Assembly (NCBI RefSeq): GCF_012927455.1
Contig: NZ_JABBPE010000003.1
Coordinates: forward strand, 18,970 to 82,969
Source of the DNA: Polaromonas sp.
Lineage (GTDB): Bacteria > Pseudomonadota > Gammaproteobacteria > Burkholderiales > Burkholderiaceae_C
Direction of reading: 5' to 3'
DNA length: 64,000 nucleotides
Under the pieces are notes generated by a model. It saw only the letters and a list, made by a program, of their open reading frames with translations, was not told where the DNA came from and did not search any database. The translations under genes were made by a program, and so were the position numbers. This document shows, in pieces, positions 1-64,000 of this stretch (its first letter is position 1; each line of letters opens with the position of its first letter).

Positions 1-330
1 CAAGGTGGGTTGCTCGCCGATGAATTGCTTAAGGTCCAGCGAGGTGGAACCGCTCAGGCAATCGATGTCAAAGCGAAGCAGGGGATTGACGGCTTCCACG
101 CCATGAAAGCGCTCGACCACCAGCCGGTCCGGCAGCGCCAAGCCCTGGGCGGTTTCCAGCTCAATCAGCCGGGCGCGCTGGGACAGGCCGGTGCCGAACA
201 GGGCCAGCAAATCGGCGGGGTTCAGCCCTGGGGTGTTGAGGCCTTCGGCGCTGGCAAATGCCTGCCCGGCTGCGGCTGGGTTGTTCGTGGTTTTTTCCTC
301 CTCTGGTACCGACAAAAAACTTGGCCACAT
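1..330 (-). CDS. vgrG: VgrG/TssI-like type VI secretion tip protein, N-terminal part (runs off the window start)
   Basis: Not in the ORF track. Manual translation of the minus strand from ATG 330 is open to base 1: MWPSF...LLALFGTGLSQRARLIELETAQGLALPDRLVVERFHGVEAVNPLLRFDIDCLSGSTSLDLKQFIGEQPTL. This resembles the VgrG N-terminal pattern (L.vE.f.G.E.vn..frf.idcLS....ldLk.fiG). Alternative in-frame ATG at 357. Confidence 0.7.
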   Translation of the reverse strand, partial: MWPSFLSVPEEEKTTNNPAAAGQAFASAEGLNTPGLNPADLLALFGTGLSQRARLIELETAQGLALPDRLVVERFHGVEAVNPLLRFDIDCLSGSTSLDLKQFIGEQPTL

Positions 331-360
331 GCGTATTTTTGCGGCTCCTTGGAACATTAA

Positions 361-410
361 TTGCTATTATTTTGATAGCTGTTAGCGCCCGTATCTATTG
401 GGCTACAGCC
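361..410 (+). repeat. GCTAT-N7-ATAGC interspersed repeat, copy 1
   Basis: GCTAT-TATTTTG-ATAGC-TGTTAGCGCCCGTATCTATTGGGCTACAGCC. Confidence 0.85.
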
Positions 411-426
411 GTTTTTACAGCCTATT

Positions 427-681
427 TCAGCTCAATTCCGCAATCAGGTCGATGTACATCTGCATGGCTTCGTCCTGCGACGTGCCCTTGAGCTTGTTCC
501 AGGCGTCCCACTTGGCTCTGGCCACCATGTCGCTGAAACCGGGTTTTTGCTCAGTGTTGTCCCCCGTGCTGCCTTGCTTGTAGAGGGCGTAGATTTTCAG
601 CAGCGTGGCATTGTCGGGGCGCTCGCTGAGGTACTTCGAATCGGCCATGGCTTGGGCGAAGGTGGCTTGCAGGTCTGACAT
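427..681 (-). CDS. Acyl-CoA-binding protein (ACBP)
   Basis: 84 aa with ACBP motifs LLKIYALYKQGSTGD, KPGFSDMVARAKWDAW and AMQMYIDLI. Confidence 0.92.
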   Translation of the reverse strand: MSDLQATFAQAMADSKYLSERPDNATLLKIYALYKQGSTGDNTEQKPGFSDMVARAKWDAWNKLKGTSQDEAMQMYIDLIAELS

Positions 682-838
682 GGGAACGCTCCTTGTTCAA
701 AAAAATTGCACCCCGAAGAAGGGCTGGGGTCGTGGGGCTATCTTAGCGACCGCCTATTTTCCAAGGCAGGCGGCCTTGAGTTGCTGCTGCGGGGTTGCGG
801 TGAGTTGCGGTGGGCAGCACCAAGTCAGGGCTACTTAA

Positions 839-887
839 TGGCTGCAACCCAATGAAATCGTGCGCAAGTAGCTATGCTTTTAATAGC
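839..887 (-). repeat. GCTAT-N7-ATAGC repeat, copy 2
   Basis: Reverse complement GCTAT-TAAAAGC-ATAGC-TACTTGCGCACGATTTCATTGGGTTGCAGCC. Confidence 0.8.
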
Positions 888-900
888 TAACCAAGACCCA

Positions 901-1668
901 TCAGGGGGCAAAGCGGCGCGCGGCGACCTCCAGCAAGCCGTCAAAAATCAGGTTGTCCACCAGCTCAAACCTGACCGACAGGCTGGGTGCCATCTTCCAG
1001 CCGGCGCCGCCGGTCATGATGCACTCGGGCGTCTCGCCGCAATGGCGCGTGACGTTTTCCACCATGCGCTGCACCGCGCCGGCGATAGCGAAGGTGCCGC
1101 CGCTGGTCAGCGCGTCACTGGTGTTGGTGGGAAAGTCGCGCACGTCGCCGGTGGGCACATGCAGGCCGGCGGTGCCCGATTCAAGCGCGCGCAGCATGAT
1201 GCCGTGGCCGGGCAGGATGATGCCGCCCAGGAATTTTCCGGAGGCGTCAATCGCCTCGACCGTCACCGCCGTACCGACCATGACCACCACGCAGGGCTTG
1301 CGGCTGCCACGCGCCAGCAGGCGGTGGTACGCCCCTATCATGGCGACCCAGCGGTCGGCTCCCAGGCGCGCCGGGTGGTCGTAGCCGTTGCTCAGGCCGG
1401 CTTCCTGCGGACTTGACACGACCCAGACCGGGGCGACGTCCCACAGGTCCATCTGCTCTGCCAGGCGCCGCTTGATGGCGTCGCCCGCGACGATGCAGCC
1501 GAGAATTCGCGACGGTGGCGGCAAGGCGCGCCATTCGTCCTCGGCCAACCGGTCGATGTTTTCCAGAAACACCGCGCCTTGCGCCAGCAGCTTGGCGCCC
1601 ACCACGGGCGTGTCGTAGTGGGCCCATTTCAGGCGGGTGTTGCCTACGTCAAGCGCTAGAAAGGTCAT
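901..1668 (-). CDS. coaX: Type III pantothenate kinase
   Basis: [16 protein letters not shown] motif, [28 protein letters not shown]. Confidence 0.92.
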
Positions 1669-1755
1669 TGGGCTGAATTATGAACAGGTTTGCCGCGTGC
1701 GCCCGAGGTCGCCCGGCTAAAGTTTTTTGACTGGACACGGCGTCAGGGCTCGCCA

Positions 1756-2424
1756 TCAAATCAGGCCGAACCAGCAAGCGCGCTGCACCGCCGCCAGCTT
1801 GTTGTCGACCTTGAGCTTGGTCATGGCATTGGCCAGGTGAAAGTTGACGGTGCGCTCGCTGCAGAGCAACAACTCGCCGCTTTTGCGCGCCGTCGTGCCC
1901 TGAAAAGCCAGCTTCAGGCATTCGAGTTCGCGCGGACTCAAGGGGCTGCGGGCCTCTGCCAACGCCCGCTTGAGCAGCGGCCAGATGTTGAGCGCGGACC
2001 AGGCCAGCGCCGCCGCCTCGCTGCGGTCGTGCCACTGGCGCGGGCTGAAAAGATAGCACTCGAAAGCGCGCCCAACCGTCAACGGAAACGCGATTCGGAC
2101 GACGCTCTGGTAGCCATGACCGAGCCAGAGCCTGCGCCAGCGACTGAGATTTTCGAAAGCCGACTTGGATATATCCTGCCAGGCCACCAGCGGCGCATCG
2201 GAATCGCGCCAGAGCGCGCCAAAATCCCGGCTCTCGGCTAGCGCCTGGGCGGCTTCAAGCAGGCGCGGCGGATGCAGGGCCAGCACCAGTCGGTCCTCAT
2301 CACCGGCGAAAGGGTCAGGGCCCAGCACCATCAGGGCTTCGACCGAAAACTCATGCAGGGCGCACATCCAGTCGCTGATGACGCCGTCCAGGCTGACACT
2401 GTCAAAATTAGCAGGTAGCTGCAT
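1756..2424 (-). CDS. LuxR-family regulator with a degenerate autoinducer-binding domain (LuxR solo)
   Basis: C-terminal LuxR HTH (LSPRELECLK...SERTVNFHLANAMTKLKVDNKLAAVQRA). N-terminal ~160 aa has autoinducer-domain-like remnants (HPP, PLVAW, HGY). No luxI in the window. Confidence 0.8.
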   Translation of the reverse strand: MQLPANFDSVSLDGVISDWMCALHEFSVEALMVLGPDPFAGDEDRLVLALHPPRLLEAAQALAESRDFGALWRDSDAPLVAWQDISKSAFENLSRWRRLWLGHGYQSVVRIAFPLTVGRAFECYLFSPRQWHDRSEAAALAWSALNIWPLLKRALAEARSPLSPRELECLKLAFQGTTARKSGELLLCSERTVNFHLANAMTKLKVDNKLAAVQRACWFGLI

Positions 2425-2514
2425 TAGCTCGGCCGCAGGAGAACAAGGACAATGCAGCCAAATGTCAAATACGTCATCAGTGAGGATTCAGCTTGTGCTT
2501 GAGAGGTTTTTAAA

Positions 2515-3816
2515 GTGAGGGTGGTTGACGTCTACGCACGGCTTGCGCAGCGTCCCTGGTTTCAGTGGCTGCGCGAGGAGTTGGTCGTGCCGCCGTTGGA
2601 GCCTATTTTGCATCCATCGCCCCGGCGCCTTTGGTGGCTGGGGCTGATGATGCTTTTGGGCAATGCCTTGTTTGCCTGGATCTGGTCGGTCTGGCTGCCG
2701 CAACCCTACGAAAACCTGACGCTGCGGGTTATCGCCAGCCTGCTGGGCTTCAGCCTGATGGCGCCGCAAGTGAGCCTGCACCCCGACAGCGCGCTGGTGC
2801 AGAAAATTTTTGGTCTCCTGTTCTGGCTGGAGTTACCGGTCTTCTTCAGCTGGATGTACCTGTGCAACAGCGGCAGCGCCGTCTGGCTGGCGACGCTGGC
2901 GGTCATGGTGCTGGTTTACTACCATGTCACCGACTGGCGCTTCGCCACCCTGGGCATCATCACGGGCAGCCTGCTGGCTTGGGTGCTGTTTCGCTTCTTG
3001 GGACCGGGCGTCCCACCGATCGCGGAAAACCAGCGCATCGTCCATGCCGTGGTGTTTGCATTTGCGTGGACCTGCGCCCTCGTGCTCAGCCTGTCGTCGG
3101 CCACTTTGCGGCGGACACAACTGGCGCACGCGCTGACGACCATGGGCATCATGGCGCATGAACTGCGAACGCCGTTGTCTACGGCGGCGCTGATTGGTGA
3201 CGCGATTGAACTGGAAGTCGAGCGCCAACCGGACAATCCACGCTCGCCGCAGCTGGAAAAGCTGGCTTCGCGCCTGCACGCGCTGGCGCGCAACATGAAC
3301 CACCAGATCGACACGCAGATCGCCAATGCCAAACTGATGCAGCTGCCGAGCCACGCCGAGCGGATTTTTGCTGCCGAGCTGGTGCAGCAGGTGGTGGCGT
3401 CCTATCCCTTCGCCGCCAGCCGCCAGCGTGACTGCGTGCGGGTGCTGATCCACCGTGACTTTACCTTCCTCTCGTCATTCACCCAGTTTTCCCAGGTGCT
3501 CGACAACCTGATGAAAAATGCACTGTATTCGCTAATGGCAGCTGACTCCAGGTACCATCCGGGCGCGCTGCGCATCGAAGTCGGCATGCTGCACCAGCGT
3601 GGCCGCATCGTCGTGAGCGACGACGGCATGGGCATTGATGCTGCGCTGCTGCCGCATATTTTCAAACCGTTCTTCTCCAGCAACCACGGCACCGGCCACG
3701 GCCTGGGCCTGGCTTTTTGCCAGCAAGTGGTGCGCAGCGCGAGCGGCAGCATTTCCGTGAAATCACAATTCGCCGTTGGCGCCACGTTCACGATTGAGTT
3801 GCCGCTGGCGGGCTGA
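2515..3816 (+). CDS. CqsS/LqsS-like membrane sensor histidine kinase (no receiver domain)
   Basis: About six hydrophobic helices including LPVFFSWMYLCN; H-box MAHELRTPL; N-box DNLMKNA; G1 DDGMGI; F-box FKPFFS; G2 GHGLGL. Adjacent to the CqsA-like synthase. Confidence 0.85.
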   Translation: MRVVDVYARLAQRPWFQWLREELVVPPLEPILHPSPRRLWWLGLMMLLGNALFAWIWSVWLPQPYENLTLRVIASLLGFSLMAPQVSLHPDSALVQKIFGLLFWLELPVFFSWMYLCNSGSAVWLATLAVMVLVYYHVTDWRFATLGIITGSLLAWVLFRFLGPGVPPIAENQRIVHAVVFAFAWTCALVLSLSSATLRRTQLAHALTTMGIMAHELRTPLSTAALIGDAIELEVERQPDNPRSPQLEKLASRLHALARNMNHQIDTQIANAKLMQLPSHAERIFAAELVQQVVASYPFAASRQRDCVRVLIHRDFTFLSSFTQFSQVLDNLMKNALYSLMAADSRYHPGALRIEVGMLHQRGRIVVSDDGMGIDAALLPHIFKPFFSSNHGTGHGLGLAFCQQVVRSASGSISVKSQFAVGATFTIELPLAG

Positions 3817-3862
3817 GGCTGTGGCCATGACCGTGCTCCAGCGCTGATTTTCAGGAACCCAA

Positions 3863-4864
3863 ATGACTCCGACCCCCTTATCCTTTGCCCTGTACCGCCG
3901 CCCGGGCGGCGTGATTTTTCTCGATGACGATAGAGACTACCTTGAGATGCTGGCCGAAGTCATGCCGCCCGACTGGTACGTTCGCATGTTCCTGCGTCCC
4001 GTGGCCTGCATTGAGCAGTTGCTGAAGGAGACCCTACAGTGGGAGGCAGACGCCTGGGCACAGCAGGAAATCATCAATCGCTGGCGCGAGGGGGTCTCAC
4101 TGATTCCGCAGATCCTGCAGTACTGGCGTGACGACGGCATAGCGCGTTTTGCGCTCTCCCGGGTCTGCGTGGTGGACTACGCCATGCCGGCGATGAGCGG
4201 GCTGCGGGTCTTGAGCGAACTCACGGGCTGGTCCGGTTCGCGTATTTTGCTGACGGGCCGGGCCGATGAGCAACTCGCGGTATCGGCTTTCAATCGCGGT
4301 CTGATCGACCAGTTCATTGCCAAGCAGTCGCCCGGGATTCGCCTGCGCCTGACCGAGGCCATCCAGGGCCTGCGCCACATTCCAGACACACGCCATCAAC
4401 AGATCTGGCGCGCCACCTTGTCGCGCGCGCAGCATGCGCTGCTGTGTGAACCAGCGATTTCAAAAGCGCTGGAAAAGTTGACGCTGCAGCAGGGCTGGAT
4501 AGAGCGGGTGGTGATAGGCGCACCGTTCGGCATATTGGCGCTGCACCCGCAAGGTGGCGCAAGCTGGCTGCAACTGGAGCCCTCCGAAAACCTGCAGGAG
4601 CTCGCTGAAATGGCCGAATCCCAAGGCTTCGACGCGACCACAGTGGGGGACATCCGCGCCGGCAGACGACTCGTGGACCTGGAACTGCAGCTGGCCCTGG
4701 GTGGCGGCCAAAAACCCCGGCCGCAGCAGGCCTTTGCCATCGCCAGCGAGCCGGCGCGCCTGTACGCCGCCATCTTTGCGGTCCCGGAAAGCTTCAGCTC
4801 CGGTGAGGCGTCCAGTTACGCGCGTTTTATCACCACCGTGGGCGATCGTGAACTGCAGGACTAG
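3863..4864 (+). CDS. LqsR-like response regulator (split receiver, non-HTH output domain)
   Basis: VIFLDDD at the N-terminus, a long insertion, phospho-acceptor VVDYAMP at D105 (LqsR uses D108), ILLTG and FIAK. No recognisable DNA-binding domain. Confidence 0.8.
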   Translation: MTPTPLSFALYRRPGGVIFLDDDRDYLEMLAEVMPPDWYVRMFLRPVACIEQLLKETLQWEADAWAQQEIINRWREGVSLIPQILQYWRDDGIARFALSRVCVVDYAMPAMSGLRVLSELTGWSGSRILLTGRADEQLAVSAFNRGLIDQFIAKQSPGIRLRLTEAIQGLRHIPDTRHQQIWRATLSRAQHALLCEPAISKALEKLTLQQGWIERVVIGAPFGILALHPQGGASWLQLEPSENLQELAEMAESQGFDATTVGDIRAGRRLVDLELQLALGGGQKPRPQQAFAIASEPARLYAAIFAVPESFSSGEASSYARFITTVGDRELQD

Positions 4865-4873
4865 ACACCGGGA

Positions 4874-6139
4874 CTAAGAGGAAGCCTGAGCAGCGCGGGC
4901 ACGCCGTGCGATCGGCCAATCCCAAGGTTTGACGAGGGGCGCAATCTCGCGCGCCACCGCCTCTACGTGGTCCAGTTCCGAATCCATCAGGCCGGCGTTC
5001 AACGTGAGCCGCATCATCGCGCGCTTGCTGCTGGTGGCCGGCGCGCAAAACATGGCCGAAAACACGTCGCGCTCCTCCAGTCGGTCACGCAGCACCATGG
5101 TGTCGCATTCCATGCCAACTTCAAGCGCGATGATTTGCTGGCTTCCCTGGTGAATCGGGTAACCCAGATCACTCAGGCTGGCGCGCAGGCGCGTAGTGTG
5201 CGCCAGCAGGCGGCTGCGTGCCTCATCACTTTGGCGAATCACTTCCAGCGTGGCCGTCAGCCCGGCAATTTCGTGCGGCAGCAAGCTGGAGCTGAAAATA
5301 TTGGGAAAGCTGGTACAAAAAATGTAGTGCCGCATGTGCGCCGGTGCCGTGAAGAAACCGGCGCGCCCGGCAAAGGCTTTGGCCAGGCTGGCGGTGATGA
5401 AGTGCACCCGCTCCGACAAACCGAGCGCGGCGCACAGGCCGGCGCCCTGAGGGCCGTGGGTGCCCAGCGAGTGCGATTCATCGACCAGGATCATGCAGCC
5501 GTACTGTTCAGCGACCTCAACGACTTCCACCAGCGGGCAGAGCGCGCCTGTCGTGCTGTAGACGGAATCCACCACCACCAGGCCAGGTCCGGTCCTGGCA
5601 ATCATGCGCGCCAGGTGGGCCGGGTCGTTGTGCCGAAACGCACAGGCCGGCGCCCGTGCCGCATGGGCGCCCTCCCAGAGGGACGCATGCGCCAGCGAAT
5701 CCAGATAGACCGGTGTTTGCGCATCGGCAATGGCCTGCAGCAAACCCACATTGGCGGCATAGCCTGACTGGCAGATGAAGCCATCGTCTTTGCCAACCCA
5801 ATTGGCCAGGGCCAACTCCAGCGCACGGGCTGGATGCTGGTTGAGGTGAAACACGCCGGACTGGACCACAAACTCCTGCTGCTTGCGCAGCGCATCGACC
5901 TGGGCCTGGACGATGAGCGGGTGCCCCGTTAAGCCCAGGTAGTCATTGCCGTCCAGCCGTATTGCATTGGAGCCGGGCGGTTTGCCGTGCAGGACAAATT
6001 TTCCGCCCCACTGCTGATTCCAGCGCGGTGTGAAGTCGCGTGCGATGCGCTGGGTCAGCTGCGTTCCAAGGGAAGGGTTGCCCAAAGGGCGGGCGGCAGG
6101 GGCGAGTTTGCGTTCGAGTGCTTGCATGAAGAGTTCCAA
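4874..6139 (-). CDS. cqsA: Alpha-hydroxyketone autoinducer synthase (CqsA/LqsA/JqsA family, PLP-dependent AONS fold)
   Basis: GNDYLGL, VVDSVYSTTG, VDESHSLGTHG, PLP-lysine region ITASLAKAFAGRAG, IFSSSLLPHE. Clustered with CqsS/LqsR-like genes; no biotin genes nearby. Confidence 0.88.
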   Translation of the reverse strand: MELFMQALERKLAPAARPLGNPSLGTQLTQRIARDFTPRWNQQWGGKFVLHGKPPGSNAIRLDGNDYLGLTGHPLIVQAQVDALRKQQEFVVQSGVFHLNQHPARALELALANWVGKDDGFICQSGYAANVGLLQAIADAQTPVYLDSLAHASLWEGAHAARAPACAFRHNDPAHLARMIARTGPGLVVVDSVYSTTGALCPLVEVVEVAEQYGCMILVDESHSLGTHGPQGAGLCAALGLSERVHFITASLAKAFAGRAGFFTAPAHMRHYIFCTSFPNIFSSSLLPHEIAGLTATLEVIRQSDEARSRLLAHTTRLRASLSDLGYPIHQGSQQIIALEVGMECDTMVLRDRLEERDVFSAMFCAPATSSKRAMMRLTLNAGLMDSELDHVEAVAREIAPLVKPWDWPIARRARAAQASS

Positions 6140-6184
6140 TAGAAATGAACTCTCATTGAAAACTGTTACACAAATTGATACGTC

Positions 6185-6213
6185 TTACCCCCTGTTAGAA
6201 CTGTCAGGGGTAA
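6185..6213. promoter_or_regulatory. Lux-box-like inverted repeat upstream of cqsA
   Basis: TTACCCCCTG-TTAGAACTGT-CAGGGGTAA. The core CCTG-N10-CAGG (6191-6208) has the same geometry as the lux box ACCTGTAGGATCGTACAGGT. Centre lies 60 nt upstream of the cqsA start, in an AT-rich intergenic region. Confidence 0.55.
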
Positions 6214-6336
6214 AACGCTATCGCCATGAATTATCCAATTAGACTAGAACTATATAACTCATTACTAAATATTTTTGTAGTTATTTTTATTTACTCTAAC
6301 TGGTCTCAAAAAGTAACTTGTTGCAATACCGCACAC

Positions 6337-6789
6337 CTAACTCTGTTGCCATGGCAGCCCACGAAAGCGCCAGCCTCCCAGATGACCGCGCTGCCCCTGC
6401 GCGTCAGCATCTCCTTCGAAGCCTTCCAGAATGTTGTAGGCCTCTATCCCGAGTTCAGTGGCTCGTTGAGCAGCAGCGATAGAGCGGACCCCGCTGCGGC
6501 ACAACAGCACGACTTTCTTGCCCGGCGGCACGGCGGCTTTCAGGCATTCGTCAAAGCTGGGGTTGACCTCCATGCCAGGCCACTGCTTCCAGGCCAGCGC
6601 CACCGCGCCGGGCACATAACCGACCCAGGCGCGCTCGGCGTCGCTGCGCACATCCACCAACACTGCCTGGGCCGACTGCAGCCATGCAAAGGCCAGCTGC
6701 GGCAGAATGTCACCGGCGTAGCCCGGCGCCGGCTGTTTCTGCTGTCCCTGGAGCGGAGTAGGAGAGTCCGGTGGGGTGCTGATGCTCAT
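6337..6789 (-). CDS. Single-domain rhodanese-like protein
   Basis: LVDVRSDAE, active-site loop LLCRSGVRS, YNILEGFEG...GGWRFRGLPW. Start moved to MSIST (6789); ORF track begins at 6984. Confidence 0.88.
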   Translation of the reverse strand: MSISTPPDSPTPLQGQQKQPAPGYAGDILPQLAFAWLQSAQAVLVDVRSDAERAWVGYVPGAVALAWKQWPGMEVNPSFDECLKAAVPPGKKVVLLCRSGVRSIAAAQRATELGIEAYNILEGFEGDADAQGQRGHLGGWRFRGLPWQQS

Positions 6790-6999
6790 CTGGGAACCTG
6801 TCGTATTGAAAGTTGAATCATCTCCATGTTGCGCCGTCAGGCGTGCGTTGGGCAGTAGGCGACCATGGTGAAACTGAAAGTATTTTCCAGCGATCCACCA
6901 CTGCATGGCAAGTTGAGGAGGCAACTTTTGCAGTGCGCGTTCGATGGCAGGCAAAATCAAGCGAAGCGCAAACACAGCAAGCAACTACCGGAGACTCTA

Positions 7000-7914
7000 A
7001 TGCCCCCAAATGGTGACGCCCCTTACACGACGGACTCGCCGCCTACCAAGGCGGACCTCAAGTCCATGGCCAAAATGCTCGCCCCGTGGCAGCCGCCCGA
7101 GACCAGCGGCAGCGCCAATAACGCCAACAAAAAGGGCAAGGCCTGCAGCCTCAATGACTTCGATCCTGCAGCCAAGCCTTTTTCTAATGGAGACAAACAG
7201 CTTGACAAGGCGGCGGTCGAAGCCCTGGCCAACGAGCTCGACGAGCTGCAAAACTGCTTTTACGGCGACAAACGCTACAAGCTGCTGGTGATTCTGCAGG
7301 GCACCGACACGTCCGGCAAGGACGGCGTGCTGCGCGGCGTGTTCGGCCGCATCAGCCCGCTGGGGGTTCGCACCATGGGATGGAAAGCCCCCAGCGAAGA
7401 GGAGCGCGCCCACGACTATCTGTGGCGCATCCACCAGGCGGTGCCCGGCGCGGGCGAGTTGATGATTTTCAACCGCAGCCATTATGAAGATGTGCTGGTA
7501 CCGCCCGTCAATGGCTGGATCACGGCGGCGCAAACAGCGCAACGCTACCAGCACATCAACGATTTTGAACGCATGCTCAGCGAGACCGGCACCGTGATCT
7601 TGAAGTTCATGCTGCACATCAGCTTGGACGAGCAACGTGAGCGGCTGCAAGCCCGGCTCGACGACCCTGCCAAACACTGGAAGTTCAGCCTGGGTGATCT
7701 GGAAGTTCGCAAACAGTGGAAGCAGTACCAAAAGGCTTACGAAGGCCTGCTCAACGCAACCAGCACTGCCTGGGCGCCCTGGACCGTGGTGCCGGCCAAT
7801 TCCAAGACTCACCGCGACCTGATGATTGCAAAGCTGGTGCACCATGCCCTGCACAAACTCGATTTGCGCTACCCGCCGGGGGATCCTGCGTTGGAGGGCA
7901 TTAAGGTCAGCTGA
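7000..7914 (+). CDS. ppk2: Polyphosphate kinase 2 (single domain, probably class III)
   Basis: Walker A-like LQGTDTSGKDG, FKAP-like WKAPSEEERAHDYLWR, FNRSHYEDVL, WKFSLGDL. GGAG at 6990 supports the ATG at 7000. Confidence 0.9.
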   Translation: MPPNGDAPYTTDSPPTKADLKSMAKMLAPWQPPETSGSANNANKKGKACSLNDFDPAAKPFSNGDKQLDKAAVEALANELDELQNCFYGDKRYKLLVILQGTDTSGKDGVLRGVFGRISPLGVRTMGWKAPSEEERAHDYLWRIHQAVPGAGELMIFNRSHYEDVLVPPVNGWITAAQTAQRYQHINDFERMLSETGTVILKFMLHISLDEQRERLQARLDDPAKHWKFSLGDLEVRKQWKQYQKAYEGLLNATSTAWAPWTVVPANSKTHRDLMIAKLVHHALHKLDLRYPPGDPALEGIKVS

Positions 7915-7944
7915 CGAGCAAACCCGCGTCAGGGCTCGGCAATA

Positions 7945-8667
7945 TCAGTGGCCGCCCCCCAGGTAGGCCGCCCTGACAGCCGGATCGTCGCGCAGGCTGG
8001 CCGCCTCGCCGTGAACCGAGATGCGCCCGTTTTCCAGTACGTAGCCGTAGTCGGCCACCTTCAGGGCGGCGGCGGCGAACTGCTCGACCAGCAGCATGGT
8101 CACACCACGCGATTTCAGGTCGGCAATGATGCGAAAAACTTCTTCCACCAAAATGGGCGCCAGGCCCATGGAGGGCTCGTCGAGCAGGACGATTTCGGGG
8201 TTCAGCATGACCGCGCGCGCCATCGCCAGCATTTGCTGCTCGCCACCGGACAGCGTCCCGGCTAGCTGGGTGCGGCGCTCCTTTAAACGCGGAAACAGCT
8301 CCAGAGCGCGTTCCAGGTCGCCCGGCACATCGCCCTTGGGGCGGCTGCCGGTCAGGCGCGGAAAGGCGCCCAGCAGCAAGTTGTCGGTCACCGTCATGGT
8401 GGCAAACACGCGCCGGCCTTCGGGCGAATGCGCCAGGCCCTGCTTGGCAATGGTGTAGGACTCCAGCCCATCGACACGCTTGCCGTGCAGCGTGATTTCA
8501 CCAGAAGTAGGCTTGATCATGCCGGAGATGGCCCGCATGGTGGTGGTCTTGCCAGCGCCGTTCGAGCCAATCAGCGTGACCACTTTTCCCTTGGGCACCT
8601 CCATCGAAATGCCGTGCAGAACCTGCACTTTGCCGTAGCCAGCTTCGAGGTTTTTGATACTCAACAT
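7945..8667 (-). CDS. livF: LivF-like ABC ATPase
   Basis: GSNGAGKTT, LSGGEQQMLA, LLDEPSMGLAP, LLVEQ. Confidence 0.9.
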   Translation of the reverse strand: MLSIKNLEAGYGKVQVLHGISMEVPKGKVVTLIGSNGAGKTTTMRAISGMIKPTSGEITLHGKRVDGLESYTIAKQGLAHSPEGRRVFATMTVTDNLLLGAFPRLTGSRPKGDVPGDLERALELFPRLKERRTQLAGTLSGGEQQMLAMARAVMLNPEIVLLDEPSMGLAPILVEEVFRIIADLKSRGVTMLLVEQFAAAALKVADYGYVLENGRISVHGEAASLRDDPAVRAAYLGGGH

Positions 8668-8684
8668 ATTGAATTTCTCTTTAC

Positions 8685-10625
8685 TTATGCGGCCGTGCCA
8701 CCGAGGTAAGCCTCGATCACTTTTTCATCAGCCTGCACCTGGGCGGGCTTGCCTTCAGCGATCTTCTGACCGAAATCAAGCACCGACACCGAGTCGCAAA
8801 TGCTCATCACCACGTCCATGTGGTGCTCAATCAAAATCACCGTGATGCCGTGGTCGCGGATCTTGCGGATGATGGTGATCAGCTCCTTGATGTCGGGCGC
8901 GGTGAGGCCAGCCGCCGGTTCGTCAAGCAGCAGCAACTGCGGATCTAGCGCCAGCGCGCGGGCGATTTCGAGTAGGCGCTGCTTTCCGTAGGGCAGGTTG
9001 CGCGCCTCTTCAGTGGCCAGGTCCGCCAGACCGACAAAGCGTAGCAGGCCCAGGCCGCGTTCAGTCGCTGCTTTTTCTTCGCGCTGGTAGCGCGGCGTGT
9101 GCAGCGACACGTCAATGATGTTGCTGGCAAAGGTGTGATGCAAACCCACCTGCACGTTTTGAAGCGCCGTCATCTCGCCGAACAGCTGCACGTTCTGGAA
9201 CGTGCGTGCGATGCCCGACAGCGCGATATCGGACGAGGTGCGGCCCACCACCGAGCGGCCGGCAAACTCGATGCTGCCAGCGGTCGGTACGTAAATGCCA
9301 GTCAGCACATTCATCATGGTGCTTTTGCCAGACCCGTTGGGGCCAATCAGCCCGTGAATGGTGCCGCGCTTGACGTGCAAATCCACCTGGTTGATGGCCT
9401 TGAGGCCACCAAACTGCATGAGCACGCCTTGTGCGATCAAGAGGTCGCTTCCCGCCTCGCCAGCACCGGCGCTGGTAGCAACCATGACCGCGTCTTTGCC
9501 GGTATCGGCCGCCGCCAAGACCCCGGCATCTATATCGACCACCTTGGGCACATGAAACAGGCTTCGGACAAAACCGACGATGCCGTTCTGCAGGTAATAC
9601 ACCACGAACAGAATCATCAGACCGAAAATACTGAGGCGCCAGTCGGTGATCGATTGCAGCCAGAACGAAAAACCGGCCAACGCCATCGTGCCAACGACCG
9701 GAATCGCCATGGCTTTTGGGGTGGTGATTTTTTTGACCACCGCGACCACCGCGCCTACCGCAATCAGCAAGGCCAGTGCCGAAGCCACGATGCGGAATAG
9801 TTCAAGATCGTCCAACAGTTTGGGCAAAATCACAATGATGGCAGCGCCCAGCAAGGCCCCAGCGCGGCTCTTACGGCCACCCATGATGACGGCCAACAAA
9901 AACAATACCGTCAACTCAAAGTTGTAGGTGTTGGGCGAGATGTATTGCTCCGAGTAGGCATAGAGGCAGCCGGCCAGTCCGGCGAAGCCCGCGCTGATCA
10001 CAAACGCATATACCTTGTAGCGGTAGACCGACACACCCATACAGTCTGACGCGACAGGGCTGCCACGCAAGGCCTCAAAGGCGCGGCCCAGTTGCGATTT
10101 AAGAATGCGGTGCACCACCACCAGCGACACCACCATGAGCGTGAACACCAGCCAGTAAAAACCATGTTCATCGAGCTTGTAACTGCCGATGGACGGTTTG
10201 GGAATAGTGATGCCTAGCGGTCCTTCGGTAAGAAAAGTCATCTCGTTGATCAAGATCTGGATGATGGTGCCGAAAGCCAGCGTCACCATGGCCAGATAAG
10301 GGCCCGTAACGCGCAGGGCCGGCAAGGCCAGCAAAGCACCGAAAGCGGCTGTCACGGCGATGCTGGCGGGAATGATGACCCACAGCGGCGCGCCCAGCTT
10401 CATGAACAGCACGCCGGCCGTGTAGGATCCCACACCAAAAAGACCGGCATGGCCAAGCGACACCTGGCCGGTGTAACCCACCACAATGTCCAGGCCGAAC
10501 AGCAAAATTGCGTAGATCATGATCGTGCCGATCATGTGGATGTAATACGAGTTGCTGGTAAACAGCGGTGCGGCAGCCAGCAGGGCCAGGCCAATCACCG
10601 CCGCAATCAAAGTCTTGCGGTTCAT
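8685..10625 (-). CDS. Fused LivM permease / LivG ATPase
   Basis: N-terminal membrane domain (GYTGQVSLGHA, GPYLAMVTLAFG) fused to an ABC domain (GPNGSGKST, LPYGKQRLLEIARAL, LDEPAAG); 646 aa. Confidence 0.9.
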   Translation of the reverse strand: MNRKTLIAAVIGLALLAAAPLFTSNSYYIHMIGTIMIYAILLFGLDIVVGYTGQVSLGHAGLFGVGSYTAGVLFMKLGAPLWVIIPASIAVTAAFGALLALPALRVTGPYLAMVTLAFGTIIQILINEMTFLTEGPLGITIPKPSIGSYKLDEHGFYWLVFTLMVVSLVVVHRILKSQLGRAFEALRGSPVASDCMGVSVYRYKVYAFVISAGFAGLAGCLYAYSEQYISPNTYNFELTVLFLLAVIMGGRKSRAGALLGAAIIVILPKLLDDLELFRIVASALALLIAVGAVVAVVKKITTPKAMAIPVVGTMALAGFSFWLQSITDWRLSIFGLMILFVVYYLQNGIVGFVRSLFHVPKVVDIDAGVLAAADTGKDAVMVATSAGAGEAGSDLLIAQGVLMQFGGLKAINQVDLHVKRGTIHGLIGPNGSGKSTMMNVLTGIYVPTAGSIEFAGRSVVGRTSSDIALSGIARTFQNVQLFGEMTALQNVQVGLHHTFASNIIDVSLHTPRYQREEKAATERGLGLLRFVGLADLATEEARNLPYGKQRLLEIARALALDPQLLLLDEPAAGLTAPDIKELITIIRKIRDHGITVILIEHHMDVVMSICDSVSVLDFGQKIAEGKPAQVQADEKVIEAYLGGTAA

Positions 10626-10639
10626 CTTGAGGCTTTCTC

Positions 10640-11515
10640 TTAGACTTTTTTGATGGCGGTTTTACCAAACAGGCCCGCCGGTTTGAAGGCTAGCACCAGC
10701 AGCAACAGGACCAGACCGGGCACATCTTTGTAGCCGGTAGAAAGGTAATAACCGGTGGTGGTTTCAGCCACACCGAGGATGATGCCGCCCACAATAATGC
10801 CCATGCCGCTGGTCAGTCCGCCAATGATGGCGACCGCAAAAGCCTTGAGCCCCAGCACGGCACCCATGGTGGCGCCAGTCAATGTCAACGGTGCAATTAA
10901 CGCACCCGCAAACGCGGCAGAGGCGGAGGACAGCGCATAGGAAAAGGTGATCACCAAGCCGGTATTGATGCCCATCAGTTTGGCCGCATCGCGGTCGTTA
11001 AACGTGGCCACCACCGCTTTTCCGTAAATCGTCTTGCGATTGAAAAATTCAACCGCCAGCATCATCAGCACAGCACCCACCACCACGAGAATTTCCATGG
11101 GCAGCACATTGGCACCAAGAATCTTGAGGGGCGACTCGGGCAGCGGTGAGGGGAACTTCATGTCGTCCCGGCCCCAGACGTTCTCCGCCACGTTTTTGAA
11201 AATAATGCCCAGCGCGATGGTGGACATGATCCAGCCGAACTCGCTCTTGATCTTGATCGCGGGGCGCACGCCAATACGCTCGACCAGACCGCCCTGAAAC
11301 AGACCAAACACAATGACCAGCGGCAGCATGAGCCAGTAATTCACGCCCATATTTACCAGCGTCAAACCGACCATCGCGCCAAGCATGAGTGCATCGCCCT
11401 GGCCGAAATTAAGGGTGTCTGAAGTTTGAAATGTCAGCTGGTAGCCAAATGCAATGACGGCATAGATCATGCCCATCGCAATACCGCTGTAGACAAGTTG
11501 AAGCAGGATTTCCAT
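10640..11515 (-). CDS. livH: LivH-like ABC permease
   Basis: GIAMGMIYAVIAFG, LNFGQG, GLKAFAVAIIGG, KPAGLFG. Start set at MEILL. Confidence 0.88.
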   Translation of the reverse strand: MEILLQLVYSGIAMGMIYAVIAFGYQLTFQTSDTLNFGQGDALMLGAMVGLTLVNMGVNYWLMLPLVIVFGLFQGGLVERIGVRPAIKIKSEFGWIMSTIALGIIFKNVAENVWGRDDMKFPSPLPESPLKILGANVLPMEILVVVGAVLMMLAVEFFNRKTIYGKAVVATFNDRDAAKLMGINTGLVITFSYALSSASAAFAGALIAPLTLTGATMGAVLGLKAFAVAIIGGLTSGMGIIVGGIILGVAETTTGYYLSTGYKDVPGLVLLLLVLAFKPAGLFGKTAIKKV

Positions 11516-11553
11516 AGATTCACTTCCGCGCAATGGCCTTCAAACGGTGGCCG

Positions 11554-11591
11554 AAAAAAAAGCGCCGCGCCAGCCGTATCAGCTGGCGCGG
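11554..11591 (-). terminator. Hairpin/terminator after the substrate-binding gene
   Basis: Stem CCGCGCCAGC/GCTGGCGCGG with an A8 tract on the plus strand (U tract on the minus strand). Confidence 0.55.
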
Positions 11592-11618
11592 TTCCATCAT
11601 TCAATTTGAATCGAAAAA

Positions 11619-12854
11619 CTACTTCTTGACGACTGGCGTGCCCTTCGCGCTGGCGTCTTTCAAGCGAACTTCGGAAGCCTTTTTGAAGTCATCGGGATAG
11701 GCATACACCACGCGTTGGCCCTTGACCTCGCCGAAGACAGGGATGTTGGCTGTAATGGCTTCGTGGTCGTTGGCTGTAAATGGTTTGTTGTAGGTGGTCA
11801 CAACGCCCTCAACCGGAGCCTTCAGCTCTTCCAGCGCAGCCTTGATCTTCGGGCCTTCGGTCGAGTTGGCCTGCTTGATTGCCGCGGCCAGCAGGTACAC
11901 CGAGTCGTAGCCCTGGGCTGCCGACACTGGCGAGTCGATTCGCGCGTTCTTCGGGTTGAAGGTCTTGAGGTAGTTGATGATGAAGGACTGACGCTTGGGC
12001 GTTGTCGGCTCCTGGATAAAGGTTTGCGGCATGCGCGCGCCCTCCCCACCGGGGCCAGCGTTGTCGATGTAGTTGGCCATAGAGAGTGTCCAACTGCCGA
12101 CCATGGGAACTTTCCAGCCCAGTTTGGTCATGCCGTTGGCAATCTGCGCCAGCTCAGGGCCGATGCCGTAGGTCAGTACGGCTTCGGCGCCGGCTTCCTT
12201 GGCCTTGAGCAGTTGGGCGGTCATGTCAACATCCTTGATGTTGAACTTCTCGACGGCGACGGGCTTGATGCCTTTTGCCTCCAGCGCCTTTTCGAGGTCG
12301 GCGCGGCCGAGTTGGCCGTAGTTGGTGGAGTCAGCCAGGATTGCGACCTTTTTGAAACCGCGGCGTGTTATGGCTTCTTCCACAATCATCGGCGCCTGAA
12401 TGCTGTCATGCGCGGAGTTGCGAAAGATGTAATTTTCGGGCTGGTCTTTAAACTGCGTGGTGATGACACTGCCAGTTGCCACGTTATTCATCACAGGAAT
12501 TTTGGCTTCCTGAAAGAAGCGCTGCGATGCCAGTGCCACACCGGTATTGATGTAACCCACCACAGCGGTAACTTTTTCCTTGTTGATAAGTTCCTGGGCG
12601 ATTTGCACGCCGCGCTCGTTCTTGGCCTCATCGTCACGCTCAACCAGCTGGATTTTGCGGCCAAGAACGCCGCCAGCCTTGTTGATTTCTTCAGTGGCGA
12701 GCCGGACGCCATCACGCATGCTGACACCCATGGACGAAGAACCCCCGGTGAAAGGGCCGGCCACACCGATCTTGATAGGTTCGGCTGCAGCAGCCATTCC
12801 AGCGATGCTCAAAACCGCTGACGCAACGGCCAGTTTTGCAAAACGAATGTTCAT
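11619..12854 (-). CDS. LivK/Leu-Ile-Val-type periplasmic binding protein
   Basis: Signal peptide MNIRFAKLAVASAVLSIAGMAAA, then IKIGVAGPFTGG and INKAGGVLGRKIQLVERDD. GGAG RBS supports the start at 12854. Confidence 0.9.
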   Translation of the reverse strand: MNIRFAKLAVASAVLSIAGMAAAAEPIKIGVAGPFTGGSSSMGVSMRDGVRLATEEINKAGGVLGRKIQLVERDDEAKNERGVQIAQELINKEKVTAVVGYINTGVALASQRFFQEAKIPVMNNVATGSVITTQFKDQPENYIFRNSAHDSIQAPMIVEEAITRRGFKKVAILADSTNYGQLGRADLEKALEAKGIKPVAVEKFNIKDVDMTAQLLKAKEAGAEAVLTYGIGPELAQIANGMTKLGWKVPMVGSWTLSMANYIDNAGPGGEGARMPQTFIQEPTTPKRQSFIINYLKTFNPKNARIDSPVSAAQGYDSVYLLAAAIKQANSTEGPKIKAALEELKAPVEGVVTTYNKPFTANDHEAITANIPVFGEVKGQRVVYAYPDDFKKASEVRLKDASAKGTPVVKK

Positions 12855-13531
12855 GTTAGCTCCATAGTGATAAATAAACTTGACGCGCGGTGAACAGCGC
12901 GACAACGCCACTTCAGCTCCTGCAGATCGAGGTCGAGCGACTAATCTATCCGACTTGTCGGAAAAATCTGTTAGTGGTTTCCGCAAAAAAACCCCAATAC
13001 ACGGCAAAACGCCGTGAACATTTTTTAGGATTTCACCAAAAATATTTCAAACCTCCTTCTTGCACGATGCACAAGCGCGCAAGAATCTACGGGTTAACCC
13101 CACGCCGCAAGCCTCATCCAGCTGCCAGCCTTGCCGATCGCAGCGCGCATGAGGTGCCGTGCGCGCCAGCGCCTGGCGACTTTGCTGGCGTCGTGCATTC
13201 AGACGCTGCGGCGAGAGGGGCGCCGTCGTCACCGGTCCCGCTTCGGTGGTCGGACCGGGACAGCTGGCCCCAGGAGCGCACCCGCTGCACCTGCGCACTG
13301 CCATGACGCCTTTTCACCGTGCTCCGTATCGCGCTGCGATTTGATGCGAACCAGGTTGCGAGAAACCAGCACCGCCCGGCCCGACGGTCCGCCTTAATGG
13401 ACAAAGGCAGTTTCACCCCGGCCGGGCGGGTGAGGCAATTGCCGGCAAACCTTGGTAAAAACCCTCTTACACGCCGCGCGCCAAAGGCGAAAGATAACGT
13501 GCCAACGTTTTTTTACAAAAGGAGACAAACC

Positions 13532-14641
13532 ATGACAGATATCAAGACCCCCCGCCGCCGCGGCCTGCTGAAAGGCGCTGCTGTCGCCGTCGGCGCGATG
13601 TCCGCCCCCATGATCGCCAAGGCACAGACCACGTCTTTTCGTTTCCAGAGCACCTGGCCGGCCAAGGACGTCTTCCATGAATACGCCAATGATTTTGCGA
13701 AAAAGGTCAATGACATGGCCGGCGGGAAGCTGAAGATTGAAGTACTGCCTGCCGGTGCCGTGGTGCCCGCATTCCAGCTGCTGGAAGCCGTCAACAAGGG
13801 CACGCTAGACGGCGGTCACGGCGTGGTGGCGTACCACTACGGCAAGCAAGCAGCGCTCGCGCTGTGGGGCTCCGGCCCTGCTTATGGCATGGACCCCAAC
13901 ATGGTGCTCGCCTGGCATAACTACGGTGGTGGCAAGGCGCTGCTGGAAGAAATCTACAAATCGATCAACATGGACGTCGTGTCTTACCTCACGGGACCGA
14001 TGCCGACCCAACCGCTGGGCTGGTTCAAAAAGCCCATCGCCAAAGTCGCCGACATGAAGGGCCTGAAGTTCCGCACGGTTGGCCTGTCGGTGGACATCTT
14101 CACCGAGTTGGGCATGGCGGTCAACCCACTGCCGGGCGGAGAAATCGTGCCGGCACTGGACCGCGGCCTGATTGATGCAGCCGAGTTCAACAATGCCACA
14201 TCCGACCGTATCCTCGGCTTCCCAGACGTGGTGAAAAACTGCATGCTGCAGAGCTTCCACCAGAGTGGTGAGCAGTTCGAAATCCTGTTCAACAAGCCGA
14301 AGTACAACGCACTGCCGCAAGAACTCAAGTCCATCATCGACTACGCTGTGCAGGCCGCCAGCGCCGACATGAGCTGGAAGGCGGTCGAACGCAACTCGCA
14401 GGACTACATCGAGCTTAAGAAGCAAGGCATCAAGTTCTACAAGACACCCGATGCGATCCTGCGCGCCCAGCTAGAGGCTTGGGACAAGGTCATCGAAAAG
14501 AAGAGCAAGGACAATCCGCTGTTCGTCAAGGTGCTGGCCTCGCAAAAGGCCTTTGCGGCCCGCGCCAGTCAGTGGCAAAACGACTACATGGTGGATTTCA
14601 AAATGGCCTACAACCACTACTTCAGCAAGAAGAAAGTCTAA
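13532..14641 (+). CDS. dctP: TRAP substrate-binding protein DctP (TakP/keto-acid-like, Tat signal)
   Basis: Tat motif RRRGLLKGAA, FRFQSTWP, LKFRTVG, GEIVPALDRGLIDAAEF. AGGAG RBS before ATG 13532. Confidence 0.88.
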   Translation: MTDIKTPRRRGLLKGAAVAVGAMSAPMIAKAQTTSFRFQSTWPAKDVFHEYANDFAKKVNDMAGGKLKIEVLPAGAVVPAFQLLEAVNKGTLDGGHGVVAYHYGKQAALALWGSGPAYGMDPNMVLAWHNYGGGKALLEEIYKSINMDVVSYLTGPMPTQPLGWFKKPIAKVADMKGLKFRTVGLSVDIFTELGMAVNPLPGGEIVPALDRGLIDAAEFNNATSDRILGFPDVVKNCMLQSFHQSGEQFEILFNKPKYNALPQELKSIIDYAVQAASADMSWKAVERNSQDYIELKKQGIKFYKTPDAILRAQLEAWDKVIEKKSKDNPLFVKVLASQKAFAARASQWQNDYMVDFKMAYNHYFSKKKV

Positions 14642-14659
14642 GCCCGGACTTCAAGTACA

Positions 14660-14695
14660 CCAGCCATCCGGTTCATCTGGATGGCTGGTTTTTGT
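14660..14695 (+). terminator. Hairpin with U tract after dctP
   Basis: CCAGCCATCC-loop-GGATGGCTGG followed by TTTTTG. Confidence 0.65.
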
Positions 14696-14728
14696 TTGTG
14701 CGCCCCGCAAGGGCTAACAGGTATTTTT

Positions 14729-15355
14729 ATGCGTGTCCAACGAGTTCTTCATATGGCGGACGAGATCAGCACCTGGGTCGGCAAGGCGGCCGCCTGGCTC
14801 ATCGTGGCGCTGATGCTGCTGGTCTGCGCCGAAGTCTTCAAACGCTACGCACTCAACGCGCCGACCGCCTGGATTTATGACGTCAACAACATGCTGTACG
14901 GCACGCTGTTCATGCTGGGCGGAGCTTACACCCTGGCGCATGACGGGCACGTGCGCGGTGACTTTTTCTACGGCAACATGAAACCGCGCACGCAAGCCTC
15001 GCTGGATTTTGTGTTGTATCTGCTGTTTTTCATTCCAGGTATTGCGGCACTCACCTGGGCAGGGTGGACTTATTTTCAGGATTCCCTGGCGATGCATGAA
15101 CAGACCTTCAATGCCGATCCAATTCCGCTTTACCCTTTTAAGTTCGTCATTCCAGTGGCCGGAGCAATTGTGCTAATGCAGGGCATCGCCGAAATCGTTC
15201 GCTGCGTGGTGTGCATCAAGACCGGCGAATGGACCCCACGGCTGAAGGATGCCGAGGAGTCCGATGTGGTGGCGCAGCAACTCGCCGGCAGTGAATACGT
15301 CGACGAGGAAGCGCGTCAATTAGCCATCGAGAAATCCATCGGGATGAAGGGCTAA
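14729..15355 (+). CDS. dctQ: TRAP small permease DctQ
   Basis: Four TM helices; EVFKRYALNAPTAW and LAHDGHVRGD. Confidence 0.88.
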   Translation: MRVQRVLHMADEISTWVGKAAAWLIVALMLLVCAEVFKRYALNAPTAWIYDVNNMLYGTLFMLGGAYTLAHDGHVRGDFFYGNMKPRTQASLDFVLYLLFFIPGIAALTWAGWTYFQDSLAMHEQTFNADPIPLYPFKFVIPVAGAIVLMQGIAEIVRCVVCIKTGEWTPRLKDAEESDVVAQQLAGSEYVDEEARQLAIEKSIGMKG

Positions 15356-15358
15356 ATC

Positions 15359-17317
15359 ATGAGCAACGCAGCACTCGGCATGACCATGCTTTGCCTCATC
15401 GTGGTTGTCATCATGATGGGTTTTCCGACGGCTTTTACCCTGATGGGTCTGGGCATGCTGTTCGGCTATGTCGCCTTTTACGATCCCGCAGCCTCCTGGC
15501 TGGACAACCGGATTTTCGACCTGATGGTTCAGCGCGCCTTTGGCGCGATGACCAACGAGACACTACTGTCCATCCCGCTTTTTGTGTTGATGGGTTATGT
15601 GATGGAACGCGGCGCGCTGGTGGACAAGATGTTTCACAGCGTCCAGCTGGCGTTTCGCAGCGTGCCTGGCTCCCTGGCCGTCACCACCTTGATCATCTGC
15701 ACCTTCTGGGGCATTGCCAGCGGCTTGGTGGGTGCCGTGGTGGTGCTGATGGGTGTGATCGCGATGCGGCCCATGCTCAACGCCGGTTACGACACGCGGC
15801 TGGCCGCCGGCGTGATTACCGCCGGAGGCACCCTGGGCATCCTGATCCCGCCGTCGGTGATGATCATTGTGTATGCCGCCGTGGCCGGCCAGTCTGTCGT
15901 CAAGCTCTATGCGGCGGCGATGTTCCCCGGTTTCTTCCTGGCGCTGCTTTATCTCATTTACATCATCGGCTGGGTGCTGATCAATCCGAAAATTGCCCCA
16001 AAGCTTCCGCCTGAGCAACAACAGGTGCCGGTGCCGCCTTGGCTCAAGCACCTGTCGAATGCCTATTCCCGCCGCATATTGCCTGCCTTGGCCACTGCGG
16101 TGGCTGCGCCGGACAAAGCGCTGCGGCGCAGCGTGGAAGGCGCGCAAATCACCTGGGGCCTGCTGGTTCGCAGCCTGGCGATGTCCCTCGTACCGGTGGC
16201 GTTGGTAGCGCTCACGCTGGGTACCGTTTGGTGGTACGTGGTCATTCATTCCCAGGAAGATAACCATAAGCTCCAAATGACGCAGCAAGCGGAAGTCAAC
16301 ACCGATACCGGCGCGACTACTTCCTTGACCAAGCCAGCGGCCAGCGGCGTGCAAGAAGCGCCAGGCGCTACTGGTCTGCAGGAGCCACCCGCCGAAGGCG
16401 AACTCAAGGAACTCGGTAATGACGGCGGCCTGGAAGCCCCATCGGGCTCTAGCGAAATGCAGGCCCCCCCCGCAGGTGGCAAAGAACCAATCGAGCCGGC
16501 GATGCAGCAGTTGGGCGACCCCGCGGAGCAGGGGCCGCTGACTCCGGCCGTACCTCCAGCCTTTTATACGGGGTTCTGGATCACCTGCGCGCTGGCGCTG
16601 CTGCTGCTGGCCTGGTATTACTGGCGTTTTGATGCCGAACAGTTCGAGATCCTCAGAATGCTGGTGTCATCGGTGATGCCGCTGGCCCTCCTGACCTTCT
16701 TGGTGCTGGCCGTCATCTTGTTTGGCCTCACCACCGCCACCGAGTCAGCGGCGGTGGGGGCTGCCGGAGCTTTCCTGATGGCCTGGCAGGCGCGCACGCT
16801 GAACTTCCAGCGCATCAAGGAAGCGGTGTTCCTGACCGCCAAGACCACCTCCATGGTGTGCTGGCTATTTGTCGGCTCGGCGCTCTTCTCGGCCGTATTC
16901 GCCCTGCTAGGCGGCCAGCGTGTGGTGGAAGAATGGGTTCTGTCCATGAACCTGTCGCCGATGCAGTTCCTACTGCTGTCGCAGGCCATCATCTTCATTC
17001 TCGGCTGGCCGCTGGAGTGGACCGAGATCATCGTGATTTTCGTGCCCATCTTCCTGCCGCTGCTGGCGCATTTCCAGATCGATCCCATCTTGTGGGGTGT
17101 GCTGGTGTTCGTCAACTTGCAGGCGGCCTTCCTGTCGCCACCGGTGGCCATGTCAGCCTTTTACCTGAAAGGGGTGTCGCCGGCGCACGTGACTATCAAC
17201 CAGATTTTCGCGGGCATGATGCCCTATATGCTGATCGTCATTCTCTGCATGGTGTTCATGTACATCTGGCCGGGGCTGACACTGTGGCTGCCCAACTACC
17301 TGTACGGTGGCGGCTAA
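15359..17317 (+). CDS. dctM: TRAP large permease DctM with an internal hydrophilic insertion
   Basis: LLSIPLFVLMG, GTLGILIPPS, TATESAAVG, AFLSPPVA; about 100 aa acidic Pro/Gly-rich insert in the middle. Confidence 0.88.
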   Translation: MSNAALGMTMLCLIVVVIMMGFPTAFTLMGLGMLFGYVAFYDPAASWLDNRIFDLMVQRAFGAMTNETLLSIPLFVLMGYVMERGALVDKMFHSVQLAFRSVPGSLAVTTLIICTFWGIASGLVGAVVVLMGVIAMRPMLNAGYDTRLAAGVITAGGTLGILIPPSVMIIVYAAVAGQSVVKLYAAAMFPGFFLALLYLIYIIGWVLINPKIAPKLPPEQQQVPVPPWLKHLSNAYSRRILPALATAVAAPDKALRRSVEGAQITWGLLVRSLAMSLVPVALVALTLGTVWWYVVIHSQEDNHKLQMTQQAEVNTDTGATTSLTKPAASGVQEAPGATGLQEPPAEGELKELGNDGGLEAPSGSSEMQAPPAGGKEPIEPAMQQLGDPAEQGPLTPAVPPAFYTGFWITCALALLLLAWYYWRFDAEQFEILRMLVSSVMPLALLTFLVLAVILFGLTTATESAAVGAAGAFLMAWQARTLNFQRIKEAVFLTAKTTSMVCWLFVGSALFSAVFALLGGQRVVEEWVLSMNLSPMQFLLLSQAIIFILGWPLEWTEIIVIFVPIFLPLLAHFQIDPILWGVLVFVNLQAAFLSPPVAMSAFYLKGVSPAHVTINQIFAGMMPYMLIVILCMVFMYIWPGLTLWLPNYLYGGG

Positions 17318-17335
17318 TTCTTCCAGCCTGAGTAT

Positions 17336-17363
17336 AAAAAAGGGTGCTTGGGCACTCGTTTTT
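17336..17363. terminator. Probable bidirectional terminator after dctM
   Basis: AAAAAA-GGGTGC-TTGG-GCACTC-G-TTTTT. Confidence 0.55.
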
Positions 17364-17380
17364 AGGCAAAGCAGGTAAGA

Positions 17381-17402
17381 TTGACGTTTACGTAAACGTC
17401 AA
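17381..17402. promoter_or_regulatory. Perfect 22-bp palindrome, probable LiuR operator
   Basis: TTGACGTTTACGTAAACGTCAA is its own reverse complement. It contains the ACGT-nn-ACGT pattern of LiuR (MerR-family branched-chain amino acid regulator) sites and lies 63 nt before icmF. Confidence 0.7.
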
Positions 17403-17464
17403 CTAGAACCACAATTTCGTTGAGTATTGCCTTACCCTCAAGTCGCAGCTACCCGGAGATCTGC

Positions 17465-20400
17465 ATGACCGACCTGTCCGCCGAATACAAAGCGCTCGCC
17501 AATTACCGCCCCACGCACAAGGTGCGTTTTGTCACGGCCGCCTCGCTGTTCGACGGACACGATGCCGCCATCAACATCATGCGGCGCATTTTGCAGGGCA
17601 TGGGCGCCGAGGTGATTCACCTGGGCCACAACCGCAGCGTCGAAGAGGTGGTGACGGCCGCCCTGCAGGAAGACGCGCAGGGCATCGCCATCAGCTCCTA
17701 CCAGGGTGGCCATGTCGAGTACTTCAAATACATGGTCGACTTGCTGAAAAGCCGCGGCGGCGAGCATATCCAGGTCTTTGGCGGCGGCGGCGGCGTGATT
17801 GTGGGCCCGGAAATCCGCGAGCTGCAGGCCTACGGCGTGGCGCGCATTTTCAGCCCCGAGGACGGCCAGAAGATGGGCCTGGCCGGCATGATTGGCGAAA
17901 TGGTGATGCGCTGCGACCAGGACCTGACCGGCTTTGCGCCGACCGACGTGCAAGCCATCGAAGGCCATGGCGAAATGGCCTGGCGGGCGCTCGCGCAACT
18001 CATCACTGCGCTTGAAAACGAGAAGGCTAATGAGGCTGTAGTCCAAGCGGTACGGGCGCAAGCTGCTATCAAAAAGATACCAGTTTTGGGCATCACGGGC
18101 ACCGGTGGCGCCGGCAAGTCATCGCTCACCGACGAGCTGATCCGCCGGCTGCGGCTGGACCAGAACGACCAGTTGCGCATCGCCATCATCAGCATAGACC
18201 CGTCGCGCCGCAAGAGCGGCGGCGCCCTGCTGGGCGACCGCATCCGCATGAACGCCATCAATCCCTGGAATTCACAGGCCCCCACGCTTGTCGCTTCGCG
18301 TGCCGCGCTGCCCCCCGAGGGGGCTGAACTTGCTTGGGGCGGCCCGGCGCTGCGTTCGTTGCCACCCGGCGGCCAACGTGTTTTCATGCGCTCACTCGCC
18401 ACGCGCGACTTCGGCTCGGAAATCAGCCCGGCCTTGCCCGACGTGATTGCCGCCTGCAAGGCCGCCGGCTTCGACCTGATCGTGGTTGAAACCTCCGGCA
18501 TTGGGCAGGGCGACGCCGCCATCGTGCCGCATGTCGATGTGCCGATGTATGTGATGACGCCGGAGTTCGGCGCCGCCAGCCAGCTGGAAAAAATCGACAT
18601 GCTGGACTTTGCCGAGTTCATTGCCATCAACAAGTTTGACCGCAAGGGCTCGCTCGATGCGCTGCGTGATGTGGCAAAACAGGTGCAGCGCAACAAGGAA
18701 GCCTGGAGCACGCCGGCCGATCAGATGCCGGTGTTTGGCACCATGGCCGCGCGCTTTAACGACGACGGTGTGACAGCGCTGTACCAGGCGCTCAAGCCCC
18801 GCCTGGCCGCGCTCGGCCTGCATTTTGAGGACGGCATACTGCCCGAGGTCAAGGTGCGCCACAGCACCAACCAGACCCCCGTGGTGCCGGCGGCCCGCAC
18901 GCGCTACCTGGCCGAAATTACCGATACCGTGCGCGGCTACAAGAAACGCGGCCACGAGCAAGCCACGCTGGCCCGCGAAATCCAGCAGTTGCGCGCCGCC
19001 GCCGCCATGCTGACCGCGAGCAAGCCCGACAAGGCCCGAGCCGCCGAGGCCGCCATCGACCTGGCGGTGCAGCGCGAGCAAATTCAGGAGCCGTCTGCTA
19101 AAAAACTGCTGGCCCAGTGGCCGTTGATGCAGAAAGCTTATGCCGGCGACGAATACGTGGTGAAGATCCGCGACAAGGAAATCCGCACGGCGCTGACCAC
19201 CAAATCACTTTCCGGCACCACCATTCGCAAGGTTTGCCTGCCCAAATACGAAGACCACGGTGAAATCCTCAAGTGGCTGATTCTGGACAATGTGCCCGGC
19301 AGCTACCCCTACACAGCCGGAACCTTTGCCTTCAAGCGCGAGGGCGAAGACCCGACCCGCATGTTCGCCGGCGAAGGCGACCCGTTTCGCACCAACACGC
19401 GCTTCAAGTTGCTGAGCGACGGCATGGCCGCGAAGCGCCTGTCCACCGCGTTTGACTCGGTCACGCTGTATGGCAACGACCCGCATGTGCGGCCTGACAT
19501 TTACGGCAAGGTCGGCAATTCGGGCGTGTCGATTGCCACGCTGGACGACATGAAGGTGCTGTACGGCGGCTTTGACCTGTGCAGCCCGACCACCAGCGTG
19601 TCCATGACCATCAACGGCCCGGCACCGAGCATTCTGGCCATGTTCATGAACACCGCCATCGACCAGAACCTGGAAAAATTCAAGGCCGACAACGGCCGCG
19701 AAGCCACCGATACGGAAGCCCTGAAGATCCGGGAATGGGTGCTGGAGAACGTGCGCGGCACGGTGCAGGCCGACATCCTGAAAGAAGACCAGGGCCAAAA
19801 CACCTGCATCTTCTCGACCGAGTTCAGCCTGAAAGTGATGGGCGACATCGCCCAGTACTTCGTGCACAACCGGGTGCGCAACTTCTACAGCGTCTCAATC
19901 AGCGGCTACCACATCGCCGAAGCCGGCGCCAACCCGATCAGCCAGCTGGCCTTCACGCTGTCCAACGGCTTTACCTTTGTGGAAGCCTACCTGGCGCGCG
20001 GCATGCACATCGACGACTTCGCGCCCAACCTGTCCTTTTTCTTCAGCAATGGCATGGACCCCGAATACACCGTGATGGGCCGCGTGGCGCGCCGCATCTG
20101 GGCCGTCGCCATGAAAGAGAAATACGGCGCCAACGAACGCAGCCAGAAGCTGAAATACCACATCCAGACCTCAGGCCGCAGCCTGCACGCGCAGGAAATC
20201 CAGTTCAACGACATCCGCACCACGCTGCAGGCGTTGATCGCGATTTACGACAACTGCAATTCGCTGCACACCAACGCCTTTGACGAAGCCATCACCACGC
20301 CGACCGAAGACTCGGTGCGCCGCGCCATGGCGATCCAGCTCATCATCAACCGCGAATGGGGCCTGGCGAAAAACGAAAATCCGTCACAGGGCGCTTTCAT

Positions 20401-20854
20401 CATCGAGGAGCTGACCGAACTGGTCGAAGAAGCCGTGCTGATCGAATTCCAGAACATCGCCGATCGCGGCGGCGTGCTGGGCGCGATGGAAACCGGCTAC
20501 CAGCGCGGTCGTATCCAGGACGAATCGATGCATTACGAAATGCTCAAGCACACCGGCGAGCTGCCCATCATCGGCGTCAACACCTTCCGTAACCCGCATG
20601 GCGACGCGGTTCACGACAAGCTGGAACTGGCGCGCTCGACTGATGAAGAAAAGCAGAGCCAGCTGACGCGGCTGGCCGACTTCCAGCAGCGCCACGCCAA
20701 AGAGTCACCGGCGATGCTCAAACGCCTGCAGACGGCGGTGATCGAGAACAACAACGTGTTCGAAGTGCTGATGGACGCGGTGCGCGTCTGCTCGTTGGGG
20801 CAGATCACCAACGCGCTGTTTGAAGTGGGCGGGCAGTACCGCCGCAATATGTAA
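17465..20854 (+). CDS. icmF: Fused isobutyryl-CoA mutase / MeaB-like GTPase
   Basis: B12-binding [10 protein letters not shown]-loop [36 protein letters not shown], and mutase barrel motifs [13 protein letters not shown] and [16 protein letters not shown] before ATG 17465. Confidence 0.95.
18032..18081 (-). repeat. GCTAT-N7-ATAGC repeat copy inside the icmF reading frame
   Basis: Reverse complement reads GGTAT-CTTTTTG-ATAGC-AGCTTGCGCCCGTACCGCTTGGACTACAGCCTC, matching the intergenic copies. Encodes [16 protein letters not shown] just before the P-loop. Confidence 0.8.
18278..18375 (+). repeat. GC-rich palindromic element inserted in frame in icmF
   Basis: CCCCCACGCTTGTCGCTTCGCG...GCCCCCCGAGGGGGC...GCTTGGGGCGGCCCGGCGCTGCG; perfect hairpin GCCCCC-CGA-GGGGGC. 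Encodes [30 protein letters not shown] between MNAINPW and [10 protein letters not shown]. Confidence 0.65.
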
Positions 20855-20910
20855 AAAGGCGAAACGCATGGGCCTAAAATATTCCCTTATTCATTAGGGA
20901 AGAATTAACG

Positions 20911-21576
20911 ATGGCAATGCGAAATTCAGTGGCACTGGCCACTTTGCTGGTGTCAATGTTTGTCGCTTTTCCGGCCATCTGCCAGCCCGTCAAAGCCATT
21001 CCGGCAGCAAGCCTGGACCTGGCTGCGCGCCTGCAAGAGGAGGAAAGCCATCCGGGTCAACGCGAGGCAGCCTACAAGGCCGGCGGCAAGGTCGCGGCTT
21101 TCTGCGCCAACTGTCATGGCGAGGGCGGCAACAGCAACAATGCCGCCATTCCCAACCTGGCAGGGCAGAACCCCACGTATTTGCTGGAGCAGCTGCGCCA
21201 ATTCAGCGATGGGAGCCGCCGCAACGAGTTCATGGAGCGAATGATCAAGGCTCTCAGCCCCGCCGAAAAAATCGGTATCGTTGTTTTCTATTCCAGCCAG
21301 GAAGTCACGCACAAGCCATCGGCGAACGCCGCACTGGTCGGCCAGGGATTGGCGTACTACAACAATGTTTGTGCGCGTTGCCATGGCGCGCAGGGTCGCG
21401 GAAATGCGAAAGTCGCACGAGTCGCCGGACAGCAGCCAGACTATCTGAACGTGACGCTCAAGCGCTACCGGGACGGTTCAGGTGTGCGCAACGAGCCCCT
21501 GATGGCGGCCAATACGCGGCTGATGACAGACGCCGATATCGCCGCCGTCGTTGCCTACGTCTCGTCCATGAAATAG
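20911..21576 (+). CDS. Diheme cytochrome c4/c553
   Basis: Signal peptide, two CxxCH motifs (CANCH, CARCH), PNLAGQ...YLLEQL, ARVAGQQPDYL. Confidence 0.9.
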   Translation: MAMRNSVALATLLVSMFVAFPAICQPVKAIPAASLDLAARLQEEESHPGQREAAYKAGGKVAAFCANCHGEGGNSNNAAIPNLAGQNPTYLLEQLRQFSDGSRRNEFMERMIKALSPAEKIGIVVFYSSQEVTHKPSANAALVGQGLAYYNNVCARCHGAQGRGNAKVARVAGQQPDYLNVTLKRYRDGSGVRNEPLMAANTRLMTDADIAAVVAYVSSMK

Positions 21577-21631
21577 GAGGTCTTGCGCCTGCCCGCTGCG
21601 CGCGCAACGGGTGCGGCAAGACCATCCAGGC

Positions 21632-21669
21632 AAAAAAAAACACCTGAGGCGCCATAGGCTTGAGGTGTT
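21632..21669 (-). terminator. Probable terminator for the minus-strand small ORF
   Basis: Stem ACACCT/AGGTGT followed on the minus strand by U9. Confidence 0.5.
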
Positions 21670-21716
21670 CAGGTGGCAGGCGCGGCGGCGAACAGACAAC
21701 TCCCGCCGACGCGCAA

Positions 21717-21881
21717 TTAACCGCCTTTTTTCGGGCGTTTGCCGGCGTTTTTCTTGTTGCGGGTTGAAGAACCGCGCTCAAGGCTGATCTTCTGGCCATG
21801 GCCAGAGCTGGGGGTGAAGCCCTTGGGGGGCACTGGCTTGGGGGCGCAGATGTCGGCTTCGACTCTGATTTTCTTGGGCAT
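21717..21881 (-). CDS. Small Lys/Arg-rich protein (54 aa), unknown function
   Basis: Below the ORF-track cutoff: MPKKIRVEADICAPKPVPPKGFTPSSGHGQKISLERGSSTRNKKNAGKRPKKGG. GGAG about 5 nt before the ATG and a terminator downstream. Confidence 0.6.
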   Translation of the reverse strand: MPKKIRVEADICAPKPVPPKGFTPSSGHGQKISLERGSSTRNKKNAGKRPKKGG

Positions 21882-21931
21882 GAAGACTCCGGGTTTAAAA
21901 ATGGCTTAACGCGTGATTTTAAGCCACAGCG

Positions 21932-23002
21932 CTACACCGGCTTGCGCAGCGGCAGGTTGATCAGCAAATTCTGTGGTTTCAACCTGAACACGCTTTCGGT
22001 ATTCATCATCAGTCCCAGATAAACCGGCTTGCCCGCCACATCGGCGCGCATCTCCTGCGGATCGGCAAAATCCAGCCGGAACAGGCTGACCAGGCGCTGC
22101 ATCCGGTCCGGCTCAATCTCTTGGCCTTCATACAAATCGTTGAGTAGCGCCGTCGCTTCAACATCCAGTCCGACGTGCCAGCGCCAAGCCGCGTCATCGA
22201 CTTTTTGCAGCGGCTTGATGCTGACGGCGATGCCCAGAAAGTGTTGCACCCACCTGGCCAGCACGCTGGTCAGCGCCTTCAGTCCTGATCGGGCGCGCGT
22301 CATCTTGAACACCAGACCGTGGCTCAGGTCGTTGCTGACTTCATGGGTCAAATCGAGCAGAAAGCTGTGGCGACCGCTGCTTTGCCAGTAGTCGGGCGCG
22401 TTGATGTCGGTCAGCACCTGCATGTCAATACTGCGCAGCGGCGCCTTGGCTTCCGCCAGAAAGCGCCCAAAGTCGCCCAGTCCGCCGGTCTCATGGAGCA
22501 TGTCGATCACCTCGCGGTCACCGCTCAGCACTTGGCCGTCCTGCGTGCTGATACGCTGGCTGCGAAACAGCATTTCTGCGGCGCGCAGCTCGTAGGCATC
22601 GGTGCCCTGTTCCAGCAGGCTGTGCGTGATGGCCTGCACCAGCAGATCGATGAAAAGCGGCGGGATGTCGATGCGGCCCGCGCCGTCGCGCGGAAACAAA
22701 CTCAGGTAATAGGCCTCCAGCGTGCCGGCGGCCAGCAGGCCATCGCGAAAGCGCAGAAACAGCGTATAGCTTTCCCGCGCATCGGCATCCTGCACGGCCT
22801 GCAAGGCGCTGACCGCGACCAGACCCGAAGGAGAATTAACCAGCGCCGCGTGCAGGGCACGCTCGGCCGGGCAGGATTCGGGCAGCAGCGCCAGCTCGGG
22901 CCGGGCCAGAAAAAGCCGCAGGTAGTCGTCGGTGGGCAGCAACCAGCCGCGCGGGTTGCGCTGAAGCTGAAGAAACCCACTAGAAGGCCAGAAATTTTGC
23001 AT
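21932..23002 (-). CDS. Conserved hypothetical protein (DUF6352-like)
   Basis: FWPSSGF...LLPTDDYLR...RPELAL..ESC.AERALH N-terminus, WRWHVGLD, and C-terminal PVYLGLMM...LKPQNLLINLP. Family recalled from memory. Confidence 0.65.
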   Translation of the reverse strand: MQNFWPSSGFLQLQRNPRGWLLPTDDYLRLFLARPELALLPESCPAERALHAALVNSPSGLVAVSALQAVQDADARESYTLFLRFRDGLLAAGTLEAYYLSLFPRDGAGRIDIPPLFIDLLVQAITHSLLEQGTDAYELRAAEMLFRSQRISTQDGQVLSGDREVIDMLHETGGLGDFGRFLAEAKAPLRSIDMQVLTDINAPDYWQSSGRHSFLLDLTHEVSNDLSHGLVFKMTRARSGLKALTSVLARWVQHFLGIAVSIKPLQKVDDAAWRWHVGLDVEATALLNDLYEGQEIEPDRMQRLVSLFRLDFADPQEMRADVAGKPVYLGLMMNTESVFRLKPQNLLINLPLRKPV

Positions 23003-23052
23003 GGACGCAATCGTCGCATATTGCACGGCTGGTTTTTTATTGCCTCTAAAGC

Positions 23053-23100
23053 GCTACTGTTTTAATAGCTGCTTGCGCCTGTATTTATTGGGCTAGACCC
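23053..23100 (+). repeat. GCTAT-N7-ATAGC repeat, copy 4
   Basis: GCTAC-TGTTTTA-ATAGC-TGCTTGCGCCTGTATTTATTGGGCTAGACCC. Confidence 0.85.
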
Positions 23101-23290
23101 ATATTTCATTACTTATTTTGCGTTCAGACGGTCGGCTGGCCAGCCAGTGTTATGCCTTACATCCGCTTGCATGACCTGACCAAATGGCGCACTCTTTACC
23201 GGCGCTTAGCAGCCCCACCCGCCGGCTGGCCCGTTATCAGGCTTAGTGCCTCATCAAATGCGGCATGCAACACAGGAAGTGAGCGACCAC

Positions 23291-25738
23291 ATGACAACAT
23301 CCCGCATTGAATCCCGCACTGTTTTGGCAAGCCCTGGTTTTCGGTTTCTCCCGCGTTTTATGGGGAATTTGCTGCTGTTCGCCGCCCCGTTGCTGCTGTC
23401 GCTGGCAGCGCTGCCCTCCGTGGCATCGGCGCAGAACACCACGCAGCAAGGCGCGCCGCTAGACCCCCCGGGCCGCGTCGGCCGGCTCAGCCTGACCGAA
23501 GGGGCCGTGAGCCTGGCGCCGGCCGACCGCGACGGGCGGCCCGGCAACGATGCATGGACCCCCGCGTCGCTGAACAGGCCCCTGACCAGCGGCGACAAAT
23601 TGTGGACCGGCCCCCGCGCCCGCTCGGAACTGCACATCGGCTCAACCGCGGTACGCATGAGCGAGCAGACCAGCCTGGATTTACTGGCCCTGGACGACGA
23701 CGTGACCCAGCTGCGCCTGGCGCAGGGCAGCCTCAAGCTGCGCGTGCGCACCTTGTTTGAAGGCCAGCGCCTGGAAGTCAACACGCCCAACCTGGCTTTC
23801 GTCATTACCCAGCCTGGCGACTACCGCCTCGACGTCAACCCCGCCAGCGACGTCACCCGAGTGGTGGCGCAGTCGGGTGGCGGCGTGATTTATGGCGACA
23901 ACGGCGCGCGGGTAGAGCTGGGCAGCCAGCAACAGGCCAATTACAGCGGCACGCAACTGACACCCGCCGCACTGGGCGCCGCGCAACAAGACGGCTTTGA
24001 CGCCTGGGCCACGGCGCGCGACCGGCGTGAGGACCGGTCGGTGTCGGCGCGCTATGTGCCACGCGAAACCGTCGGCTACCAGCAACTCGACAACTACGGC
24101 GACTGGAGTCAGGATCCGACCTATGGCGCGGTCTGGCAGCCGCGCGCCGTACCGGCCAACTGGGCGCCCTACCGGGCCGGCCACTGGAGCTGGATAGCGC
24201 CCTGGGGCTGGACCTGGGTGGACGACGCGCCCTGGGGCTTTGCCCCGTTTCACTACGGCCGCTGGGCCCAGATCGGCCCGCGCTGGGCCTGGGTGCCGGG
24301 GCGCATGGCAGCGCAACCGGTCTACGCTCCGGCGCTGGTCGCCTTTGTCGGCGGCAGCAGCGGCGGCGTGAACTGGAACATCTCGATCGGCTCGGGCGGC
24401 CAAGCGCGGCCCGGCCTGGGCTGGTTCCCGCTGGCACCGGGCGAGGCCTACCGTCCGGCTTACCGAGCCAGTCCGCGCTACGTGACTCAGGTCAACCAGA
24501 ACATCGTGGTCAACAACACGGTGAACGTGACTAACATCTACCGCTACCAGCGCCAGCCCGCCGCCGTCACGGCGGCCAGCCGGGAAGACTTTGTGCGTGG
24601 CCGGCCTCTGCGTGGCAGCCAGCAGGTGCTGAGCGCCATCGACTTGAACCGCGCCCAAGTTGTGCGCGACCACAGCGCGCTGCCGCAGCGCCCTGAACGC
24701 AACGAGCGCGAACGGCCAAGGTCTGTTGCAGCCGCCGCCCTGCCACCTGCCGCGCTGGCCGCACGGCCTGTCGTGGGCAGTCGTGACGAGCGCCGCCAAG
24801 AAAGGCGCGATGACAGGCGGCCAGATGAAAACCGCGCTGAAAAACGCGATATGGGCCAGCCCGGTCGTATCGACAATCGTTTGAACGGCGCTGATGACGC
24901 GCGCCGCGCTGGCCGGCCCGACAACAGGGAGCGCAATGGCCGCACCCTGCCGCCCGTGTCTGCGCCGCCAGCCGCCGTCGGACTTCTGGGCGCGCAGCCA
25001 CCTGTCACCAAGCCGATGCCGGTCGCGCCGCCGGGCGCGCGTCCAGCCCAGTCGCCGCCTATTGACCGCACCGCCCAGGAAGCCGAACAACGGGCCAGGC
25101 GCGAGCAGCAGCGTCAGCAACGTGACGTAGACCGGAAGCAAAACGTCCAGCGCTCGCCAACTGAAGCATCGCCGGGGCAGCGCGCCATGCGTGAGCAGCC
25201 GCAGAAAAACGGCAACGCCCCGCCAGCGGCTGTGCAGGCGCCAGCCGCACCGGAGCGTCGTGCGGCAGAGCAGGCGCAGCAACTTGAGCGTGACCAGCAG
25301 CGCCAGCAAACCGAAGCGGCGCAAGGCCAGCGCGCCCAGCGCGAGCAGGTACAAAAGCAGCAGGCATCCGATCAGGCCGCGCTGGCACAGCGACAACAGC
25401 AACGTGCCCAACAAGACCAGCAGGGCCAAGCCCGTCAGCAACAGGCACAACAGCAACTGCGTGACCAGCAGCGCCAGCAAAACGAAGCAGCCCAAGGCCA
25501 GCGCACCCAGCGTGAGCAGGCGCAAAAGCGGCAGGCATCCGATCAGGCCGCGCAAGCACAGCAACAACAGCAACGTGCCCAACAAGACCAGCAACGCCAA
25601 GCCCGCGAACAGCCGCAACCGCCGCCACAGGAGCGGCAAAGGGCACCAGACCCGGAACGGCAGAAAAAGCGCCGGGCAGACACCGCCAACACAGCGGGCA
25701 ACCCCCAGCCTGATGGCGAGCCCAATCGCAACCGCTAG
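23291..25738 (+). CDS. Exported FecR-like/DUF6600-domain protein with a Pro/Arg/Gln-rich tail
   Basis: Hydrophobic leader, DPPGRVGRLS, FecR-like beta region (RLAQGSLKLRV, YRLDV), Trp-rich WAPYRAGHWSWIAPWGWTWVDDAPWGFAPFHYGRW, low-complexity C-terminus. Confidence 0.78.
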   Translation: MTTSRIESRTVLASPGFRFLPRFMGNLLLFAAPLLLSLAALPSVASAQNTTQQGAPLDPPGRVGRLSLTEGAVSLAPADRDGRPGNDAWTPASLNRPLTSGDKLWTGPRARSELHIGSTAVRMSEQTSLDLLALDDDVTQLRLAQGSLKLRVRTLFEGQRLEVNTPNLAFVITQPGDYRLDVNPASDVTRVVAQSGGGVIYGDNGARVELGSQQQANYSGTQLTPAALGAAQQDGFDAWATARDRREDRSVSARYVPRETVGYQQLDNYGDWSQDPTYGAVWQPRAVPANWAPYRAGHWSWIAPWGWTWVDDAPWGFAPFHYGRWAQIGPRWAWVPGRMAAQPVYAPALVAFVGGSSGGVNWNISIGSGGQARPGLGWFPLAPGEAYRPAYRASPRYVTQVNQNIVVNNTVNVTNIYRYQRQPAAVTAASREDFVRGRPLRGSQQVLSAIDLNRAQVVRDHSALPQRPERNERERPRSVAAAALPPAALAARPVVGSRDERRQERRDDRRPDENRAEKRDMGQPGRIDNRLNGADDARRAGRPDNRERNGRTLPPVSAPPAAVGLLGAQPPVTKPMPVAPPGARPAQSPPIDRTAQEAEQRARREQQRQQRDVDRKQNVQRSPTEASPGQRAMREQPQKNGNAPPAAVQAPAAPERRAAEQAQQLERDQQRQQTEAAQGQRAQREQVQKQQASDQAALAQRQQQRAQQDQQGQARQQQAQQQLRDQQRQQNEAAQGQRTQREQAQKRQASDQAAQAQQQQQRAQQDQQRQAREQPQPPPQERQRAPDPERQKKRRADTANTAGNPQPDGEPNRNR
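25288..25606 (+). repeat. 171-bp (57-aa) tandem duplication in the Gln-rich tail
   Basis: GCGTGACCAGCAGCGCCAGCAAA starts at 25288 and again at 25459; the protein repeats RDQQRQQ.EAAQGQR.QREQ.QK.QASDQAA. Confidence 0.8.
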
Positions 25739-25770
25739 GCCACGTCGCATTTTGGACCCCGCCTTAGTTC

Positions 25771-25820
25771 GCTATGTTTTTTATAGCTGACTGCGCCCGT
25801 AAAACATGGGCTAGAGGCTC
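25771..25820 (+). repeat. GCTAT-N7-ATAGC repeat, copy 5
   Basis: GCTAT-GTTTTTT-ATAGC-TGACTGCGCCCGTAAAACATGGGCTAGAGGCTC. Confidence 0.85.
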
Positions 25821-26218
25821 TTTTTAATCAGAATTTGTACTCAATCAAGTGACGCCCTGACCGGTGTCCCTGAACCGGTGCAGTTCCGGCGCAGTTCCGG
25901 TGCAGTTCATTCCCTCATTGAACGGAAGGCGCAGAACAGGTCATCAGCCGGTTCAGCAACGAGCCGCCGGGCCACTGCCCGCGTTTGACCGCACCGAATC
26001 TGACGGGCTGGCTGGCTGGCTGGCTTTGTCCGTCCGTTCACACCCAAGCCGCAGCTGCTTTGGAGATGGCGCGCCTGGCGCTTAACGCAAAACTACTTAA
26101 GGGTCTTACCCGGTAGCACGGCCCTGCCCCCGTAGCTACGATTGGCATAGCGTTTCACGGCGGTTAGCCTGCGCTTGTAGCGGTGCCCAGCCCGACTCCG
26201 TGAATTCAATCCCATCAC

Positions 26219-27007
<789 letters not shown>

Positions 27008-27067
27008 TGCATAGCGCCCTTACGCTTTTCACTTCATGCAATACGCCGCCCTCCATTGAAGCCTCGC

Positions 27068-27772
27068 ATGACTAAAGAACTGCTCCGCATCGAAGACCTG
27101 CACGCCTGGTATGGCGAATCGCACATCCTGCATGGCGTGAACCTCTCGGTGAACGAGGGAGAAGTCGTGACCCTGCTGGGCCGCAATGGCGCGGGTCGCA
27201 CCACCACACTGCGCGCCATTGTTGGCATGACGGGTGCCCGCAAGGGCTCGATTCGCATCAATGGCGAAGAAGCCCTGAAACTGGCACCGCACAAAGTGGC
27301 GCGGTTGGGCGTCGGCTACTGCCCGGAAGAACGCGGCATTTTCGCCAGCCTGTCGGCCGAGGAAAACCTGATGCTGCCGCCGACGATTGGCCCGGACGGC
27401 ATGAGTCTGGCCGAAATTTACGCGATGTTTCCCAACCTGAAGGAGCGTGCCAGCAGCCCTGGCACCCGCCTGTCGGGCGGCGAGCAGCAGATGCTGGCGG
27501 TGGCGCGCATCTTGCGCACTGGCGCCCGCCTGCTGCTGCTCGATGAAATCTCTGAAGGCCTAGCGCCTGTCATTGTGCAAAAGCTGGCCGAGATGATCCT
27601 AAACTTGAAGGCCAAAGGCTACACCATCGTGCTGGTCGAGCAGAACTTCCGCTTTGCCGCGCCGCTAGCCGACCGTTTCTACGTCATGGAACACGGCCAA
27701 ATCGTCAAGCAATTTGCACAGACCGAGCTGCAGCAAAACATGGGCATGCTGCAGGAATACTTGGGGGTCTAG
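27068..27772 (+). CDS. livF: LivF-like ABC ATPase
   Basis: GRNGAGRTT, LSGGEQQMLA, LDEISEGLAP. Confidence 0.9.
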   Translation: MTKELLRIEDLHAWYGESHILHGVNLSVNEGEVVTLLGRNGAGRTTTLRAIVGMTGARKGSIRINGEEALKLAPHKVARLGVGYCPEERGIFASLSAEENLMLPPTIGPDGMSLAEIYAMFPNLKERASSPGTRLSGGEQQMLAVARILRTGARLLLLDEISEGLAPVIVQKLAEMILNLKAKGYTIVLVEQNFRFAAPLADRFYVMEHGQIVKQFAQTELQQNMGMLQEYLGV

Positions 27773-27860
27773 GCGGTTTACGCTGCCTGCCCCGTTTTTT
27801 TTACGCTAACTCAGCGTAATCCCGCCTAACCTCAACTCATCGATTTAACAGGAGAACTCC

Positions 27861-29054
27861 ATGAAACTGAAAGCACTTGTCGCCGCCCTGGCCATTGGTT
27901 TGGGCGCAACCGCTTACGCGCAGAACACCGGCCCGGTCAAAATCGGCTTCATCACCGACATGTCCAGCCTGTACGCCGATATCGACGGGCCGGCTGGCGG
28001 CGAAATGATCAGGTGGGCAGCGCAGGACTTTGGCGGCAAGGTGCTGAATCGCCCCATCGAAGTGTTGACCGCCGACCACCAGAACAAGGCCGACGTGGCC
28101 AGTTCCAAGGCGCGCGAGTGGATGGACAAAGACGGGCTGAGCATGCTGATAGGCGGCACCAGTTCGGGCACGGCGCTGGCCATGTCCAAAATCGCGGCCG
28201 AAAAGAAGCGCCCCTTCATCTCCATAGGCGCGGGCTCTGCCCGCCTGACCAATGAAGACTGCACGCCTTACACCGTGCATTACGCCTATGACACCGTGGC
28301 GCTGGCCAAAGTGGCCGGCTCGGCCCTGGTCAAGGCTGGCAACAAGAACTGGTTCTTCCTGACAGCCGACTACGCATTTGGCTATTCGCTGGAGGGCGAC
28401 GCTTCCACCGTGGTCAAGGCCAACGGCGGCACCGTGGCGGGCGCCGTGCGGCACCCCCTCAATGCCTCTGACTTTTCATCGTTCCTGTTGCAGGCGCAAT
28501 CTTCCAAGGCGCAGATCCTCGGTCTGGCCAACGCCGGCGGTGACTTCACCAACGCGATGAAGGCGGCCAAGGAATTCGGCATCACCAAGACCATGAAAGT
28601 GGCGGGCTTGCTGGTGTTCATCAACGACGTGCACAGCCTGGGCCTAGCCAATACTGAGGGCCTGCAACTGGCCGACAGCTGGTACTGGAACCAGGACGAC
28701 GCCTCCCGCAAGTTTGCCAAGCGCTTTTTTGACAAGTACAAGCGCATGCCTTCAAGCCTGCAAGCGGCTGATTACTCTGCCGCCACCAACTACCTGAAGG
28801 CCGTGCAAACCGCCGGCACGACTGATGCCGACAAGGTGATGAGCACACTCAAGAGCATGAAGATTGACGACTTCTACAACAAGGGCCAGATCCGCGCCGA
28901 TGGCCGCATGATTCACGACATGTACCTGTTCGAAGTAAAGAGCGCCAAGGAGTCCAGCACGCCATGGGATTACTACAAAACCGTGGCCAAGGTTCCGGGT
29001 GAACAGGCCTTCACGACGGCTGCCGAGTCCAAGTGTTCGCTAATGAAGAAATAA
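27861..29054 (+). CDS. ABC substrate-binding protein (Liv-type, Peripla_BP_6)
   Basis: Signal peptide, VKIGFITDMSSLYADIDG, DHQNKADVA, TADYAFG. Confidence 0.9.
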   Translation: MKLKALVAALAIGLGATAYAQNTGPVKIGFITDMSSLYADIDGPAGGEMIRWAAQDFGGKVLNRPIEVLTADHQNKADVASSKAREWMDKDGLSMLIGGTSSGTALAMSKIAAEKKRPFISIGAGSARLTNEDCTPYTVHYAYDTVALAKVAGSALVKAGNKNWFFLTADYAFGYSLEGDASTVVKANGGTVAGAVRHPLNASDFSSFLLQAQSSKAQILGLANAGGDFTNAMKAAKEFGITKTMKVAGLLVFINDVHSLGLANTEGLQLADSWYWNQDDASRKFAKRFFDKYKRMPSSLQAADYSAATNYLKAVQTAGTTDADKVMSTLKSMKIDDFYNKGQIRADGRMIHDMYLFEVKSAKESSTPWDYYKTVAKVPGEQAFTTAAESKCSLMKK

Positions 29055-29065
29055 GCCGATCCCCG

Positions 29066-29100
29066 GTGGCTGTGCGCGCTTGCATGCGGCCACTTCTTTC
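29066..29100 (+). terminator. Weak hairpin after the substrate-binding gene
   Basis: GTGGC...GCCAC stem followed by TTCTTTC. Confidence 0.35.
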
Positions 29101-29146
29101 GCTTATTCTCTTTTCATCTCCTCACGACGTGCACTGACGGGTCCTC

Positions 29147-30031
29147 ATGGAAATTTTCGGCATTCCCCTTCAAGCGTTTTTGGGCCAGCTTTTGCTCGGT
29201 CTGGTCAATGGCGCGTTTTACGCCCTGCTCAGCCTGGGGCTGGCGGTTATTTTTGGGCTGCTCGGCATCGTCAACTTTGCGCACGGTGCGCTGTACATGC
29301 TGGGCGCGTTTGCCGCCTGGATCATGCTTGACCAGTTCGGTATCAACTACTGGGCCGCGCTGTTTCTGGCCCCGCTGGTCGTAGGCGTCCTCGGCATGGT
29401 GATCGAGCGCCTGTTCCTCAAACATCTGTACAAGCTTGACCCGCTGTACGGGTTGCTGCTGACCTTTGGCCTGGCGCTGATCGCTGAAGGCCTTTTCCGC
29501 GAGATGTATGGCGTGTCGGGCCAGAACTACAACGTGCCCGAACTGCTGTCCGGCGCGACCAATCTCGGTTTCATGATACTGCCCAACTACCGCGCCTGGG
29601 TGGTCCTGGTGTCGCTGGTGGTTTGCCTGGGCACCTGGTTTCTTATTGAGCGCACGCGGCTGGGCGCCTATCTGCGCGCCGGTACCGAGAACGCGCCGCT
29701 GGTGCAGGCGTTTGGCGTCAACGTTCCCATAATGGTGATGTGCACTTATGGCGCGGGCGCCGCACTGGCCGCGCTGGCCGGCGTGCTGGCCGCGCCCATC
29801 ATCCAGGTCAACCCGCTGATGGGCTCCAACCTGATCATCGTGGTGTTTGCCGTGGTAGTCATAGGCGGCATGGGCTCGATTCTGGGCTCCATCGTGACCG
29901 GCCTGGGGCTGGGTTTGATCGAGGGCATGACCCGCGTTTTTTACCCGGAGGCGTCCAATATCGTGGTGTTTGTCATCATGGTCCTGGTGCTGATGGTCAG
30001 GCCGGCAGGCCTGTTTGGCAAGGAGGCATGA
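29147..30031 (+). CDS. livH: LivH-like permease
   Basis: GLVNGAFYALLSLGL, VNFAHGALYMLG, VVIGGMGSILG, RPAGLFG. Confidence 0.9.
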   Translation: MEIFGIPLQAFLGQLLLGLVNGAFYALLSLGLAVIFGLLGIVNFAHGALYMLGAFAAWIMLDQFGINYWAALFLAPLVVGVLGMVIERLFLKHLYKLDPLYGLLLTFGLALIAEGLFREMYGVSGQNYNVPELLSGATNLGFMILPNYRAWVVLVSLVVCLGTWFLIERTRLGAYLRAGTENAPLVQAFGVNVPIMVMCTYGAGAALAALAGVLAAPIIQVNPLMGSNLIIVVFAVVVIGGMGSILGSIVTGLGLGLIEGMTRVFYPEASNIVVFVIMVLVLMVRPAGLFGKEA

Positions 30032-30034
30032 GCC

Positions 30035-31066
30035 ATGACTGAAGCTGTGAACCCTACCACCTCCACCTCCGCGCCGTTGAAGCCGCCCGCGAACCCTGCG
30101 AGCAGATTCAAACAGATCACTCGCATCACCTATCTGGCGTTGCTGGCGCTGGCGCTACTGGCACCCATGATTGGCCTGTACCCGGTGTTTGTCATGAAGC
30201 TGCTGTGCTTCGCGCTGTTTGCGTGCGCCTTTAATTTGTTGCTGGGCTTTACCGGTTTGCTGTCGTTTGGCCACGCCGCCTTCTTCGGCTCGGCCGCCTA
30301 CGTGACCGGCTGGTTTGTCAAATCACAAAACTGGACGCCCGAGATGGCCGTGCTGGCTGGCGCCGTGGCGGCCGGGCTGATTGGTCTAGTGGTGGGTCTG
30401 GTCGCCATCCGGCGTCAGGGCATTTACTTTGCCATGATCACGCTGGCGATTGCGCAAATGGTGTATTTTGTCTGCCTGCAGGCATCTTTTACCGGCGGCG
30501 AGGACGGCTTGCAGGGGGTGCCGCGCGGCCAGCTACTGGGCCTGTTCTCGCTCGAATCCGACACCGCGATGTATTACTTTGTCGTGGCGGTTTTTGTACT
30601 GTGCTTTCTGTTCATCGCGCGCATCGTCAATTCACCGTTTGGCCAGGTGCTCAAGATGATCCGCGAGAACGAGCCGCGCGCCATCTCGCTGGGCTACCAG
30701 GTCGACCGCTACAAGTTGCTGGCTTTCATGCTGTCGGCTGCGCTGGCCGGGCTGGCGGGCTCGCTCAAGACGCTGGTTATGGGTTTTGCCACACTGTCCG
30801 ATGTGCACTGGTCCATGTCGGGCGAGGTAATTTTGATGACGTTGCTGGGCGGCGTGGGCACCTTCTTCGGCCCGGTCTTCGGCGCAGGCGTGGTGATCTC
30901 GCTGCAAAACCTGCTGGCCGACAAAGTCGGTTCCTGGGTCACAGTGATCATTGGCGCCATCTTCGTGATCTGCGTGCTGGCCTTCCGCAAAGGTGTGGTC
31001 GGCGAACTGCAGGCGTTCATGGAACGCCGGCGCAATGCTGCTTTGAAGGCCAAGCCGGCCAATTAA
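30035..31066 (+). CDS. livM: LivM-like permease
   Basis: GFTGLLSFGHAAFFG, GIYFAMITLA, TGGEDG, IRENEPRAISLG. Confidence 0.9.
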   Translation: MTEAVNPTTSTSAPLKPPANPASRFKQITRITYLALLALALLAPMIGLYPVFVMKLLCFALFACAFNLLLGFTGLLSFGHAAFFGSAAYVTGWFVKSQNWTPEMAVLAGAVAAGLIGLVVGLVAIRRQGIYFAMITLAIAQMVYFVCLQASFTGGEDGLQGVPRGQLLGLFSLESDTAMYYFVVAVFVLCFLFIARIVNSPFGQVLKMIRENEPRAISLGYQVDRYKLLAFMLSAALAGLAGSLKTLVMGFATLSDVHWSMSGEVILMTLLGGVGTFFGPVFGAGVVISLQNLLADKVGSWVTVIIGAIFVICVLAFRKGVVGELQAFMERRRNAALKAKPAN

Positions 31067-31274
31067 GCCGCCTCCAATGAAACGCTTCGGAGCCCCATTT
31101 CTGACCGTCAGCCGCCAGCCAATCAAGCCAGCGCCGGCCCGCACCGCCTGGCGCATGAAAAACCTGCACCCGCGCGACAAAATCTGACGCAAACCGCGGT
31201 GCAGCACCATGGCACTATTCGCACTATTCGCACTATTCGCCCAGTTTCCCCCGGCTTCAAGCTGCAGAGGCACC

Positions 31275-31660
31275 ATGAACCTCGCCTCCCTGCGTATCGC
31301 CATCAGCGCTTGGCGCCTGCGCTTCCATCAGCGTCAACCCGCCTGGCGTGTATGGCCGCGTGAACAGGGGCGAGCCCGTTCCCCAAGCCGCATGGGTCAA
31401 CGCCCGCCCGGCGGTAATTACGCAAACGCCTGTGGCTGTGCAGCGCCAGCCCATCGACCTCTATGCGCTGCCGGCACACTCCAAGCAACTGGTCGCGTTG
31501 TAGCGGCCGTTACAACGCCTGCGCCCAGCCCGTCGTCTTTGGGACCGTTGGGTACGCAACCGCCATGCGCAGGCGCTCTGCGGAAATAATCGCGACCGTG
31601 ATGGCTACGGCGTGCGCAGCTCGCGGGGCGGTCAGCCTAACAACCCCAACCGGCGTTGAC
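31275..31660 (+). pseudogene. Frameshifted remnant of a small secreted Pro-rich hypothetical protein
   Basis: Pieces in different frames: SISVNPPGVYGRV...ITQTPVAVQRQPIDLYALPAHSKQ, then NWSRCSGRYNACAQPVVF. These match my recollection of a betaproteobacterial family (QPGVYGRV..IYLxVPPGH.K.W..hC.RY.ACgqPVYFV). Confidence 0.55.
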
Positions 31661-31695
31661 TGACACCGACCGTTGGGACAGCAAGACGGTGATTT

Positions 31696-31745
31696 GCTAT
31701 AAATTTAATAGCTGCTCGCGCAAGCAGCGCTTGCGTCAGGGGACT
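31696..31745 (+). repeat. GCTAT-N7-ATAGC repeat, copy 6 (divergent tail)
   Basis: GCTAT-AAATTTA-ATAGC-TGCTCGCGCAAGCAGCGCTTGCGTCAGGGG. Confidence 0.75.
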
Positions 31746-31763
31746 AAAATGCTTAAAAATTAC

Positions 31764-32489
31764 TTAAAACGGCAGTTTTTGATTCCGGTAGTCCACCAGA
31801 CACCCTGTATCAGCCGGCACCAGCCCGCCGAGCACCGCCAGCAAATCATCAGCGGCGTCTTGCGCCGGCCGCACCTTCAAACCCGTTTTGGCAAAGGGCT
31901 GGCTTAACGCCGTATCTACCGTACCCGGATGCAGCGCCACGCAAATGCTTTGCCGGTTGCGGCGCGTCAACTCAATCGATGCGGTTTTGACCAGCTGGTT
32001 CAACGCCGCCTTGGACGCCCGATAACCGTACCAGCCACCCAGTGCGTTGTCGCCAATGCTGCCGACCCTGGCCGATACAAACCCCGCCACGCAGCGACCC
32101 TGCCGGGGCAACAGCGGCAGGAAATGCTTCATCACCAGCGCCGGGCCCAAAGTGTTGATGGCGAACACGTGGGTCAGGTAGGCCGCGTCCAGATTAGCCC
32201 AGCTGCGTTCAGGCTGGCCGGGCTCACCATGAAGAAAACCGGTGGCAACCACCAGCAGGCGAAGCTCAAGACTCGCCTGCCTGCACACCGCTGCCACCGC
32301 CTGCGCTGCGGCAGCGATGCTGCTTTCATCCAGGTAGTCGATGCGCAACTCCGCATGGCGCCCCAAACCCAGCACGCGGGCGTAGCTGCCCTGCTGCAAT
32401 CGGGCCAGCAAGGCAGCGCCCAGCCCGCCACCCGCGCCTATCACTGCGGCCAGGCCGGCAGACGCGATGGCAGCGGGCGTCCCGGTCAT
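31764..32489 (-). CDS. Short-chain dehydrogenase, CsgA/C-factor-like
   Basis: VIGAGGGLG, SARVGSIGDNALGGWYGYRASKAALN (YxxxK), LHPGTVDT. Start at MTGTP, 1 nt after the dbpA stop. Confidence 0.85.
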   Translation of the reverse strand: MTGTPAAIASAGLAAVIGAGGGLGAALLARLQQGSYARVLGLGRHAELRIDYLDESSIAAAAQAVAAVCRQASLELRLLVVATGFLHGEPGQPERSWANLDAAYLTHVFAINTLGPALVMKHFLPLLPRQGRCVAGFVSARVGSIGDNALGGWYGYRASKAALNQLVKTASIELTRRNRQSICVALHPGTVDTALSQPFAKTGLKVRPAQDAADDLLAVLGGLVPADTGCLVDYRNQKLPF

Positions 32490-32490
32490 C

Positions 32491-33897
32491 TCAAGCCTCG
32501 TCCATGAAACGCACTTTGACGCTTTTCCCCTTGACCTTGCCGCTGGAGAGCTTTTGCTGCGCCTCATTGGCAATCGCGCGATCCACTGCGACATAGGTGG
32601 AAAACTCGTTGACGTTGATCTTGCCGACCTGCTCGCGCGTGAAACCGGCCTCGCCGGTGAGAGCACCCAGCACATCACCGGCGCGGATTTTCTCCTTGCG
32701 GCCGCCGACAATTTGCAGCGTGACCATGGGCGGCAGCAAGGGCTCGTTGCTGGCCGGCGTCAGATCGCCCAGCTTGTGCCATTCGGACTCGGCTTTTTGC
32801 AGCTGCTCGATTTTTCCGACCGAGCCCATCTCGTCCATGCTGGCCAGGCTGATCGCCCAGCCTTCTTCGTCGGCACGGCCGGTGCGGCCAATGCGGTGAA
32901 TGTGGACTTCGGCATCGGGCGTGACATCGACATTGATGACCATCTCAAGCTGCGAAATATCGAGCCCGCGCGCCGCCACATCGGTGGCCACCAGCACCGA
33001 GCAGCTGCGATTGGAAAACTGCACCAGTACCTGGTCGCGCTCGCGCTGCTCCAGCTCACCGAACAGCGCCAGCGCACTGAAGCCCTGGCTTTTGAGCAGC
33101 GCCACCAGCGCGCGGCATTGCGACTTGGTGTTGCAAAAAGCCAGTGTGCTGGCGGGCCGGTAGTGGCGCAGCACTTGCGCCACGGCATTGAGGCGCGCCT
33201 CGTCATGGTCGCTATCGGGCACCTGGTACCAGCGCTGGCGGATTTTGCTTTTTTCGTGCTGCGCCTGCACCGCGATGGTTTGCGGCTGCTTCATGAACTG
33301 CTGGCTGATTTTGGCGATACCTTCCGGGTAGGTCGCCGAAAACAGCAGGGTTTGCCGTTCTTTAGGGCACTGTTTGGCCACCGTCGCAATGTCGTCATAG
33401 AAGCCCATGTCGAGCATGCGGTCGGCCTCATCCAGCACCAGCGTGTTCATGGCCTCCAGATTGAGGTTGCCGCGCCCCAAGTGGTCCATGATGCGGCCCG
33501 GCGTGCCGACCACAATGTGCGCGCCGTTCTCCAGGCTAGCCGTCTGGTTGCGCAACGGAACACCGCCGCACAGCACCACCACCTTGACGTTTTCTTCAGC
33601 CCGCGCCAGGCGGCGGATCTCGGTCGCGACTTGATCGGCCAGTTCACGCGTCGGGCACAGCACCAGGGCCTGCACGGCAAAACGCCGAACGTTGAGCTTG
33701 GCCAGCAGCGCCAGCGCAAACGCCGCCGTCTTGCCGCTGCCGGTCTTGGCCTGGGCAATCAGGTCTTTGCCGAGCAGCGCCACCGGCAGGCTGGCAGCCT
33801 GAATCGGCGTCATCTGCAGGTACCCGAGCTGCTGCAGATTGGCCAGCACGTGGGCCGGTAGCGAGAGGGCGCTGAAGTCAGTAGGAGAAGTAGTCAT
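32491..33897 (-). CDS. dbpA: ATP-dependent RNA helicase DbpA
   Basis: Q motif, AKTGSGKT, PTRELA, DEAD, SAT, ARGLD, HRIGRTGR, and the DbpA C-terminal RNA-binding domain (GGRKEKIRAGDVLGAL). Confidence 0.93.
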   Translation of the reverse strand: MTTSPTDFSALSLPAHVLANLQQLGYLQMTPIQAASLPVALLGKDLIAQAKTGSGKTAAFALALLAKLNVRRFAVQALVLCPTRELADQVATEIRRLARAEENVKVVVLCGGVPLRNQTASLENGAHIVVGTPGRIMDHLGRGNLNLEAMNTLVLDEADRMLDMGFYDDIATVAKQCPKERQTLLFSATYPEGIAKISQQFMKQPQTIAVQAQHEKSKIRQRWYQVPDSDHDEARLNAVAQVLRHYRPASTLAFCNTKSQCRALVALLKSQGFSALALFGELEQRERDQVLVQFSNRSCSVLVATDVAARGLDISQLEMVINVDVTPDAEVHIHRIGRTGRADEEGWAISLASMDEMGSVGKIEQLQKAESEWHKLGDLTPASNEPLLPPMVTLQIVGGRKEKIRAGDVLGALTGEAGFTREQVGKINVNEFSTYVAVDRAIANEAQQKLSSGKVKGKSVKVRFMDEA

Positions 33898-33968
33898 ATA
33901 CCCCGATTATCGTGACTCGCGCCTTGCCCGCAGTGCAGCAGGGCTGGCAAGCAACATACCGGTAGGCC

Positions 33969-34330
33969 GTGGACGGTCCCGCTGGCTTGAACTTTTTGGC
34001 CGCTTTTGATGATTCAGCACCCCATGCAACTTGGATTAACTCAAGCGACGGCAAGGCACTTGGCGTGTTGGACCAGTTGTTTTCAGACACAGTTCAAACA
34101 ACGCTTTCGCCAGGCGTTTTCCGGGCATTTGCCTTGTTGACTCACCTTGGCGATCGTTCATGCTGACCGGCCTGGCCGTGGCAGGCGACTTTGCTCTGGC
34201 AACGCAGTGACGGCCGTGGTCCTCGTCGTTTGCGCCAGCCGGGGTTTTAGTACGGATGCATTTCACCACCGATGTGCTGGCCGGCATGGCTGGCGGTCTG
34301 CATCGGCGCGGTTTTCTGGTACCGTACCGC
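33969..34330 (+). pseudogene. Degraded PAP2-family phosphatase
   Basis: Fragments LDQLFS...FRAFALLTHLGD and, after frameshifts, VCASRG/VRMHFTTDVLAGM, resembling the PAP2 C3 motif SRvylgvHf.sDvlaG. The middle region is missing. Confidence 0.5.
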
Positions 34331-34466
34331 CGGCATGGGTGGGCAGGCACCCCGGCCTGAAACCTGCCTCTGGCCATAGGTCGCCTGGCGAGATCGGCGT
34401 ATCCCGGACCCAAAAACGATGCCCCGGCGACCTCGCGCGCAAAGCGCGATTCCGGCGAGCAGGTTA

Positions 34467-34505
34467 TTATATATTGCGTGCAATTTAATTTTTCTCAATA
34501 TATAA
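34467..34505. promoter_or_regulatory. Nested AT-rich palindromes upstream of the haloperoxidase gene
   Basis: TTATATATTG (34467-76) and CAATATATAA (34496-505) form a perfect 10-bp inverted repeat; ATTGC-GT-GCAAT overlaps at 34473-84. Confidence 0.5.
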
Positions 34506-34569
34506 CGGCGCCCCAAACTCATGATGCCGTTCTCTGCTTTTTTAACCTGACAACGAAAGCGAACCCTCC

Positions 34570-35550
34570 ATGTCCAAAAACAACGTCACTGCCAACGCAG
34601 GTCAATCGCGTCGCCATCTGCTTGTTGGCAGCCTTGCCGTGGCAGCCAGTGCAGGCGCGGCGGCTGCAACCCATGCCGGCAACGCTGCCCCCATGAAAGC
34701 TGACCACACAGCAGCCCGCCGCACCAACATGATCACCACCAAAGACGGCACCCAAATTTCTTACAAAGACTGGGGCTCCGGCCCGAACACCGTGGTCTTC
34801 AGCCATGGCTGGCCTTTAAGCGCTGACGCCTGGGAAGACCAGATGATGTATCTGGCCTCCAACGGCTACCGCTGCATTGCGCATGACCGGCGCGGACACG
34901 GCCGTTCCAGCCAGCCCTGGGAAGGTAACAACTACGACACCTTTGCGGCCGACCTCGACACCCTGGTGACGACACTGGACCTCAAAAACGCAACCTTCAT
35001 CGGTCACTCCATGGGCGGCGGTGAAGTCGCTCGCTACCTTGGCAAGTTCGGCAGCGCGCGCGCTTCCAAAGCGGTGCTGATCGCTGCGGTGACGCCGCTG
35101 ATGCTCAAGACCGACAACAACCCCGAAGGCACACCCATGAGTGCTTTTGACGGCATCCGCGCCGGCCTGCAGGCTGACCGCGCGCAGTTCTACAAGGATC
35201 TGACCACCCCGTTTTTCGGCTTCAACCGCACCGGCATCAAGGACTCGCAAGGCCGCCGCGACACCTTCACCGCGCTCGGCATGCAGTCCAGCCTGCGCAG
35301 CTCGTACGAGTGCGTCAAGCAGTTTTCAGAAACCGACTTCACGCAAGACCTGAAAAAAATGACGCTGCCGACGCTGGTCATCCACGGAGATGACGACCAG
35401 ATCGTGCCTATCGCCCCGTCCGCCATTGCGGCATCAAAGATTCTGAAAAATGCCCGTCTTGAAGTTTACAAAGGCGGCTCGCACGCGATTCCGCAAATGA
35501 ACAAGGACAAGCTCAATACGGACTTGCTGGCGTTCCTTAAGCAGGTCTGA
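34570..35550 (+). CDS. Non-heme haloperoxidase / aryl-esterase-type alpha/beta hydrolase
   Basis: [16 protein letters not shown], nucleophile [18 protein letters not shown]. Tat-like leader precedes the classical MITTKDG start at 34729. Confidence 0.88.
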
Positions 35551-35727
35551 GCAGCGACGGGCGGCGGCTTTACGGGAGCAACAGTCAAATAGGCGCCAGG
35601 TTTTTGATGCATTGAGCCGCCCATCTGCCGGTATGCTGGCATGCGCGGGGACATGACCCCACCGGCGAGCGGTTGCTGCCCGGTGGTAAGGTCAGTACGC
35701 CCCTTCGCGTAAACAGGAAAAACCTAT

Positions 35728-37137
35728 ATGCAGACTTTCGACTTCGATCTTTTTGTTATCGGCGGCGGTAGTGGCGGTGTGCGCGCCGCCCGCATGGCGG
35801 CCCAGCGCGGCGCCCGTGTTGGCTTGGCTGAAGTGGCCAAGATGGGCGGCACCTGTGTCAATTTGGGCTGCATCCCGAAAAAGCTCTACAGCTACGCGGC
35901 GCACTTTGCCGAAAGCTTTGAAGAATCGCACGGCTTTGGCTGGGTTGGCGAGGCGCCCAGGCTGAACTGGGAAACCCTCAAATCCAATCGCGCCCGCGAG
36001 ATTTCGCGGCTCAACGGCATTTATCTGCAGCTACTCCAAGGCTCGGGCGTACACATTCTTGAAGGCTGGGCCACGCTGGTCGATGCGCACACGGTAGCGG
36101 TAGCCGGCCAGCACTACACGGCTAAGTCGATCCTGATTGCCACCGGCGGCAAACCCAGCATTCCCGCCGTGGCGGGCTGCGAGCATGTCATCACGTCCAA
36201 CGAGATGTTTGACTTGTCGCCCTTCCCGCAGCGCCTGCTGGTGGTGGGCGGCGGCTACATCGCCTGCGAGTTTGCCTCGATCTTCAACGGGCTTGGCAGC
36301 CAGGTCACGCAACTCTACCGCGGCCATCAGGTGCTGCGCGGCTTTGATGAGGAAGTTCGCGCCTTCATTGCCAGTGAAATGGTCAAGACCGGCATCACCC
36401 TGCACCTCAATACCGACGTGGCCGCCATAGCGCGCTCCGGCAAGGACCTGCAGGTGCGGCTGGTCGATGGCAGCCACATCAGCGTCGATGCGGTGCTGTA
36501 CGCCACCGGCCGGGTTCCGCTGGTCGAGGGTTTGGGCCTGGAAACAGCGGGCGTCAAGCAAAACGCGCTCGGGGCGATTCAAGTGAACGAGCAGTACCAG
36601 ACCTCGGTGCCGTCTATCTACGCGCTGGGCGATGTGACCGCGCGCATCCAGCTCACGCCGGTGGCGCTGGGCGAAGCCATGGTGGTAGTCGATCAGCTGT
36701 TTGGCCCGCAAGCAGGCCAAAAACCGCGCAGCATGAGCTACGAGTTCATTCCCACGGCGGTGTTTACCCATCCGAATATCGGCACGGTCGGCTATTCCGA
36801 GGCGGATGCGTGCGAAAAATTCGGCAAAATCCGCGTTTACCGCAGCGACTTCAAAGCGCTCAAGCACACGCTGAGCGGCAGCACCGAGCGCACGCTGATG
36901 AAGCTGCTGGTTGAAGACGCCACCGACCGCGTGGTCGGCCTGCACATGGTCGGGCCGGACGCCGGCGAGATCGTGCAGGGTTTTGCCGTGGCCATGAAGG
37001 CCGGAGCCACCAAGGAAATCTTCGACAGCACCATTGGCATACACCCCACCGTGGCTGAAGAATTTGTGACGATGCGCGAGCCCGTCAACGCCGGTGCCGG
37101 GTTGCCGACCGTGACGACACGCATTGACAGCCCTTGA
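35728..37137 (+). CDS. gor: Glutathione reductase
   Basis: GGGSGG, redox-active GGTCVNLGCIPKK, GGGYIACE with downstream YRG, TIGIHPTVAEEF. Confidence 0.92.
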   Translation: MQTFDFDLFVIGGGSGGVRAARMAAQRGARVGLAEVAKMGGTCVNLGCIPKKLYSYAAHFAESFEESHGFGWVGEAPRLNWETLKSNRAREISRLNGIYLQLLQGSGVHILEGWATLVDAHTVAVAGQHYTAKSILIATGGKPSIPAVAGCEHVITSNEMFDLSPFPQRLLVVGGGYIACEFASIFNGLGSQVTQLYRGHQVLRGFDEEVRAFIASEMVKTGITLHLNTDVAAIARSGKDLQVRLVDGSHISVDAVLYATGRVPLVEGLGLETAGVKQNALGAIQVNEQYQTSVPSIYALGDVTARIQLTPVALGEAMVVVDQLFGPQAGQKPRSMSYEFIPTAVFTHPNIGTVGYSEADACEKFGKIRVYRSDFKALKHTLSGSTERTLMKLLVEDATDRVVGLHMVGPDAGEIVQGFAVAMKAGATKEIFDSTIGIHPTVAEEFVTMREPVNAGAGLPTVTTRIDSP

Positions 37138-37194
37138 TGACCCAGCTCAGCATCACCGTAGCGCCCGCCTCCATCCAAAAAGCTAAAGCCCCCC

Positions 37195-38694
37195 ATGCCC
37201 TACCTGTCGCCCTTCATCGCCCCCACCCGCTACAACGATCCGGCAGCGGCGCTGGCGCAGGTCCGCGCCATTTACGACCAGCAGATTGCCCATCTGCGCA
37301 GCGCCATGCAACGCTACGTCGCTGGCGAAACGCTGCCCGGCCATGTGCGGGCCTGTTACCCCTTCGTGCGCCTGCACACCGAGACCGTGGCGCGCGCCAT
37401 TCTTGAAACGCCTGACATCTCACAACTCAGCTACGGCTTTGTGGCCGGCCCCGGCCGCTATGAAACCACGCTGACGCGGCCCGATCTGTACGGCCACTAC
37501 TACCTGGAACAATTCCGGCTGCTACTGCAAAACCACAACGTTGAACTTGAAGTCGGCACCAGCACCCAACCCATCCCGGTCCACTTTTCATTCGCCGAGA
37601 ACGATCACATCGAAGGCGCCATGAGCGCTGAACGCCACATGCTGATGCGCGACCTGTTTGACTTGCCTGATTTGGCCGCGATGGACGACGGCATTGCCAA
37701 TGGCACATATGAACCACGCCCGGGCGAGCCACAACCGCTGTCGCTGTTCACGGCGGCGCGGGTCGACTACTCGCTGCAGCGGCTACGCCACTACACCGGC
37801 ACCTCACCCGACTGGTTCCAGAATTTTGTGCTGTTCACTAATTACCAGTTTTATATTGACGAGTTCGTTCGCCTTGGCCACGAAACCATGGCGGACCCGA
37901 ACAGCGAATACATCGCGTTTATCGAGCCCGGCAACCTGGTGACCCGGCGCGTCGGCTTGCCTGCTCGGGCCGGCGACGAACTGGGCGTGGCACCGCCCCG
38001 CCTGCCGCAAATGCCGGCGTATCACCTGCTGCGCGCGGACCGCAGTGGCATCACCATGGTTAACATCGGCGTCGGGCCGGCCAATGCCAAAAACATCACC
38101 GACCACATCGCGGTGCTGCGCCCCCACGCCTGGATCATGCTGGGCCACTGCGCCGGCCTGCGCAACAGCCAGCAGCTTGGTGACTATGTGCTGGCGCACG
38201 GCTATGTGCGCGAAGACCATGTACTCGACGAAGACCTGCCACTGTGGGTGCCGATTCCGGCGCTCGCTGAAATCCAGCAAGCACTCGAGCAAGCCGTGCA
38301 GGACGTGACACACGCCGAAGGGCTGGACCTCAAGCGCATCATGCGCACCGGCACCGTCGCATCCACCGACAACCGCAACTGGGAACTGTTGCCCAGCAAC
38401 CAGGTGCAACGGCGCTTCAGCCAGAGCCGCGCCATTGCACTGGACATGGAGAGCGCCACCATTGCCGCCAACGGCTTTCGCTTTCGCGTGCCTTACGGTA
38501 CCCTGCTGTGCGTCAGCGACAAGCCACTGCACGGCGAGATCAAGCTGCCGGGTATGGCTAACCACTTTTACCGCGAACGCGTTGACCAGCATCTGCGCAT
38601 CGGCATACGCGCCGTAGAACTGCTGCGCCCGCCAGGCAGCAGCCAGCTGCACAGTCGCAAGCTGCGCAGCTTTTCGGAAGTGGCTTTTCAGTAA
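37195..38694 (+). CDS. amn: AMP nucleosidase
   Basis: RVDYSLQRLRHYTGT, FTNYQFYIDEF, NIGVGPANAKNITDH, DMESATIAANGFRFRVPYGTLLCVSDKPLHGE. Confidence 0.93.
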   Translation: MPYLSPFIAPTRYNDPAAALAQVRAIYDQQIAHLRSAMQRYVAGETLPGHVRACYPFVRLHTETVARAILETPDISQLSYGFVAGPGRYETTLTRPDLYGHYYLEQFRLLLQNHNVELEVGTSTQPIPVHFSFAENDHIEGAMSAERHMLMRDLFDLPDLAAMDDGIANGTYEPRPGEPQPLSLFTAARVDYSLQRLRHYTGTSPDWFQNFVLFTNYQFYIDEFVRLGHETMADPNSEYIAFIEPGNLVTRRVGLPARAGDELGVAPPRLPQMPAYHLLRADRSGITMVNIGVGPANAKNITDHIAVLRPHAWIMLGHCAGLRNSQQLGDYVLAHGYVREDHVLDEDLPLWVPIPALAEIQQALEQAVQDVTHAEGLDLKRIMRTGTVASTDNRNWELLPSNQVQRRFSQSRAIALDMESATIAANGFRFRVPYGTLLCVSDKPLHGEIKLPGMANHFYRERVDQHLRIGIRAVELLRPPGSSQLHSRKLRSFSEVAFQ

Positions 38695-38740
38695 ACATCC
38701 CTGACACTTTTTTTGCCGCTGCAGCGACCCAGATTCAGGG

Positions 38741-40564
38741 GTGGAAGATAAATCCATGTTTTTGTTCCGCCAGATAGTCCAGTTCGGGCTCTTGTTGATG
38801 GGTTCGGGTTTCTTATTTCAGCCGTCTATTGCCGACAGCGGCGATAAGGCGGTAGTACGCATTGGCGTGTTGGCCTATAGAGGTCCAGAGGCCGTACAGG
38901 AGGACTGGTCTGCTCTCAGAAACTGGCTTGACGCCGCTCTTCCGGACCGCCGTTTTATTCTGCTTGATTTCGATCAGTCCGGCCTGACGCGTGCAGTGCA
39001 TGACCAAGCCATTGACTTCGTCATCACCAGCAGCGGTCACTATGTCGCCCTCGAAGACAGCGAAGGCGCCAGCCGCATTGCCACCATCGATTCGCCCTGG
39101 GCTGTGTCACCGCGGAAATCGATTGGATCGACCATCGTGGTTCGTCGCGACGCACCGCTCCAGACGCTGGCCGATCTGGCCGGCAAGCATGTCATGGCGG
39201 TCGGACCGGATGCCTTCGGCGGTTACCAGATTGCCGCCGGTGAACTGCTGTGGGCAGGTGTCGATCCCGAGCGCGATCTGGGCCGCCTGCAGTTCACGGG
39301 TTTTCCGATTCAGAAAATCGTCCATGCGGTTCGCGCCGGCCAGGCCGATGCCGGCATCATTCGATCCTGCCTGCTGGAGCAGATGATCCGAAGCGGCGAA
39401 ATCGGCAAAGAAGAATTGCGCGTGCTGGCGCCCATCGCCACTCCAGGCATGAAGTGCCAAACATCATCAAAGCTTTATCCCGACTGGCCCTTCGTCACCT
39501 TGCATCAGACCCCGGCGGATTTATCCAAACGTGTCGCCATGGCTTTGCTGGCGATGCCCAACAGCGCCGAGGGCTATAGCTGGACAGTGCCCAGTGATTA
39601 CAAGGTGGTCGATGACTTGTTTCGGGAACTCAAAATCGGCCCCCATCGCTATCTGCGCGAATGGACTTTCGAGTGGCTCTTGCGGCGCTACTGGGGCTGG
39701 CTACTGCTGGCTCTGGCCCTGCTGGTGGTCTGGGCCGTCTACACCGTGCGGGTCGAACAGTTGGCAAGCCAGCATAGCCGCGCACTGCGCGCCGCACAGG
39801 AAGATCAGCGCCGCATGGCCGAGGAGGCACGCCTGCGCCAGGCCACGCTGGACCATACCGCGCGACTGGCCATTCTTGGTGAAATGGCCAGCGCGATTGC
39901 GCACGAATTGAACCAGCCGCTGGCGGCGATCGGCAACTTCGCCCAAGGCATGGCTAGGCGCATTGGCGCAGGACGACTGGAGCCGGAGGTATTGCTGGAA
40001 GGAACCGGTGAAATCGTCACGCAAAGCGAACGGGCTGCCAGCATCATTCGCAACATCCGCGCTTTTGCCCAAAAAAGACCGCCTGAACGGAAGTCGCTCG
40101 ACTTCAGCGCAGTCGTGGGTGAGACCATCGCCCTGTTCAGCGGTGCCCATCCGCAAGCGCGCCTGAGCTGGCAGCCCGCCGCCACACAGACACCAGCCAT
40201 CGTGATGGCCGACGCCTTGCAGCTTCAGCAGGTCATGATGAATCTGCTGAAAAACGCACTTGATGCGCAGCAGACTGCCGGTCATGCCCAGGCGCCCATC
40301 AAGCTGCAATTGCGAACCGATGACGGCGCCTGCCTGGTCACCGTCAGCGACGCCGGCTGCGGTCTTGCGCCCGAACAGTTTGCGCGCCTGTTCGAACCTT
40401 TTTTCACCACCAAACCCGATGGCCTGGGCCTGGGTTTGTCGCTGAGCAAAGGCATCATCGAATCGTTTGGGGGAACGCTGTCGGCCAGGCCCAATGATGG
40501 CCAGGCCGGGCTGACGGTTTGCATCAGCCTGCCACTGCAAGCGTTATCCTGCACTGCCGCTTAA
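38741..40564 (+). CDS. ttrS: Tetrathionate sensor histidine kinase TtrS-like
   Basis: Periplasmic PhnD-like domain (VRIGVLAYRG, AVGPDAFGGY, YPDWPF), one TM, H-box IAHELNQPL, NLLKNALDA, FFTTKPDGLGLGL. Alternative ATG at 38756. Confidence 0.85.
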   Translation: MEDKSMFLFRQIVQFGLLLMGSGFLFQPSIADSGDKAVVRIGVLAYRGPEAVQEDWSALRNWLDAALPDRRFILLDFDQSGLTRAVHDQAIDFVITSSGHYVALEDSEGASRIATIDSPWAVSPRKSIGSTIVVRRDAPLQTLADLAGKHVMAVGPDAFGGYQIAAGELLWAGVDPERDLGRLQFTGFPIQKIVHAVRAGQADAGIIRSCLLEQMIRSGEIGKEELRVLAPIATPGMKCQTSSKLYPDWPFVTLHQTPADLSKRVAMALLAMPNSAEGYSWTVPSDYKVVDDLFRELKIGPHRYLREWTFEWLLRRYWGWLLLALALLVVWAVYTVRVEQLASQHSRALRAAQEDQRRMAEEARLRQATLDHTARLAILGEMASAIAHELNQPLAAIGNFAQGMARRIGAGRLEPEVLLEGTGEIVTQSERAASIIRNIRAFAQKRPPERKSLDFSAVVGETIALFSGAHPQARLSWQPAATQTPAIVMADALQLQQVMMNLLKNALDAQQTAGHAQAPIKLQLRTDDGACLVTVSDAGCGLAPEQFARLFEPFFTTKPDGLGLGLSLSKGIIESFGGTLSARPNDGQAGLTVCISLPLQALSCTAA

Positions 40565-40666
40565 AGTTTGACAGCTAAAAAATCTCTTAATGAAAACACT
40601 TTTCTCTGACTTCCAACCTACTCACTTTTGGGCTCAAGGCACCGCTTACCCCGTGCGGTTTGCAGC

Positions 40667-41335
40667 ATGACAGCTCAGCCTATAAACGCACGCGATGCCA
40701 TGCTTTTTGTCGTTGACGACGATGCGGCCATGCGCCGCTCGCTGGCCTACCTGTTTGATTCAGCAGGCTGGCGCGTCGCGTCTTTCGAGTCGGCGCATGA
40801 CTTTCTTGACCGCTACGACGGACATGTGCCGGGGTGCCTGGTGCTTGACGTGCGCATGCCGCTGATGAGCGGGCTGGAACTGCAGCAAGCGCTCAAGAAT
40901 CGTGCTATCAGCTTGCCCATCATCTTTCTGACCGGCCACGGCGATCTGGCGATGGCGGTACAGGCGATGAAAACAGGCGCCTGCGACTTCCTCGAAAAAC
41001 CCTGCAAGGACCAGGTGTTGCTCGATGCGGTGACACGCGCGGTGCAGCGCAACATCAGGGACTGCGAGGCAAACACCCAATGTCACACGGCCCAGGCGGC
41101 ACTAGCTGCCCTAACGACACGCGAGCGCGAGGTGGCGGAACTGCTGGCGCTTGGCAAACCCAACAAGATTATTGCCCGCGAACTTGGAATCAGCGAAAAA
41201 ACGGTCCAGGTGCATCGCCACAACACCATGGAAAAACTCGGCATCCATTCGGCAGCGGAAATCACCCGTTTGCTGATGGCATCAAAGACGGCGCCAGCCG
41301 ATTCACATCAGGAACCGCCCGGTCAAGCTGCATAG
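40667..41335 (+). CDS. ttrR: FixJ/TtrR-type response regulator
   Basis: VVDDD, LDVRMPLMSG, FLTGHG, FLEKP and a LuxR-type HTH (LTTREREV...SEKTVQVHR). Confidence 0.85.
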   Translation: MTAQPINARDAMLFVVDDDAAMRRSLAYLFDSAGWRVASFESAHDFLDRYDGHVPGCLVLDVRMPLMSGLELQQALKNRAISLPIIFLTGHGDLAMAVQAMKTGACDFLEKPCKDQVLLDAVTRAVQRNIRDCEANTQCHTAQAALAALTTREREVAELLALGKPNKIIARELGISEKTVQVHRHNTMEKLGIHSAAEITRLLMASKTAPADSHQEPPGQAA

Positions 41336-41337
41336 CC

Positions 41338-42153
41338 TTATCGAGGCTGCGTGCGCAAGCGATTCAATTTACTCGCCAGCGAAGCAGCCGATAGCTCGCC
41401 CAGGTGGGTATCCACCAGCCTTCCGCCGGCGTCATAGAACAAGGTGGTTGGCAAGGACCCGGAGCCGACCTCGCGGCCAATGCCGGAAGAAGCATCGAGC
41501 AAGACATTGGCAAGGTCGAGCCGATCGGCGGCCAGATACTTCTGCGCGGTGGCTGCGGCTTCACCCTGATTGATAAACACAAAACTCACCCCGGTTTCCC
41601 GCTTTTGCGCGGCAGCGAGCACCGGCATTTCGCGCCGGCACGGCGGGCACCAGGTGGCCCAGAGGTTGACGACCATCGGCTTCCCGGCAGCCAGCACGGC
41701 AAGCTGGGTTGGCGCACCGGCCAGCGTCGTCAACGCCTGTTGGGGCAGCGCCGGTTGTTGCGTCAGACTTTGCCCCACGAACATCGCGCCGCCCCAGACC
41801 AGCGTGCCGGCCACCAGTCCCGAGGCCAGCGGCTTACGCAGTGCGGGCCGGCGCCAGCCACGCCAGAGAGCCAGCAGCAGCGCCGCGCCGATTCCGGCCC
41901 AGGGTGTGAAACCGCCATCCCGGATATCGAGCATGGACCAGGGCGCGCTGCGGTAAGTGTCGAACCAGATGACGATGAAAGCCAGGCGCGCCACCAGCGC
42001 AGCGGCAATCACCATGTCACTCAAGGTATTGCCCAAGCCCGTCGGCTGGCCGCGCCCGGCCAGCTTGCCCACCCATGCCGCCACCAAGAATGCCAGCGCC
42101 ATCAGCAGCAAGTTAACCGACACCGCCAGCGGGCCCAGATTCACGGTCAGCAT
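41338..42153 (-). CDS. Membrane-anchored TlpA-family disulfide reductase with an Lgt-like N-terminus
   Basis: Four TM helices (ARLAFIVIW..Y...PWSMLDIRDGGF), then WATWCPPCRREMP and LPTTLFYD. Confidence 0.85.
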   Translation of the reverse strand: MLTVNLGPLAVSVNLLLMALAFLVAAWVGKLAGRGQPTGLGNTLSDMVIAAALVARLAFIVIWFDTYRSAPWSMLDIRDGGFTPWAGIGAALLLALWRGWRRPALRKPLASGLVAGTLVWGGAMFVGQSLTQQPALPQQALTTLAGAPTQLAVLAAGKPMVVNLWATWCPPCRREMPVLAAAQKRETGVSFVFINQGEAAATAQKYLAADRLDLANVLLDASSGIGREVGSGSLPTTLFYDAGGRLVDTHLGELSAASLASKLNRLRTQPR

Positions 42154-42315
42154 ATTCCGACTCCTGACAACAGCATGGCAACTGCCGGCAGTCGCTGCAC
42201 GGTCTGTCCATGCGCCACCCAATCGGCTATCGCACCGGGCAGCAAGTTCTTATTGATTCGCATAGTGGCTTCCTGTTGGCTTGCAAAATTGGCTCCAGAG
42301 TAACCTGCCATGCGC

Positions 42316-42346
42316 AAAAGCCCAGGCGGGGCAGATCCGCCTGGGC
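42316..42346 (-). terminator. Terminator after the sulfurtransferase gene
   Basis: Stem GCCCAGGCGG/CCGCCTGGGC with AAAA on the plus-strand 5' side. Confidence 0.6.
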
Positions 42347-42410
42347 GCGCGAAGGGGAAGGCTGCTAACGCGGTCACACGGTAAACGTTACCGCACTTGC
42401 TGCGGCTATG

Positions 42411-43388
42411 CTATTGCCGCGCAACCGACTCGAGCGCCCGCTTTTCCAGCGTCCACTGATGCATGGAGCCGTCATACAGGCGCGCCTGCTTGTTGCCGAG
42501 AATCTCTGACAGCACAAACCAGTTGCCGGCGGCCAGGCTGCCGGTATTGCAATAAGTAATTACGGGGGCTTGCGGATCGACGCCGCTGGCCTTGTAGACA
42601 TTGCGGTAAGTCGCCAGGGAAAGCATGCGGGTCGCAGCGCCATCGGTCGTCAGCAATTCCGAGGAAACGTTTTTGGCGCCCGGAATATGACCATAGCCCG
42701 ACACCATGTCTTTTTTGCTCAGCCCCAGATACTGGGAAGTGATGCGCGCATCCACCAGCTGCACGCTCTTGCCGGCAAGCGCTTTTTCAACATCTTCCGA
42801 AGTTGCCACCATCTGTGCGCGCTCAGGCTTGGCCACCCAGTTGCCCTCAAGCACTTTGGACGGTGCCGTAGTAAGGTCACGGCCTTCGGCAAGCCACGCC
42901 GCTGTACCGCCGTTGACGATGGCAATGTTGTCTTCGCCATACACCTTGAATTGCCAGTACAGACGGGCCGCCTCATTCAAGTCGGAAGGATGCTGACCTG
43001 CCGCCACGATCACGACCGGACGGCCCTGCTGCACCCCCCATTGGCGTGCCAGCTTTTCAAAGTCGGCGCGCTGCGGCAGCATGAACTTGACCTTGAGCGC
43101 CCCGATGACGCGCTCGACTCGCACGCTGGCGTTATCAACTGGCGCGGCATCCTGAATGTGGCCGCCAAGTTCGCGCAGCACCTTTTTGCCACTCTTCTTG
43201 TCGGTCTCAAACTGCGCTGTCGTCAGAAAGGTCTTCTGATCCGGACGAACATCGAGCACCGTGACTTCGGCCTTGTTGCTGGCCAGCCATTCGCCATCCA
43301 CCACGGGACCTGGTACCTGCAAGGCCCAGCCCCATTGGGCGACGCAAAGCAGGGCAGCGCCCGTCATGTACTTCATCGGCATTTTCAT
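42411..43388 (-). CDS. Exported tandem-domain rhodanese (sulfurtransferase)
   Basis: Signal-peptide-like N-terminus, LDVRP, VDAR, GHIPGAKN, active-site loop YCNTGSLA, YDGSMHQW. Confidence 0.85.
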   Translation of the reverse strand: MKMPMKYMTGAALLCVAQWGWALQVPGPVVDGEWLASNKAEVTVLDVRPDQKTFLTTAQFETDKKSGKKVLRELGGHIQDAAPVDNASVRVERVIGALKVKFMLPQRADFEKLARQWGVQQGRPVVIVAAGQHPSDLNEAARLYWQFKVYGEDNIAIVNGGTAAWLAEGRDLTTAPSKVLEGNWVAKPERAQMVATSEDVEKALAGKSVQLVDARITSQYLGLSKKDMVSGYGHIPGAKNVSSELLTTDGAATRMLSLATYRNVYKASGVDPQAPVITYCNTGSLAAGNWFVLSEILGNKQARLYDGSMHQWTLEKRALESVARQ

Positions 43389-43499
43389 CTTGATTCCTTC
43401 AGTGATGTTGATTTGGAACCTGGGCTTGCAGATACAAGCGCGTCTGGCAGCCTCTTATGTCGGTTATGTCCGCTACGTCCGCTCTGTCCGCAATGTCCA

Positions 43500-46400
43500 T
43501 CAGGCCCGCACCAGCCTTGCCGGCAAGCCCTGCCGCACCGTGCTGCCCGCCACCGGATCGACAAACACATTGCGTCCGTTGCGCGTCGGGTCGCTCAATC
43601 CGAGATCGTTGAGATTGATGCCAGCGCCTATCGCCGCTTCGTGCGGTTGCGCTCTGTCGCCGATGCGGTGCGAGCGCGCACCGAGTTCGCGATGGCCAAA
43701 GCCGTGTTCCACCGCCACCACGCCGCGCTGCACGCCGTGGCGCAGCAGCACGGTCGCCCTGGCGCGGCCTCCCGGGGTTTCGAGATAGACCTGGTCGCCG
43801 CTGCGCAGGTCCAGCCCGGCCGCATCGTCCGGATGCAGCGCCACCGGGTTGTCCGGATGGATGCCGCGCAAGCGCCGCGCGCCAATACTGTAGGAGTTTT
43901 GCAGCGGCGATTTGTAGCTGATCAATTGCAGCGGCCATTGCGCCTCGGGGTAGTGGCTGCGCACCAGAGTCCCATCCGCGAAAGCCGGTTGCTGCCAGGT
44001 CGGACTGCCCGAAAAGCGCTTGCCACTCAAGCTGCTTTTGCTGGTGCCGACATTTTCGTTGTACAGCATCATGGGTTTGGTGAAGCGGTACGTGGACCAG
44101 TCTGACGGATAAGGCGCTTCTTCCTGCGCTGCAGCAACGACAGCGCCCACGGCCAACGGTAGCCTCATGCCGAACATTTCCTGCAAGCTTTGATAACGCC
44201 CTCCCCGCGCCAGCATAAACGCCACCTTGCGCCACTCTTCGGGCTTGAGGGTTTTTTCCAGCTGGGGTCGAATGCGGCTCACGCCCGACAGCAAGAGATC
44301 GTCGTCGCTCGCGTCAGGCACCGGCGCCTTGCCCTGCCACGCAATATTGGCACCGCCGCGCAGGTACCAGTCTTCGGGCCGTTCCAGCGCGCAGGGCTCG
44401 CCGCTGCTGTCGGTCAGCCCGGCCGCGCCGAAGCCGGGCAGGGCCAGGGCCTTGGCCAGCGCCAGGAAGAAAGTTTCCATGCCGATAGCCTGGCCGTCGG
44501 CCAGCTTCTGGGCTTTGGGCTCGACCACTGGCCAGCGTGCCGTGCTCAGTTTGACGGCCACGCCAGCCCAGGCGCCGGCCCAGCCCCAACTTTCATACAT
44601 CAGCGAATCCGGAACGATGTAGTCGGCAAAAGCGTTGGTTTCGTTGGTGAACGGATCGACGGACACGATCAGTGGCAGCTTCTTCGGATCAGCCAGATCC
44701 TTTTCAATCTGGGCGCGCAGCCCGGTGATGCCGTAGAGCGGATTGCAGCTCCACAGGATCAGCGCCTTGAGCGAATACGGATAGCCATTGACGGCGCTGC
44801 TCAGCCATTCAGATGCCAGGCCGGGCGCATTGGGGTACCACGGTGCTTGCGCCGGGTAGGCCTTGCCCCCGGCCTTTTTGCGCTTGAACTCGGCGGTTTT
44901 TTCGTAAGCAACGTTGCGTCCGAGCGGCATGCCGCCGGGCTTGACCGCGCCGGCAAAGCTTTCCAGGTTGTAGCGCGGCCCGTCGCCGGCATCTTTGAAG
45001 CTGCCACCGTTGACCAGCGTGCCGCCCTGGCGGTTCAGATTGCCGATCAGGGTGTTGAGCATGAGCAGCGCGTAGGCATTGTAAAAGCCGCTGCCGGCCA
45101 TCATGCCGCCATGCGCACTGAGCGCGGCGCGCTTGCCGTGGCTGGTGAATTCGCGCGCCAGCCCCTCGATGACGGGCACGGGAATGCCGCAGGCAGCCGA
45201 ATAATCGGCCAGGCTGTGCTTGAAGGACTGGTCGCGCAACAGGCTCATCGCGCTTTGCAGCTTCAGCGTTTCGCTGCCGATTTGCAGCGCGCCGTCAAAA
45301 AACAGTTCCGCCTTGGCTTTGGCATCGGTGTGAATGACGGCTTGTTGCGCCGCGAGATCGAAGACGACGAAAGGATCCTTTTCCTGGTAGCGCTCTTCTT
45401 CGGCCAAAGCCATGCCGAGATCCGAGCCACGCAGGTAGCGGCCATCGCGCGCATGACCGGGCTGCACGATCACCAGGTGGGTGGCGTTGCTCCAGCTCGC
45501 CTCGCCGGCGGCCTCGGCCGCCTTCAAGTTGGGCTGAACCAGATAGTGCCGGTCATAGCGTTCCTGCTCGATGATCCAGCGGATCATCGCCATCGCCAGC
45601 GCGCTGTCGGTGCCCGGCTTGATCGGCACCCAGCGGCTGCGCTCGGCTGAAGCCAGGCTGTCGGCGTGGCTCAGCACCGGATCGACCACCACGTAGCTGA
45701 ATTGGCTGTTGCCCGCGCGCGCCTTGGCCAGCAGCGTGCCTTGCCGCTTGAACGGGTTGCCGGCATTGCCGGGCGCGGTGCCGACAAAGATGCAGAACTC
45801 GACATGCTCCAGGTCCGGCTTGGCATGCGGCATTTTCTTCATGTCGCCGAACATTGCGCCCGAACCGCTGCGGTAGGCGCCGCCGCAGTAGGACCCATGG
45901 CCCACCATGTTCAGGCTGCCGTAAGACTGTTTGAAGAAACGCTCGACAAAGGGCTCGCGGCCCTCGTTGGTGCTCGACATCAGGCCGACCTGGTTGACCC
46001 TGGGGCCAAGTTCGGGTTGCTGCGCATCGATCGGCGTTTGCAGGTCGCGCAAGGCGCGCAAACCCTGCACCTCGCCTTCACCGAACAAATTGCCGCCTTC
46101 GACGATCTCCTTGACCAGCTGGTCGAACGCGATCGGCTGCCACTGGCCGCTGCCGCGCGGGCCGACACGCTTCATCGGCGCCAGCACGCGAAAGGGCGAA
46201 TCCATTTGCTCCAGCACGCCGTTGCCGCGCCCGCAGGCGGTCGAGCGGCCTTTCAGTCCTTTTTCCTGGTAGCGCGTGAGCGAGACAAAGCTGCCCCTGA
46301 TCGAGGTCTGAAAAGGCAGCGGCGGATCAGCTGACAGCGGGCTGTACGGGTTACCGGCCACGCGCAGTACCTTGCCGCCTTTTTTATCAATGCGCACCCG

Positions 46401-46658
46401 CACACCGCAAAAGGTGGTGCAGCCCATGCACATCGTGTAGCTGACCTGCTGCTCCGGGTTGATGCGCAAGGCGCCGGTGGCCGGATTGACGCTGAACTCG
46501 GGCACCAGCGAATTGCCGTGCAGGCGCTGCTGAGGCTTGTCCTTGCCGAGCACATGATCAAGCATGCGCCCTGCCGTTGTCGAGGCGCCGGCGGCAAAGG
46601 CCGTGAGGCCGCCGCCAATGGCAGCCTTGCGTAAAAATGAACGCCGTTTGTCTTCCAT
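43500..46658 (-). CDS. ttrA: Tetrathionate reductase catalytic subunit A (Mo-bisPGD, 4Fe-4S)
   Basis: Tat motif KRRSFLR, CMGCTTFCGVRVR, NPYSPLS, STACGRG, HGSYCG, C-terminal GVVAVEHGFGH. Follows ttrB and ttrC. Confidence 0.92.
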   Translation of the reverse strand: MEDKRRSFLRKAAIGGGLTAFAAGASTTAGRMLDHVLGKDKPQQRLHGNSLVPEFSVNPATGALRINPEQQVSYTMCMGCTTFCGVRVRIDKKGGKVLRVAGNPYSPLSADPPLPFQTSIRGSFVSLTRYQEKGLKGRSTACGRGNGVLEQMDSPFRVLAPMKRVGPRGSGQWQPIAFDQLVKEIVEGGNLFGEGEVQGLRALRDLQTPIDAQQPELGPRVNQVGLMSSTNEGREPFVERFFKQSYGSLNMVGHGSYCGGAYRSGSGAMFGDMKKMPHAKPDLEHVEFCIFVGTAPGNAGNPFKRQGTLLAKARAGNSQFSYVVVDPVLSHADSLASAERSRWVPIKPGTDSALAMAMIRWIIEQERYDRHYLVQPNLKAAEAAGEASWSNATHLVIVQPGHARDGRYLRGSDLGMALAEEERYQEKDPFVVFDLAAQQAVIHTDAKAKAELFFDGALQIGSETLKLQSAMSLLRDQSFKHSLADYSAACGIPVPVIEGLAREFTSHGKRAALSAHGGMMAGSGFYNAYALLMLNTLIGNLNRQGGTLVNGGSFKDAGDGPRYNLESFAGAVKPGGMPLGRNVAYEKTAEFKRKKAGGKAYPAQAPWYPNAPGLASEWLSSAVNGYPYSLKALILWSCNPLYGITGLRAQIEKDLADPKKLPLIVSVDPFTNETNAFADYIVPDSLMYESWGWAGAWAGVAVKLSTARWPVVEPKAQKLADGQAIGMETFFLALAKALALPGFGAAGLTDSSGEPCALERPEDWYLRGGANIAWQGKAPVPDASDDDLLLSGVSRIRPQLEKTLKPEEWRKVAFMLARGGRYQSLQEMFGMRLPLAVGAVVAAAQEEAPYPSDWSTYRFTKPMMLYNENVGTSKSSLSGKRFSGSPTWQQPAFADGTLVRSHYPEAQWPLQLISYKSPLQNSYSIGARRLRGIHPDNPVALHPDDAAGLDLRSGDQVYLETPGGRARATVLLRHGVQRGVVAVEHGFGHRELGARSHRIGDRAQPHEAAIGAGINLNDLGLSDPTRNGRNVFVDPVAGSTVRQGLPARLVRA

Positions 46659-46668
46659 GAATAACCCC

Positions 46669-47748
46669 TTAGTGCTCAGCCATCGCGCTATCGGGGAGCG
46701 CACTGGCTGGCTGAGTTTTGCGGCTGGCAACGCTGTCAAAGGCCGGCCCGGCCCATGGCAGGTAATCAATCATCAAGATCAGCAATGCGATCCATAAACC
46801 AAAGGTGCCGACGATGCCGAGCAGGCCGTCGCTGCCCAGCGGCAGCTGGTAGTCGTACAGGCCTGCGCCGGTTTTAGGAATGTCCTGGCCGCCGATGAGG
46901 ATGGTCCAGCGCATCATCCAGGCACTGTGCACGGCAATCAGACCGGTCATCAGGCCGCTGCTAGCCGGGCGCCAGATCGCCAGCGCCATCGGCAGGATGC
47001 TTGCCAGCACCGCCCACACCGCCGTGAGCTGCCAACGCGGCAGGCCGGCCACCTGATTCAGGGCGGCGCTGTGCGAGGGGCTGAGGCCGGACAGGCTGAC
47101 GAACAGCCAGCTTCCGCCCAGCGTCAGCACCGCCGCCAGCGCGAGCACCAGCAGGCGGCTCAAACTGATTTCCAGCTGCCTGTCGTGGCGGCCAATCAAG
47201 CGGTTGAACAGCAGCAGCAAGCCGACGGCGCCGACAAAGGCCGTCGCGGCAAACTGCAGGGGCAGAAAAGGCGTGTTCCACAGCGGCCGCGCTTGCACCA
47301 CCATCACCTCCATGCCGGTATACAGCGCCACCAGCACGGCGCCTGCCAGCGTCAGCAGCGCCGCGGCGGCGAGGGCCGGCCGCCTGGCCGGGCCGCCGCG
47401 CAGCGCCAGCCACGCATACAGCATCAGGCCGCCGAGATACACCGGAATAAAAAAGGAGCCCCACGACATCCACGATTGCGGCTGGAAATACAGGTAGAAA
47501 TAATAAAACCGCCCCGGACCGTGCAGGTCGGCCAGCAAGGCCACCGGCGCTGTCAGTCCGCAAACCAGCGCGCCGAGCAGCGCCAAACGGCCCTGTCTCT
47601 CATGCTGGGCGCGACCGAAAACAAAATACGGCAGCGTCAGCATGAAGCTGCCATAGCTCAGCCCGATCAGGAAAAAGTACTGCACGGCCCACGGCAACCA
47701 GGCGGCGCCGCTGGTCACGTTGAACACTTCGATGATTTGACTGTTCAT
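46669..47748 (-). CDS. ttrC: Tetrathionate reductase membrane anchor (NrfD family)
   Basis: WLPWAVQYFFLIG, LADLHGPGRF, SWMSWGSFF, ALYTGME, RWTILIGGQ; multi-TM. Confidence 0.9.
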   Translation of the reverse strand: MNSQIIEVFNVTSGAAWLPWAVQYFFLIGLSYGSFMLTLPYFVFGRAQHERQGRLALLGALVCGLTAPVALLADLHGPGRFYYFYLYFQPQSWMSWGSFFIPVYLGGLMLYAWLALRGGPARRPALAAAALLTLAGAVLVALYTGMEVMVVQARPLWNTPFLPLQFAATAFVGAVGLLLLFNRLIGRHDRQLEISLSRLLVLALAAVLTLGGSWLFVSLSGLSPSHSAALNQVAGLPRWQLTAVWAVLASILPMALAIWRPASSGLMTGLIAVHSAWMMRWTILIGGQDIPKTGAGLYDYQLPLGSDGLLGIVGTFGLWIALLILMIDYLPWAGPAFDSVASRKTQPASALPDSAMAEH

Positions 47749-47751
47749 GGT

Positions 47752-48462
47752 TCACGCTCCAGCATCGCTTGGTTGCCATAGAGTGCCTTCGCCCTCGACG
47801 CGGCCCTGAAAATGCGTTTCCAGTCCCAGGTAAAACACCTGCGGCTGCGATCCCATTTCCGGCTTCAGCACCTTGACCTTGTTTTGCTCAAGCAACTGGC
47901 GAACCTGGCTGCCCGCAGCGTTGAGGTCGCCAAAGATGCGCGCCCCGCCCACGCAGCTTTCAACACAGGCCGGTAGCAGTCCGGCATCGATCCGGTGGGC
48001 GCAAAACGTGCACTTGTCCGCCTTTCCGGTGTCGTGGTTGATGAAGCGCGCGTCGTAGGGGCAGGCCTGCACGCAGTAGGCGCAGCCCACGCAGCGATCG
48101 CCGTCAACCACCACGATGCCGTCGGCGCGCTGGAAAGTCGCGCCGACCGGGCAGACCGGAATGCAGGGCGGCTCCTCGCAGTGGTTGCACAGGCGCGGCA
48201 GCATGTAGGTGCCGGTATGCGCGCCGTCATGCACTTCGTAGGTGGAAACGAGGGTGCGAAAACGGTTTTCCGGCACGGCGTTCTCCATGATGCAGGCCAG
48301 CGTACAGGCTTGGCAGCCAATGCACTTTTGCAGGTCAACCACCATGGCCCAGCGCTGTTTTCCATCACCTGCTACGGCTTGCGCAGCGATGGCGGGAACC
48401 ATCGCCGCGCCGGCGCTGATGGCTGGCAGCACGCGTAAGAAGTTGCGTCGTGAGTGAATCAA
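47752..48462 (-). CDS. ttrB: Tetrathionate reductase Fe-S subunit B
   Basis: Tat motif SRRNFL and four cysteine clusters (CIGCQACTLAC, CNHCEEPPCIPVCP, CVGCAYCVQACP, KCTFC...ACVESC). Confidence 0.92.
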   Translation of the reverse strand: MIHSRRNFLRVLPAISAGAAMVPAIAAQAVAGDGKQRWAMVVDLQKCIGCQACTLACIMENAVPENRFRTLVSTYEVHDGAHTGTYMLPRLCNHCEEPPCIPVCPVGATFQRADGIVVVDGDRCVGCAYCVQACPYDARFINHDTGKADKCTFCAHRIDAGLLPACVESCVGGARIFGDLNAAGSQVRQLLEQNKVKVLKPEMGSQPQVFYLGLETHFQGRVEGEGTLWQPSDAGA

Positions 48463-48521
48463 TTGAAGCCCCTGGTGCTGATCGCTTCGCCGCCACCCCT
48501 GCCATCAAGGCAGCTGTAATT

Positions 48522-48570
48522 GCTATTAATTCAATAGCTGCCTGCGCCCGTCCTGATTGGGCTAGAGCCT
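48522..48570 (+). repeat. GCTAT-N7-ATAGC repeat, copy 7 (between tsdA and ttrB)
   Basis: GCTAT-TAATTCA-ATAGC-TGCCTGCGCCCGTCCTGATTGGGCTAGAGCC. Confidence 0.85.
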
Positions 48571-48601
48571 TATTTGATACATAAATTCGGCTCAAACCCG
48601 G

Positions 48602-49690
48602 TCAATAACCCCAATAGGCCTTGGCTTTCGCCAGCGCATCGGTGATCGGCTGGAACGGCCCGTACTTGTGCTGCGCCAGCGGGAACATCGGCGCAAAGCG
48701 CGGGTCATCGCTGGCCAGCCCGAGTCCATCGACGCGCGGCATGGTGTAGTCATAGGCGGCGTCCGGGGCTTTTGAAAACCAGTTCGGCACACCGGTCGGG
48801 CTGGTGCCGGTCCAGTCATTGACAAACCTGGCGTCAAACGGGCGGTCTTTCGACAGGATGTAGGCCGTGACGTCCCAGGCATCCTGCGGCGACATCCGCG
48901 TGCTCGGGTCCAGGCTGTTGACCTTGTCGTACGGCATGTTGCCATTGACCAGCGTTACCGCCGTGGCCAGCCGTCCCATGCCCGCCATCAGGCCAAAGCT
49001 GTTGGCGCCCCACAGCGCCGGGTAGCGGTAGCGCTTCTCGTCGTCGCGCCACACGCCCTGGCCATCTTCCTGGTGGCAACTCTGGCAGCTGTCCTTGTAA
49101 ATGGTGGCGCCGCGCTGCGGATTGGCGGCGGTGGTCAGCAGGGGCAGCTTGGGAAATTCCTGGCCTGGCACCTGCTTGTAGGTGTAGCCCGCTTGCAGGC
49201 CGGTCGACAGAAAGCCGAAGTAGGCAACGATGTCCTGCATCGCCGGGCTGCCTGTGGGCAGCGCCTCGCCGGCCAGCGAGCGCTCGAAGCAGCCGTTGAT
49301 GCGCGCGGGCAGGTCACGTTTTATGTTCTCCCGCGCACTGAAGGCGCCGGGCGCCGCGTATTTGTAGGTACCCACTACCCAGGGTGAGGCGTTGGGACGC
49401 GTGCCATCGTCCAAGTGACAGTTGGCGCATGACAGACGGTTGCCGACGTAGGGCTTGCCATTGGCGGCGCGCTGGGTGCTCTCGGCGCCCAGGTACTTGT
49501 AAGTGCTGTGGATGAGTTCCTTGCCCCGAGTGGCTGACGCGTTCATCGTGGCCGGATCAGGCAGCTTGTACGACGGAGCGTAAAAGGCGTTGAAATCCCC
49601 GGGGTCGGTGCCGCTGCCCGCCAGCACTGGGCCGGACGCGGCCATGGACGCCGCCAGGACTGTTAACAGCAGATATTGACGTGTTTTCAT
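48602..49690 (-). CDS. tsdA: TsdA-like diheme cytochrome c, divergent paralogue
   Basis: GNRLSCANCH, catalytic-type RINGCFERSLAG, CQSCH, YPALWGANSF..AGM, NMPY. AAGGA RBS supports the start at 49690. Confidence 0.78.
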   Translation of the reverse strand: MKTRQYLLLTVLAASMAASGPVLAGSGTDPGDFNAFYAPSYKLPDPATMNASATRGKELIHSTYKYLGAESTQRAANGKPYVGNRLSCANCHLDDGTRPNASPWVVGTYKYAAPGAFSARENIKRDLPARINGCFERSLAGEALPTGSPAMQDIVAYFGFLSTGLQAGYTYKQVPGQEFPKLPLLTTAANPQRGATIYKDSCQSCHQEDGQGVWRDDEKRYRYPALWGANSFGLMAGMGRLATAVTLVNGNMPYDKVNSLDPSTRMSPQDAWDVTAYILSKDRPFDARFVNDWTGTSPTGVPNWFSKAPDAAYDYTMPRVDGLGLASDDPRFAPMFPLAQHKYGPFQPITDALAKAKAYWGY

Positions 49691-49828
49691 AACAAGGTTC
49701 CTTCTGAGAGACTGTTCGACTTTGCGAAAAGCGCTTGACAAATTGGCGCTGGCCAAGGGCCTGGGCCAGCCGGCCAGCGCGCCCCGTAAGACGCGATGGC
49801 CTGGCGGCCTGAAGCGCGCGCTACGGCG

Positions 49829-50860
49829 TCATTTGGCCGGAGACACGCCTTTTTCACGCGCTGCCTGAATCGGCTGCCACGGGCCATACTTGTGCTGCTC
49901 GGCCGAAAAGCCCGGCGTGTAGGGCGGGAACGCCGCATCGACCGGCTTGTTCTTGCGCGCCGGAAAATCCGCCACGGTATTGGCCTTGACCGGGCGCGGC
50001 TGGCTGTTGATGAAAGCGGCGACGTCGAAGGCCTGCTCATCGGTCAGCACCGCGTTCAGGTGCGTGATGCCGCTGGGCATGTTGCCCTTGATGAAGCCGG
50101 CGGCAAGCGTGATGCGTGCCATACCAGCGCCGTCGTTGTAGCTGTCGGCGCCCCAGAGCGGTGGAAATTGGTAGCCGTTGGCATCGCCGGCCTTGCCGCG
50201 CCGCACGCCCTGGCCGTTCTCGCCATGGCAGGCCACGCAGGTGCTTGCATAGACTTGCTTTCCAGCCACCGGGTCGGCTGCGCGTGCCAGCGCTTTAAGC
50301 TTGAGCGTGCCGCCGCCTTCCAGCTTGACGCCAACCGGCAGGCCGGTCGACAAGAAGTGCAGGTAGGACATGATCGCCTTCATCTCGGCACTGTCCAGCG
50401 GCAGTTTTTTGCCGTTCATGCTGCGTTCCATGCAGCCGTTGACGCGCTCCTCGGTGGTCGAAACCGCGTCTTCGCGGCCGCGGTACTGCGGAAAGCTGAC
50501 AAAGGTGCCGACCCAGGGGTTGCCGAACTTGCGCCCGCCCGCGTCCATGTGGCACGAGACACAGCCCAGGTTGTTGCCGGCGTAGCGCTTGCTCACGTCC
50601 TTCACCTCCGGGCCGATGTGCTTGTAGGTTTCTTCCATCAGGGCCTTGCCCTGGCGCACCGACTGGCCGTACTTGTCGTCGGGCAGTTTGCTGATGTCGG
50701 GCGCTTGCCAGTCTTTCTGGACTGGCGCGGCTGCGGCTGGTACAGCGGGTGTGGCGGCAGCCGCCGGTGCAGCAACAACGGCGGGGCTTTGCGCCAAGGC
50801 GTTCACCGTCAAGCCTGCGCCTACGGCCAATGCCATGATCAATCTGTGTGTGTGTTTCAT
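49829..50860 (-). CDS. tsdA: TsdA thiosulfate dehydrogenase / tetrathionate reductase (diheme cytochrome c)
   Basis: Signal peptide, GNNLGCVSCH, FPQYRGR, RVNGCMERSMNG, CVACH, PPLWGADSYNDGAGM, NMP. Confidence 0.88.
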   Translation of the reverse strand: MKHTHRLIMALAVGAGLTVNALAQSPAVVAAPAAAATPAVPAAAAPVQKDWQAPDISKLPDDKYGQSVRQGKALMEETYKHIGPEVKDVSKRYAGNNLGCVSCHMDAGGRKFGNPWVGTFVSFPQYRGREDAVSTTEERVNGCMERSMNGKKLPLDSAEMKAIMSYLHFLSTGLPVGVKLEGGGTLKLKALARAADPVAGKQVYASTCVACHGENGQGVRRGKAGDANGYQFPPLWGADSYNDGAGMARITLAAGFIKGNMPSGITHLNAVLTDEQAFDVAAFINSQPRPVKANTVADFPARKNKPVDAAFPPYTPGFSAEQHKYGPWQPIQAAREKGVSPAK

Positions 50861-51087
50861 TTCAAATTCCTGTTTGCTGCAAGTTAGGCCTGAGGGCTTA
50901 CATGCATCCTAGGAGCGAAGGGGTCTTGAAGCTATTGGATGTTTGCGGCGGTCGCCTATACAAAGTTGCCAATTTACACAGAGTGGAATTTGTGGCAGGC
51001 AGTAGCTAGCCATGCAGCTGCGCGCAGGCCTGCGCGCCACAAGACTGCTGAGCGGCTTCCCAGAAGTGGCTCTCCAGCAGAACTTTT

Positions 51088-51136
51088 GCTATGTTTTTCA
51101 TAGCTACTTACGCCCGTATTTATTGGGTTATAGCCA
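51088..51136 (+). repeat. GCTAT-N7-ATAGC repeat, copy 8
   Basis: GCTAT-GTTTTTC-ATAGC-TACTTACGCCCGTATTTATTGGGTTATAGCC. Confidence 0.85.
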
Positions 51137-51299
51137 TTTTTCTTGTAAAAACATGACTTATCGCCCCCCATTGCAAGCGGTCTTTGCAGTTCGTCCCTGT
51201 TTCCGGGCAAAAAGCGCGGCAGTTCTGCGCGCGCTGATTGAAGCCGAACGCCACGCTCCAGGCGTCAAACAAAACCCCCTGACCTCTTTCCGCCAATCC

Positions 51300-51313
51300 T
51301 TGATTTTGCGCAA
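51300..51313. promoter_or_regulatory. Possible FNR/CRP-family site in the tsdA-adh divergent region
   Basis: TTGAT-TTTG-CGCAA versus the FNR consensus TTGAT-N4-ATCAA (two mismatches in the right half). Confidence 0.3.
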
Positions 51314-51602
51314 ACCCGCCTGCACGGTCTGGTATGAGACTGTTGCATATTTAACAAGATCTACCAGGCTTTTGAAATAGGGCGAGCGGCAAAATCATTC
51401 TTGGCTTAGCCAGCTCCGCCAAATAGCCTAGACAGGCGCTTTCGCCGGGAACCCGGCCATCCATGCGCGACAAAAAAACAAGCATTAAAAATGCAGTGCT
51501 GCACGCAAGAACTTTCCGGTGACGCAGCCCAGGCAAGATCCATGAACAACCGATTCCCTCAACCCTGCTAATTAAAAGACCGGCCCTGAAAGGACCCTCG
51601 CC

Positions 51603-52640
51603 ATGAAAGCTCTCGTTTACAACGGCCCTGGAAAAAAAGCTCTGGAAGAAAGACCCAAGCCAACCATCAAGGACCCCACCGACGCCATCATCAAGGTGAG
51701 CAAGACGACGATTTGCGGCACCGACCTGCACATCCTCAAGGGCGATGTCGCCACCTGCAAGCCCGGGACCATTCTGGGGCACGAAGGGGTGGGGGTCGTT
51801 GACTCCGTCGGACCGGGCGTCACCGCGTTCAAGGCAGGTGATCGGGTTCTGATGTCCTGCATCAGCGCCTGCGGCCGCTGCGAATACTGCCGCAAGAGCA
51901 TGTACTCGCACTGCACGACCGGGGGCTGGATACTGGGCAACAGCATCGACGGCACGCAAGCCGAGTTCGTGCGCATTCCCTATGCCGACACCAGCCTGTA
52001 CCCAATTCCGAAGGGTGCCGATGAAGAGGCCCTTGTCATGCTCAGCGACATCTTGCCGACCGGCTTTGAGTGTGGCGTGCTGAACGGCAAGGTTCAACCT
52101 GGCTCCAGCGTCGCCATCGTCGGCTCCGGCCCCATCGGGCTGGCGGCCCTGCTCACGGCACAGCTCTATTCGCCGGCCGAAATCATCATGATCGATCTGG
52201 ACGACAACCGCTTGGCCGTGGCCAAACGCTTTGGTGCAACCGCCACCGTGAACAGCGCCGATGGTAAAGCGGCGGCGAAGGTGCTGAAAATGACGGGCGG
52301 GCGCGGTGTGGACACGGCCATCGAGGCGGTGGGCATTCCCGCCACCTTCGAGCTTTGTACTGACATCGTGGCGCCGGGCGGCACCGTTGCAAATGTCGGT
52401 GTGCACGGCGTGAAGGTCGATCTGCATCTGGAAAAGCTGTGGTCGCACAACGTGACCATCACCACGCGGCTGGTCGATACGGTGTCCACGCCCATGCTGC
52501 TCAAAACCGTGCAGTCCAAACGCATCGACGCCAGCCAGCTGATCACGCATCGCTTCAAACTCGACCAGATACTTGACGCCTACGAGACCTTCGGCAAGGC
52601 CGCTGACACCAAGGCGCTGAAAGTGATTATTGAGGCGTGA
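51603..52640 (+). CDS. Zinc-dependent alcohol dehydrogenase (MDR family)
   Basis: ICGTDLH, GHEGVG, CGRCEYCRKSMYSHC, GSGPIG. AAGGA RBS. Confidence 0.92.
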   Translation: MKALVYNGPGKKALEERPKPTIKDPTDAIIKVSKTTICGTDLHILKGDVATCKPGTILGHEGVGVVDSVGPGVTAFKAGDRVLMSCISACGRCEYCRKSMYSHCTTGGWILGNSIDGTQAEFVRIPYADTSLYPIPKGADEEALVMLSDILPTGFECGVLNGKVQPGSSVAIVGSGPIGLAALLTAQLYSPAEIIMIDLDDNRLAVAKRFGATATVNSADGKAAAKVLKMTGGRGVDTAIEAVGIPATFELCTDIVAPGGTVANVGVHGVKVDLHLEKLWSHNVTITTRLVDTVSTPMLLKTVQSKRIDASQLITHRFKLDQILDAYETFGKAADTKALKVIIEA

Positions 52641-52721
52641 GAACCAGGGGCCGGTGACCTGCTTGCTGCGGGCACCACCCGCAGCCGGCGGCTCGCCTGG
52701 ATGGACGGCAGCAGTCAATAT

Positions 52722-52769
52722 GCTATGTTTTTTATAGCAATTTGCGCACGTAAGCCCTGGGCTACCGGC
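52722..52769 (+). repeat. GCTAT-N7-ATAGC repeat, copy 9
   Basis: GCTAT-GTTTTTT-ATAGC-AATTTGCGCACGTAAGCCCTGGGCTACCGGC. Confidence 0.85.
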
Positions 52770-52826
52770 TTGAAACACCTCTACTCAAGGGTTTACTCTC
52801 AGTCTCGAAACCAATGTCCCGGGAAG

Positions 52827-52856
52827 CTCGGGTTAGCGCGGCGTAACCCGACCTAC
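52827..52856 (-). repeat. GTAG-type REP-like hairpin
   Basis: Minus strand reads GTAGGTCGGGTTA-CGCCGCGC-TAACCCGAG: a GTAG tetranucleotide followed by an imperfect palindrome. Confidence 0.55.
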
Positions 52857-52896
52857 ATGTGAAGAGCAACGAGTGGCGACGTTCGTTGTATAAATA

Positions 52897-52944
52897 AGCC
52901 GCAGCGCGCTAATTACGTGCGTTAGCAGCTATTTATTTAATAGC
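52897..52944 (-). repeat. GCTAT-N7-ATAGC repeat, copy 10
   Basis: Reverse complement GCTAT-TAAATAA-ATAGC-TGCTAACGCACGTAATTAGCGCGCTGCGGC. Confidence 0.8.
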
Positions 52945-52996
52945 AAATGCAATGCCAAAAAACTGATTTCTTCGACGAAGAACATGAAGCAAGCCG

Positions 52997-55771
52997 ATGA
53001 CAGTCCATAAGACCCCTGCACCGGTCAGCCACAGCGATTCGGACGCCGCGCCGCATGCGCTGACGATCGACGCGCTGGCCGCGCAGCATGATGTTCAACT
53101 GGAACTTGGTCTGTCAGCAGAGCAACTTGGACAGCGCAAGAAAAAATACGGGCCCAATCGGCTGCCCGAAGCCCCGCCGCGTTCTGCCTGGCGAGTGTTT
53201 TTCGCGCAGTTCAAAAGTATTTTGATCATGATTTTGATCGGTGCGGCGACGCTTGCCGCGCTGATCGGCAACACCAAGGATGCACTTGTCATTGTGGCTG
53301 TCGTCCTGATCAATGCCACCGTCGGCTTTTACCAGGAATACCGCGCTGAACAAAGTCTGGCGGCCCTCAAGGGCATGTTGCCGGTGCGGGCACGCGTGCG
53401 CCGGGAAGGCAAAAAAATTGAAGTCCCGGCTGAGGATCTGGTGCCTGGGGATGTGGTGCTGCTGGAGGCGGGCGACCCGGTGCCGGCTGACGGCAGATTG
53501 CTTCTTGCGGCGGGGCTGGAAGTAGACGAGTCAGCCTTGACGGGCGAGTCGCTGCCGGTCGGCAAGCAGCTTGACGCGCTTCAAGCGCCGGACGTTCCCC
53601 TGGCCGAGCGCACCAACATGCTCTACATGAACACCCTGCTCACGCGCGGCCGGGCCGAGATCATCGTCACGGCAACAGGTGCCCACACGGAGATGGGACA
53701 GTTGTCGCAGGAACTCGCTGCAACGACTGAAGTGCCCACGCCGCTGCAACTCCAACTCGACCAGTTGGGCAAGCGCCTGGGCGCGATTGCCCTAACGCTG
53801 GTAGCCCTGCTGTCCGGCCTGGCGCTCTGGCGCGGCGACGGCCTGGCGCATATTGCGCTGGACGCGATTGCGCTGGCCGTCGCCGCCATGCCCGAAGGTC
53901 TGCCGGTGGTGGTGACGGTGACACTCGCGCTAGGCATGCGCAACATGGCGCGCCACCAGGCCATTGTCAAGCGCCTGGCTAGTGTTGAAACACTGGGATG
54001 CACGACCGTCATCTGCTCTGACAAGACCGGAACGCTGACGCTTAACCAGATGACGGCGCGCGCTTTCTTTTATCAAGGCGCACGCTTTGACGTCTCTGGC
54101 GAGGGGTATGCGACGGATGGAGAAATCAGTGCGGCCGGCGCGGTGGACGCGGCTTCAGCCCTTCCCGATCTGCATGCGCTGTTGCTGCCGCTGGTCGCCT
54201 GCAACGACAGCCGGGTTGACAATGGAAAAGTCATCGGTGACCCGATGGAGGGGGCATTGCTGGTGCTGGCGCACAAAGGCGGCCTCAATCCCGCGCAGGT
54301 CGCCGAAACACTGCCGCGCCTGGCGGAAATTCCGTTCGATGCGGTCCACAAGTTCATGGCCACTTTTCACCGTGAAGACGGCCAGGTGCGGATGTTCGTC
54401 AAAGGTGCGCCTGACGTGTTGCTGGCGCTTTGCACGCAGGTGCTCAATGCAAATACACAAGGTGCGGAAGGTGCGGAAGTTGCGGGGGGTCCGCTCGACG
54501 TTGCTGCACGCCAGCTCATAGAGGCGCACTACACGGAACTCGGCAACCAGGGCCTGCGCGGGCTGCTGGTCGCCTCGCGGAGCATTTCTGACAGCGCGTT
54601 TGACGCATCAGGCGATCTCGCTGCATGGGTCCGCGACCTCAGCTTCGTCGGCTTGATCGGGCTGATGGACCCACCCCGCGCCGAGGCCAAGGTAGCCATC
54701 GCCGAATGCCGGGCGGCGGGCGTTACCGTCAAGATGATCACCGGTGACCACCAGCTAACCGCATCAGCCATCGCGGCTGAACTTGGGCTCAAGGGCAAAG
54801 CCATGACGGGCGCAGAGCTTGACCGAATGAATGCGGAACAGCTGGCCGCCGCCATAGACAATGTCGCCGTTTTCGCCCGCGTGACCCCCACTAACAAGGT
54901 CAAGATCGTGCGCGCGCTGCAGAAAAAGGGCCATGTAGTGGCCATGACCGGCGACGGCGTGAATGACGCACCGGCTTTAAAAAGCGCCGACATTGGCGTT
55001 GCCATGGGCAGCGGCACGGCGGTTGCAAAGGCCGCCGCCACTGTGGTCCTGCTTGATGACAACTTCGCGACGCTGGTCAGCGCGGTACGGCAGGGGCGCA
55101 CACTCTACGACAACATCGTGAAGTTCGTGCGCTTCCAGTTGTCCACCACCATAGGCGCCATCCTGTCCGTATTCCTTGCGCCGCTGCTGGGCCTGCCCGA
55201 ACCCTTTACAGCGGTGCAAATTCTGTGGGTCGCGATCATCATGGACGGACCGCCCGCTGTGTCGCTCGCGCTCGACGCCGCGCGCCCGGGCATCATGCAC
55301 GAGCCGCCGCGCAGCCGGTCCACGCCGCTGCTCACCCTCAACCGCCTGGGCAAGGTCATTGCCTACGGCGTCACCATGACGGTGGGAACGCTGGCGGTGC
55401 TGTACTTCTGCCTGCAGGCCGGCATGGCCCAGCAGGCCCCAACCCTGGCGTTCACTACCTTCGTGCTGTTCCAGTTTTTCAACGTGTTCAACGCACGCGT
55501 CGAACGCGGCACGGCATTCAACCGGCAGTTCTTCAAAAACGCGATGCTCTGGGCTTCGCTGGCCGGCGTGATCGGCCTGCAGGTTGTTGCCGTGCATTGG
55601 CCGCCTGCCCAGTCCATTTTTGGAACCTGGCCCCTGTCCCTCGGTGAATGGGGCATCGCCACCGGCGTAGCGGCCACCATCTTGCTGCTGGAAGAAGCGC
55701 GCAAGCTGACGGTGGCTTTGTTTGAACGCCTGCGTTCAGGAACGAAGAAGCCTGGACCCCGCACACAGTAG
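52997..55771 (+). CDS. Cation-translocating P-type ATPase (type IIA, Ca2+-like)
   Basis: TGES, M4 PEGL, CSDKTGTLT, KGAPD, MITGD, GDGVNDAPAL. Confidence 0.92.
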   Translation: MTVHKTPAPVSHSDSDAAPHALTIDALAAQHDVQLELGLSAEQLGQRKKKYGPNRLPEAPPRSAWRVFFAQFKSILIMILIGAATLAALIGNTKDALVIVAVVLINATVGFYQEYRAEQSLAALKGMLPVRARVRREGKKIEVPAEDLVPGDVVLLEAGDPVPADGRLLLAAGLEVDESALTGESLPVGKQLDALQAPDVPLAERTNMLYMNTLLTRGRAEIIVTATGAHTEMGQLSQELAATTEVPTPLQLQLDQLGKRLGAIALTLVALLSGLALWRGDGLAHIALDAIALAVAAMPEGLPVVVTVTLALGMRNMARHQAIVKRLASVETLGCTTVICSDKTGTLTLNQMTARAFFYQGARFDVSGEGYATDGEISAAGAVDAASALPDLHALLLPLVACNDSRVDNGKVIGDPMEGALLVLAHKGGLNPAQVAETLPRLAEIPFDAVHKFMATFHREDGQVRMFVKGAPDVLLALCTQVLNANTQGAEGAEVAGGPLDVAARQLIEAHYTELGNQGLRGLLVASRSISDSAFDASGDLAAWVRDLSFVGLIGLMDPPRAEAKVAIAECRAAGVTVKMITGDHQLTASAIAAELGLKGKAMTGAELDRMNAEQLAAAIDNVAVFARVTPTNKVKIVRALQKKGHVVAMTGDGVNDAPALKSADIGVAMGSGTAVAKAAATVVLLDDNFATLVSAVRQGRTLYDNIVKFVRFQLSTTIGAILSVFLAPLLGLPEPFTAVQILWVAIIMDGPPAVSLALDAARPGIMHEPPRSRSTPLLTLNRLGKVIAYGVTMTVGTLAVLYFCLQAGMAQQAPTLAFTTFVLFQFFNVFNARVERGTAFNRQFFKNAMLWASLAGVIGLQVVAVHWPPAQSIFGTWPLSLGEWGIATGVAATILLLEEARKLTVALFERLRSGTKKPGPRTQ

Positions 55772-55782
55772 GAGGACGCACC

Positions 55783-57309
55783 GTAACCACCGCACCCAAC
55801 CCGTCCTCCGGGGCATCGTCGTCGCCCAGGTCCAGCGCCAGCATCGTCAAACGCGCCGGCCTGTTTGTCGCGCTGGCCGCATTGCTGGCCATCTTGTGGA
55901 TGCCCACGCCACAGGGCCTGCCACCCGCCGGTCAGGTGATGCTGGCCATCCTCGCCTTAGCCGTGGTGGTCTGGATGACCGAGGCGCTCGACTATGCGGT
56001 GAGTTCGGTGGTGATAGGCGCGCTGATGATTTTCCTGCTGGCCTATGCGCCCGATTCGGCCAAGCCCCTGGCTGCCGACATGGGCACCGGGGCGGCGCTC
56101 GGCCTGGCCTTGTCGGGGTTTTCCAACAGCGCCGTCGCGCTGGTGGCGGCGGCCTGCTTCATTGCCGCGGCGATGACCGCCACCGGGCTGGACCGGCGCA
56201 TCGCGCTGGTGGTGCTGTCCAAAGTGGATGCCGACACCAACCACATCGTGTTGGGCGCCATGGTGGTGGGTCTTCTGCTGTCCTTCGTCGTGCCGAGCAC
56301 GACTGCGCGCGTGGCCTGCCTGGTGCCCATCATGATGGGCTTCATCCTGGCCTTCAAGGTCGACAAACGAAGCCGCTTTGCCGGACTGCTGGTCATCACC
56401 GCCGCGCAGACCGCCAGCGTCTGGAACATCGGCATCAAGACCGCCGCAGCCCAGAACATGGTGGCGGTGGGCTTCATTGAAAAACAGTTTGGCACCAGTA
56501 TCAGCTGGACCGAGTGGTTCATCGCCGGCGCGCCGTTTTCGGCCTTCATGAGCATCGCGGTTTACTTCATCATGACCCGCATGATGAAGCCCGAGATGAA
56601 AGAGATTGCCGGCGGCCGCGCCACCATACAGTTGCAGCTTGAGGCCATCGGGAAGATGACGCTGAAGGAGTGGAAGCTGCTGGTGATCGTGCTGGTGTTG
56701 CTGGGTTTTTGGTCCACCGAAAAGGTGCTGCACAACTTCGACACCTCGTCGACCACGATTGCCGCCATTGCCCTGATGCTGGTGCCGCGCCTGGGCGTGA
56801 TGGACTGGAAGGCATCGCAGCGCGGATTCCCGTGGGGGACGGTGGTGCTGTTCGCCGTCGGCATCAGCGTGGGCACCGCCCTGCTGAAGACGAACGCCGC
56901 CGGCTGGCTGGCCAACCTGATCGTGCACAACCTCGGGCTGCAGCAGGCCAGCGCCTTCGCCATCCTGATGCTGCTGTCGCTGTTTTTGATCGTTATTCAC
57001 CTGGGCTTCGCCAGTGCCACGGCGCTGGCGTCCACCATGATTCCGATCATCATCAGCGTACTCACGGCGGTGCAGACGCCGGGCATCAACGTGATCGGCA
57101 TGACCATGCTGTTGCAGTTCGTGGTGAGCTTTGGTTTCATCCTGCCGGTGAATGCGCCGCAAAACATGATTGCCTACAGTACGGACACCTTCGACGCCCG
57201 CGACTTCATCCGCACCGGCCTGGTGATCACACTGGCCGCCGCCGTGTTGCTGGTGATCTTCGCGCTGACCTATTGGCCGTGGATGGGCTACATGAGCAAG
57301 GCGGTCTGA
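55783..57309 (+). CDS. DASS-family (SLC13) di/tricarboxylate or anion symporter
   Basis: About 12 TM; WMTEAL, TGLDRRIAL, VPSTTAR, ILPVNAPQNMIAY. ORF track starts at TTG 55882, but the frame is open from an AGGAGG-preceded GTA at 55783. Confidence 0.85.
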   Translation, partial: VTTAPNPSSGASSSPRSSASIVKRAGLFVALAALLAILWMPTPQGLPPAGQVMLAILALAVVVWMTEALDYAVSSVVIGALMIFLLAYAPDSAKPLAADMGTGAALGLALSGFSNSAVALVAAACFIAAAMTATGLDRRIALVVLSKVDADTNHIVLGAMVVGLLLSFVVPSTTARVACLVPIMMGFILAFKVDKRSRFAGLLVITAAQTASVWNIGIKTAAAQNMVAVGFIEKQFGTSISWTEWFIAGAPFSAFMSIAVYFIMTRMMKPEMKEIAGGRATIQLQLEAIGKMTLKEWKLLVIVLVLLGFWSTEKVLHNFDTSSTTIAAIALMLVPRLGVMDWKASQRGFPWGTVVLFAVGISVGTALLKTNAAGWLANLIVHNLGLQQASAFAILMLLSLFLIVIHLGFASATALASTMIPIIISVLTAVQTPGINVIGMTMLLQFVVSFGFILPVNAPQNMIAYSTDTFDARDFIRTGLVITLAAAVLLVIFALTYWPWMGYMSKAV

Positions 57310-57393
57310 AACTACTGCAACGCAATGGTCCAAATACCCAGGAAACAGCATTGTTGCCGCAGCATCGGTTGAATTCGGATCTGCCTGTAAATT

Positions 57394-57441
57394 GCTATTT
57401 ATTTTATAGCTGCTTATGCCCGTGTATGTTGGGCCATGGCC
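57394..57441 (+). repeat. GCTAT-N7-ATAGC repeat, copy 11 (between convergent DASS and tcuB)
   Basis: GCTAT-TTATTTT-ATAGC-TGCTTATGCCCGTGTATGTTGGGCCATGGCC. Confidence 0.85.
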
Positions 57442-57463
57442 TTGTTCTGCACCCGATATCGAG

Positions 57464-58624
57464 TCAGTCGCTGCCCAGTTTCAGGCGGCTGGGCTGACGT
57501 TTTTCAATCGCCCATTTCAGCAGCGCAGCACAGCGGAAAACACCATGGGCAAACTTGCCGTAAGGCAGCGTGGCAAACAGCGCCATCACCACGCCCAGGT
57601 GCAGCGCCAGCAGCACAGCCATGGCAGCGCTGTCGCGCCAGAGCAGCAGGGCCAAGCCGCTCAGGCTGGTAAAAAACAGCAGGGCGATGAAGCCGCGGTC
57701 CATCGGTTGTTGCGCCGCATCGCCGTGCTGCGGGTGGCGCCGCAGGTTCAGCCACAGCAACCCGGCCGGGCCTATCAACAGGCCGATGCCGCCTGCGCTG
57801 CCGAGCAACACCGGCACGCTGTTGAAGCTGTAGGGCGCCGGCCACTTGAGCAGATAGTGGTACAGCGTGGCCACGCAGGTCGCGGCAAAACACAGCATGA
57901 AGCCATAAAAAGTCAGGTGGTGAAAACGCCGCCGCCACAGCGTGAAAGCGTCGTCAGCTTCGTTGCAGCCTTCGCCATGGCCGCCGCCCAGATACTTCAG
58001 GCGCAGGGAATCCGAGGCCGCTTCGGCCATGGCAGCCCCCGATACATGGCCTGGCGAGACCTCGCGCCAGAACTTGCGCACGCCCAGGCCGAGTGCCAGC
58101 GCGGCAAATATAAAAACTGGCGCGAACATTGACACCAGCAGGTTGTGCGGAAAGATGGCGTAGAAGTTGCCCGCCAGCGGCGCGTGCAGCAGCGTGCCTT
58201 GCAACGCCACCGCCAGCAGCAAAAACAGCGCCAAGCCTGCTGCCAGCGCCAGCGAAAGCGTCAGGCCGTTGCGCTGGTACAGCGCGCCCAGCGCCGGTGG
58301 CCAGGCGTAGTCGGCATAGCTTTGGCCGCGCACCCGGGCCATGGCCTGCGGCACATTGACGGCAAACTCGTGCGGCGGCGCGTACTGGCAGGCGTGCAGG
58401 CAGGCGCCGCAGTTGTGGCACAAATTGGCCAGGTAGTGGATGTCGGCCTTGCCAAATTCCAGGCGCCGCGTCATGGCGGGGAACACCGCGCAAAAACCTT
58501 CGCAATAGCGGCATGCGTTGCAGATCTGCAGCTGCCGGCTCACTTCGGACTCGTACCGCGTCAGCACCGCTTCACCGCTTGCGAGCGCGCGCGCTTCACG
58601 CGTCAAGGCTTCAAGCTGCTGCAT
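57464..58624 (-). CDS. tcuB: Tricarballylate utilisation Fe-S membrane protein
   Basis: [58 protein letters not shown]. Confidence 0.93.
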
Positions 58625-60017
58625 GAACTGCTCCTGTATTTATGGCAGCCTGCGCAGCCTGTACGCCGGCTATACGGCCAAAGGCAGTGCCGATCGTCAT
58701 GCCGACACCGGCCGTATAACCCTTGCCCAGCACGTTGCCGGCCATGATTTCACCGGCGGCAAACAGGTTGGCACTGGGCACTCCGCCAAATCGCACGGCG
58801 GTGGTTTCATCGGTCTTCAGGCCGAGGTAGGTGAAGGTGATGCCGGGCTTGAGCGCGTAGCCATAAAACGGCGCCGTGTCGATGGGCCGGGCCCAGTGCG
58901 ACTTGGCCGGTGCCAGGCCGTCGGTGTGGCAGTCGTCGAGCGCGGTATGGTCGAAGCTGCCGCCGCGGCAAGCGGCGTTGTAATGGTTCAGGGTCTGCGC
59001 GAACGTGGCCTGGTCCAGTCCCAACTGGCGCGCCAGATCGGTCAGGCTGTCGGCCTTGACCCCGGCAAACACCGGCGGCATGAAGCGGCCAACGGCCTTG
59101 GCGTCGATGATGGAATAAGCCATCTGCCCGGGCTGCTGCGCCACCAGCCGTCCCCAGATCGCATAGCGCTTGGGCCAGAAATCTTCGCCCTCATCGTAAA
59201 AGCGCTCGGCCTTCTGGTTCACCACCACGCCAAGCGACACGCAATCGATCCGCGTGCAAATGCCGCCGTCGTAGAGCGGCGCGCGCGCGTCGATGGCCAC
59301 CATATGCGCCTGCGTCGGCTCGCCAATCGTGTCGGCGCCCTGCTCTATCAGGTCGCGCAGCAGCACGCCCATGTTGAAGCGCGTGCCGCGTATGGCAAAG
59401 TTGTCGGCTGGCCATTCACCGGCCTCGTTCTGACCCCAGGCTTCGCGCAGCCACGCGAGGTTGGACTCGAAGCCGCCGCTCGCCACCACGCAGGCACGCG
59501 CCTCAATGCGCTTTGACGCGCAGTGCGCCGCGACAAAGCGGCCTGCCTCCAATTCCAGTCGGTCCACTGGCGAGTCGTAGCAGACCTGCACGCCCAGCGC
59601 TTCGGCGCTGCGGTAGTAGGCGTTCATCAACGCCTTGCCGCCGCCCATGAAAAAGGCATTGGTGCGCGACAGCTGCAATGTGCCCGACAGCGAGGGCTGA
59701 AAGCGCACGCCGTGCTGGCGCATCCAGCCGCGGCAGTGCGAAGACGCCCGAATCGCCAGCCGCGCCAGCGCCTCGTTGGTCTGCCCGCCGGTGACCTTGA
59801 GCAGGTCCTGCCAGTACTCCTCTTCCGGATAGGCCTCGCTCAACACGTCCTGCGGCGCATCGTGCATGCAGCGCAGATTGCGCGTGTGCTGCGAGTTGCC
59901 GCCGCGCCATTCACGCGGCGCCGCTTCCAGCAGCAACACGCTGGCGCCGGCCTCAACCGCCATCAGCGCGGCGCACAGCGCGGCATTGCCGCCGCCAATC
60001 ACCAGCACATCAACCAT
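58611..60017 (-). CDS. tcuA: FAD-dependent tricarballylate dehydrogenase
   Basis: [64 protein letters not shown]. Confidence 0.92.
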
Positions 60018-60036
60018 GCAACACCATACTAGTTCC

Positions 60037-61038
60037 TCAATCGGCGTGAATGCCGGCGCGCTTGACGATGTCGCTCCAGATTTTTTGCTCGTCCGCAATG
60101 AAGGACGCAAACTCGTTGGAAGGCCCGCCGCCGCTTATTGCGTTGTCGCTAGCAAAGCGCGCCGTCACGGCCGACGATTTGAGCGCCTTGAGCGATTCTT
60201 CCTGCAGGCGTTTGACGATGTCCGCCGGCGTTCCGGCCGGTGCCAAAATGCCGTACCACTGTGAGGTCTCGAAGTTCTTGAAACCCATTTCAGCTACCGT
60301 CGGCACGTCGGGCAGCGCCGAGATGCGCTGGCTGGTTCCGACCGCGATGGCGCGCAGCTTGCCGCTCTTGATGTACGCGCTCAAGGCGGGCAGGCCAGCC
60401 GACGAAGCCTGGGTGCGGCCCGACAGCAGATCGGTCAGTTGCGGGCCGGTGCCGCGGTAGGGAATGTGCGTGATGAACATGCCGCTGACCAGCTTGAGGT
60501 ATTCCATTGCCAGGTGCCCGGCGCTGGCGTTGCCGGCCGAGCCGTAATTGAGCACGCCCGGATTCTTCTTGGCGTAGGCCACAAACTCCTTAAAGTTTCT
60601 CGCCGGTACATCGGGATGAATCACAAAGACGTTGGGTACCTTGGCCAGCAAGGTCACCGGGATGAAATCCTTGTTCACGTCATAAGGCTGGTTTTTCAGC
60701 ATGTAGGGGTTGACGGCCAGCGTGCCGACATGGCCCAGGATGATGGTGTGGCCGTCGGGCGCAGACTTTGCCACCTCCTGCATCGCCACTGTGCCGGCCC
60801 CGCCCGGCTTGTTCTCTACATAGACGCTTTGCCCAAGCTGTTTGCTAAGTTCGGCGGCCACCGAGCGCGCGACGATTTCAGACGTTCCGCCAGGCGCAAA
60901 CGGCACCACAAAGCGGACCGCGCGAGATGGCCAGGCCGCTTGCGCCATGGCCGGCAGGCCCAGCGCCAAAGCTCCCAGACCAGCGCCCAGGCCAGCGGCC
61001 TGCAGCAGGGTGCGGCGGGAAATTGAATGCTTCATCAT
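60037..61038 (-). CDS. Bug/TctC-family periplasmic binding protein (Tat-like signal)
   Basis: SRRTLLQ, WPSRAVRFVVPFAPGG, ENKPGGAG, SAGNAS.GHL, HIPYRGTGP. Confidence 0.9.
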   Translation of the reverse strand: MMKHSISRRTLLQAAGLGAGLGALALGLPAMAQAAWPSRAVRFVVPFAPGGTSEIVARSVAAELSKQLGQSVYVENKPGGAGTVAMQEVAKSAPDGHTIILGHVGTLAVNPYMLKNQPYDVNKDFIPVTLLAKVPNVFVIHPDVPARNFKEFVAYAKKNPGVLNYGSAGNASAGHLAMEYLKLVSGMFITHIPYRGTGPQLTDLLSGRTQASSAGLPALSAYIKSGKLRAIAVGTSQRISALPDVPTVAEMGFKNFETSQWYGILAPAGTPADIVKRLQEESLKALKSSAVTARFASDNAISGGGPSNEFASFIADEQKIWSDIVKRAGIHAD

Positions 61039-61087
61039 GAGATGTCTCTTTCTTTTGGGTTATTGCGCGGGCATCCGGCCGGAACAT

Positions 61088-61843
61088 TTAGAACTGGTAG
61101 CGGCGCAAGCCACCATCCACCGGAATCACAGCGCCAGTGATGTAGCTGGCCAGCGGCGACGACAAAAAGCACACCAGGTTGGCCAGGTCTTCCGGCTCGC
61201 CATAACGGCCCACGGGGATTTCGTTGTCGCACTGCCACTGCCGGTACTCGGGCGTGTAGTTGCGAAAAATCTGTTCTGAATGAATCCGCCCCGGCGCAAT
61301 GGAATTGACCGTGATGCCGTTCTTGCCCACCATGCGGCTTAGCCCCTTGGCCCAGCTGTGAATGCCGGCCTTGGCGCAGAACGCGCCATTGACATGGTCG
61401 GGCTCGCTCTTGCCGGTGATGCAGATGATGCGGCCCCAGTTGCGTGCAATCATCTGATCGAGCAGCGCCTGCGCGACCTGGCGCGGGCGGTGAAAGTTCA
61501 GGGTGATGGCTTCCTGCCAGCGCTCTTCACTGACATGCAGGTCGGCAAAGGAGCGCGAGCCACCGGCGTTGTTGACCAGAATGTCTAGGCCGCCCAGGCC
61601 CGCCAGGGCAGCATCGGTCAGCGTTTTGGCGGCGTCTTCAGCGTACAGATCGGACTCGATCACCACCGGACGGTGGCCGCCCCGACTGACAATTTCATCG
61701 GCCACCTGGTTGAGCAGCGCCACGCGCCGCGCCGAAATCGCCAGCCTGACGCCCTCGGCCGCCAGCGCCAGCGCAATGCCGCGGCCAATGCCGGTGCTGG
61801 CGCCCGTGACCAGCGCGGTCTTATCTTTGAGTTGCAGATCCAT
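61088..61843 (-). CDS. Short-chain dehydrogenase-like protein lacking the canonical YxxxK Tyr
   Basis: TGASTGIG, ILVNNAG, NSIAPGRI, YITGAVIPVDGG. The active-site segment reads NGAFCAK. Confidence 0.8.
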   Translation of the reverse strand: MDLQLKDKTALVTGASTGIGRGIALALAAEGVRLAISARRVALLNQVADEIVSRGGHRPVVIESDLYAEDAAKTLTDAALAGLGGLDILVNNAGGSRSFADLHVSEERWQEAITLNFHRPRQVAQALLDQMIARNWGRIICITGKSEPDHVNGAFCAKAGIHSWAKGLSRMVGKNGITVNSIAPGRIHSEQIFRNYTPEYRQWQCDNEIPVGRYGEPEDLANLVCFLSSPLASYITGAVIPVDGGLRRYQF

Positions 61844-61975
61844 GGTGTCTCTCGGTGGCAAAGGTGAACGGTCTTTGAAGCGCAATGTAGCGCTTAAAGC
61901 CGCTCGGCGAAAGCCGGCCTCACGCATGAGGCCATCACAAATCGTGATGGCAAAGGCGTGGCCGGCACGGCGGCC

Positions 61976-62908
61976 TCAGCGGGCCAGCAGCTTGGCCCCG
62001 ACCCAGCGGCCTGAGCGCACCGCTTCGCTCGCGCAATCGGCCAGCACCACGCGCGCGGCCAAGGCGGCGGGCGACAACTCGTCGTCCGACAGGCTGCACA
62101 GCGCGTTGCCGCGACGCGCCAGCGTGTCGGTGATTTGCGCCAGATGAAAGCGCTGCGGCGCATCCTGAAAACGGCTCACCGCAGCCCACGGCTGCAGCGT
62201 ACAGCCCAGGCCGCTGTCGACCGCATCCATCAGCATGGCCAGCGAGTCGATTTCGGCCACCAGCGTGGGCCTGAATTTGGCCCGCGCAAAGGCGCTTTCC
62301 AGCGTGCTGCGCAAACCGTGCAGCCCGGTCGGCAAGATCAGCGGCAGCCCGGCCAGCTGCGCCAGCTTGACGCGGGCCGCTGGTTCGCGCAACAGGGAGC
62401 GGCGCGACTGGATCAGGAACAGTTTTTCCTCCAGCAGCGGCATGACGCTCCAGCGCCGCCCTGCCTGGGTGTTGAAGAGCATGGCCAGGTCCAGCTGGCG
62501 CGCATTGAGCATGGCCGTCAGGTGCCCGGACAGGCTCTCTACCATGTGCAGGCGCACATCGGGATAGCGTTCACGCATGGCCAGCAGCAAGGGCAGACCC
62601 AGCACGGCGGCGGTGCTGGGCGCCAAACCAACGCTGACCGTGCCCGACAGGCGCGACTGCTGCGCCGCACGCGCGGCCTGCTCGGCATGGCGCAGCACCA
62701 ATTGCGCCTCGCGAAAAAAAGCCAGCCCGGCCTCGGTCGGCGTCACCCCCTTGGGGCTGCGCTGCAGCAACCGGGTCGACAGCTCGCTTTCAAGCCGGCT
62801 GATCTGCTGGCTCAAGGCCGATGGCACCAGCTCCAGGTCCAGCGCGGCCCGGCTGATGCTGCCCATCTCAATCACCCGGACCAGATAACGCAGCTGGCGC
62901 AGTTCCAT
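61976..62908 (-). CDS. tcuR: LysR-family regulator TcuR
   Basis: MELRQLRYLVRVIEMGSISRAA..ALSQQISRLESEL, ESLSGHL, HGLRS; upstream of tcuAB. Confidence 0.85.
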   Translation of the reverse strand: MELRQLRYLVRVIEMGSISRAALDLELVPSALSQQISRLESELSTRLLQRSPKGVTPTEAGLAFFREAQLVLRHAEQAARAAQQSRLSGTVSVGLAPSTAAVLGLPLLLAMRERYPDVRLHMVESLSGHLTAMLNARQLDLAMLFNTQAGRRWSVMPLLEEKLFLIQSRRSLLREPAARVKLAQLAGLPLILPTGLHGLRSTLESAFARAKFRPTLVAEIDSLAMLMDAVDSGLGCTLQPWAAVSRFQDAPQRFHLAQITDTLARRGNALCSLSDDELSPAALAARVVLADCASEAVRSGRWVGAKLLAR

Positions 62909-63289
62909 GCAGATTCTCCTTGCGTCGCGCTAGACCATCACCATTTGTGATGCCCTCAATGATCGCATGGTGCAGCGCTCCAGCGTCGAAAACGATGATT
63001 CCGGCGCGCGCACCCGGTATTGTTGCGGCTGAGAGGCGCGGGTGTTTTCATGATCTGCGTCATCATGCGGCTTGTTGTCAGCTGGCAAACTGAGGCTCTG
63101 AGTACTTGGGGTAGCGGCCGCTGCAGAAGGCAAACCGGCTTTGTATATCTTATTTTCACGGAAGCGTTACACCATGAATGCCCATGAAATCCTCCCATGG
63201 CCGGCCGGCGCGACTAACTATGATAATCAGCGGAGCGGCACCCTGGCATCGCGCAGCAACAAACTCCCGGTGACTGACGGAATTTTTCA

Positions 63290-64000
63290 ATGACCTCTCC
63301 TGTCGCATCCCTCCCAGTGGCGGCCGGCCTTGCCGCATCGCCTAACGCAGCCCTGATCAAGGTGCTCAACAGCAAATGTTTTTGCATCAGCCTGGACGCC
63401 GACGCGCTGCAGCAAGCATTGCAATCGGAAATTGGCCAACCCGACCTGTTTGAGCTGATACGCGAGCGCTGCCCGTACCTGTTCGCGGCGCGCCCGGTGT
63501 TTGTGTCGCAAACCCACACGGCGCGCATGGCGCAGTTGGTGCAGTCCATTGAGGCGGTCGTCGCACTGCCGGCTTACCGTGAGGAGGTGTTGGCGCAGTC
63601 GCCCGCCATCGCGCGGCATGACCCGGGCGGCGCCAAAGGGGTTTTTTTTGGCTACGATTTTCATGTCACCGAAGACGGCTTCGGACTGATAGAGATCAAC
63701 ACCAACGCGGGCGGCGCCATGCTCAATGCCGTGCTGGCGCGGGCGCAACGTGCCTGCTGCCCGGCGATCGACGAAATGGTGCCGACGCCGGCCAGGGCCG
63801 ATGCGCTGGAACAACGCATCGTGGCGATGTTCCGCAATGAATGGTCGCTGTCGGGTCATGAAGGGCCGCTGCGCAGCATCGCCATTGTTGACGAAGCGCC
63901 AGAGCAACAGTACCTGTACCCCGAGTTTCTGCTGTTTCAGCAACTGTTCCAGCGCCACGGCTTGCAGGCGGTGATCGCTGGCCCGGCCGATTTCAGTTTG
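63290..64000 (+). CDS. ATP-grasp-like hypothetical protein, N-terminal part (runs off the window end)
   Basis: Not in the ORF track. Open from ATG 63290: ...NSKCFCISLD...GVFFGYDFHV...LIEINTNAGG...IAIVDEAPEQQYLYPEFLLF. The DFH/EINTNAG pattern is typical of glutathionylspermidine-synthase-like or circularly permuted ATP-grasp folds. Confidence 0.6.
   Translation, partial: MTSPVASLPVAAGLAASPNAALIKVLNSKCFCISLDADALQQALQSEIGQPDLFELIRERCPYLFAARPVFVSQTHTARMAQLVQSIEAVVALPAYREEVLAQSPAIARHDPGGAKGVFFGYDFHVTEDGFGLIEINTNAGGAMLNAVLARAQRACCPAIDEMVPTPARADALEQRIVAMFRNEWSLSGHEGPLRSIAIVDEAPEQQYLYPEFLLFQQLFQRHGLQAVIAGPADFSL

Follow-up and report, generated by a model that had tools for sequence, protein, structure and literature searches.

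The 36-residue loop in the G domain of IcmF from this Polaromonas very probably stems from a copy of a dispersed, structured DNA repeat that lies within the icmF coding sequence, has been kept by virtue of its frame, its length and its site, and is translated as part of the protein. The element family is new; the general kind to which it belongs is already known from the RPEs of Rickettsia and from intragenic REPs.

The host gene was identified in the window, which is the whole 64,000-nt stretch of DNA that was analyzed. Pfam places B12-binding, MeaB and MM_CoA_mutase domains in the single chain encoded by the ORF at 17465–20854, the architecture of IcmF.

17465–20854, forward strand: icmF, fused isobutyryl-CoA mutase/MeaB-type GTPase, 1129 aa, reading frame intact
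18098–18124, forward strand: P-loop GTGGAGKSS, residues 212–220, located by translation and invariant in 42 orthologs
18197–18247, forward strand: switch I equivalent, residues 245–261, located by columns invariant in 42 orthologs

The protein is 88–95% identical to the IcmF of other Polaromonas, and its G domain matches that of Cupriavidus metallidurans IcmF (4XC6) with E = 1e-109. The P-loop, switch I, switch II, switch III and the NKxD motif are all conserved. For MeaB, both the definition of switch I and an interprotomer salt bridge between R108 and D182 have been described, and switch I packs against the partner's switch III to make the small interface between G-proteins (PMC10481361). 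Residues 245–261 of the window protein would correspond to MeaB residues 92–108, and R261 to MeaB R108, as read from the shared motif DPS...GD..R rather than from an alignment.

The extra residues lie in a variable loop that begins a few residues after switch I.

18269–18376, forward strand: variable loop flanked by W268 and R305, with 36 residues in this protein and 4 in most orthologs
18269–18277, forward strand: left flank of the loop, AATTCACAG, encoding N S Q, outside the repeated core; metagenome contigs end at 18277/18278
18358–18376, forward strand: right flank of the loop, GTTGCCACCCGGCGGCCAA, encoding ..LPPGGQ, unconserved among copies of the element

An earlier note on this DNA had described about 30 extra Pro/Gly/Ala-rich residues in a spacer that is normally only a few residues long, and both points hold: the loop has 36 residues within an intact ORF, and most of 120 orthologs have a 4-residue spacer (SQGQ, SAGP or similar) and a length of 1097 aa, as against 1129 aa here. 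The spacer of C. metallidurans IcmF is 1–2 residues, the match running to ...MNAINH291 and resuming at N293IFMRS. Alignment to 4XC6 places the insert in the connector that leads from the helix after switch I to the next β-strand of the G domain. The connector also varies in orthologs that lack the element, with loop lengths of 4, 9, 14, 15 and 20 aa. The right flank (18358–18376) is probably older loop sequence, since copies of the element elsewhere diverge past hairpin 3 and the loops of element-free orthologs vary. AlphaFold2, run on the full-length protein from an alignment of 42 sequences, returned the loop as coil with a pLDDT of ~27, in a model that is poor as a whole (pLDDT 48.7, pTM 0.36). 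The insert is most likely disordered as an extra loop. A 119-nt metatranscriptome contig matches 18309–18427 with 1 mismatch, running from the core of the element into downstream icmF, with contaminating DNA as a possible source.

Comparison of copies defined the architecture of the element.

18278–18357, forward strand: repeat element in '+' orientation with a type-a 3' module, its translation 27 residues long, delimited by covariance model (CM) R1, nhmmer and contig depth
18278–18288, forward strand: 5' box GCCCCCACGCT, left without a pairing partner by the family structure, its columns invariant or near-invariant in 58–60 copies
18290–18303, forward strand: hairpin 1, GTCGC-TTC-GCGtGC, whose stem covaries between copies
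18310–18324, forward strand: hairpin 2, GCCCCC-CGA-GGGGGC, perfect, and invariant by construction because its core served as the search pattern
18326–18357, forward strand: hairpin 3, with outer stem GAAC..GC / GC..GTTC and inner stem GGG-GCGG-CCC at 18336–18345

The window element matches CM R1, which was built on 58 sequences including the window copy, over 18277–18362 (81.9 bits, E = 4e-15), and a copy absent from the training set (L128) scores 80.8 bits. The nhmmer match covers 18278–18356 (E = 2.7e-18). The core GCTGCCCCCCGAGGGGGC occupies 18307–18324 at the family spacing from the 5' box, with columns invariant in 58–60 copies. The pattern GCCCCC-CGA-GGGGGC occurs once in the window against a chance expectation of 0.15, and the 20-mer around hairpin 2 has no second occurrence there at up to 3 mismatches. 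The G+C content of the element is ~75%.

The structure is supported by covariation across copies and not by the single window copy. Paired cells amount to 90.6% across copies; shuffles give 75%, and sliding the partners gives no more than 56%. Double-sided changes number 238 where 86 were expected. In hairpin 1, pairs 18-35, 19-30 and 21-27 of alignment A1 each have 17–24 double changes. The outer stem of hairpin 3 is imperfect in the window copy and shows 19–27 double changes per pair across copies, and its inner stem has compensatory GAG/CTC and CGG/CCG variants. Single-sequence DNA folding of a 120-nt window stretch was no better than shuffles (z = +0.95). Rfam searched at a permissive threshold (E ≤ 10) returned only a chance miRNA match for the window stretch, and at a permissive threshold no family for seven loci with typical copies. 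The perfect hairpin named in the earlier note is thus present at 18310–18324, and the two outer arms that it described, CCCCACGC (18280–18287) and GCTTGGGG (18333–18340), also exist but are not partners: CCCCACGC lies in the unpaired conserved box and GCTTGGGG in the inner stem of hairpin 3, where a variant A is compensated by T inside the hairpin and not in the box. The simple palindrome with outer arms gives way to a unit of three hairpins with an unpaired 5' box, and its extent of 18278–18375 has to be shortened, the repeated part stopping at ~18357 by metagenome contig ends, nhmmer and the covariance model. A second repeat proposed in the same G domain fared differently. The stretch at 18033–18085 does resemble the 59-nt D1 repeat in DNA (41/52), but an insertion there is not supported: its length is constant among 120 orthologs, and it aligns without gaps to Cupriavidus IcmF.

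The element belongs to a family of GC-rich repeats of ~80–85 nt found in Burkholderiales, mainly Comamonadaceae. A scan of one genome per species located the exact 18-nt core in at least 120 stretches, nearly all of them in Burkholderiales, in agreement with the intergenic Comamonadaceae repeat mentioned in the earlier note. The element is multi-copy, not single-copy, and 142 sampled copies have the box, hairpins and modules in common. In two sediment metagenomes, contig depth over 18281–18354 is ~25–100x that of the icmF flanks, and dozens of unrelated flanks start at 18277/18278 and stop at 18324, 18349 or 18358. Many copies therefore lie in unrelated genomic contexts, as judged from genomes and metagenomes and not from the source genome itself. 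The 64-kb window holds one full copy only, besides a possible decayed half-copy.

27016–27053, forward strand: possible decayed 5' half, borderline (CM 12.1 bits, E = 0.71; nhmmer E = 0.13)

This half-copy sits between the stop of an ABC-ATPase ORF (27007) and the next ATG (27069), a position typical of the family: 46 of ~89 non-genic copies begin ~1–11 nt past a stop codon. The multi-copy loci inspected in the core-scan table are all direct repeats. No transposase belonging to the element was identified, the 3' end offers no inverted counterpart of the 5' box, and comparison of filled with empty icmF sites showed no target-site duplication, so it is from distribution alone that we infer mobility. 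A blastn search of the element against PLSDB plasmids gave only 6 weak matches. No sequencing run contains the source genome, the best one sharing 0.46 of the sampled words.

The repeat occurs both outside genes and in frame within several unrelated, intact protein genes. About 15% of the 142 sampled copies (~1 in 7) are in frame within real housekeeping genes such as those for ValRS, GlmS, UvrD and PGI. Stop-to-stop frames spanning the element gave 118 candidates, a test too permissive at high GC, and these were filtered by codon-position G+C and then by Pfam; a long DctM ORF in L128 was discarded as an artifact of scaffold Ns. Besides icmF, 17 genes remained with in-frame copies and Pfam domains on both sides of the insert, which fits the proposal in the earlier note that such repeats are a general route to protein-loop change. 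All frames of the element are mostly open. In 15 of the 17 genes the frame used is '+0' (APTL..LPPEGA..GGP) or '-1' (GPPQG..APSGGSE..SVGA), the two whose peptides are poorest in Arg, lowest in net charge and richest in Pro/Gly/Ser/Ala/Thr.

Presence of the element in icmF is patchy. A neighbor-joining tree of 121 IcmF sequences was computed with the loop excluded. The site is empty in the relatives P0002, P0003 and P0004 (97.9, 97.3 and 96.6% identical), and P0001, 96.9% identical outside the loop, carries the element reversed. The '+' and '-' types each appear in at least 6 separate places in the tree, and the empty site is the majority state and is found in every major branch. Judged from these sequences, the insert is not ancestral to the IcmF of the genus, the closest relatives being without it. 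Polaromonas JS666 (L003) and L004 have the reverse complement of the element with different flanks, the JS666 copy with the alternative type-b 3' module. Compared with L129, L128 has cleanly gained 78 nt (26 codons) within a loop that was already longer, and L126 and L127 have two other, unrelated palindromic repeats in the same icmF loop. One IcmF loop has been altered in at least 5 separate ways. The insert of the window is also present in independent isolate and metagenome assemblies (OV174, ENA and JGI contigs).

The alleles of the window, L005 and L001 have identical junctions, with AATTCACAG before the element in all three and ..GCGTTCG.TG..GGCGG.CAA after it, at 85.6–86.7% DNA identity and 90–93% identity as protein. 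Identical junctions in divergent alleles point to one insertion spread by recombination, or to old age with precise losses, and not to many independent insertions of the '+' type with those junctions. In a scan for a recombination tract, sliding identity between the window and the other insert-bearing alleles climbs to 91–95% near the insert, a rise that coincides in part with the conserved codons of switch I and with the constrained element. L001 (OV174) has the junctions of the window copy and a different hairpin-1 module, a difference that, on sequence comparison, is unexplained by simple descent.

These observations are best accounted for by a model in which the element would be a non-coding, non-autonomous interspersed repeat, with a third-hairpin stem that is free in sequence yet always complementary, that spreads as DNA, presumably through a hairpin-recognizing enzyme encoded elsewhere. 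It would have inserted, or recombined, into icmF of this Polaromonas lineage, landing in the short connector between the post-switch-I helix and the next β-strand of the G domain. There icmF would have stayed open, and the insert translated, because the 96 added bases are divisible by three, the frame is one of the two mild ones and yields a weakly charged peptide rich in Pro/Gly/Ala/Ser, and the connector was already variable in length. Genic copies would survive only under these three conditions, which may explain why the same loop holds the repeat in either orientation or other repeats altogether. The apparent hot spot would then come from selection rather than targeting, and the insert would be present in the protein as a loop that is neutral, or close to it, and is tolerated. 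In its general form, a repeat inserted in frame just past switch I, the claim of the earlier note stands: the insert is an in-frame copy from a multi-copy family.

An unlikely alternative is that the site is a mutational target recognized by the insertion machinery, so that recurrence reflects targeting and not tolerance. At icmF every '+' copy has its 5' box directly beside CAG or CAA, always at the same codon, and '-' copies adjoin the R305 side; the same junctions with another hairpin-1 module in OV174 are as expected from a fresh insertion; and the placement of non-genic copies just past stop codons is itself a strong positional preference. Unrelated repeat families at the same site argue against targeting, as does the comparison of the icmF site with the usual upstream context (A-A/T-A-T/G-G), in which no common target motif was found, and gene conversion between dispersed copies accounts equally well for the module swap.

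It is quite unlikely that the repeat family is adapted to translation, as a parallel to the Rickettsia coding palindromes throughout the Comamonadaceae, and that the icmF connector is a true hot spot of insertion and excision. The idea arises from the two benign frames, one per strand, from the placement of copies about a dozen bases past stops or between coupled operon genes, and from the in-frame start codon that directly precedes the 5' box in 24 of 98 non-genic copies, a quarter. Non-genic copies were also considered as mini-ORFs that would bridge the gap between genes, opening with an ATG beyond the stop codon of the upstream gene and closing at the start codon of the following one; with an in-frame start in only those 24 of 98, and with ends that vary, this is a lead rather than a finding. 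If the adaptation were real, it would mean reversible, strain-level variation in the G-protein chaperone that gates B12 loading.

Hairpin-dependent single-strand transposition of the IS200/IS605 family excises precisely. By analogy, the insertion could be old and ancestral to much of Polaromonas, the 4-residue loops resulting from repeated precise excision as known for such systems and the window allele from retention. The junctions common to alleles at 85.6–86.7% DNA identity would fit such a history. We regard it as very unlikely, given that empty sites predominate in every major branch and include the nearest relatives of the window allele, that the more distant Cupriavidus IcmF is without any loop, and that the reversed copies with other flanks and the other repeat families need separate gains regardless.

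It is likewise very improbable that the insert has been co-opted and is under selection as a flexible 36-residue loop, beginning 8 residues past the switch I arginine, that tunes dimerization, GTPase activation or cobalamin loading. The gene is intact, the site adjoins switch I, which is part of the G:G interface (PMC10481361), and it has been filled and kept many times in different lineages. The peptides at the site are nevertheless very unlike one another (the element in either orientation, two further repeats, and simple loops of 4–20 aa), the closest relatives do without the insert, and the presence of the element in 17 unrelated enzymes suggests tolerance rather than a specific role. Altered cobalamin loading through the insert is pure conjecture. 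Removal of the extra sequence before maturation (intron, intein or programmed bypass) or an assembly artifact is scarcely credible, for it has in its favor only the theoretical capacity of hairpins to provoke bypass or misassembly, and against it stand the lack of an Rfam intron or ribozyme match, a length of 36 residues that is far below intein size and without intein motifs, the insert in independent isolate and metagenome assemblies, and an RNA-derived contig that retains the junction.

The preferred reading, a dispersed repeat tolerated in a permissive connector, gives the icmF alleles a wider use. Alleles that are 97–98% identical outside the loop differ only in the presence, absence or orientation of the insert, a natural experiment on how much additional loop is bearable at a switch-adjacent position of a G-protein chaperone, on the way in which selection sorts repeat insertions according to frame and site, and on how such elements move. 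Inserts of this kind also explain why annotated Comamonadaceae proteins differ in length and contain strange Pro/Gly-rich segments.

In its host protein the element sits in a standard IcmF with conserved G motifs, comparable to the characterized IcmF/MeaB/MMAA chaperones (4XC6, 8SSL, 8STA; PMC10481361). Unlike the characterized IcmF enzymes, this one has 36 residues at the insert position instead of 1–2. We know of no studied IcmF with an insert there. As a DNA element it resembles MITEs and the enterobacterial RU/ERIC elements that occur within genes, small mobile-looking repeats able to add in-frame protein segments (PMC2759123, PMC10969869), and it departs from MITEs in that terminal inverted repeats and target-site duplication are not evident at the icmF junctions. 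The likeness to REP/BIME elements lies in GC-rich hairpin repeats often placed just 3' of the stops of co-oriented genes, in frequent direct arrays and in the occurrence of some copies in ORFs. Intragenic GTAG- and CGTC-tagged REPs encode 20–30 residues, also in DNA-repair genes such as uvrA (PMC3733652). The present element is a composite of three hairpins and not one, inspection by eye of the consensus and invariant columns found no GTAG or CGTC tag, and the inverted doublets of REPINs are absent among the sampled loci.

The closest parallel is with the RPEs (Ogata et al. 2000, 2002), short structured repeats that occur between genes and in frame in Rickettsia genes (PMC10969869, PMC3733652). 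Both are non-autonomous, lie between genes and inside unrelated housekeeping genes, have no transposase of their own, leave the host ORF intact and add a conserved peptide. The element described here has ~80 nt, three hairpins and an unpaired 5' box, whereas RPE-1 is a long palindrome of ~100–150 nt. It also differs from RPEs in having both orientations translated at one site and alternative 3' modules, and its hosts are free-living with large genomes instead of reduced and intracellular. To our knowledge no sequence similarity to RPEs is to be expected between an element of ~75% G+C and the AT-rich Rickettsia, and the likeness is one of mode of working. Palindromic repeats that code for protein were at first described as something peculiar to Rickettsia and were later seen sporadically for tagged REPs; what is new here is a well-defined structured repeat family that shows the same coding-palindrome behavior in a large group of free-living bacteria of soil, water and ice.

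The loop of IcmF between W268 and R305 contains 36 residues in the window protein, which is 88–95% identical to Polaromonas IcmF proteins. Among the best 120 orthologues, most measure 1097 aa and have a loop of four residues (SQGQ, SAGP, QQGP etc.), and an earlier note on this DNA was right that the loop carries extra residues. Alignment with the structurally solved Cupriavidus metallidurans IcmF (...MNAINH291 / N293IFMRS) leaves 1–2 loop residues. Loops without any repeat already range from 4 to 20 residues among IcmF orthologues. The features at this locus are:

17465-20854, + strand, icmF open reading frame with B12-binding, MeaB and methylmalonyl-CoA-mutase domains
18269-18376, codons of the 36-residue loop insert
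18278-18357, the element, a dispersed repeat of about 80 nt with three hairpins
18310-18324, GCCCCC-CGA-GGGGGC hairpin

Two sediment metagenomes fix the limits of the element and show that it is present in many copies in communities of this kind, because contig depth at 18281-18354 is about 25–100 times that of the adjoining icmF sequence and dozens of differing sequences adjoin the element, on the left at 18277/18278 and on the right at 18324, 18349 or 18358. The end of the element, earlier placed at 18375, is corrected to near 18357. A covariance model detects one full copy in the window (81.9 bits) and one further copy in ~125 kb of other icmF neighborhoods, and these counts suggest a rough density of one copy per 60–130 kb. 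A borderline match at 27016-27053 (covariance model E = 0.71, nhmmer E = 0.13), between the stop codon of an ABC-ATPase gene and the ATG of the next ABC-ATPase gene, may be a decayed 5′ half-copy.

A scan of one genome per bacterial species for the 18-nt core GCTGCCCCCCGAGGGGGC gave at least 120 matching stretches. Among the matches listed, nearly all are from Burkholderiales (Polaromonas, Rhodoferax, Hydrogenophaga, Ramlibacter, Variovorax, Xenophilus, Achromobacter, and others). The plan of the family was drawn from a line-up of 142 sampled copies. A nearly invariant 5′ box, GCCCCCACGCT, is followed by a small hairpin whose stem varies yet stays complementary (CAC/GTG, CGC/GCG, CCCCGC/GCGGGG), then by the core hairpin and a 3′ module of two kinds. 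The type a module, present in most copies including that of the window, is a hairpin with an outer stem that is free in sequence but complementary and encloses TTGGGGCGGCCCGGC, which includes a 3-bp stem capped by a GCGG loop; this stem covaries as GGG/CCC, GAG/CTC, and CGG/CCG. The type b module has the sequence GCGCCTGCGGCCCGGCAAAGCCGGTTCCGCGGCCCC and occurs in 23 copies. The three-hairpin structure is supported by covariation. Pairing is retained in 90.6% of the cells of a 60-copy alignment, whereas shuffled alignments reach 75% and those with slid partners no more than 56%, and double-sided changes number 238 against 86 expected. RNAalifold independently recovers hairpins 2 and 3, and no Rfam family matches the element. 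The GCCCCC-CGA-GGGGGC hairpin noted earlier occurs in the window only at this position. The sequence does contain the outer arms described with it (CCCCA.GC / GC.TGGGG), but these do not pair with each other in the family-conserved structure, and the window stretch folded alone is no better than shuffled sequence. Direct arrays of 2–4 copies with a period of 78–105 nt occur on other contigs (L064:2508-2759, L094:2657-2836, L095:2629-2896, and L022:5047-5148), and some stay open in frame over the entire array.

A neighbor-joining tree of 121 IcmF proteins, built with the loop left out, indicates that the insert is not ancestral. The nearest tree relatives of the window allele, orthologues P0002, P0003, and P0004 (97.9, 97.3, and 96.6% identical), have an empty 4-residue loop. 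The orthologue P0001 (96.9% identical) bears an insert reading ...GPPLGKLAPSGGSALHEVKSVGA..., which in DNA is the element reverse-complemented with different flanks. A second reversed copy, this one with a type b module, is found in strain JS666. The window, Polaromonas sp. OV174, and others share the junction class W-NSQ|APTL..., another clade has W-TVTQ|APTL...KNSP..DSGQ, and additional forward variants occur in Ramlibacter and others. The forward and reversed types each occupy at least six scattered places in the tree. Comparison of contig L128 with the element-free L129 (14-residue loop) reveals that 78 nt (26 codons), about one element length, were cleanly gained. The same loop holds a different long palindrome in L126 (3805-3885; CCGTTC..CCTGTCGAAGG../..CCTTCGACAGG..GAACGG), which encodes the peptide VHPEPVEGRLKASTGSVRT, and a third, likewise palindromic repeat in L127 (3522-3647) that is 126 nt long, rich in C/G runs, and encodes 42 residues. 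This distribution takes at least five separate events to explain, namely the forward type a, reversed type a and reversed type b insertions and those of the two other repeat families.

The junction class of the window is also found in alleles with a DNA identity of only 85.6–86.7% (protein 90–93%). For this class, spread by recombination, or great age combined with precise losses, is more likely than repeated identical hits, and the local identity profile around the insert favors none of these. The icmF copy of OV174 (L001:10813-10898) shares the junctions of the window copy, whereas its hairpin-1 module, TCGGCACTGACGTGTCCTC, differs and exactly matches the one in an unrelated intergenic copy (L088:41 region). 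The pattern suggests that copies underwent gene conversion or that an element inserted again at one and the same point. The variants of hairpin 1 behave as discrete modules common to several loci.

Open frames were examined across the 142 sampled copies, filtered by codon-position G+C on both sides, and searched with Pfam. Seventeen genes besides icmF have an in-frame copy with recognized domains around it, and together with five icmF copies they make up about 15% of the sample. The hosts are valyl-tRNA synthetase, biotin carboxylase, UvrD, glycine-cleavage T protein, an APH-type kinase, CobQ, threonine synthase, GlmS, phosphoglucose isomerase, molybdopterin oxidoreductase, RnfC, a UvrA-like protein, an FAD protein, GlnD, a metallo-β-lactamase-fold protein, acyl-CoA dehydrogenase, and a family III CoA-transferase. 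The copy in the last (L005:230-315) is reversed and lies 10 kb upstream of an insert-bearing icmF on the same contig. Two frames, forward APTLxxxxxxLPPEGAxxxxGGP and reverse GPPQGxxAPSGGSExxxVxSVGA, account for 15 of the 17 genes and all icmF copies. Stop codons are ruled out as the cause of this bias because all frames are mostly open. The two favored frames have the lowest arginine content (0.10 compared with 0.14–0.21) and the lowest net charge (+1.8 compared with +3.2 to +5.0), and they are the richest in Pro/Gly/Ser/Ala/Thr. The bias is most simply read as selection acting on the encoded peptide.

MeaB switch I comprises residues 92–108, and in the active G:G dimer Arg108 is salt-bridged to the switch III residue Asp182 of the partner protomer; IcmF oligomerization forms the same small G:G interface (PMC10481361). 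By motif correspondence, residues 245–261 of the window IcmF are the probable counterpart of switch I. The insert starts 8 residues past Arg261, the last arginine of the putative switch, at Asn269 after MNAINPW, and is placed between a helix and the strand VFMRS. The P-loop, switches, and NKFD motif are intact. The full-length AlphaFold2 model is poor (mean pLDDT 48.7) and has residues 267–303 as coil (pLDDT about 27) flanked by helix 253–265 and strand 306–312, which is weakly consistent with a floppy loop. The insert is apparently retained in RNA because a 119-nt ice metatranscriptome contig joins the core to downstream icmF (18309-18427) with one mismatch; DNA carry-over is a possible alternative source of this contig. 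The diversity of sequences tolerated in the loop argues for neutrality of the extra 32 residues, and a modulating effect on GTPase gating or B12 loading is possible given their position beside the interface.

Positions of the non-genic copies (loci L007–L124) were counted with a rough gene proxy without annotation. About half (46 of ~89) follow a coding-like ORF of the same orientation, starting ~1–11 nt past its stop codon. By the same rough proxy, co-oriented flanking genes are far the commonest arrangement (++ 38, -- 11, convergent 6, divergent 1). Non-genic copies may influence coupled translation, termination, or the stability of the mRNA. Stop-proximal copies often lie between adjacent ABC-transporter genes with ATGA-type junctions, and a quarter of non-genic copies have an in-frame ATG, GTG, or TTG directly 5′ of the box.

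The first element of the earlier note corresponds to 18033-18085 (17 coded residues). Its DNA likeness to the reverse complement of the D1 repeat is real (41 of 52 positions; alignment score 30, whereas 400 random window segments scored 19 at most), but insertion is unsupported because the stretch has equal length in 120 IcmF orthologues and aligns ungapped with Cupriavidus IcmF. D1 is a 59-nt, AT-richer interspersed repeat (TGCTAT..ATAGCTG..GCGCCCGT..TGGGCTA.AGCC) unrelated to the three-hairpin element. The repeats in the window are:

358-416, 23048-23106, 25766-25824, 48517-48575, 51083-51141, 52717-52775 and 57389-57447, seven D1 copies
25271-25612, D2, a tandem duplication of a 171-nt unit with 86% identity

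The element is most likely a passenger, a non-autonomous repeat that spreads as DNA. No terminal inverted repeats, target duplication, or GTAG or CGTC tag was seen for it, so the best guess for the agent of mobility is a hairpin-recognizing enzyme acting in trans. Genic copies would persist only if they preserve the frame by their length, encode one of the two mild peptides, and lie in a tolerant loop; the IcmF connector after switch I is probably such a loop.

Among known repeats, the Rickettsia palindromic elements come closest; they too are inserted in frame into numerous unrelated genes (Ogata et al. 2000, 2002, as cited in PMC10969869). REPs of the GTAG and CGTC classes occur within genes in several phyla, and their ends often provide stop codons (PMC3733652); enterobacterial RU/ERIC elements are also intragenic (PMC2759123). 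The literature search found no report of such an element in Comamonadaceae. In-frame repeats are already known as a kind, and on the literature searched this Comamonadaceae family is rated as new, as are its modular three-hairpin build with strong covariation, its reading in one benign frame per strand, and the clustering of at least five events in a single loop of a single enzyme.

Follow-up and report, generated by a model that had tools for sequence, protein, structure and literature searches.

A Polaromonas tetrathionate reductase operon in which a TsdA pair probably forms the first two genes, behind a candidate TtrR-dependent promoter

The closest described system is the TtrSR-activated ttrRS-ttrBCA-tsdBA cluster of Vibrio parahaemolyticus, reported in 2024 as a thiosulfate/tetrathionate circuit (PMC11293645). 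Shewanella ANA-3 also carries both Ttr and TsdA (PMC12949373); with two such organisms, the view taken in an initial annotation of the DNA analyzed here, that these enzymes are usually alternatives found in different organisms, is outdated. TsdA enzymes are reversible, and that of Campylobacter jejuni is bifunctional and used as a tetrathionate reductase (PMC5146829); strains that respire tetrathionate through TsdA carry tsdA without tsdB (PMC12949373). Nor is tetrathionate reductase new to this mostly aerobic lineage, where its presence had been called notable: Ttr expression has already been published for Polaromonas sp. Eur3 1.2.1 (PMC6080646). The circuit that the annotation proposed has thus been shown in Vibrio, and what is new here is the layout, with a pair of tsdA genes between P_ttr, a conserved ttr promoter/leader, and ttrB. 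The main new result is regulatory: P_ttr is located 5' of tsdA1 rather than of ttrB.

The window, a 64,000-nucleotide stretch of DNA, comes from Polaromonas, an aerobic, ubiquinone-using host. All nine genes named in the initial annotation are present within positions 38741 to 50860, confirmed by domain, family or structure matches, and sediment DNA runs at ≥95% identity cover the whole stretch. The features are these:

50861..51001, minus strand: P_ttr, conserved ttr promoter/leader directly 5' of tsdA1
49829..50860, minus strand: tsdA1, exported dihaem cytochrome c of the TsdA family, 343 aa
49745..49780, minus strand: GC-rich hairpin between tsdA1 and tsdA2, with AATTTGT after it
48602..49690, minus strand: tsdA2, second exported TsdA-family dihaem cytochrome, about 362 aa
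48463..48601, minus strand: tsdA2-ttrB spacer, 139 nt, with one REP-like dispersed repeat (core 48533-48568)
47752..48462, minus strand: ttrB, four-cluster Fe-S subunit with twin-arginine signal SRRNFLR
46669..47748, minus strand: ttrC, NrfD-type membrane quinol-oxidising anchor
43500..46658, minus strand: ttrA, molybdopterin catalytic subunit, 1052 aa, with twin-arginine signal KRRSFLRK
42411..43388, minus strand: exported two-domain rhodanese of the thiosulfate/mercaptopyruvate sulfurtransferase family, active-site loop CNTGSLA
41338..42153, minus strand: TlpA/ResA-like membrane-anchored periplasmic thiol:disulfide oxidoreductase, WCPPC motif
40628..41335, plus strand: ttrR, FixJ/NarL-type response regulator, receiver and LuxR/GerE domains
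38741..40564, plus strand: ttrS, sensor kinase with a periplasmic phosphonate-binding-type domain (PF12974), HisKA and HATPase_c
20878-21573: c4-like dihaem cytochrome with two CxxCH motifs, unlinked to the cluster

Seven genes on the minus strand, from tsdA1 through the TlpA-like gene, are co-oriented and convergent with ttrS-ttrR on the plus strand; the six originally counted do share one orientation, but the TlpA-like gene belongs with them. The stops of tlpA and ttrR are 2 nt apart. As had been claimed, the cluster holds neither tsdB nor a sox gene, and no tsdB is linked to it; beyond the tsdA pair, the c4-like gene is the only ORF of ≥80 codons in the window with two CxxCH motifs.

TtrA, TtrB and TtrC all score below the NCBIfam equivalog cut-offs, though they are clear best matches: TtrA reaches 1204 bits over positions 5-1021 of 1022 (next family, PhsA, 149 bits), TtrB 333 bits over positions 1-242 of 244, and TtrC 204 bits over its full length. 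TtrA has an N-terminal CX2CX3C...C cluster motif and shares 75-85% identity with its counterparts in loci from Polaromonas, Sulfuricella and Janthinobacterium. The ttrB gene starts with TTG and encodes a Pfam Fer4_11 protein, and ttrC (Pfam NrfD) has a 4-nt overlap with the ttrB stop. TtrS is likewise a best match to its NCBIfam family below the cut-off (347 bits, positions 8-554 of 555). TtrR scores 220 bits against FixJ and 163 bits against TtrR, both below cut-off; it is 71-83% identical to the regulator adjoining ttrBCA in related loci, and its true start is probably the ATG at 40667. The rhodanese, with a signal-like N-terminus and Pfam Rhodanese in two stretches, matches thiosulfate sulfurtransferases in the PDB (E 1e-22) and is also found 3' of ttrA in loci L009, L011, L083 and L092. 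The TlpA-like protein (Pfam Redoxin/AhpC-TSA/Thioredoxin; NCBIfam ResA/TlpA; LGT-like membrane N-terminus) has counterparts between ttrA and ttrR in L001, L003, L004, L005, L075 and L079; L007, with no detected ttrR, has one following ttrA.

The two TsdA proteins, 38% identical to each other, match solved TsdA structures (those from Allochromatium vinosum at E 6e-45 for TsdA1; E 8e-32 for TsdA2), and each carries a Pfam SoxA-TsdA cytochrome domain and a second cytochrome c domain (PF21342 and PF00034 in TsdA1). TsdA1 has two CxxCH motifs, a Cys axial ligand (NGCMERS) and K-G-N-M at haem 2; its ligand columns are conserved, with KGNMP in 113 of the 120 closest homologues. TsdA2 belongs to a distinct subfamily whose haem-2 motif is [W/Y/N]-G-[T/N]-M (N-G-N-M in the window). 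In A. vinosum numbering, Cys96, Arg82, Arg92, Arg99, Ser100 and Met209 are kept in all 63 subfamily members and Arg197 in 62. With every catalytic ligand kept, both proteins are predicted to be catalytically complete.

The ∼135 nt 5' of tsdA1 are homologous to an element directly 5' of ttrB in about 40 related loci. Identity to the ttrB-upstream regions of relatives is 72-77% (blastn E down to 2e-20), and the alignment runs base by base to the start codon for Sulfuricella, Polaromonas, Glaciimonas, Janthinobacterium and Rugamonas. With a profile built from 12 ttrB-upstream regions only, nhmmer matched the 64-kb window just once (50868-51000, E 9e-26). The element keeps the invariant positions of the ttrB-upstream copies; P_ttr includes the invariant inverted half-sites AAATTGG (50975-50969) and CCAATAG (50938-50932), a candidate −10 hexamer TAGGAT (50911-50906), and a conserved leader hairpin and ribosome-binding region. 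This conservation suggests that P_ttr is a TtrR-dependent promoter; no FNR box is recognisable at this ttr locus. The tsdA2-ttrB spacer holds no copy of P_ttr and resembles no ttrB-upstream region. Since the element lies only 5' of tsdA1, the tsdA pair is most likely placed between the ttr promoter/leader and ttrB and co-transcribed with ttrBCA, so that the tetrathionate sensor TtrSR probably induces both enzyme systems at once.

A survey of the 80 closest TtrA loci in genomes contained no instance of the order tsdA1-tsdA2-ttrBCA. Among its Betaproteobacteria convergent ttrSR is the standard layout and not an unusual one. Metagenome contigs L092 and L093 have the gene order of the window, and L094 carries the tsdA1-tsdA2 pair; the exact order is confined to a narrow lineage. 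The association of TsdA with ttrSR, in contrast, recurs. Of the 10 distinct contexts of TsdA2-type genes that were examined, 7 include adjoining TtrS/TtrR, and at least five further architectures place P_ttr 5' of tsdA, in each case with ttrSR or ttrBCA nearby. For example, L098/L099 and L105/L106 have the order ttrS-ttrR-P_ttr-tsdA2, and L103 carries P_ttr twice, before ttrB and before tsdA2-tsdA1; the order in L006 is P_ttr-ttrBCA-tsdA1. In L091, a close relative that lacks ttrBCA, rhodanese and tlpA, P_ttr-tsdA1-tsdA2 faces ttrR-ttrS, and the tsdA pair is the sole possible target beside ttrSR. L098 and L105 similarly combine TtrSR, P_ttr and tsdA with no ttrBCA seen on the contig. Such recurrence in several independent gene orders makes independent regulation, or an accident of a single strain, less likely and, together with P_ttr 5' of tsdA1, supports the functional and regulatory link between TsdA and Ttr that had been proposed.

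The favored reading, to which we assign a probability of about 0.6, is that this Polaromonas ttr operon has taken up the TsdA pair as its first two genes, is driven by TtrSR and uses TsdA mainly reductively. TtrS would sense periplasmic tetrathionate and phosphorylate TtrR, as established for the family, and TtrR would activate P_ttr 5' of tsdA1. A single transcript would span tsdA1-tsdA2-ttrB-ttrC-ttrA-rhodanese and probably tlpA, its amount dropping past the hairpin and the repeat-containing spacer. TtrABC would reduce tetrathionate to thiosulfate with quinol as the electron source, and TsdA1 and TsdA2, with no TsdB partner, would link the same couple to the c-type cytochrome pool. Our best guess is that the pair is mainly a second, molybdenum-independent, substrate-induced tetrathionate reductase of the Campylobacter type, a role toward which the sequences lean slightly; reversible TsdA could also re-oxidise thiosulfate while oxygen keeps the cytochrome pool oxidised. 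A redox store, in which tetrathionate is made under oxygen and respired under anoxia, is possible. Handling of sulfane sulfur or thiosulfate, and repair of periplasmic thiols oxidised by tetrathionate, are the probable tasks of the rhodanese and the TlpA-like protein.

Against this reductive reading, Tsd oxidises thiosulfate in Vibrio, the sole experimentally studied ttr-tsd cluster, where TtrR directly activates ttrBCA as well as tsdBA and the inducer is a product of TsdBA (PMC11293645). A comparable feed-forward arrangement in Polaromonas, close to the cycling idea of the initial annotation, is possible but rather unlikely: TsdA1 and TsdA2 would be mainly thiosulfate dehydrogenases passing electrons through c-type cytochromes to oxygen, and their product would serve as TtrS inducer and as anoxic TtrABC substrate. 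The reversibility of TsdA (PMC5146829) permits this direction, and the c4-type dihaem cytochrome in the window is a possible electron acceptor. Moreover, thiosulfate-to-tetrathionate oxidation is common in aerobic heterotrophs such as Polaromonas, and tsdA1-like transcripts are abundant in ice metatranscriptomes, a pattern consistent with oxidative use of the enzyme by an aerobe. However, no tsdB is linked, and the haem-2 motif of TsdA1 is of the reductase-biased C. jejuni type, not the A. vinosum Lys-Met. Furthermore, the L091, L098 and L105 modules would be induced by their own product with no consumer on the contig, an odd logic, and one-promoter co-expression with TtrABC would short-circuit quinol to cytochrome c.

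It is improbable that the genes are adjacent without being coupled, with the tsdA pair an insertion under its own control, ttrBCA transcribed from an unrecognised spacer promoter and the likeness to P_ttr a relic of the insertion. Such a scheme would accommodate the narrow distribution of the exact order, the lone TsdA1- or TsdA2-type genes of L081, L095-97 and L107, and the steep fall in metatranscriptome depth from tsdA1 (60-740) to tsdA2 (18-45) and ttrBCA (1-10). RNA contigs at ≥96% identity do not extend over ttrB past its first 18 nt; one contig (48445-48754, 98% identity) crosses the tsdA2-ttrB spacer. The fall, which counts against the favored reading as well, could mean that the genes are regulated separately, that transcription ends after tsdA, or that the samples mix strains, some of which, like L091, lack ttrBCA; in sediment metagenomes, tsdA1-like DNA, too, is 2-3 times as abundant as ttr DNA. 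A promoter may lie inside the 139-nt spacer, which holds, as claimed earlier, one copy of the dispersed repeat (seven in the window by pattern search, against zero expected by chance). The hairpin between tsdA1 and tsdA2 appears in both MFE and centroid folds, in a spacer that is 76% conserved in L091 and folds not significantly more stably than shuffled sequences (z −0.75); it could act as a partial terminator or stabilise the RNA, and is at most a candidate attenuator. Conversely, uncoupled adjacency is at odds with the invariant positions shared with functional ttrB-upstream copies, with P_ttr preceding tsdA in the other architectures, with a spacer unlike any ttrB-upstream region, and with the retention of ttrSR in L091. 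Least probable is a non-redundant role of the paralogues, as a TsdA heterodimer in which one replaces TsdB as electron partner or as enzymes for different substrates such as other polythionates. In its favor, these 38%-identical proteins are paired, in either order, in most contexts (window, L091, L092-94, L083, L102, L103, L105), differ systematically at haem 2 and have in common a C-terminal extension (QHKYGP[WF]QPI) absent from A. vinosum TsdA. Against it, no active-site residue, the Cys ligand included, is missing from either, so that a role purely in electron transfer seems to suit neither, and each type also occurs singly (L006, L081, L095, L100, L107).

Compared with known systems, the locus shares with Salmonella enterica the three-subunit TtrABC, the Tat signals, a TtrS with a phosphonate-binding-type domain and a LuxR-type TtrR. 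It differs in scoring below the enterobacterial equivalog cut-offs, in lacking a recognisable FNR box, in its additional TsdA, rhodanese and TlpA genes, and in having ttrSR convergent 3' of ttrA, as in all surveyed betaproteobacterial loci. TsdA1 resembles C. jejuni TsdA (PMC5146829), a dihaem protein with His/Cys-ligated haem 1, Met-ligated haem 2 and no tsdB partner, down to the haem-2 motif K-x-N-M, with Asn before Met and Lys three residues before it; unlike that enzyme, it is paired with a divergent second TsdA inside a ttrBCA operon under a TtrSR-type system, in an aerobic host that uses ubiquinone. A. vinosum TsdA (PDB 4WQ7 and others) is, by sequence, of the same fold family, and all of its haem-binding and active-site Arg/Ser/Cys residues are kept. 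That enzyme, however, is oxidation-biased, with Lys208-Met209 at haem 2, whereas the Polaromonas proteins show Asn-Met at this site, are about 50-70 residues longer at the C-terminus and lack a TsdB. In the same genus, Polaromonas sp. Eur3 1.2.1 transcribes all Ttr subunits, with increased levels at 0 °C; that study describes neither tsdA genes within the operon nor the layout of its promoter (PMC6080646). As in V. parahaemolyticus, TtrSR, TtrBCA and a TsdA-family cytochrome occur in one cluster, with both enzymes expected to act on the same couple, and the tsd genes, part of the TtrR regulon in Vibrio, would be so in Polaromonas as well. Unlike Vibrio, Polaromonas has two TsdA paralogues and no TsdB, additional exported rhodanese and TlpA-like genes, and ttrSR convergent downstream rather than upstream. 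Its tsdA genes lie 5' of ttrB behind a single P_ttr, whereas those of Vibrio lie downstream with their own promoter.

All genes named in the initial annotation were identified by ORF mapping and domain searches, and, as it had stated, neither tsdB nor sox genes were found in the cluster. The minus-strand genes are faced by ttrS and ttrR:

50860-49829, minus strand: tsdA1
49690-48602, minus strand: tsdA2
48462-47752, minus strand: ttrB
47748-46669, minus strand: ttrC
46658-43500, minus strand: ttrA
43388-42411, minus strand: exported, two-domain rhodanese
42153-41338, minus strand: membrane-anchored, TlpA/ResA-like thioredoxin
38741-40564, plus strand: ttrS
40628-41335, plus strand: ttrR

The NCBIfam models for TtrA, TtrB and TtrC were the clear best, full-length matches to their products (1204, 333 and 204 bits; the PhsA model reached only 149 bits on the ttrA product), at scores short of the equivalog cut-offs (1750, 416 and 314 bits), which appear to be tuned to enterobacterial sequences. 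The Ttr assignment rests on best-match status, full-length coverage and the linked ttrSR genes. The locus encodes a molybdopterin subunit, a four-cluster ferredoxin (TtrB) and an NrfD-type TtrC in the order ttrBCA, and the twin-arginine (Tat) motifs RRSFLR and RRNFLR, as well as the TtrA N-terminal Fe-S motif CX2CX3C, are readable in the translations. Beside ttrBCA are a kinase with a phosphonate-binding-type periplasmic domain and a LuxR/FixJ-type regulator; the best matches were the TtrS model (positions 8-554 of 555) and FixJ, respectively, both products falling below the equivalog cut-off. Such a ttrSR-type pair adjoins ttrBCA in most of 80 related loci. The stop codons of ttrR and of the tlpA-like gene are 2 nt apart (41335-41338), and no terminator-like structure was found between them, so that the convergent transcripts would overlap. 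Judging from family and location, probable roles are the handling of sulfane sulfur or thiosulfate for the rhodanese and thiol repair for the TlpA-like protein. The organism is a Polaromonas, and the AMP nucleosidase encoded nearby shares 88-92% identity with its counterparts in named species of the genus. Assembly chimerism was rejected, given the same gene order in two metagenome contigs (L092 and L093) and DNA runs that cover the junctions. Long ORFs antisense or out of frame to real genes (among them 49796-50887, plus; 43399-44235, minus; and 42570-44105, plus) show no independent sign of being genes and are probably chance ORFs of GC-rich DNA.

To place this arrangement, the 80 closest TtrA loci among GTDB species representatives were searched with all nine proteins. 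The tsdA pair was found upstream of ttrB in 0 of the 80, and the window arrangement is thus narrow; yet the exact order recurs in L092 and L093, at 86-95% protein identity, and the tsdA1-tsdA2 pair is also present in a third metagenome contig (L094). In 6 of the 80 loci, a TsdA-like gene was found within 10 kb, at varied positions; one of them, a Polaromonas MAG (L006), has the order ttrBCA-tsdA1. The rhodanese recurs in two of the surveyed loci, and a TlpA-like gene follows ttrA in Sulfuricella, Glaciimonas and other loci as well. In the surveyed Betaproteobacteria (Janthinobacterium, Rugamonas, Polaromonas, Sulfuricella, Rhodoferax, Thauera and Azoarcus), ttrR-ttrS normally lies downstream of ttrA in convergent orientation, while in alpha- and gammaproteobacterial loci ttrSR is mostly upstream and co-oriented.

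The sequence in front of tsdA1 gave the decisive result. In relatives that lack an upstream tsdA, ∼135 nt before ttrB are strongly conserved; in the window, this sequence precedes tsdA1 instead, right up to the start codon (blastn, 72-77% identity, E down to 2e-20). An nhmmer profile built from 12 ttrB-upstream regions only gave a single match in the 64-kb window, at 50868-51000 (E 9e-26), and with a broader profile about 40 loci each showed a single copy of the element, ahead of ttrB. The 12-sequence profile also matched upstream of tsdA1 in L093, L094 and L091 (a close relative), upstream of tsdA2 in the contigs L098/L099 and L105/L106, and before tsdA2-tsdA1 in L104; L103 has two matches (3350-3465 and 13573-13708), one before ttrB and one before tsdA2-tsdA1. 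None of these matched sequences was among those used to build the profile. The cis-element shared by tsd and ttrBCA genes is found strictly at the level of comparative genomics. The tsdA2-ttrB spacer contains no copy of the element, its only match being the dispersed repeat. From the presence of the element before tsdA1 and its absence from that spacer, we conclude that the tsdA pair was inserted between the ttr promoter/leader and ttrB, where it most likely makes up the promoter-proximal portion of the operon. Within the element, invariant positions suggest the following features:

50911-50906, minus strand: candidate -10 hexamer TAGGAT (invariant TAnnAT)
50975-50969, minus strand: putative inverted half-site A(A/T)ATTGG
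50938-50932, minus strand: putative inverted half-site CCAATA(G/T), overlapping the -35 region
within the element, minus strand: putative leader hairpin, small and conserved

Based on its position and conservation, and on knowledge of Salmonella and Vibrio, we infer that the element is a putative TtrR target, a concrete candidate for Betaproteobacteria that is unlike the Vibrio box. The latter, GTGG-N4-CCAC, occurs neither inside 50861-51001 nor in the tsdA2-ttrB spacer, and its window-wide count (48 found, 38 expected) is near chance. No FNR box was found in the 21 promoter copies searched, an Rfam scan of the whole window gave no match and hence no riboswitch or leader RNA family, and consensus promoter and terminator scans of 38-52 kb stayed at chance level, yielding no usable site.

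Both cytochromes match solved TsdA structures (E 6e-45 for TsdA1 and 8e-32 for TsdA2) and combine two CxxCH motifs with a SoxA-like N-terminal domain (PF21342) and a cytochrome c C-terminal domain (PF00034). At 38% identity, they are old paralogues. As to a putative periplasmic location, N-terminal hydrophobic, signal-like stretches (MKHTHRLIMALAVGAGLTVNALA... and MKTRQYLLLTVLAASMAASGPVLA...) were read by eye in the translations. In the numbering of Allochromatium vinosum, transferred by PDB alignment, both retain the two CxxCH motifs, the Cys of the active-site haem, Arg82, Arg92, Arg99, Ser100, Arg197 and the haem-2 Met. The 63 TsdA2-subfamily proteins aligned have the same residues throughout, the one exception being a Gln in place of Arg197. 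We take Arg82, Arg92, Ser100 and Arg197 to be catalytically relevant. With these residues kept, neither protein looks, from its sequence, like a mere electron carrier; TsdA2 as a substitute for TsdB was rejected because the catalytic Cys and Arg residues are retained throughout its subfamily. The sixth ligand of haem 1 is Cys96 in A. vinosum and Cys138 in Campylobacter jejuni, and a Met is available for haem 2 (PMC5146829). The haem-2 motif of TsdA1, K-G-N-M, is shared by 113 of its 120 closest homologues and matches the Lys252-x-Asn254-Met255 arrangement of the C. jejuni tetrathionate reductase (PMC5146829); that of the TsdA2 subfamily is [W/Y/N]-G-[T/N]-M. Both window proteins have a C-terminal extension with the common motif QHKYGP[WF]QPI, which is lacking in A. 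vinosum TsdA. An exact-sequence look-up with TsdA1 found no identical sequence on record, and scanning metagenome contigs with TsdA2 yielded nothing but distant relatives (31-39% identity). Apart from the tsdA pair, the window has a single dihaem ORF, for a c4-type cytochrome c (20878-21573, plus; two CxxCH motifs and two stretches of Pfam Cytochrom_C); it is 28 kb from the cluster and unlinked, and is a possible redox partner for TsdAs without TsdB. The ORF at 17420-20854 (plus) encodes a 1144-aa IcmF-type fusion of B12-binding, MeaB-like GTPase and methylmalonyl-CoA-mutase regions, unrelated to the cluster.

TtrS and TtrR are adjacent in 7 of the 10 distinct TsdA2 contexts; the exceptions are Aromatoleum, where the gene stands alone, a locus with a different molybdoenzyme, and one beside a Crp/Fnr-type regulator. 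For example, L091 (AMP nucleosidase 98%, ADH 96% and TtrS 91% identical) is syntenic on both sides, sharing ADH, AMP nucleosidase and a pyridine nucleotide-disulfide oxidoreductase with the window, and lacks the equivalent of 41312-48520, that is, ttrBCA, rhodanese and tlpA. What is left is the element (P_ttr) followed by tsdA1-tsdA2, tail to tail with ttrR-ttrS; the difference ends in the repeat-containing spacer on one side and inside the ttrR 3' end on the other. In L098/L099 and L105/L106, ttrS-ttrR is followed by tsdA2, and in L105/L106 by tsdA1 as well; no ttrBCA is visible on these contigs, of which L105/L106 end just after tsdA1. In L102, tsdA2-tsdA1 converge on ttrR-ttrS, and in L103/L104, ttrS-ttrR-tsdA2-tsdA1 face ttrBCA. 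In L083/L092, from a related lineage, a second pair, tsdA2'-tsdA1', follows the rhodanese, then dsbD-trx-tlpA-dsbC and ttrR-ttrS, the dsbD-thioredoxin-tlpA-dsbC block suggesting a periplasmic thiol-repair set tied to tetrathionate. Four TsdA genes are thus found in one locus (L083, 922-14500; L092, 7211-9932). Two further observations concern TsdA context. In L098 (3363-7458) and L099 (3110-7205), ttrS-ttrR-P_ttr-tsdA2 is followed by a DsrE-family gene and a gene for a 693-aa fusion of a multihaem (MtrC-like) region with a TsdA domain. L100 (2692-15711) and L101 have a TsdA2-type gene behind those for another kind of molybdoenzyme (only 30% identity to TtrA) and an additional Fe-S protein, in a locus that also contains a small rhodanese, moeA, an SQR-like flavoprotein, dsrC and dsrE-like genes.

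As the initial annotation had noted, the tsdA2-ttrB junction holds a copy of a dispersed repeat, confirmed by pattern search. The REP-like, intergenic element (TAGCCCA-N6-AC-GGCGC-N2-GCAGCTA, then the short palindrome GCTATT..AATAGC) has 7 copies in the window versus 0 expected, one of them after tsdA2 and one ∼240 nt upstream of tsdA1:

376-405, minus strand: REP-like repeat
18039-18068, plus strand: REP-like repeat
23066-23095, minus strand: REP-like repeat
25784-25813, minus strand: REP-like repeat
48535-48564, minus strand: REP-like repeat
51101-51130, minus strand: REP-like repeat
57407-57436, minus strand: REP-like repeat

Related RNA was found only in ice community metatranscriptomes, stored as contigs, some of which contain pieces of the repeat. 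One RNA contig (at least 96% identity) spans 48445-48754 and so includes the tsdA2-ttrB spacer in full, together with the initial 18 nt of ttrB. Many others diverge at the spacer or in the variable TsdA1 N-terminal linker, indicating a mixture of strains; environmental strains diverge in this Ala/Pro-rich region at about 50717. Depth at 90% identity or more in four runs was 60-740 for tsdA1, 18-45 for tsdA2 and 1-10 for ttrBCA, ratios that are not assignable to one strain given this mixture and the over-representation of tsdA1-like DNA in metagenomes (2-3 times as abundant as ttr in sediment DNA). The fall in depth is compatible with polar decay along one transcript, and strains lacking ttrBCA fit equally well. 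A GC-rich hairpin (49780-49745) and the repeat are candidate attenuators by shape only, as the RNA folds of both spacers are no more stable than shuffled controls.

Taken together, tsdA1-tsdA2-ttrBCA-rhodanese, probably with tlpA, would most likely form one TtrSR-controlled operon in which tetrathionate induces two routes to thiosulfate, one through TtrABC with electrons from quinol and the other through the TsdA pair linked to the cytochrome c pool. TsdA1 and TsdA2 may jointly constitute a TsdB-independent, TtrSR-induced, Mo-free tetrathionate reductase module that supplements TtrABC in the window and replaces it in close relatives retaining only P_ttr-tsdA1-tsdA2 and ttrSR, a tentative reading to which we assign a probability of roughly 0.3. 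The serious rival is the proposal of the initial annotation, whose observations held while its interpretation was only partly supported: that the cell cycles the two compounds, making tetrathionate under oxygen and respiring it without oxygen. It retains this standing because TsdA is reversible and the organism is aerobic. Substrate induction, the modules without adjacent ttrBCA, the missing tsdB and the C. jejuni-type haem-2 motif nevertheless make a reductive role of TsdA somewhat more likely, on sequence grounds, than an oxidative, Vibrio-like one.

In sediments, glaciers and permafrost, pyrite weathering and cryptic sulfur cycling both pass through tetrathionate and thiosulfate as key intermediates. 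If the TsdA pair belongs to the TtrSR regulon, "tsdA" is an unsafe metagenome marker of thiosulfate oxidation for this clade, where it may instead report tetrathionate respiration. If the joint reductase module is real, a TtrSR-TsdA pathway of tetrathionate respiration would be widespread and unrecognised in cold-environment Betaproteobacteria. Strains with TsdA and Ttr, TsdA only or Ttr only, all behind the same promoter, provide a natural comparison for testing why bacteria maintain both a molybdoenzyme and a cytochrome for one reaction.

The central idea, the linkage of TsdA and Ttr, has already been published for Vibrio parahaemolyticus, where TtrSR is the tetrathionate sensor and a direct activator of ttrRS, ttrBCA and the adjoining tsdBA; the inducer is formed there by TsdBA through oxidation of thiosulfate, and both tetrathionate and thiosulfate are substrates for reduction by TtrBCA (PMC11293645). 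Shewanella sp. ANA-3 has both systems, with TsdBA taking no part in anoxic tetrathionate reduction, and the authors of that study point out that TsdA-respiring strains carry tsdA but no tsdB (PMC12949373); transcription of every Ttr subunit in the cold is on record for Polaromonas sp. Eur3 1.2.1 (PMC6080646). In the literature searched, the conserved TsdA1/TsdA2 pair without TsdB, the capture of a tsdA pair behind the ttr promoter, TtrSR-P_ttr-TsdA modules with no ttrBCA seen on the contig, and the clade-specific promoter element appear to be undescribed. In the Vibrio ttrRS-ttrBCA-tsdBA locus, tsdB is beside tsdA, whereas no further cytochrome gene is in or next to the window cluster, and the ttrR box just upstream of the -35 region of the Vibrio ttrB and tsd promoters has no match in the window element. 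As in Vibrio, however, tsd genes stand behind the same cis-element as ttrBCA, the element preceding tsdA in the window, L091, L093, L098, L103 and L105, and the two copies in L103 parallel the two TtrR-dependent promoters of Vibrio.
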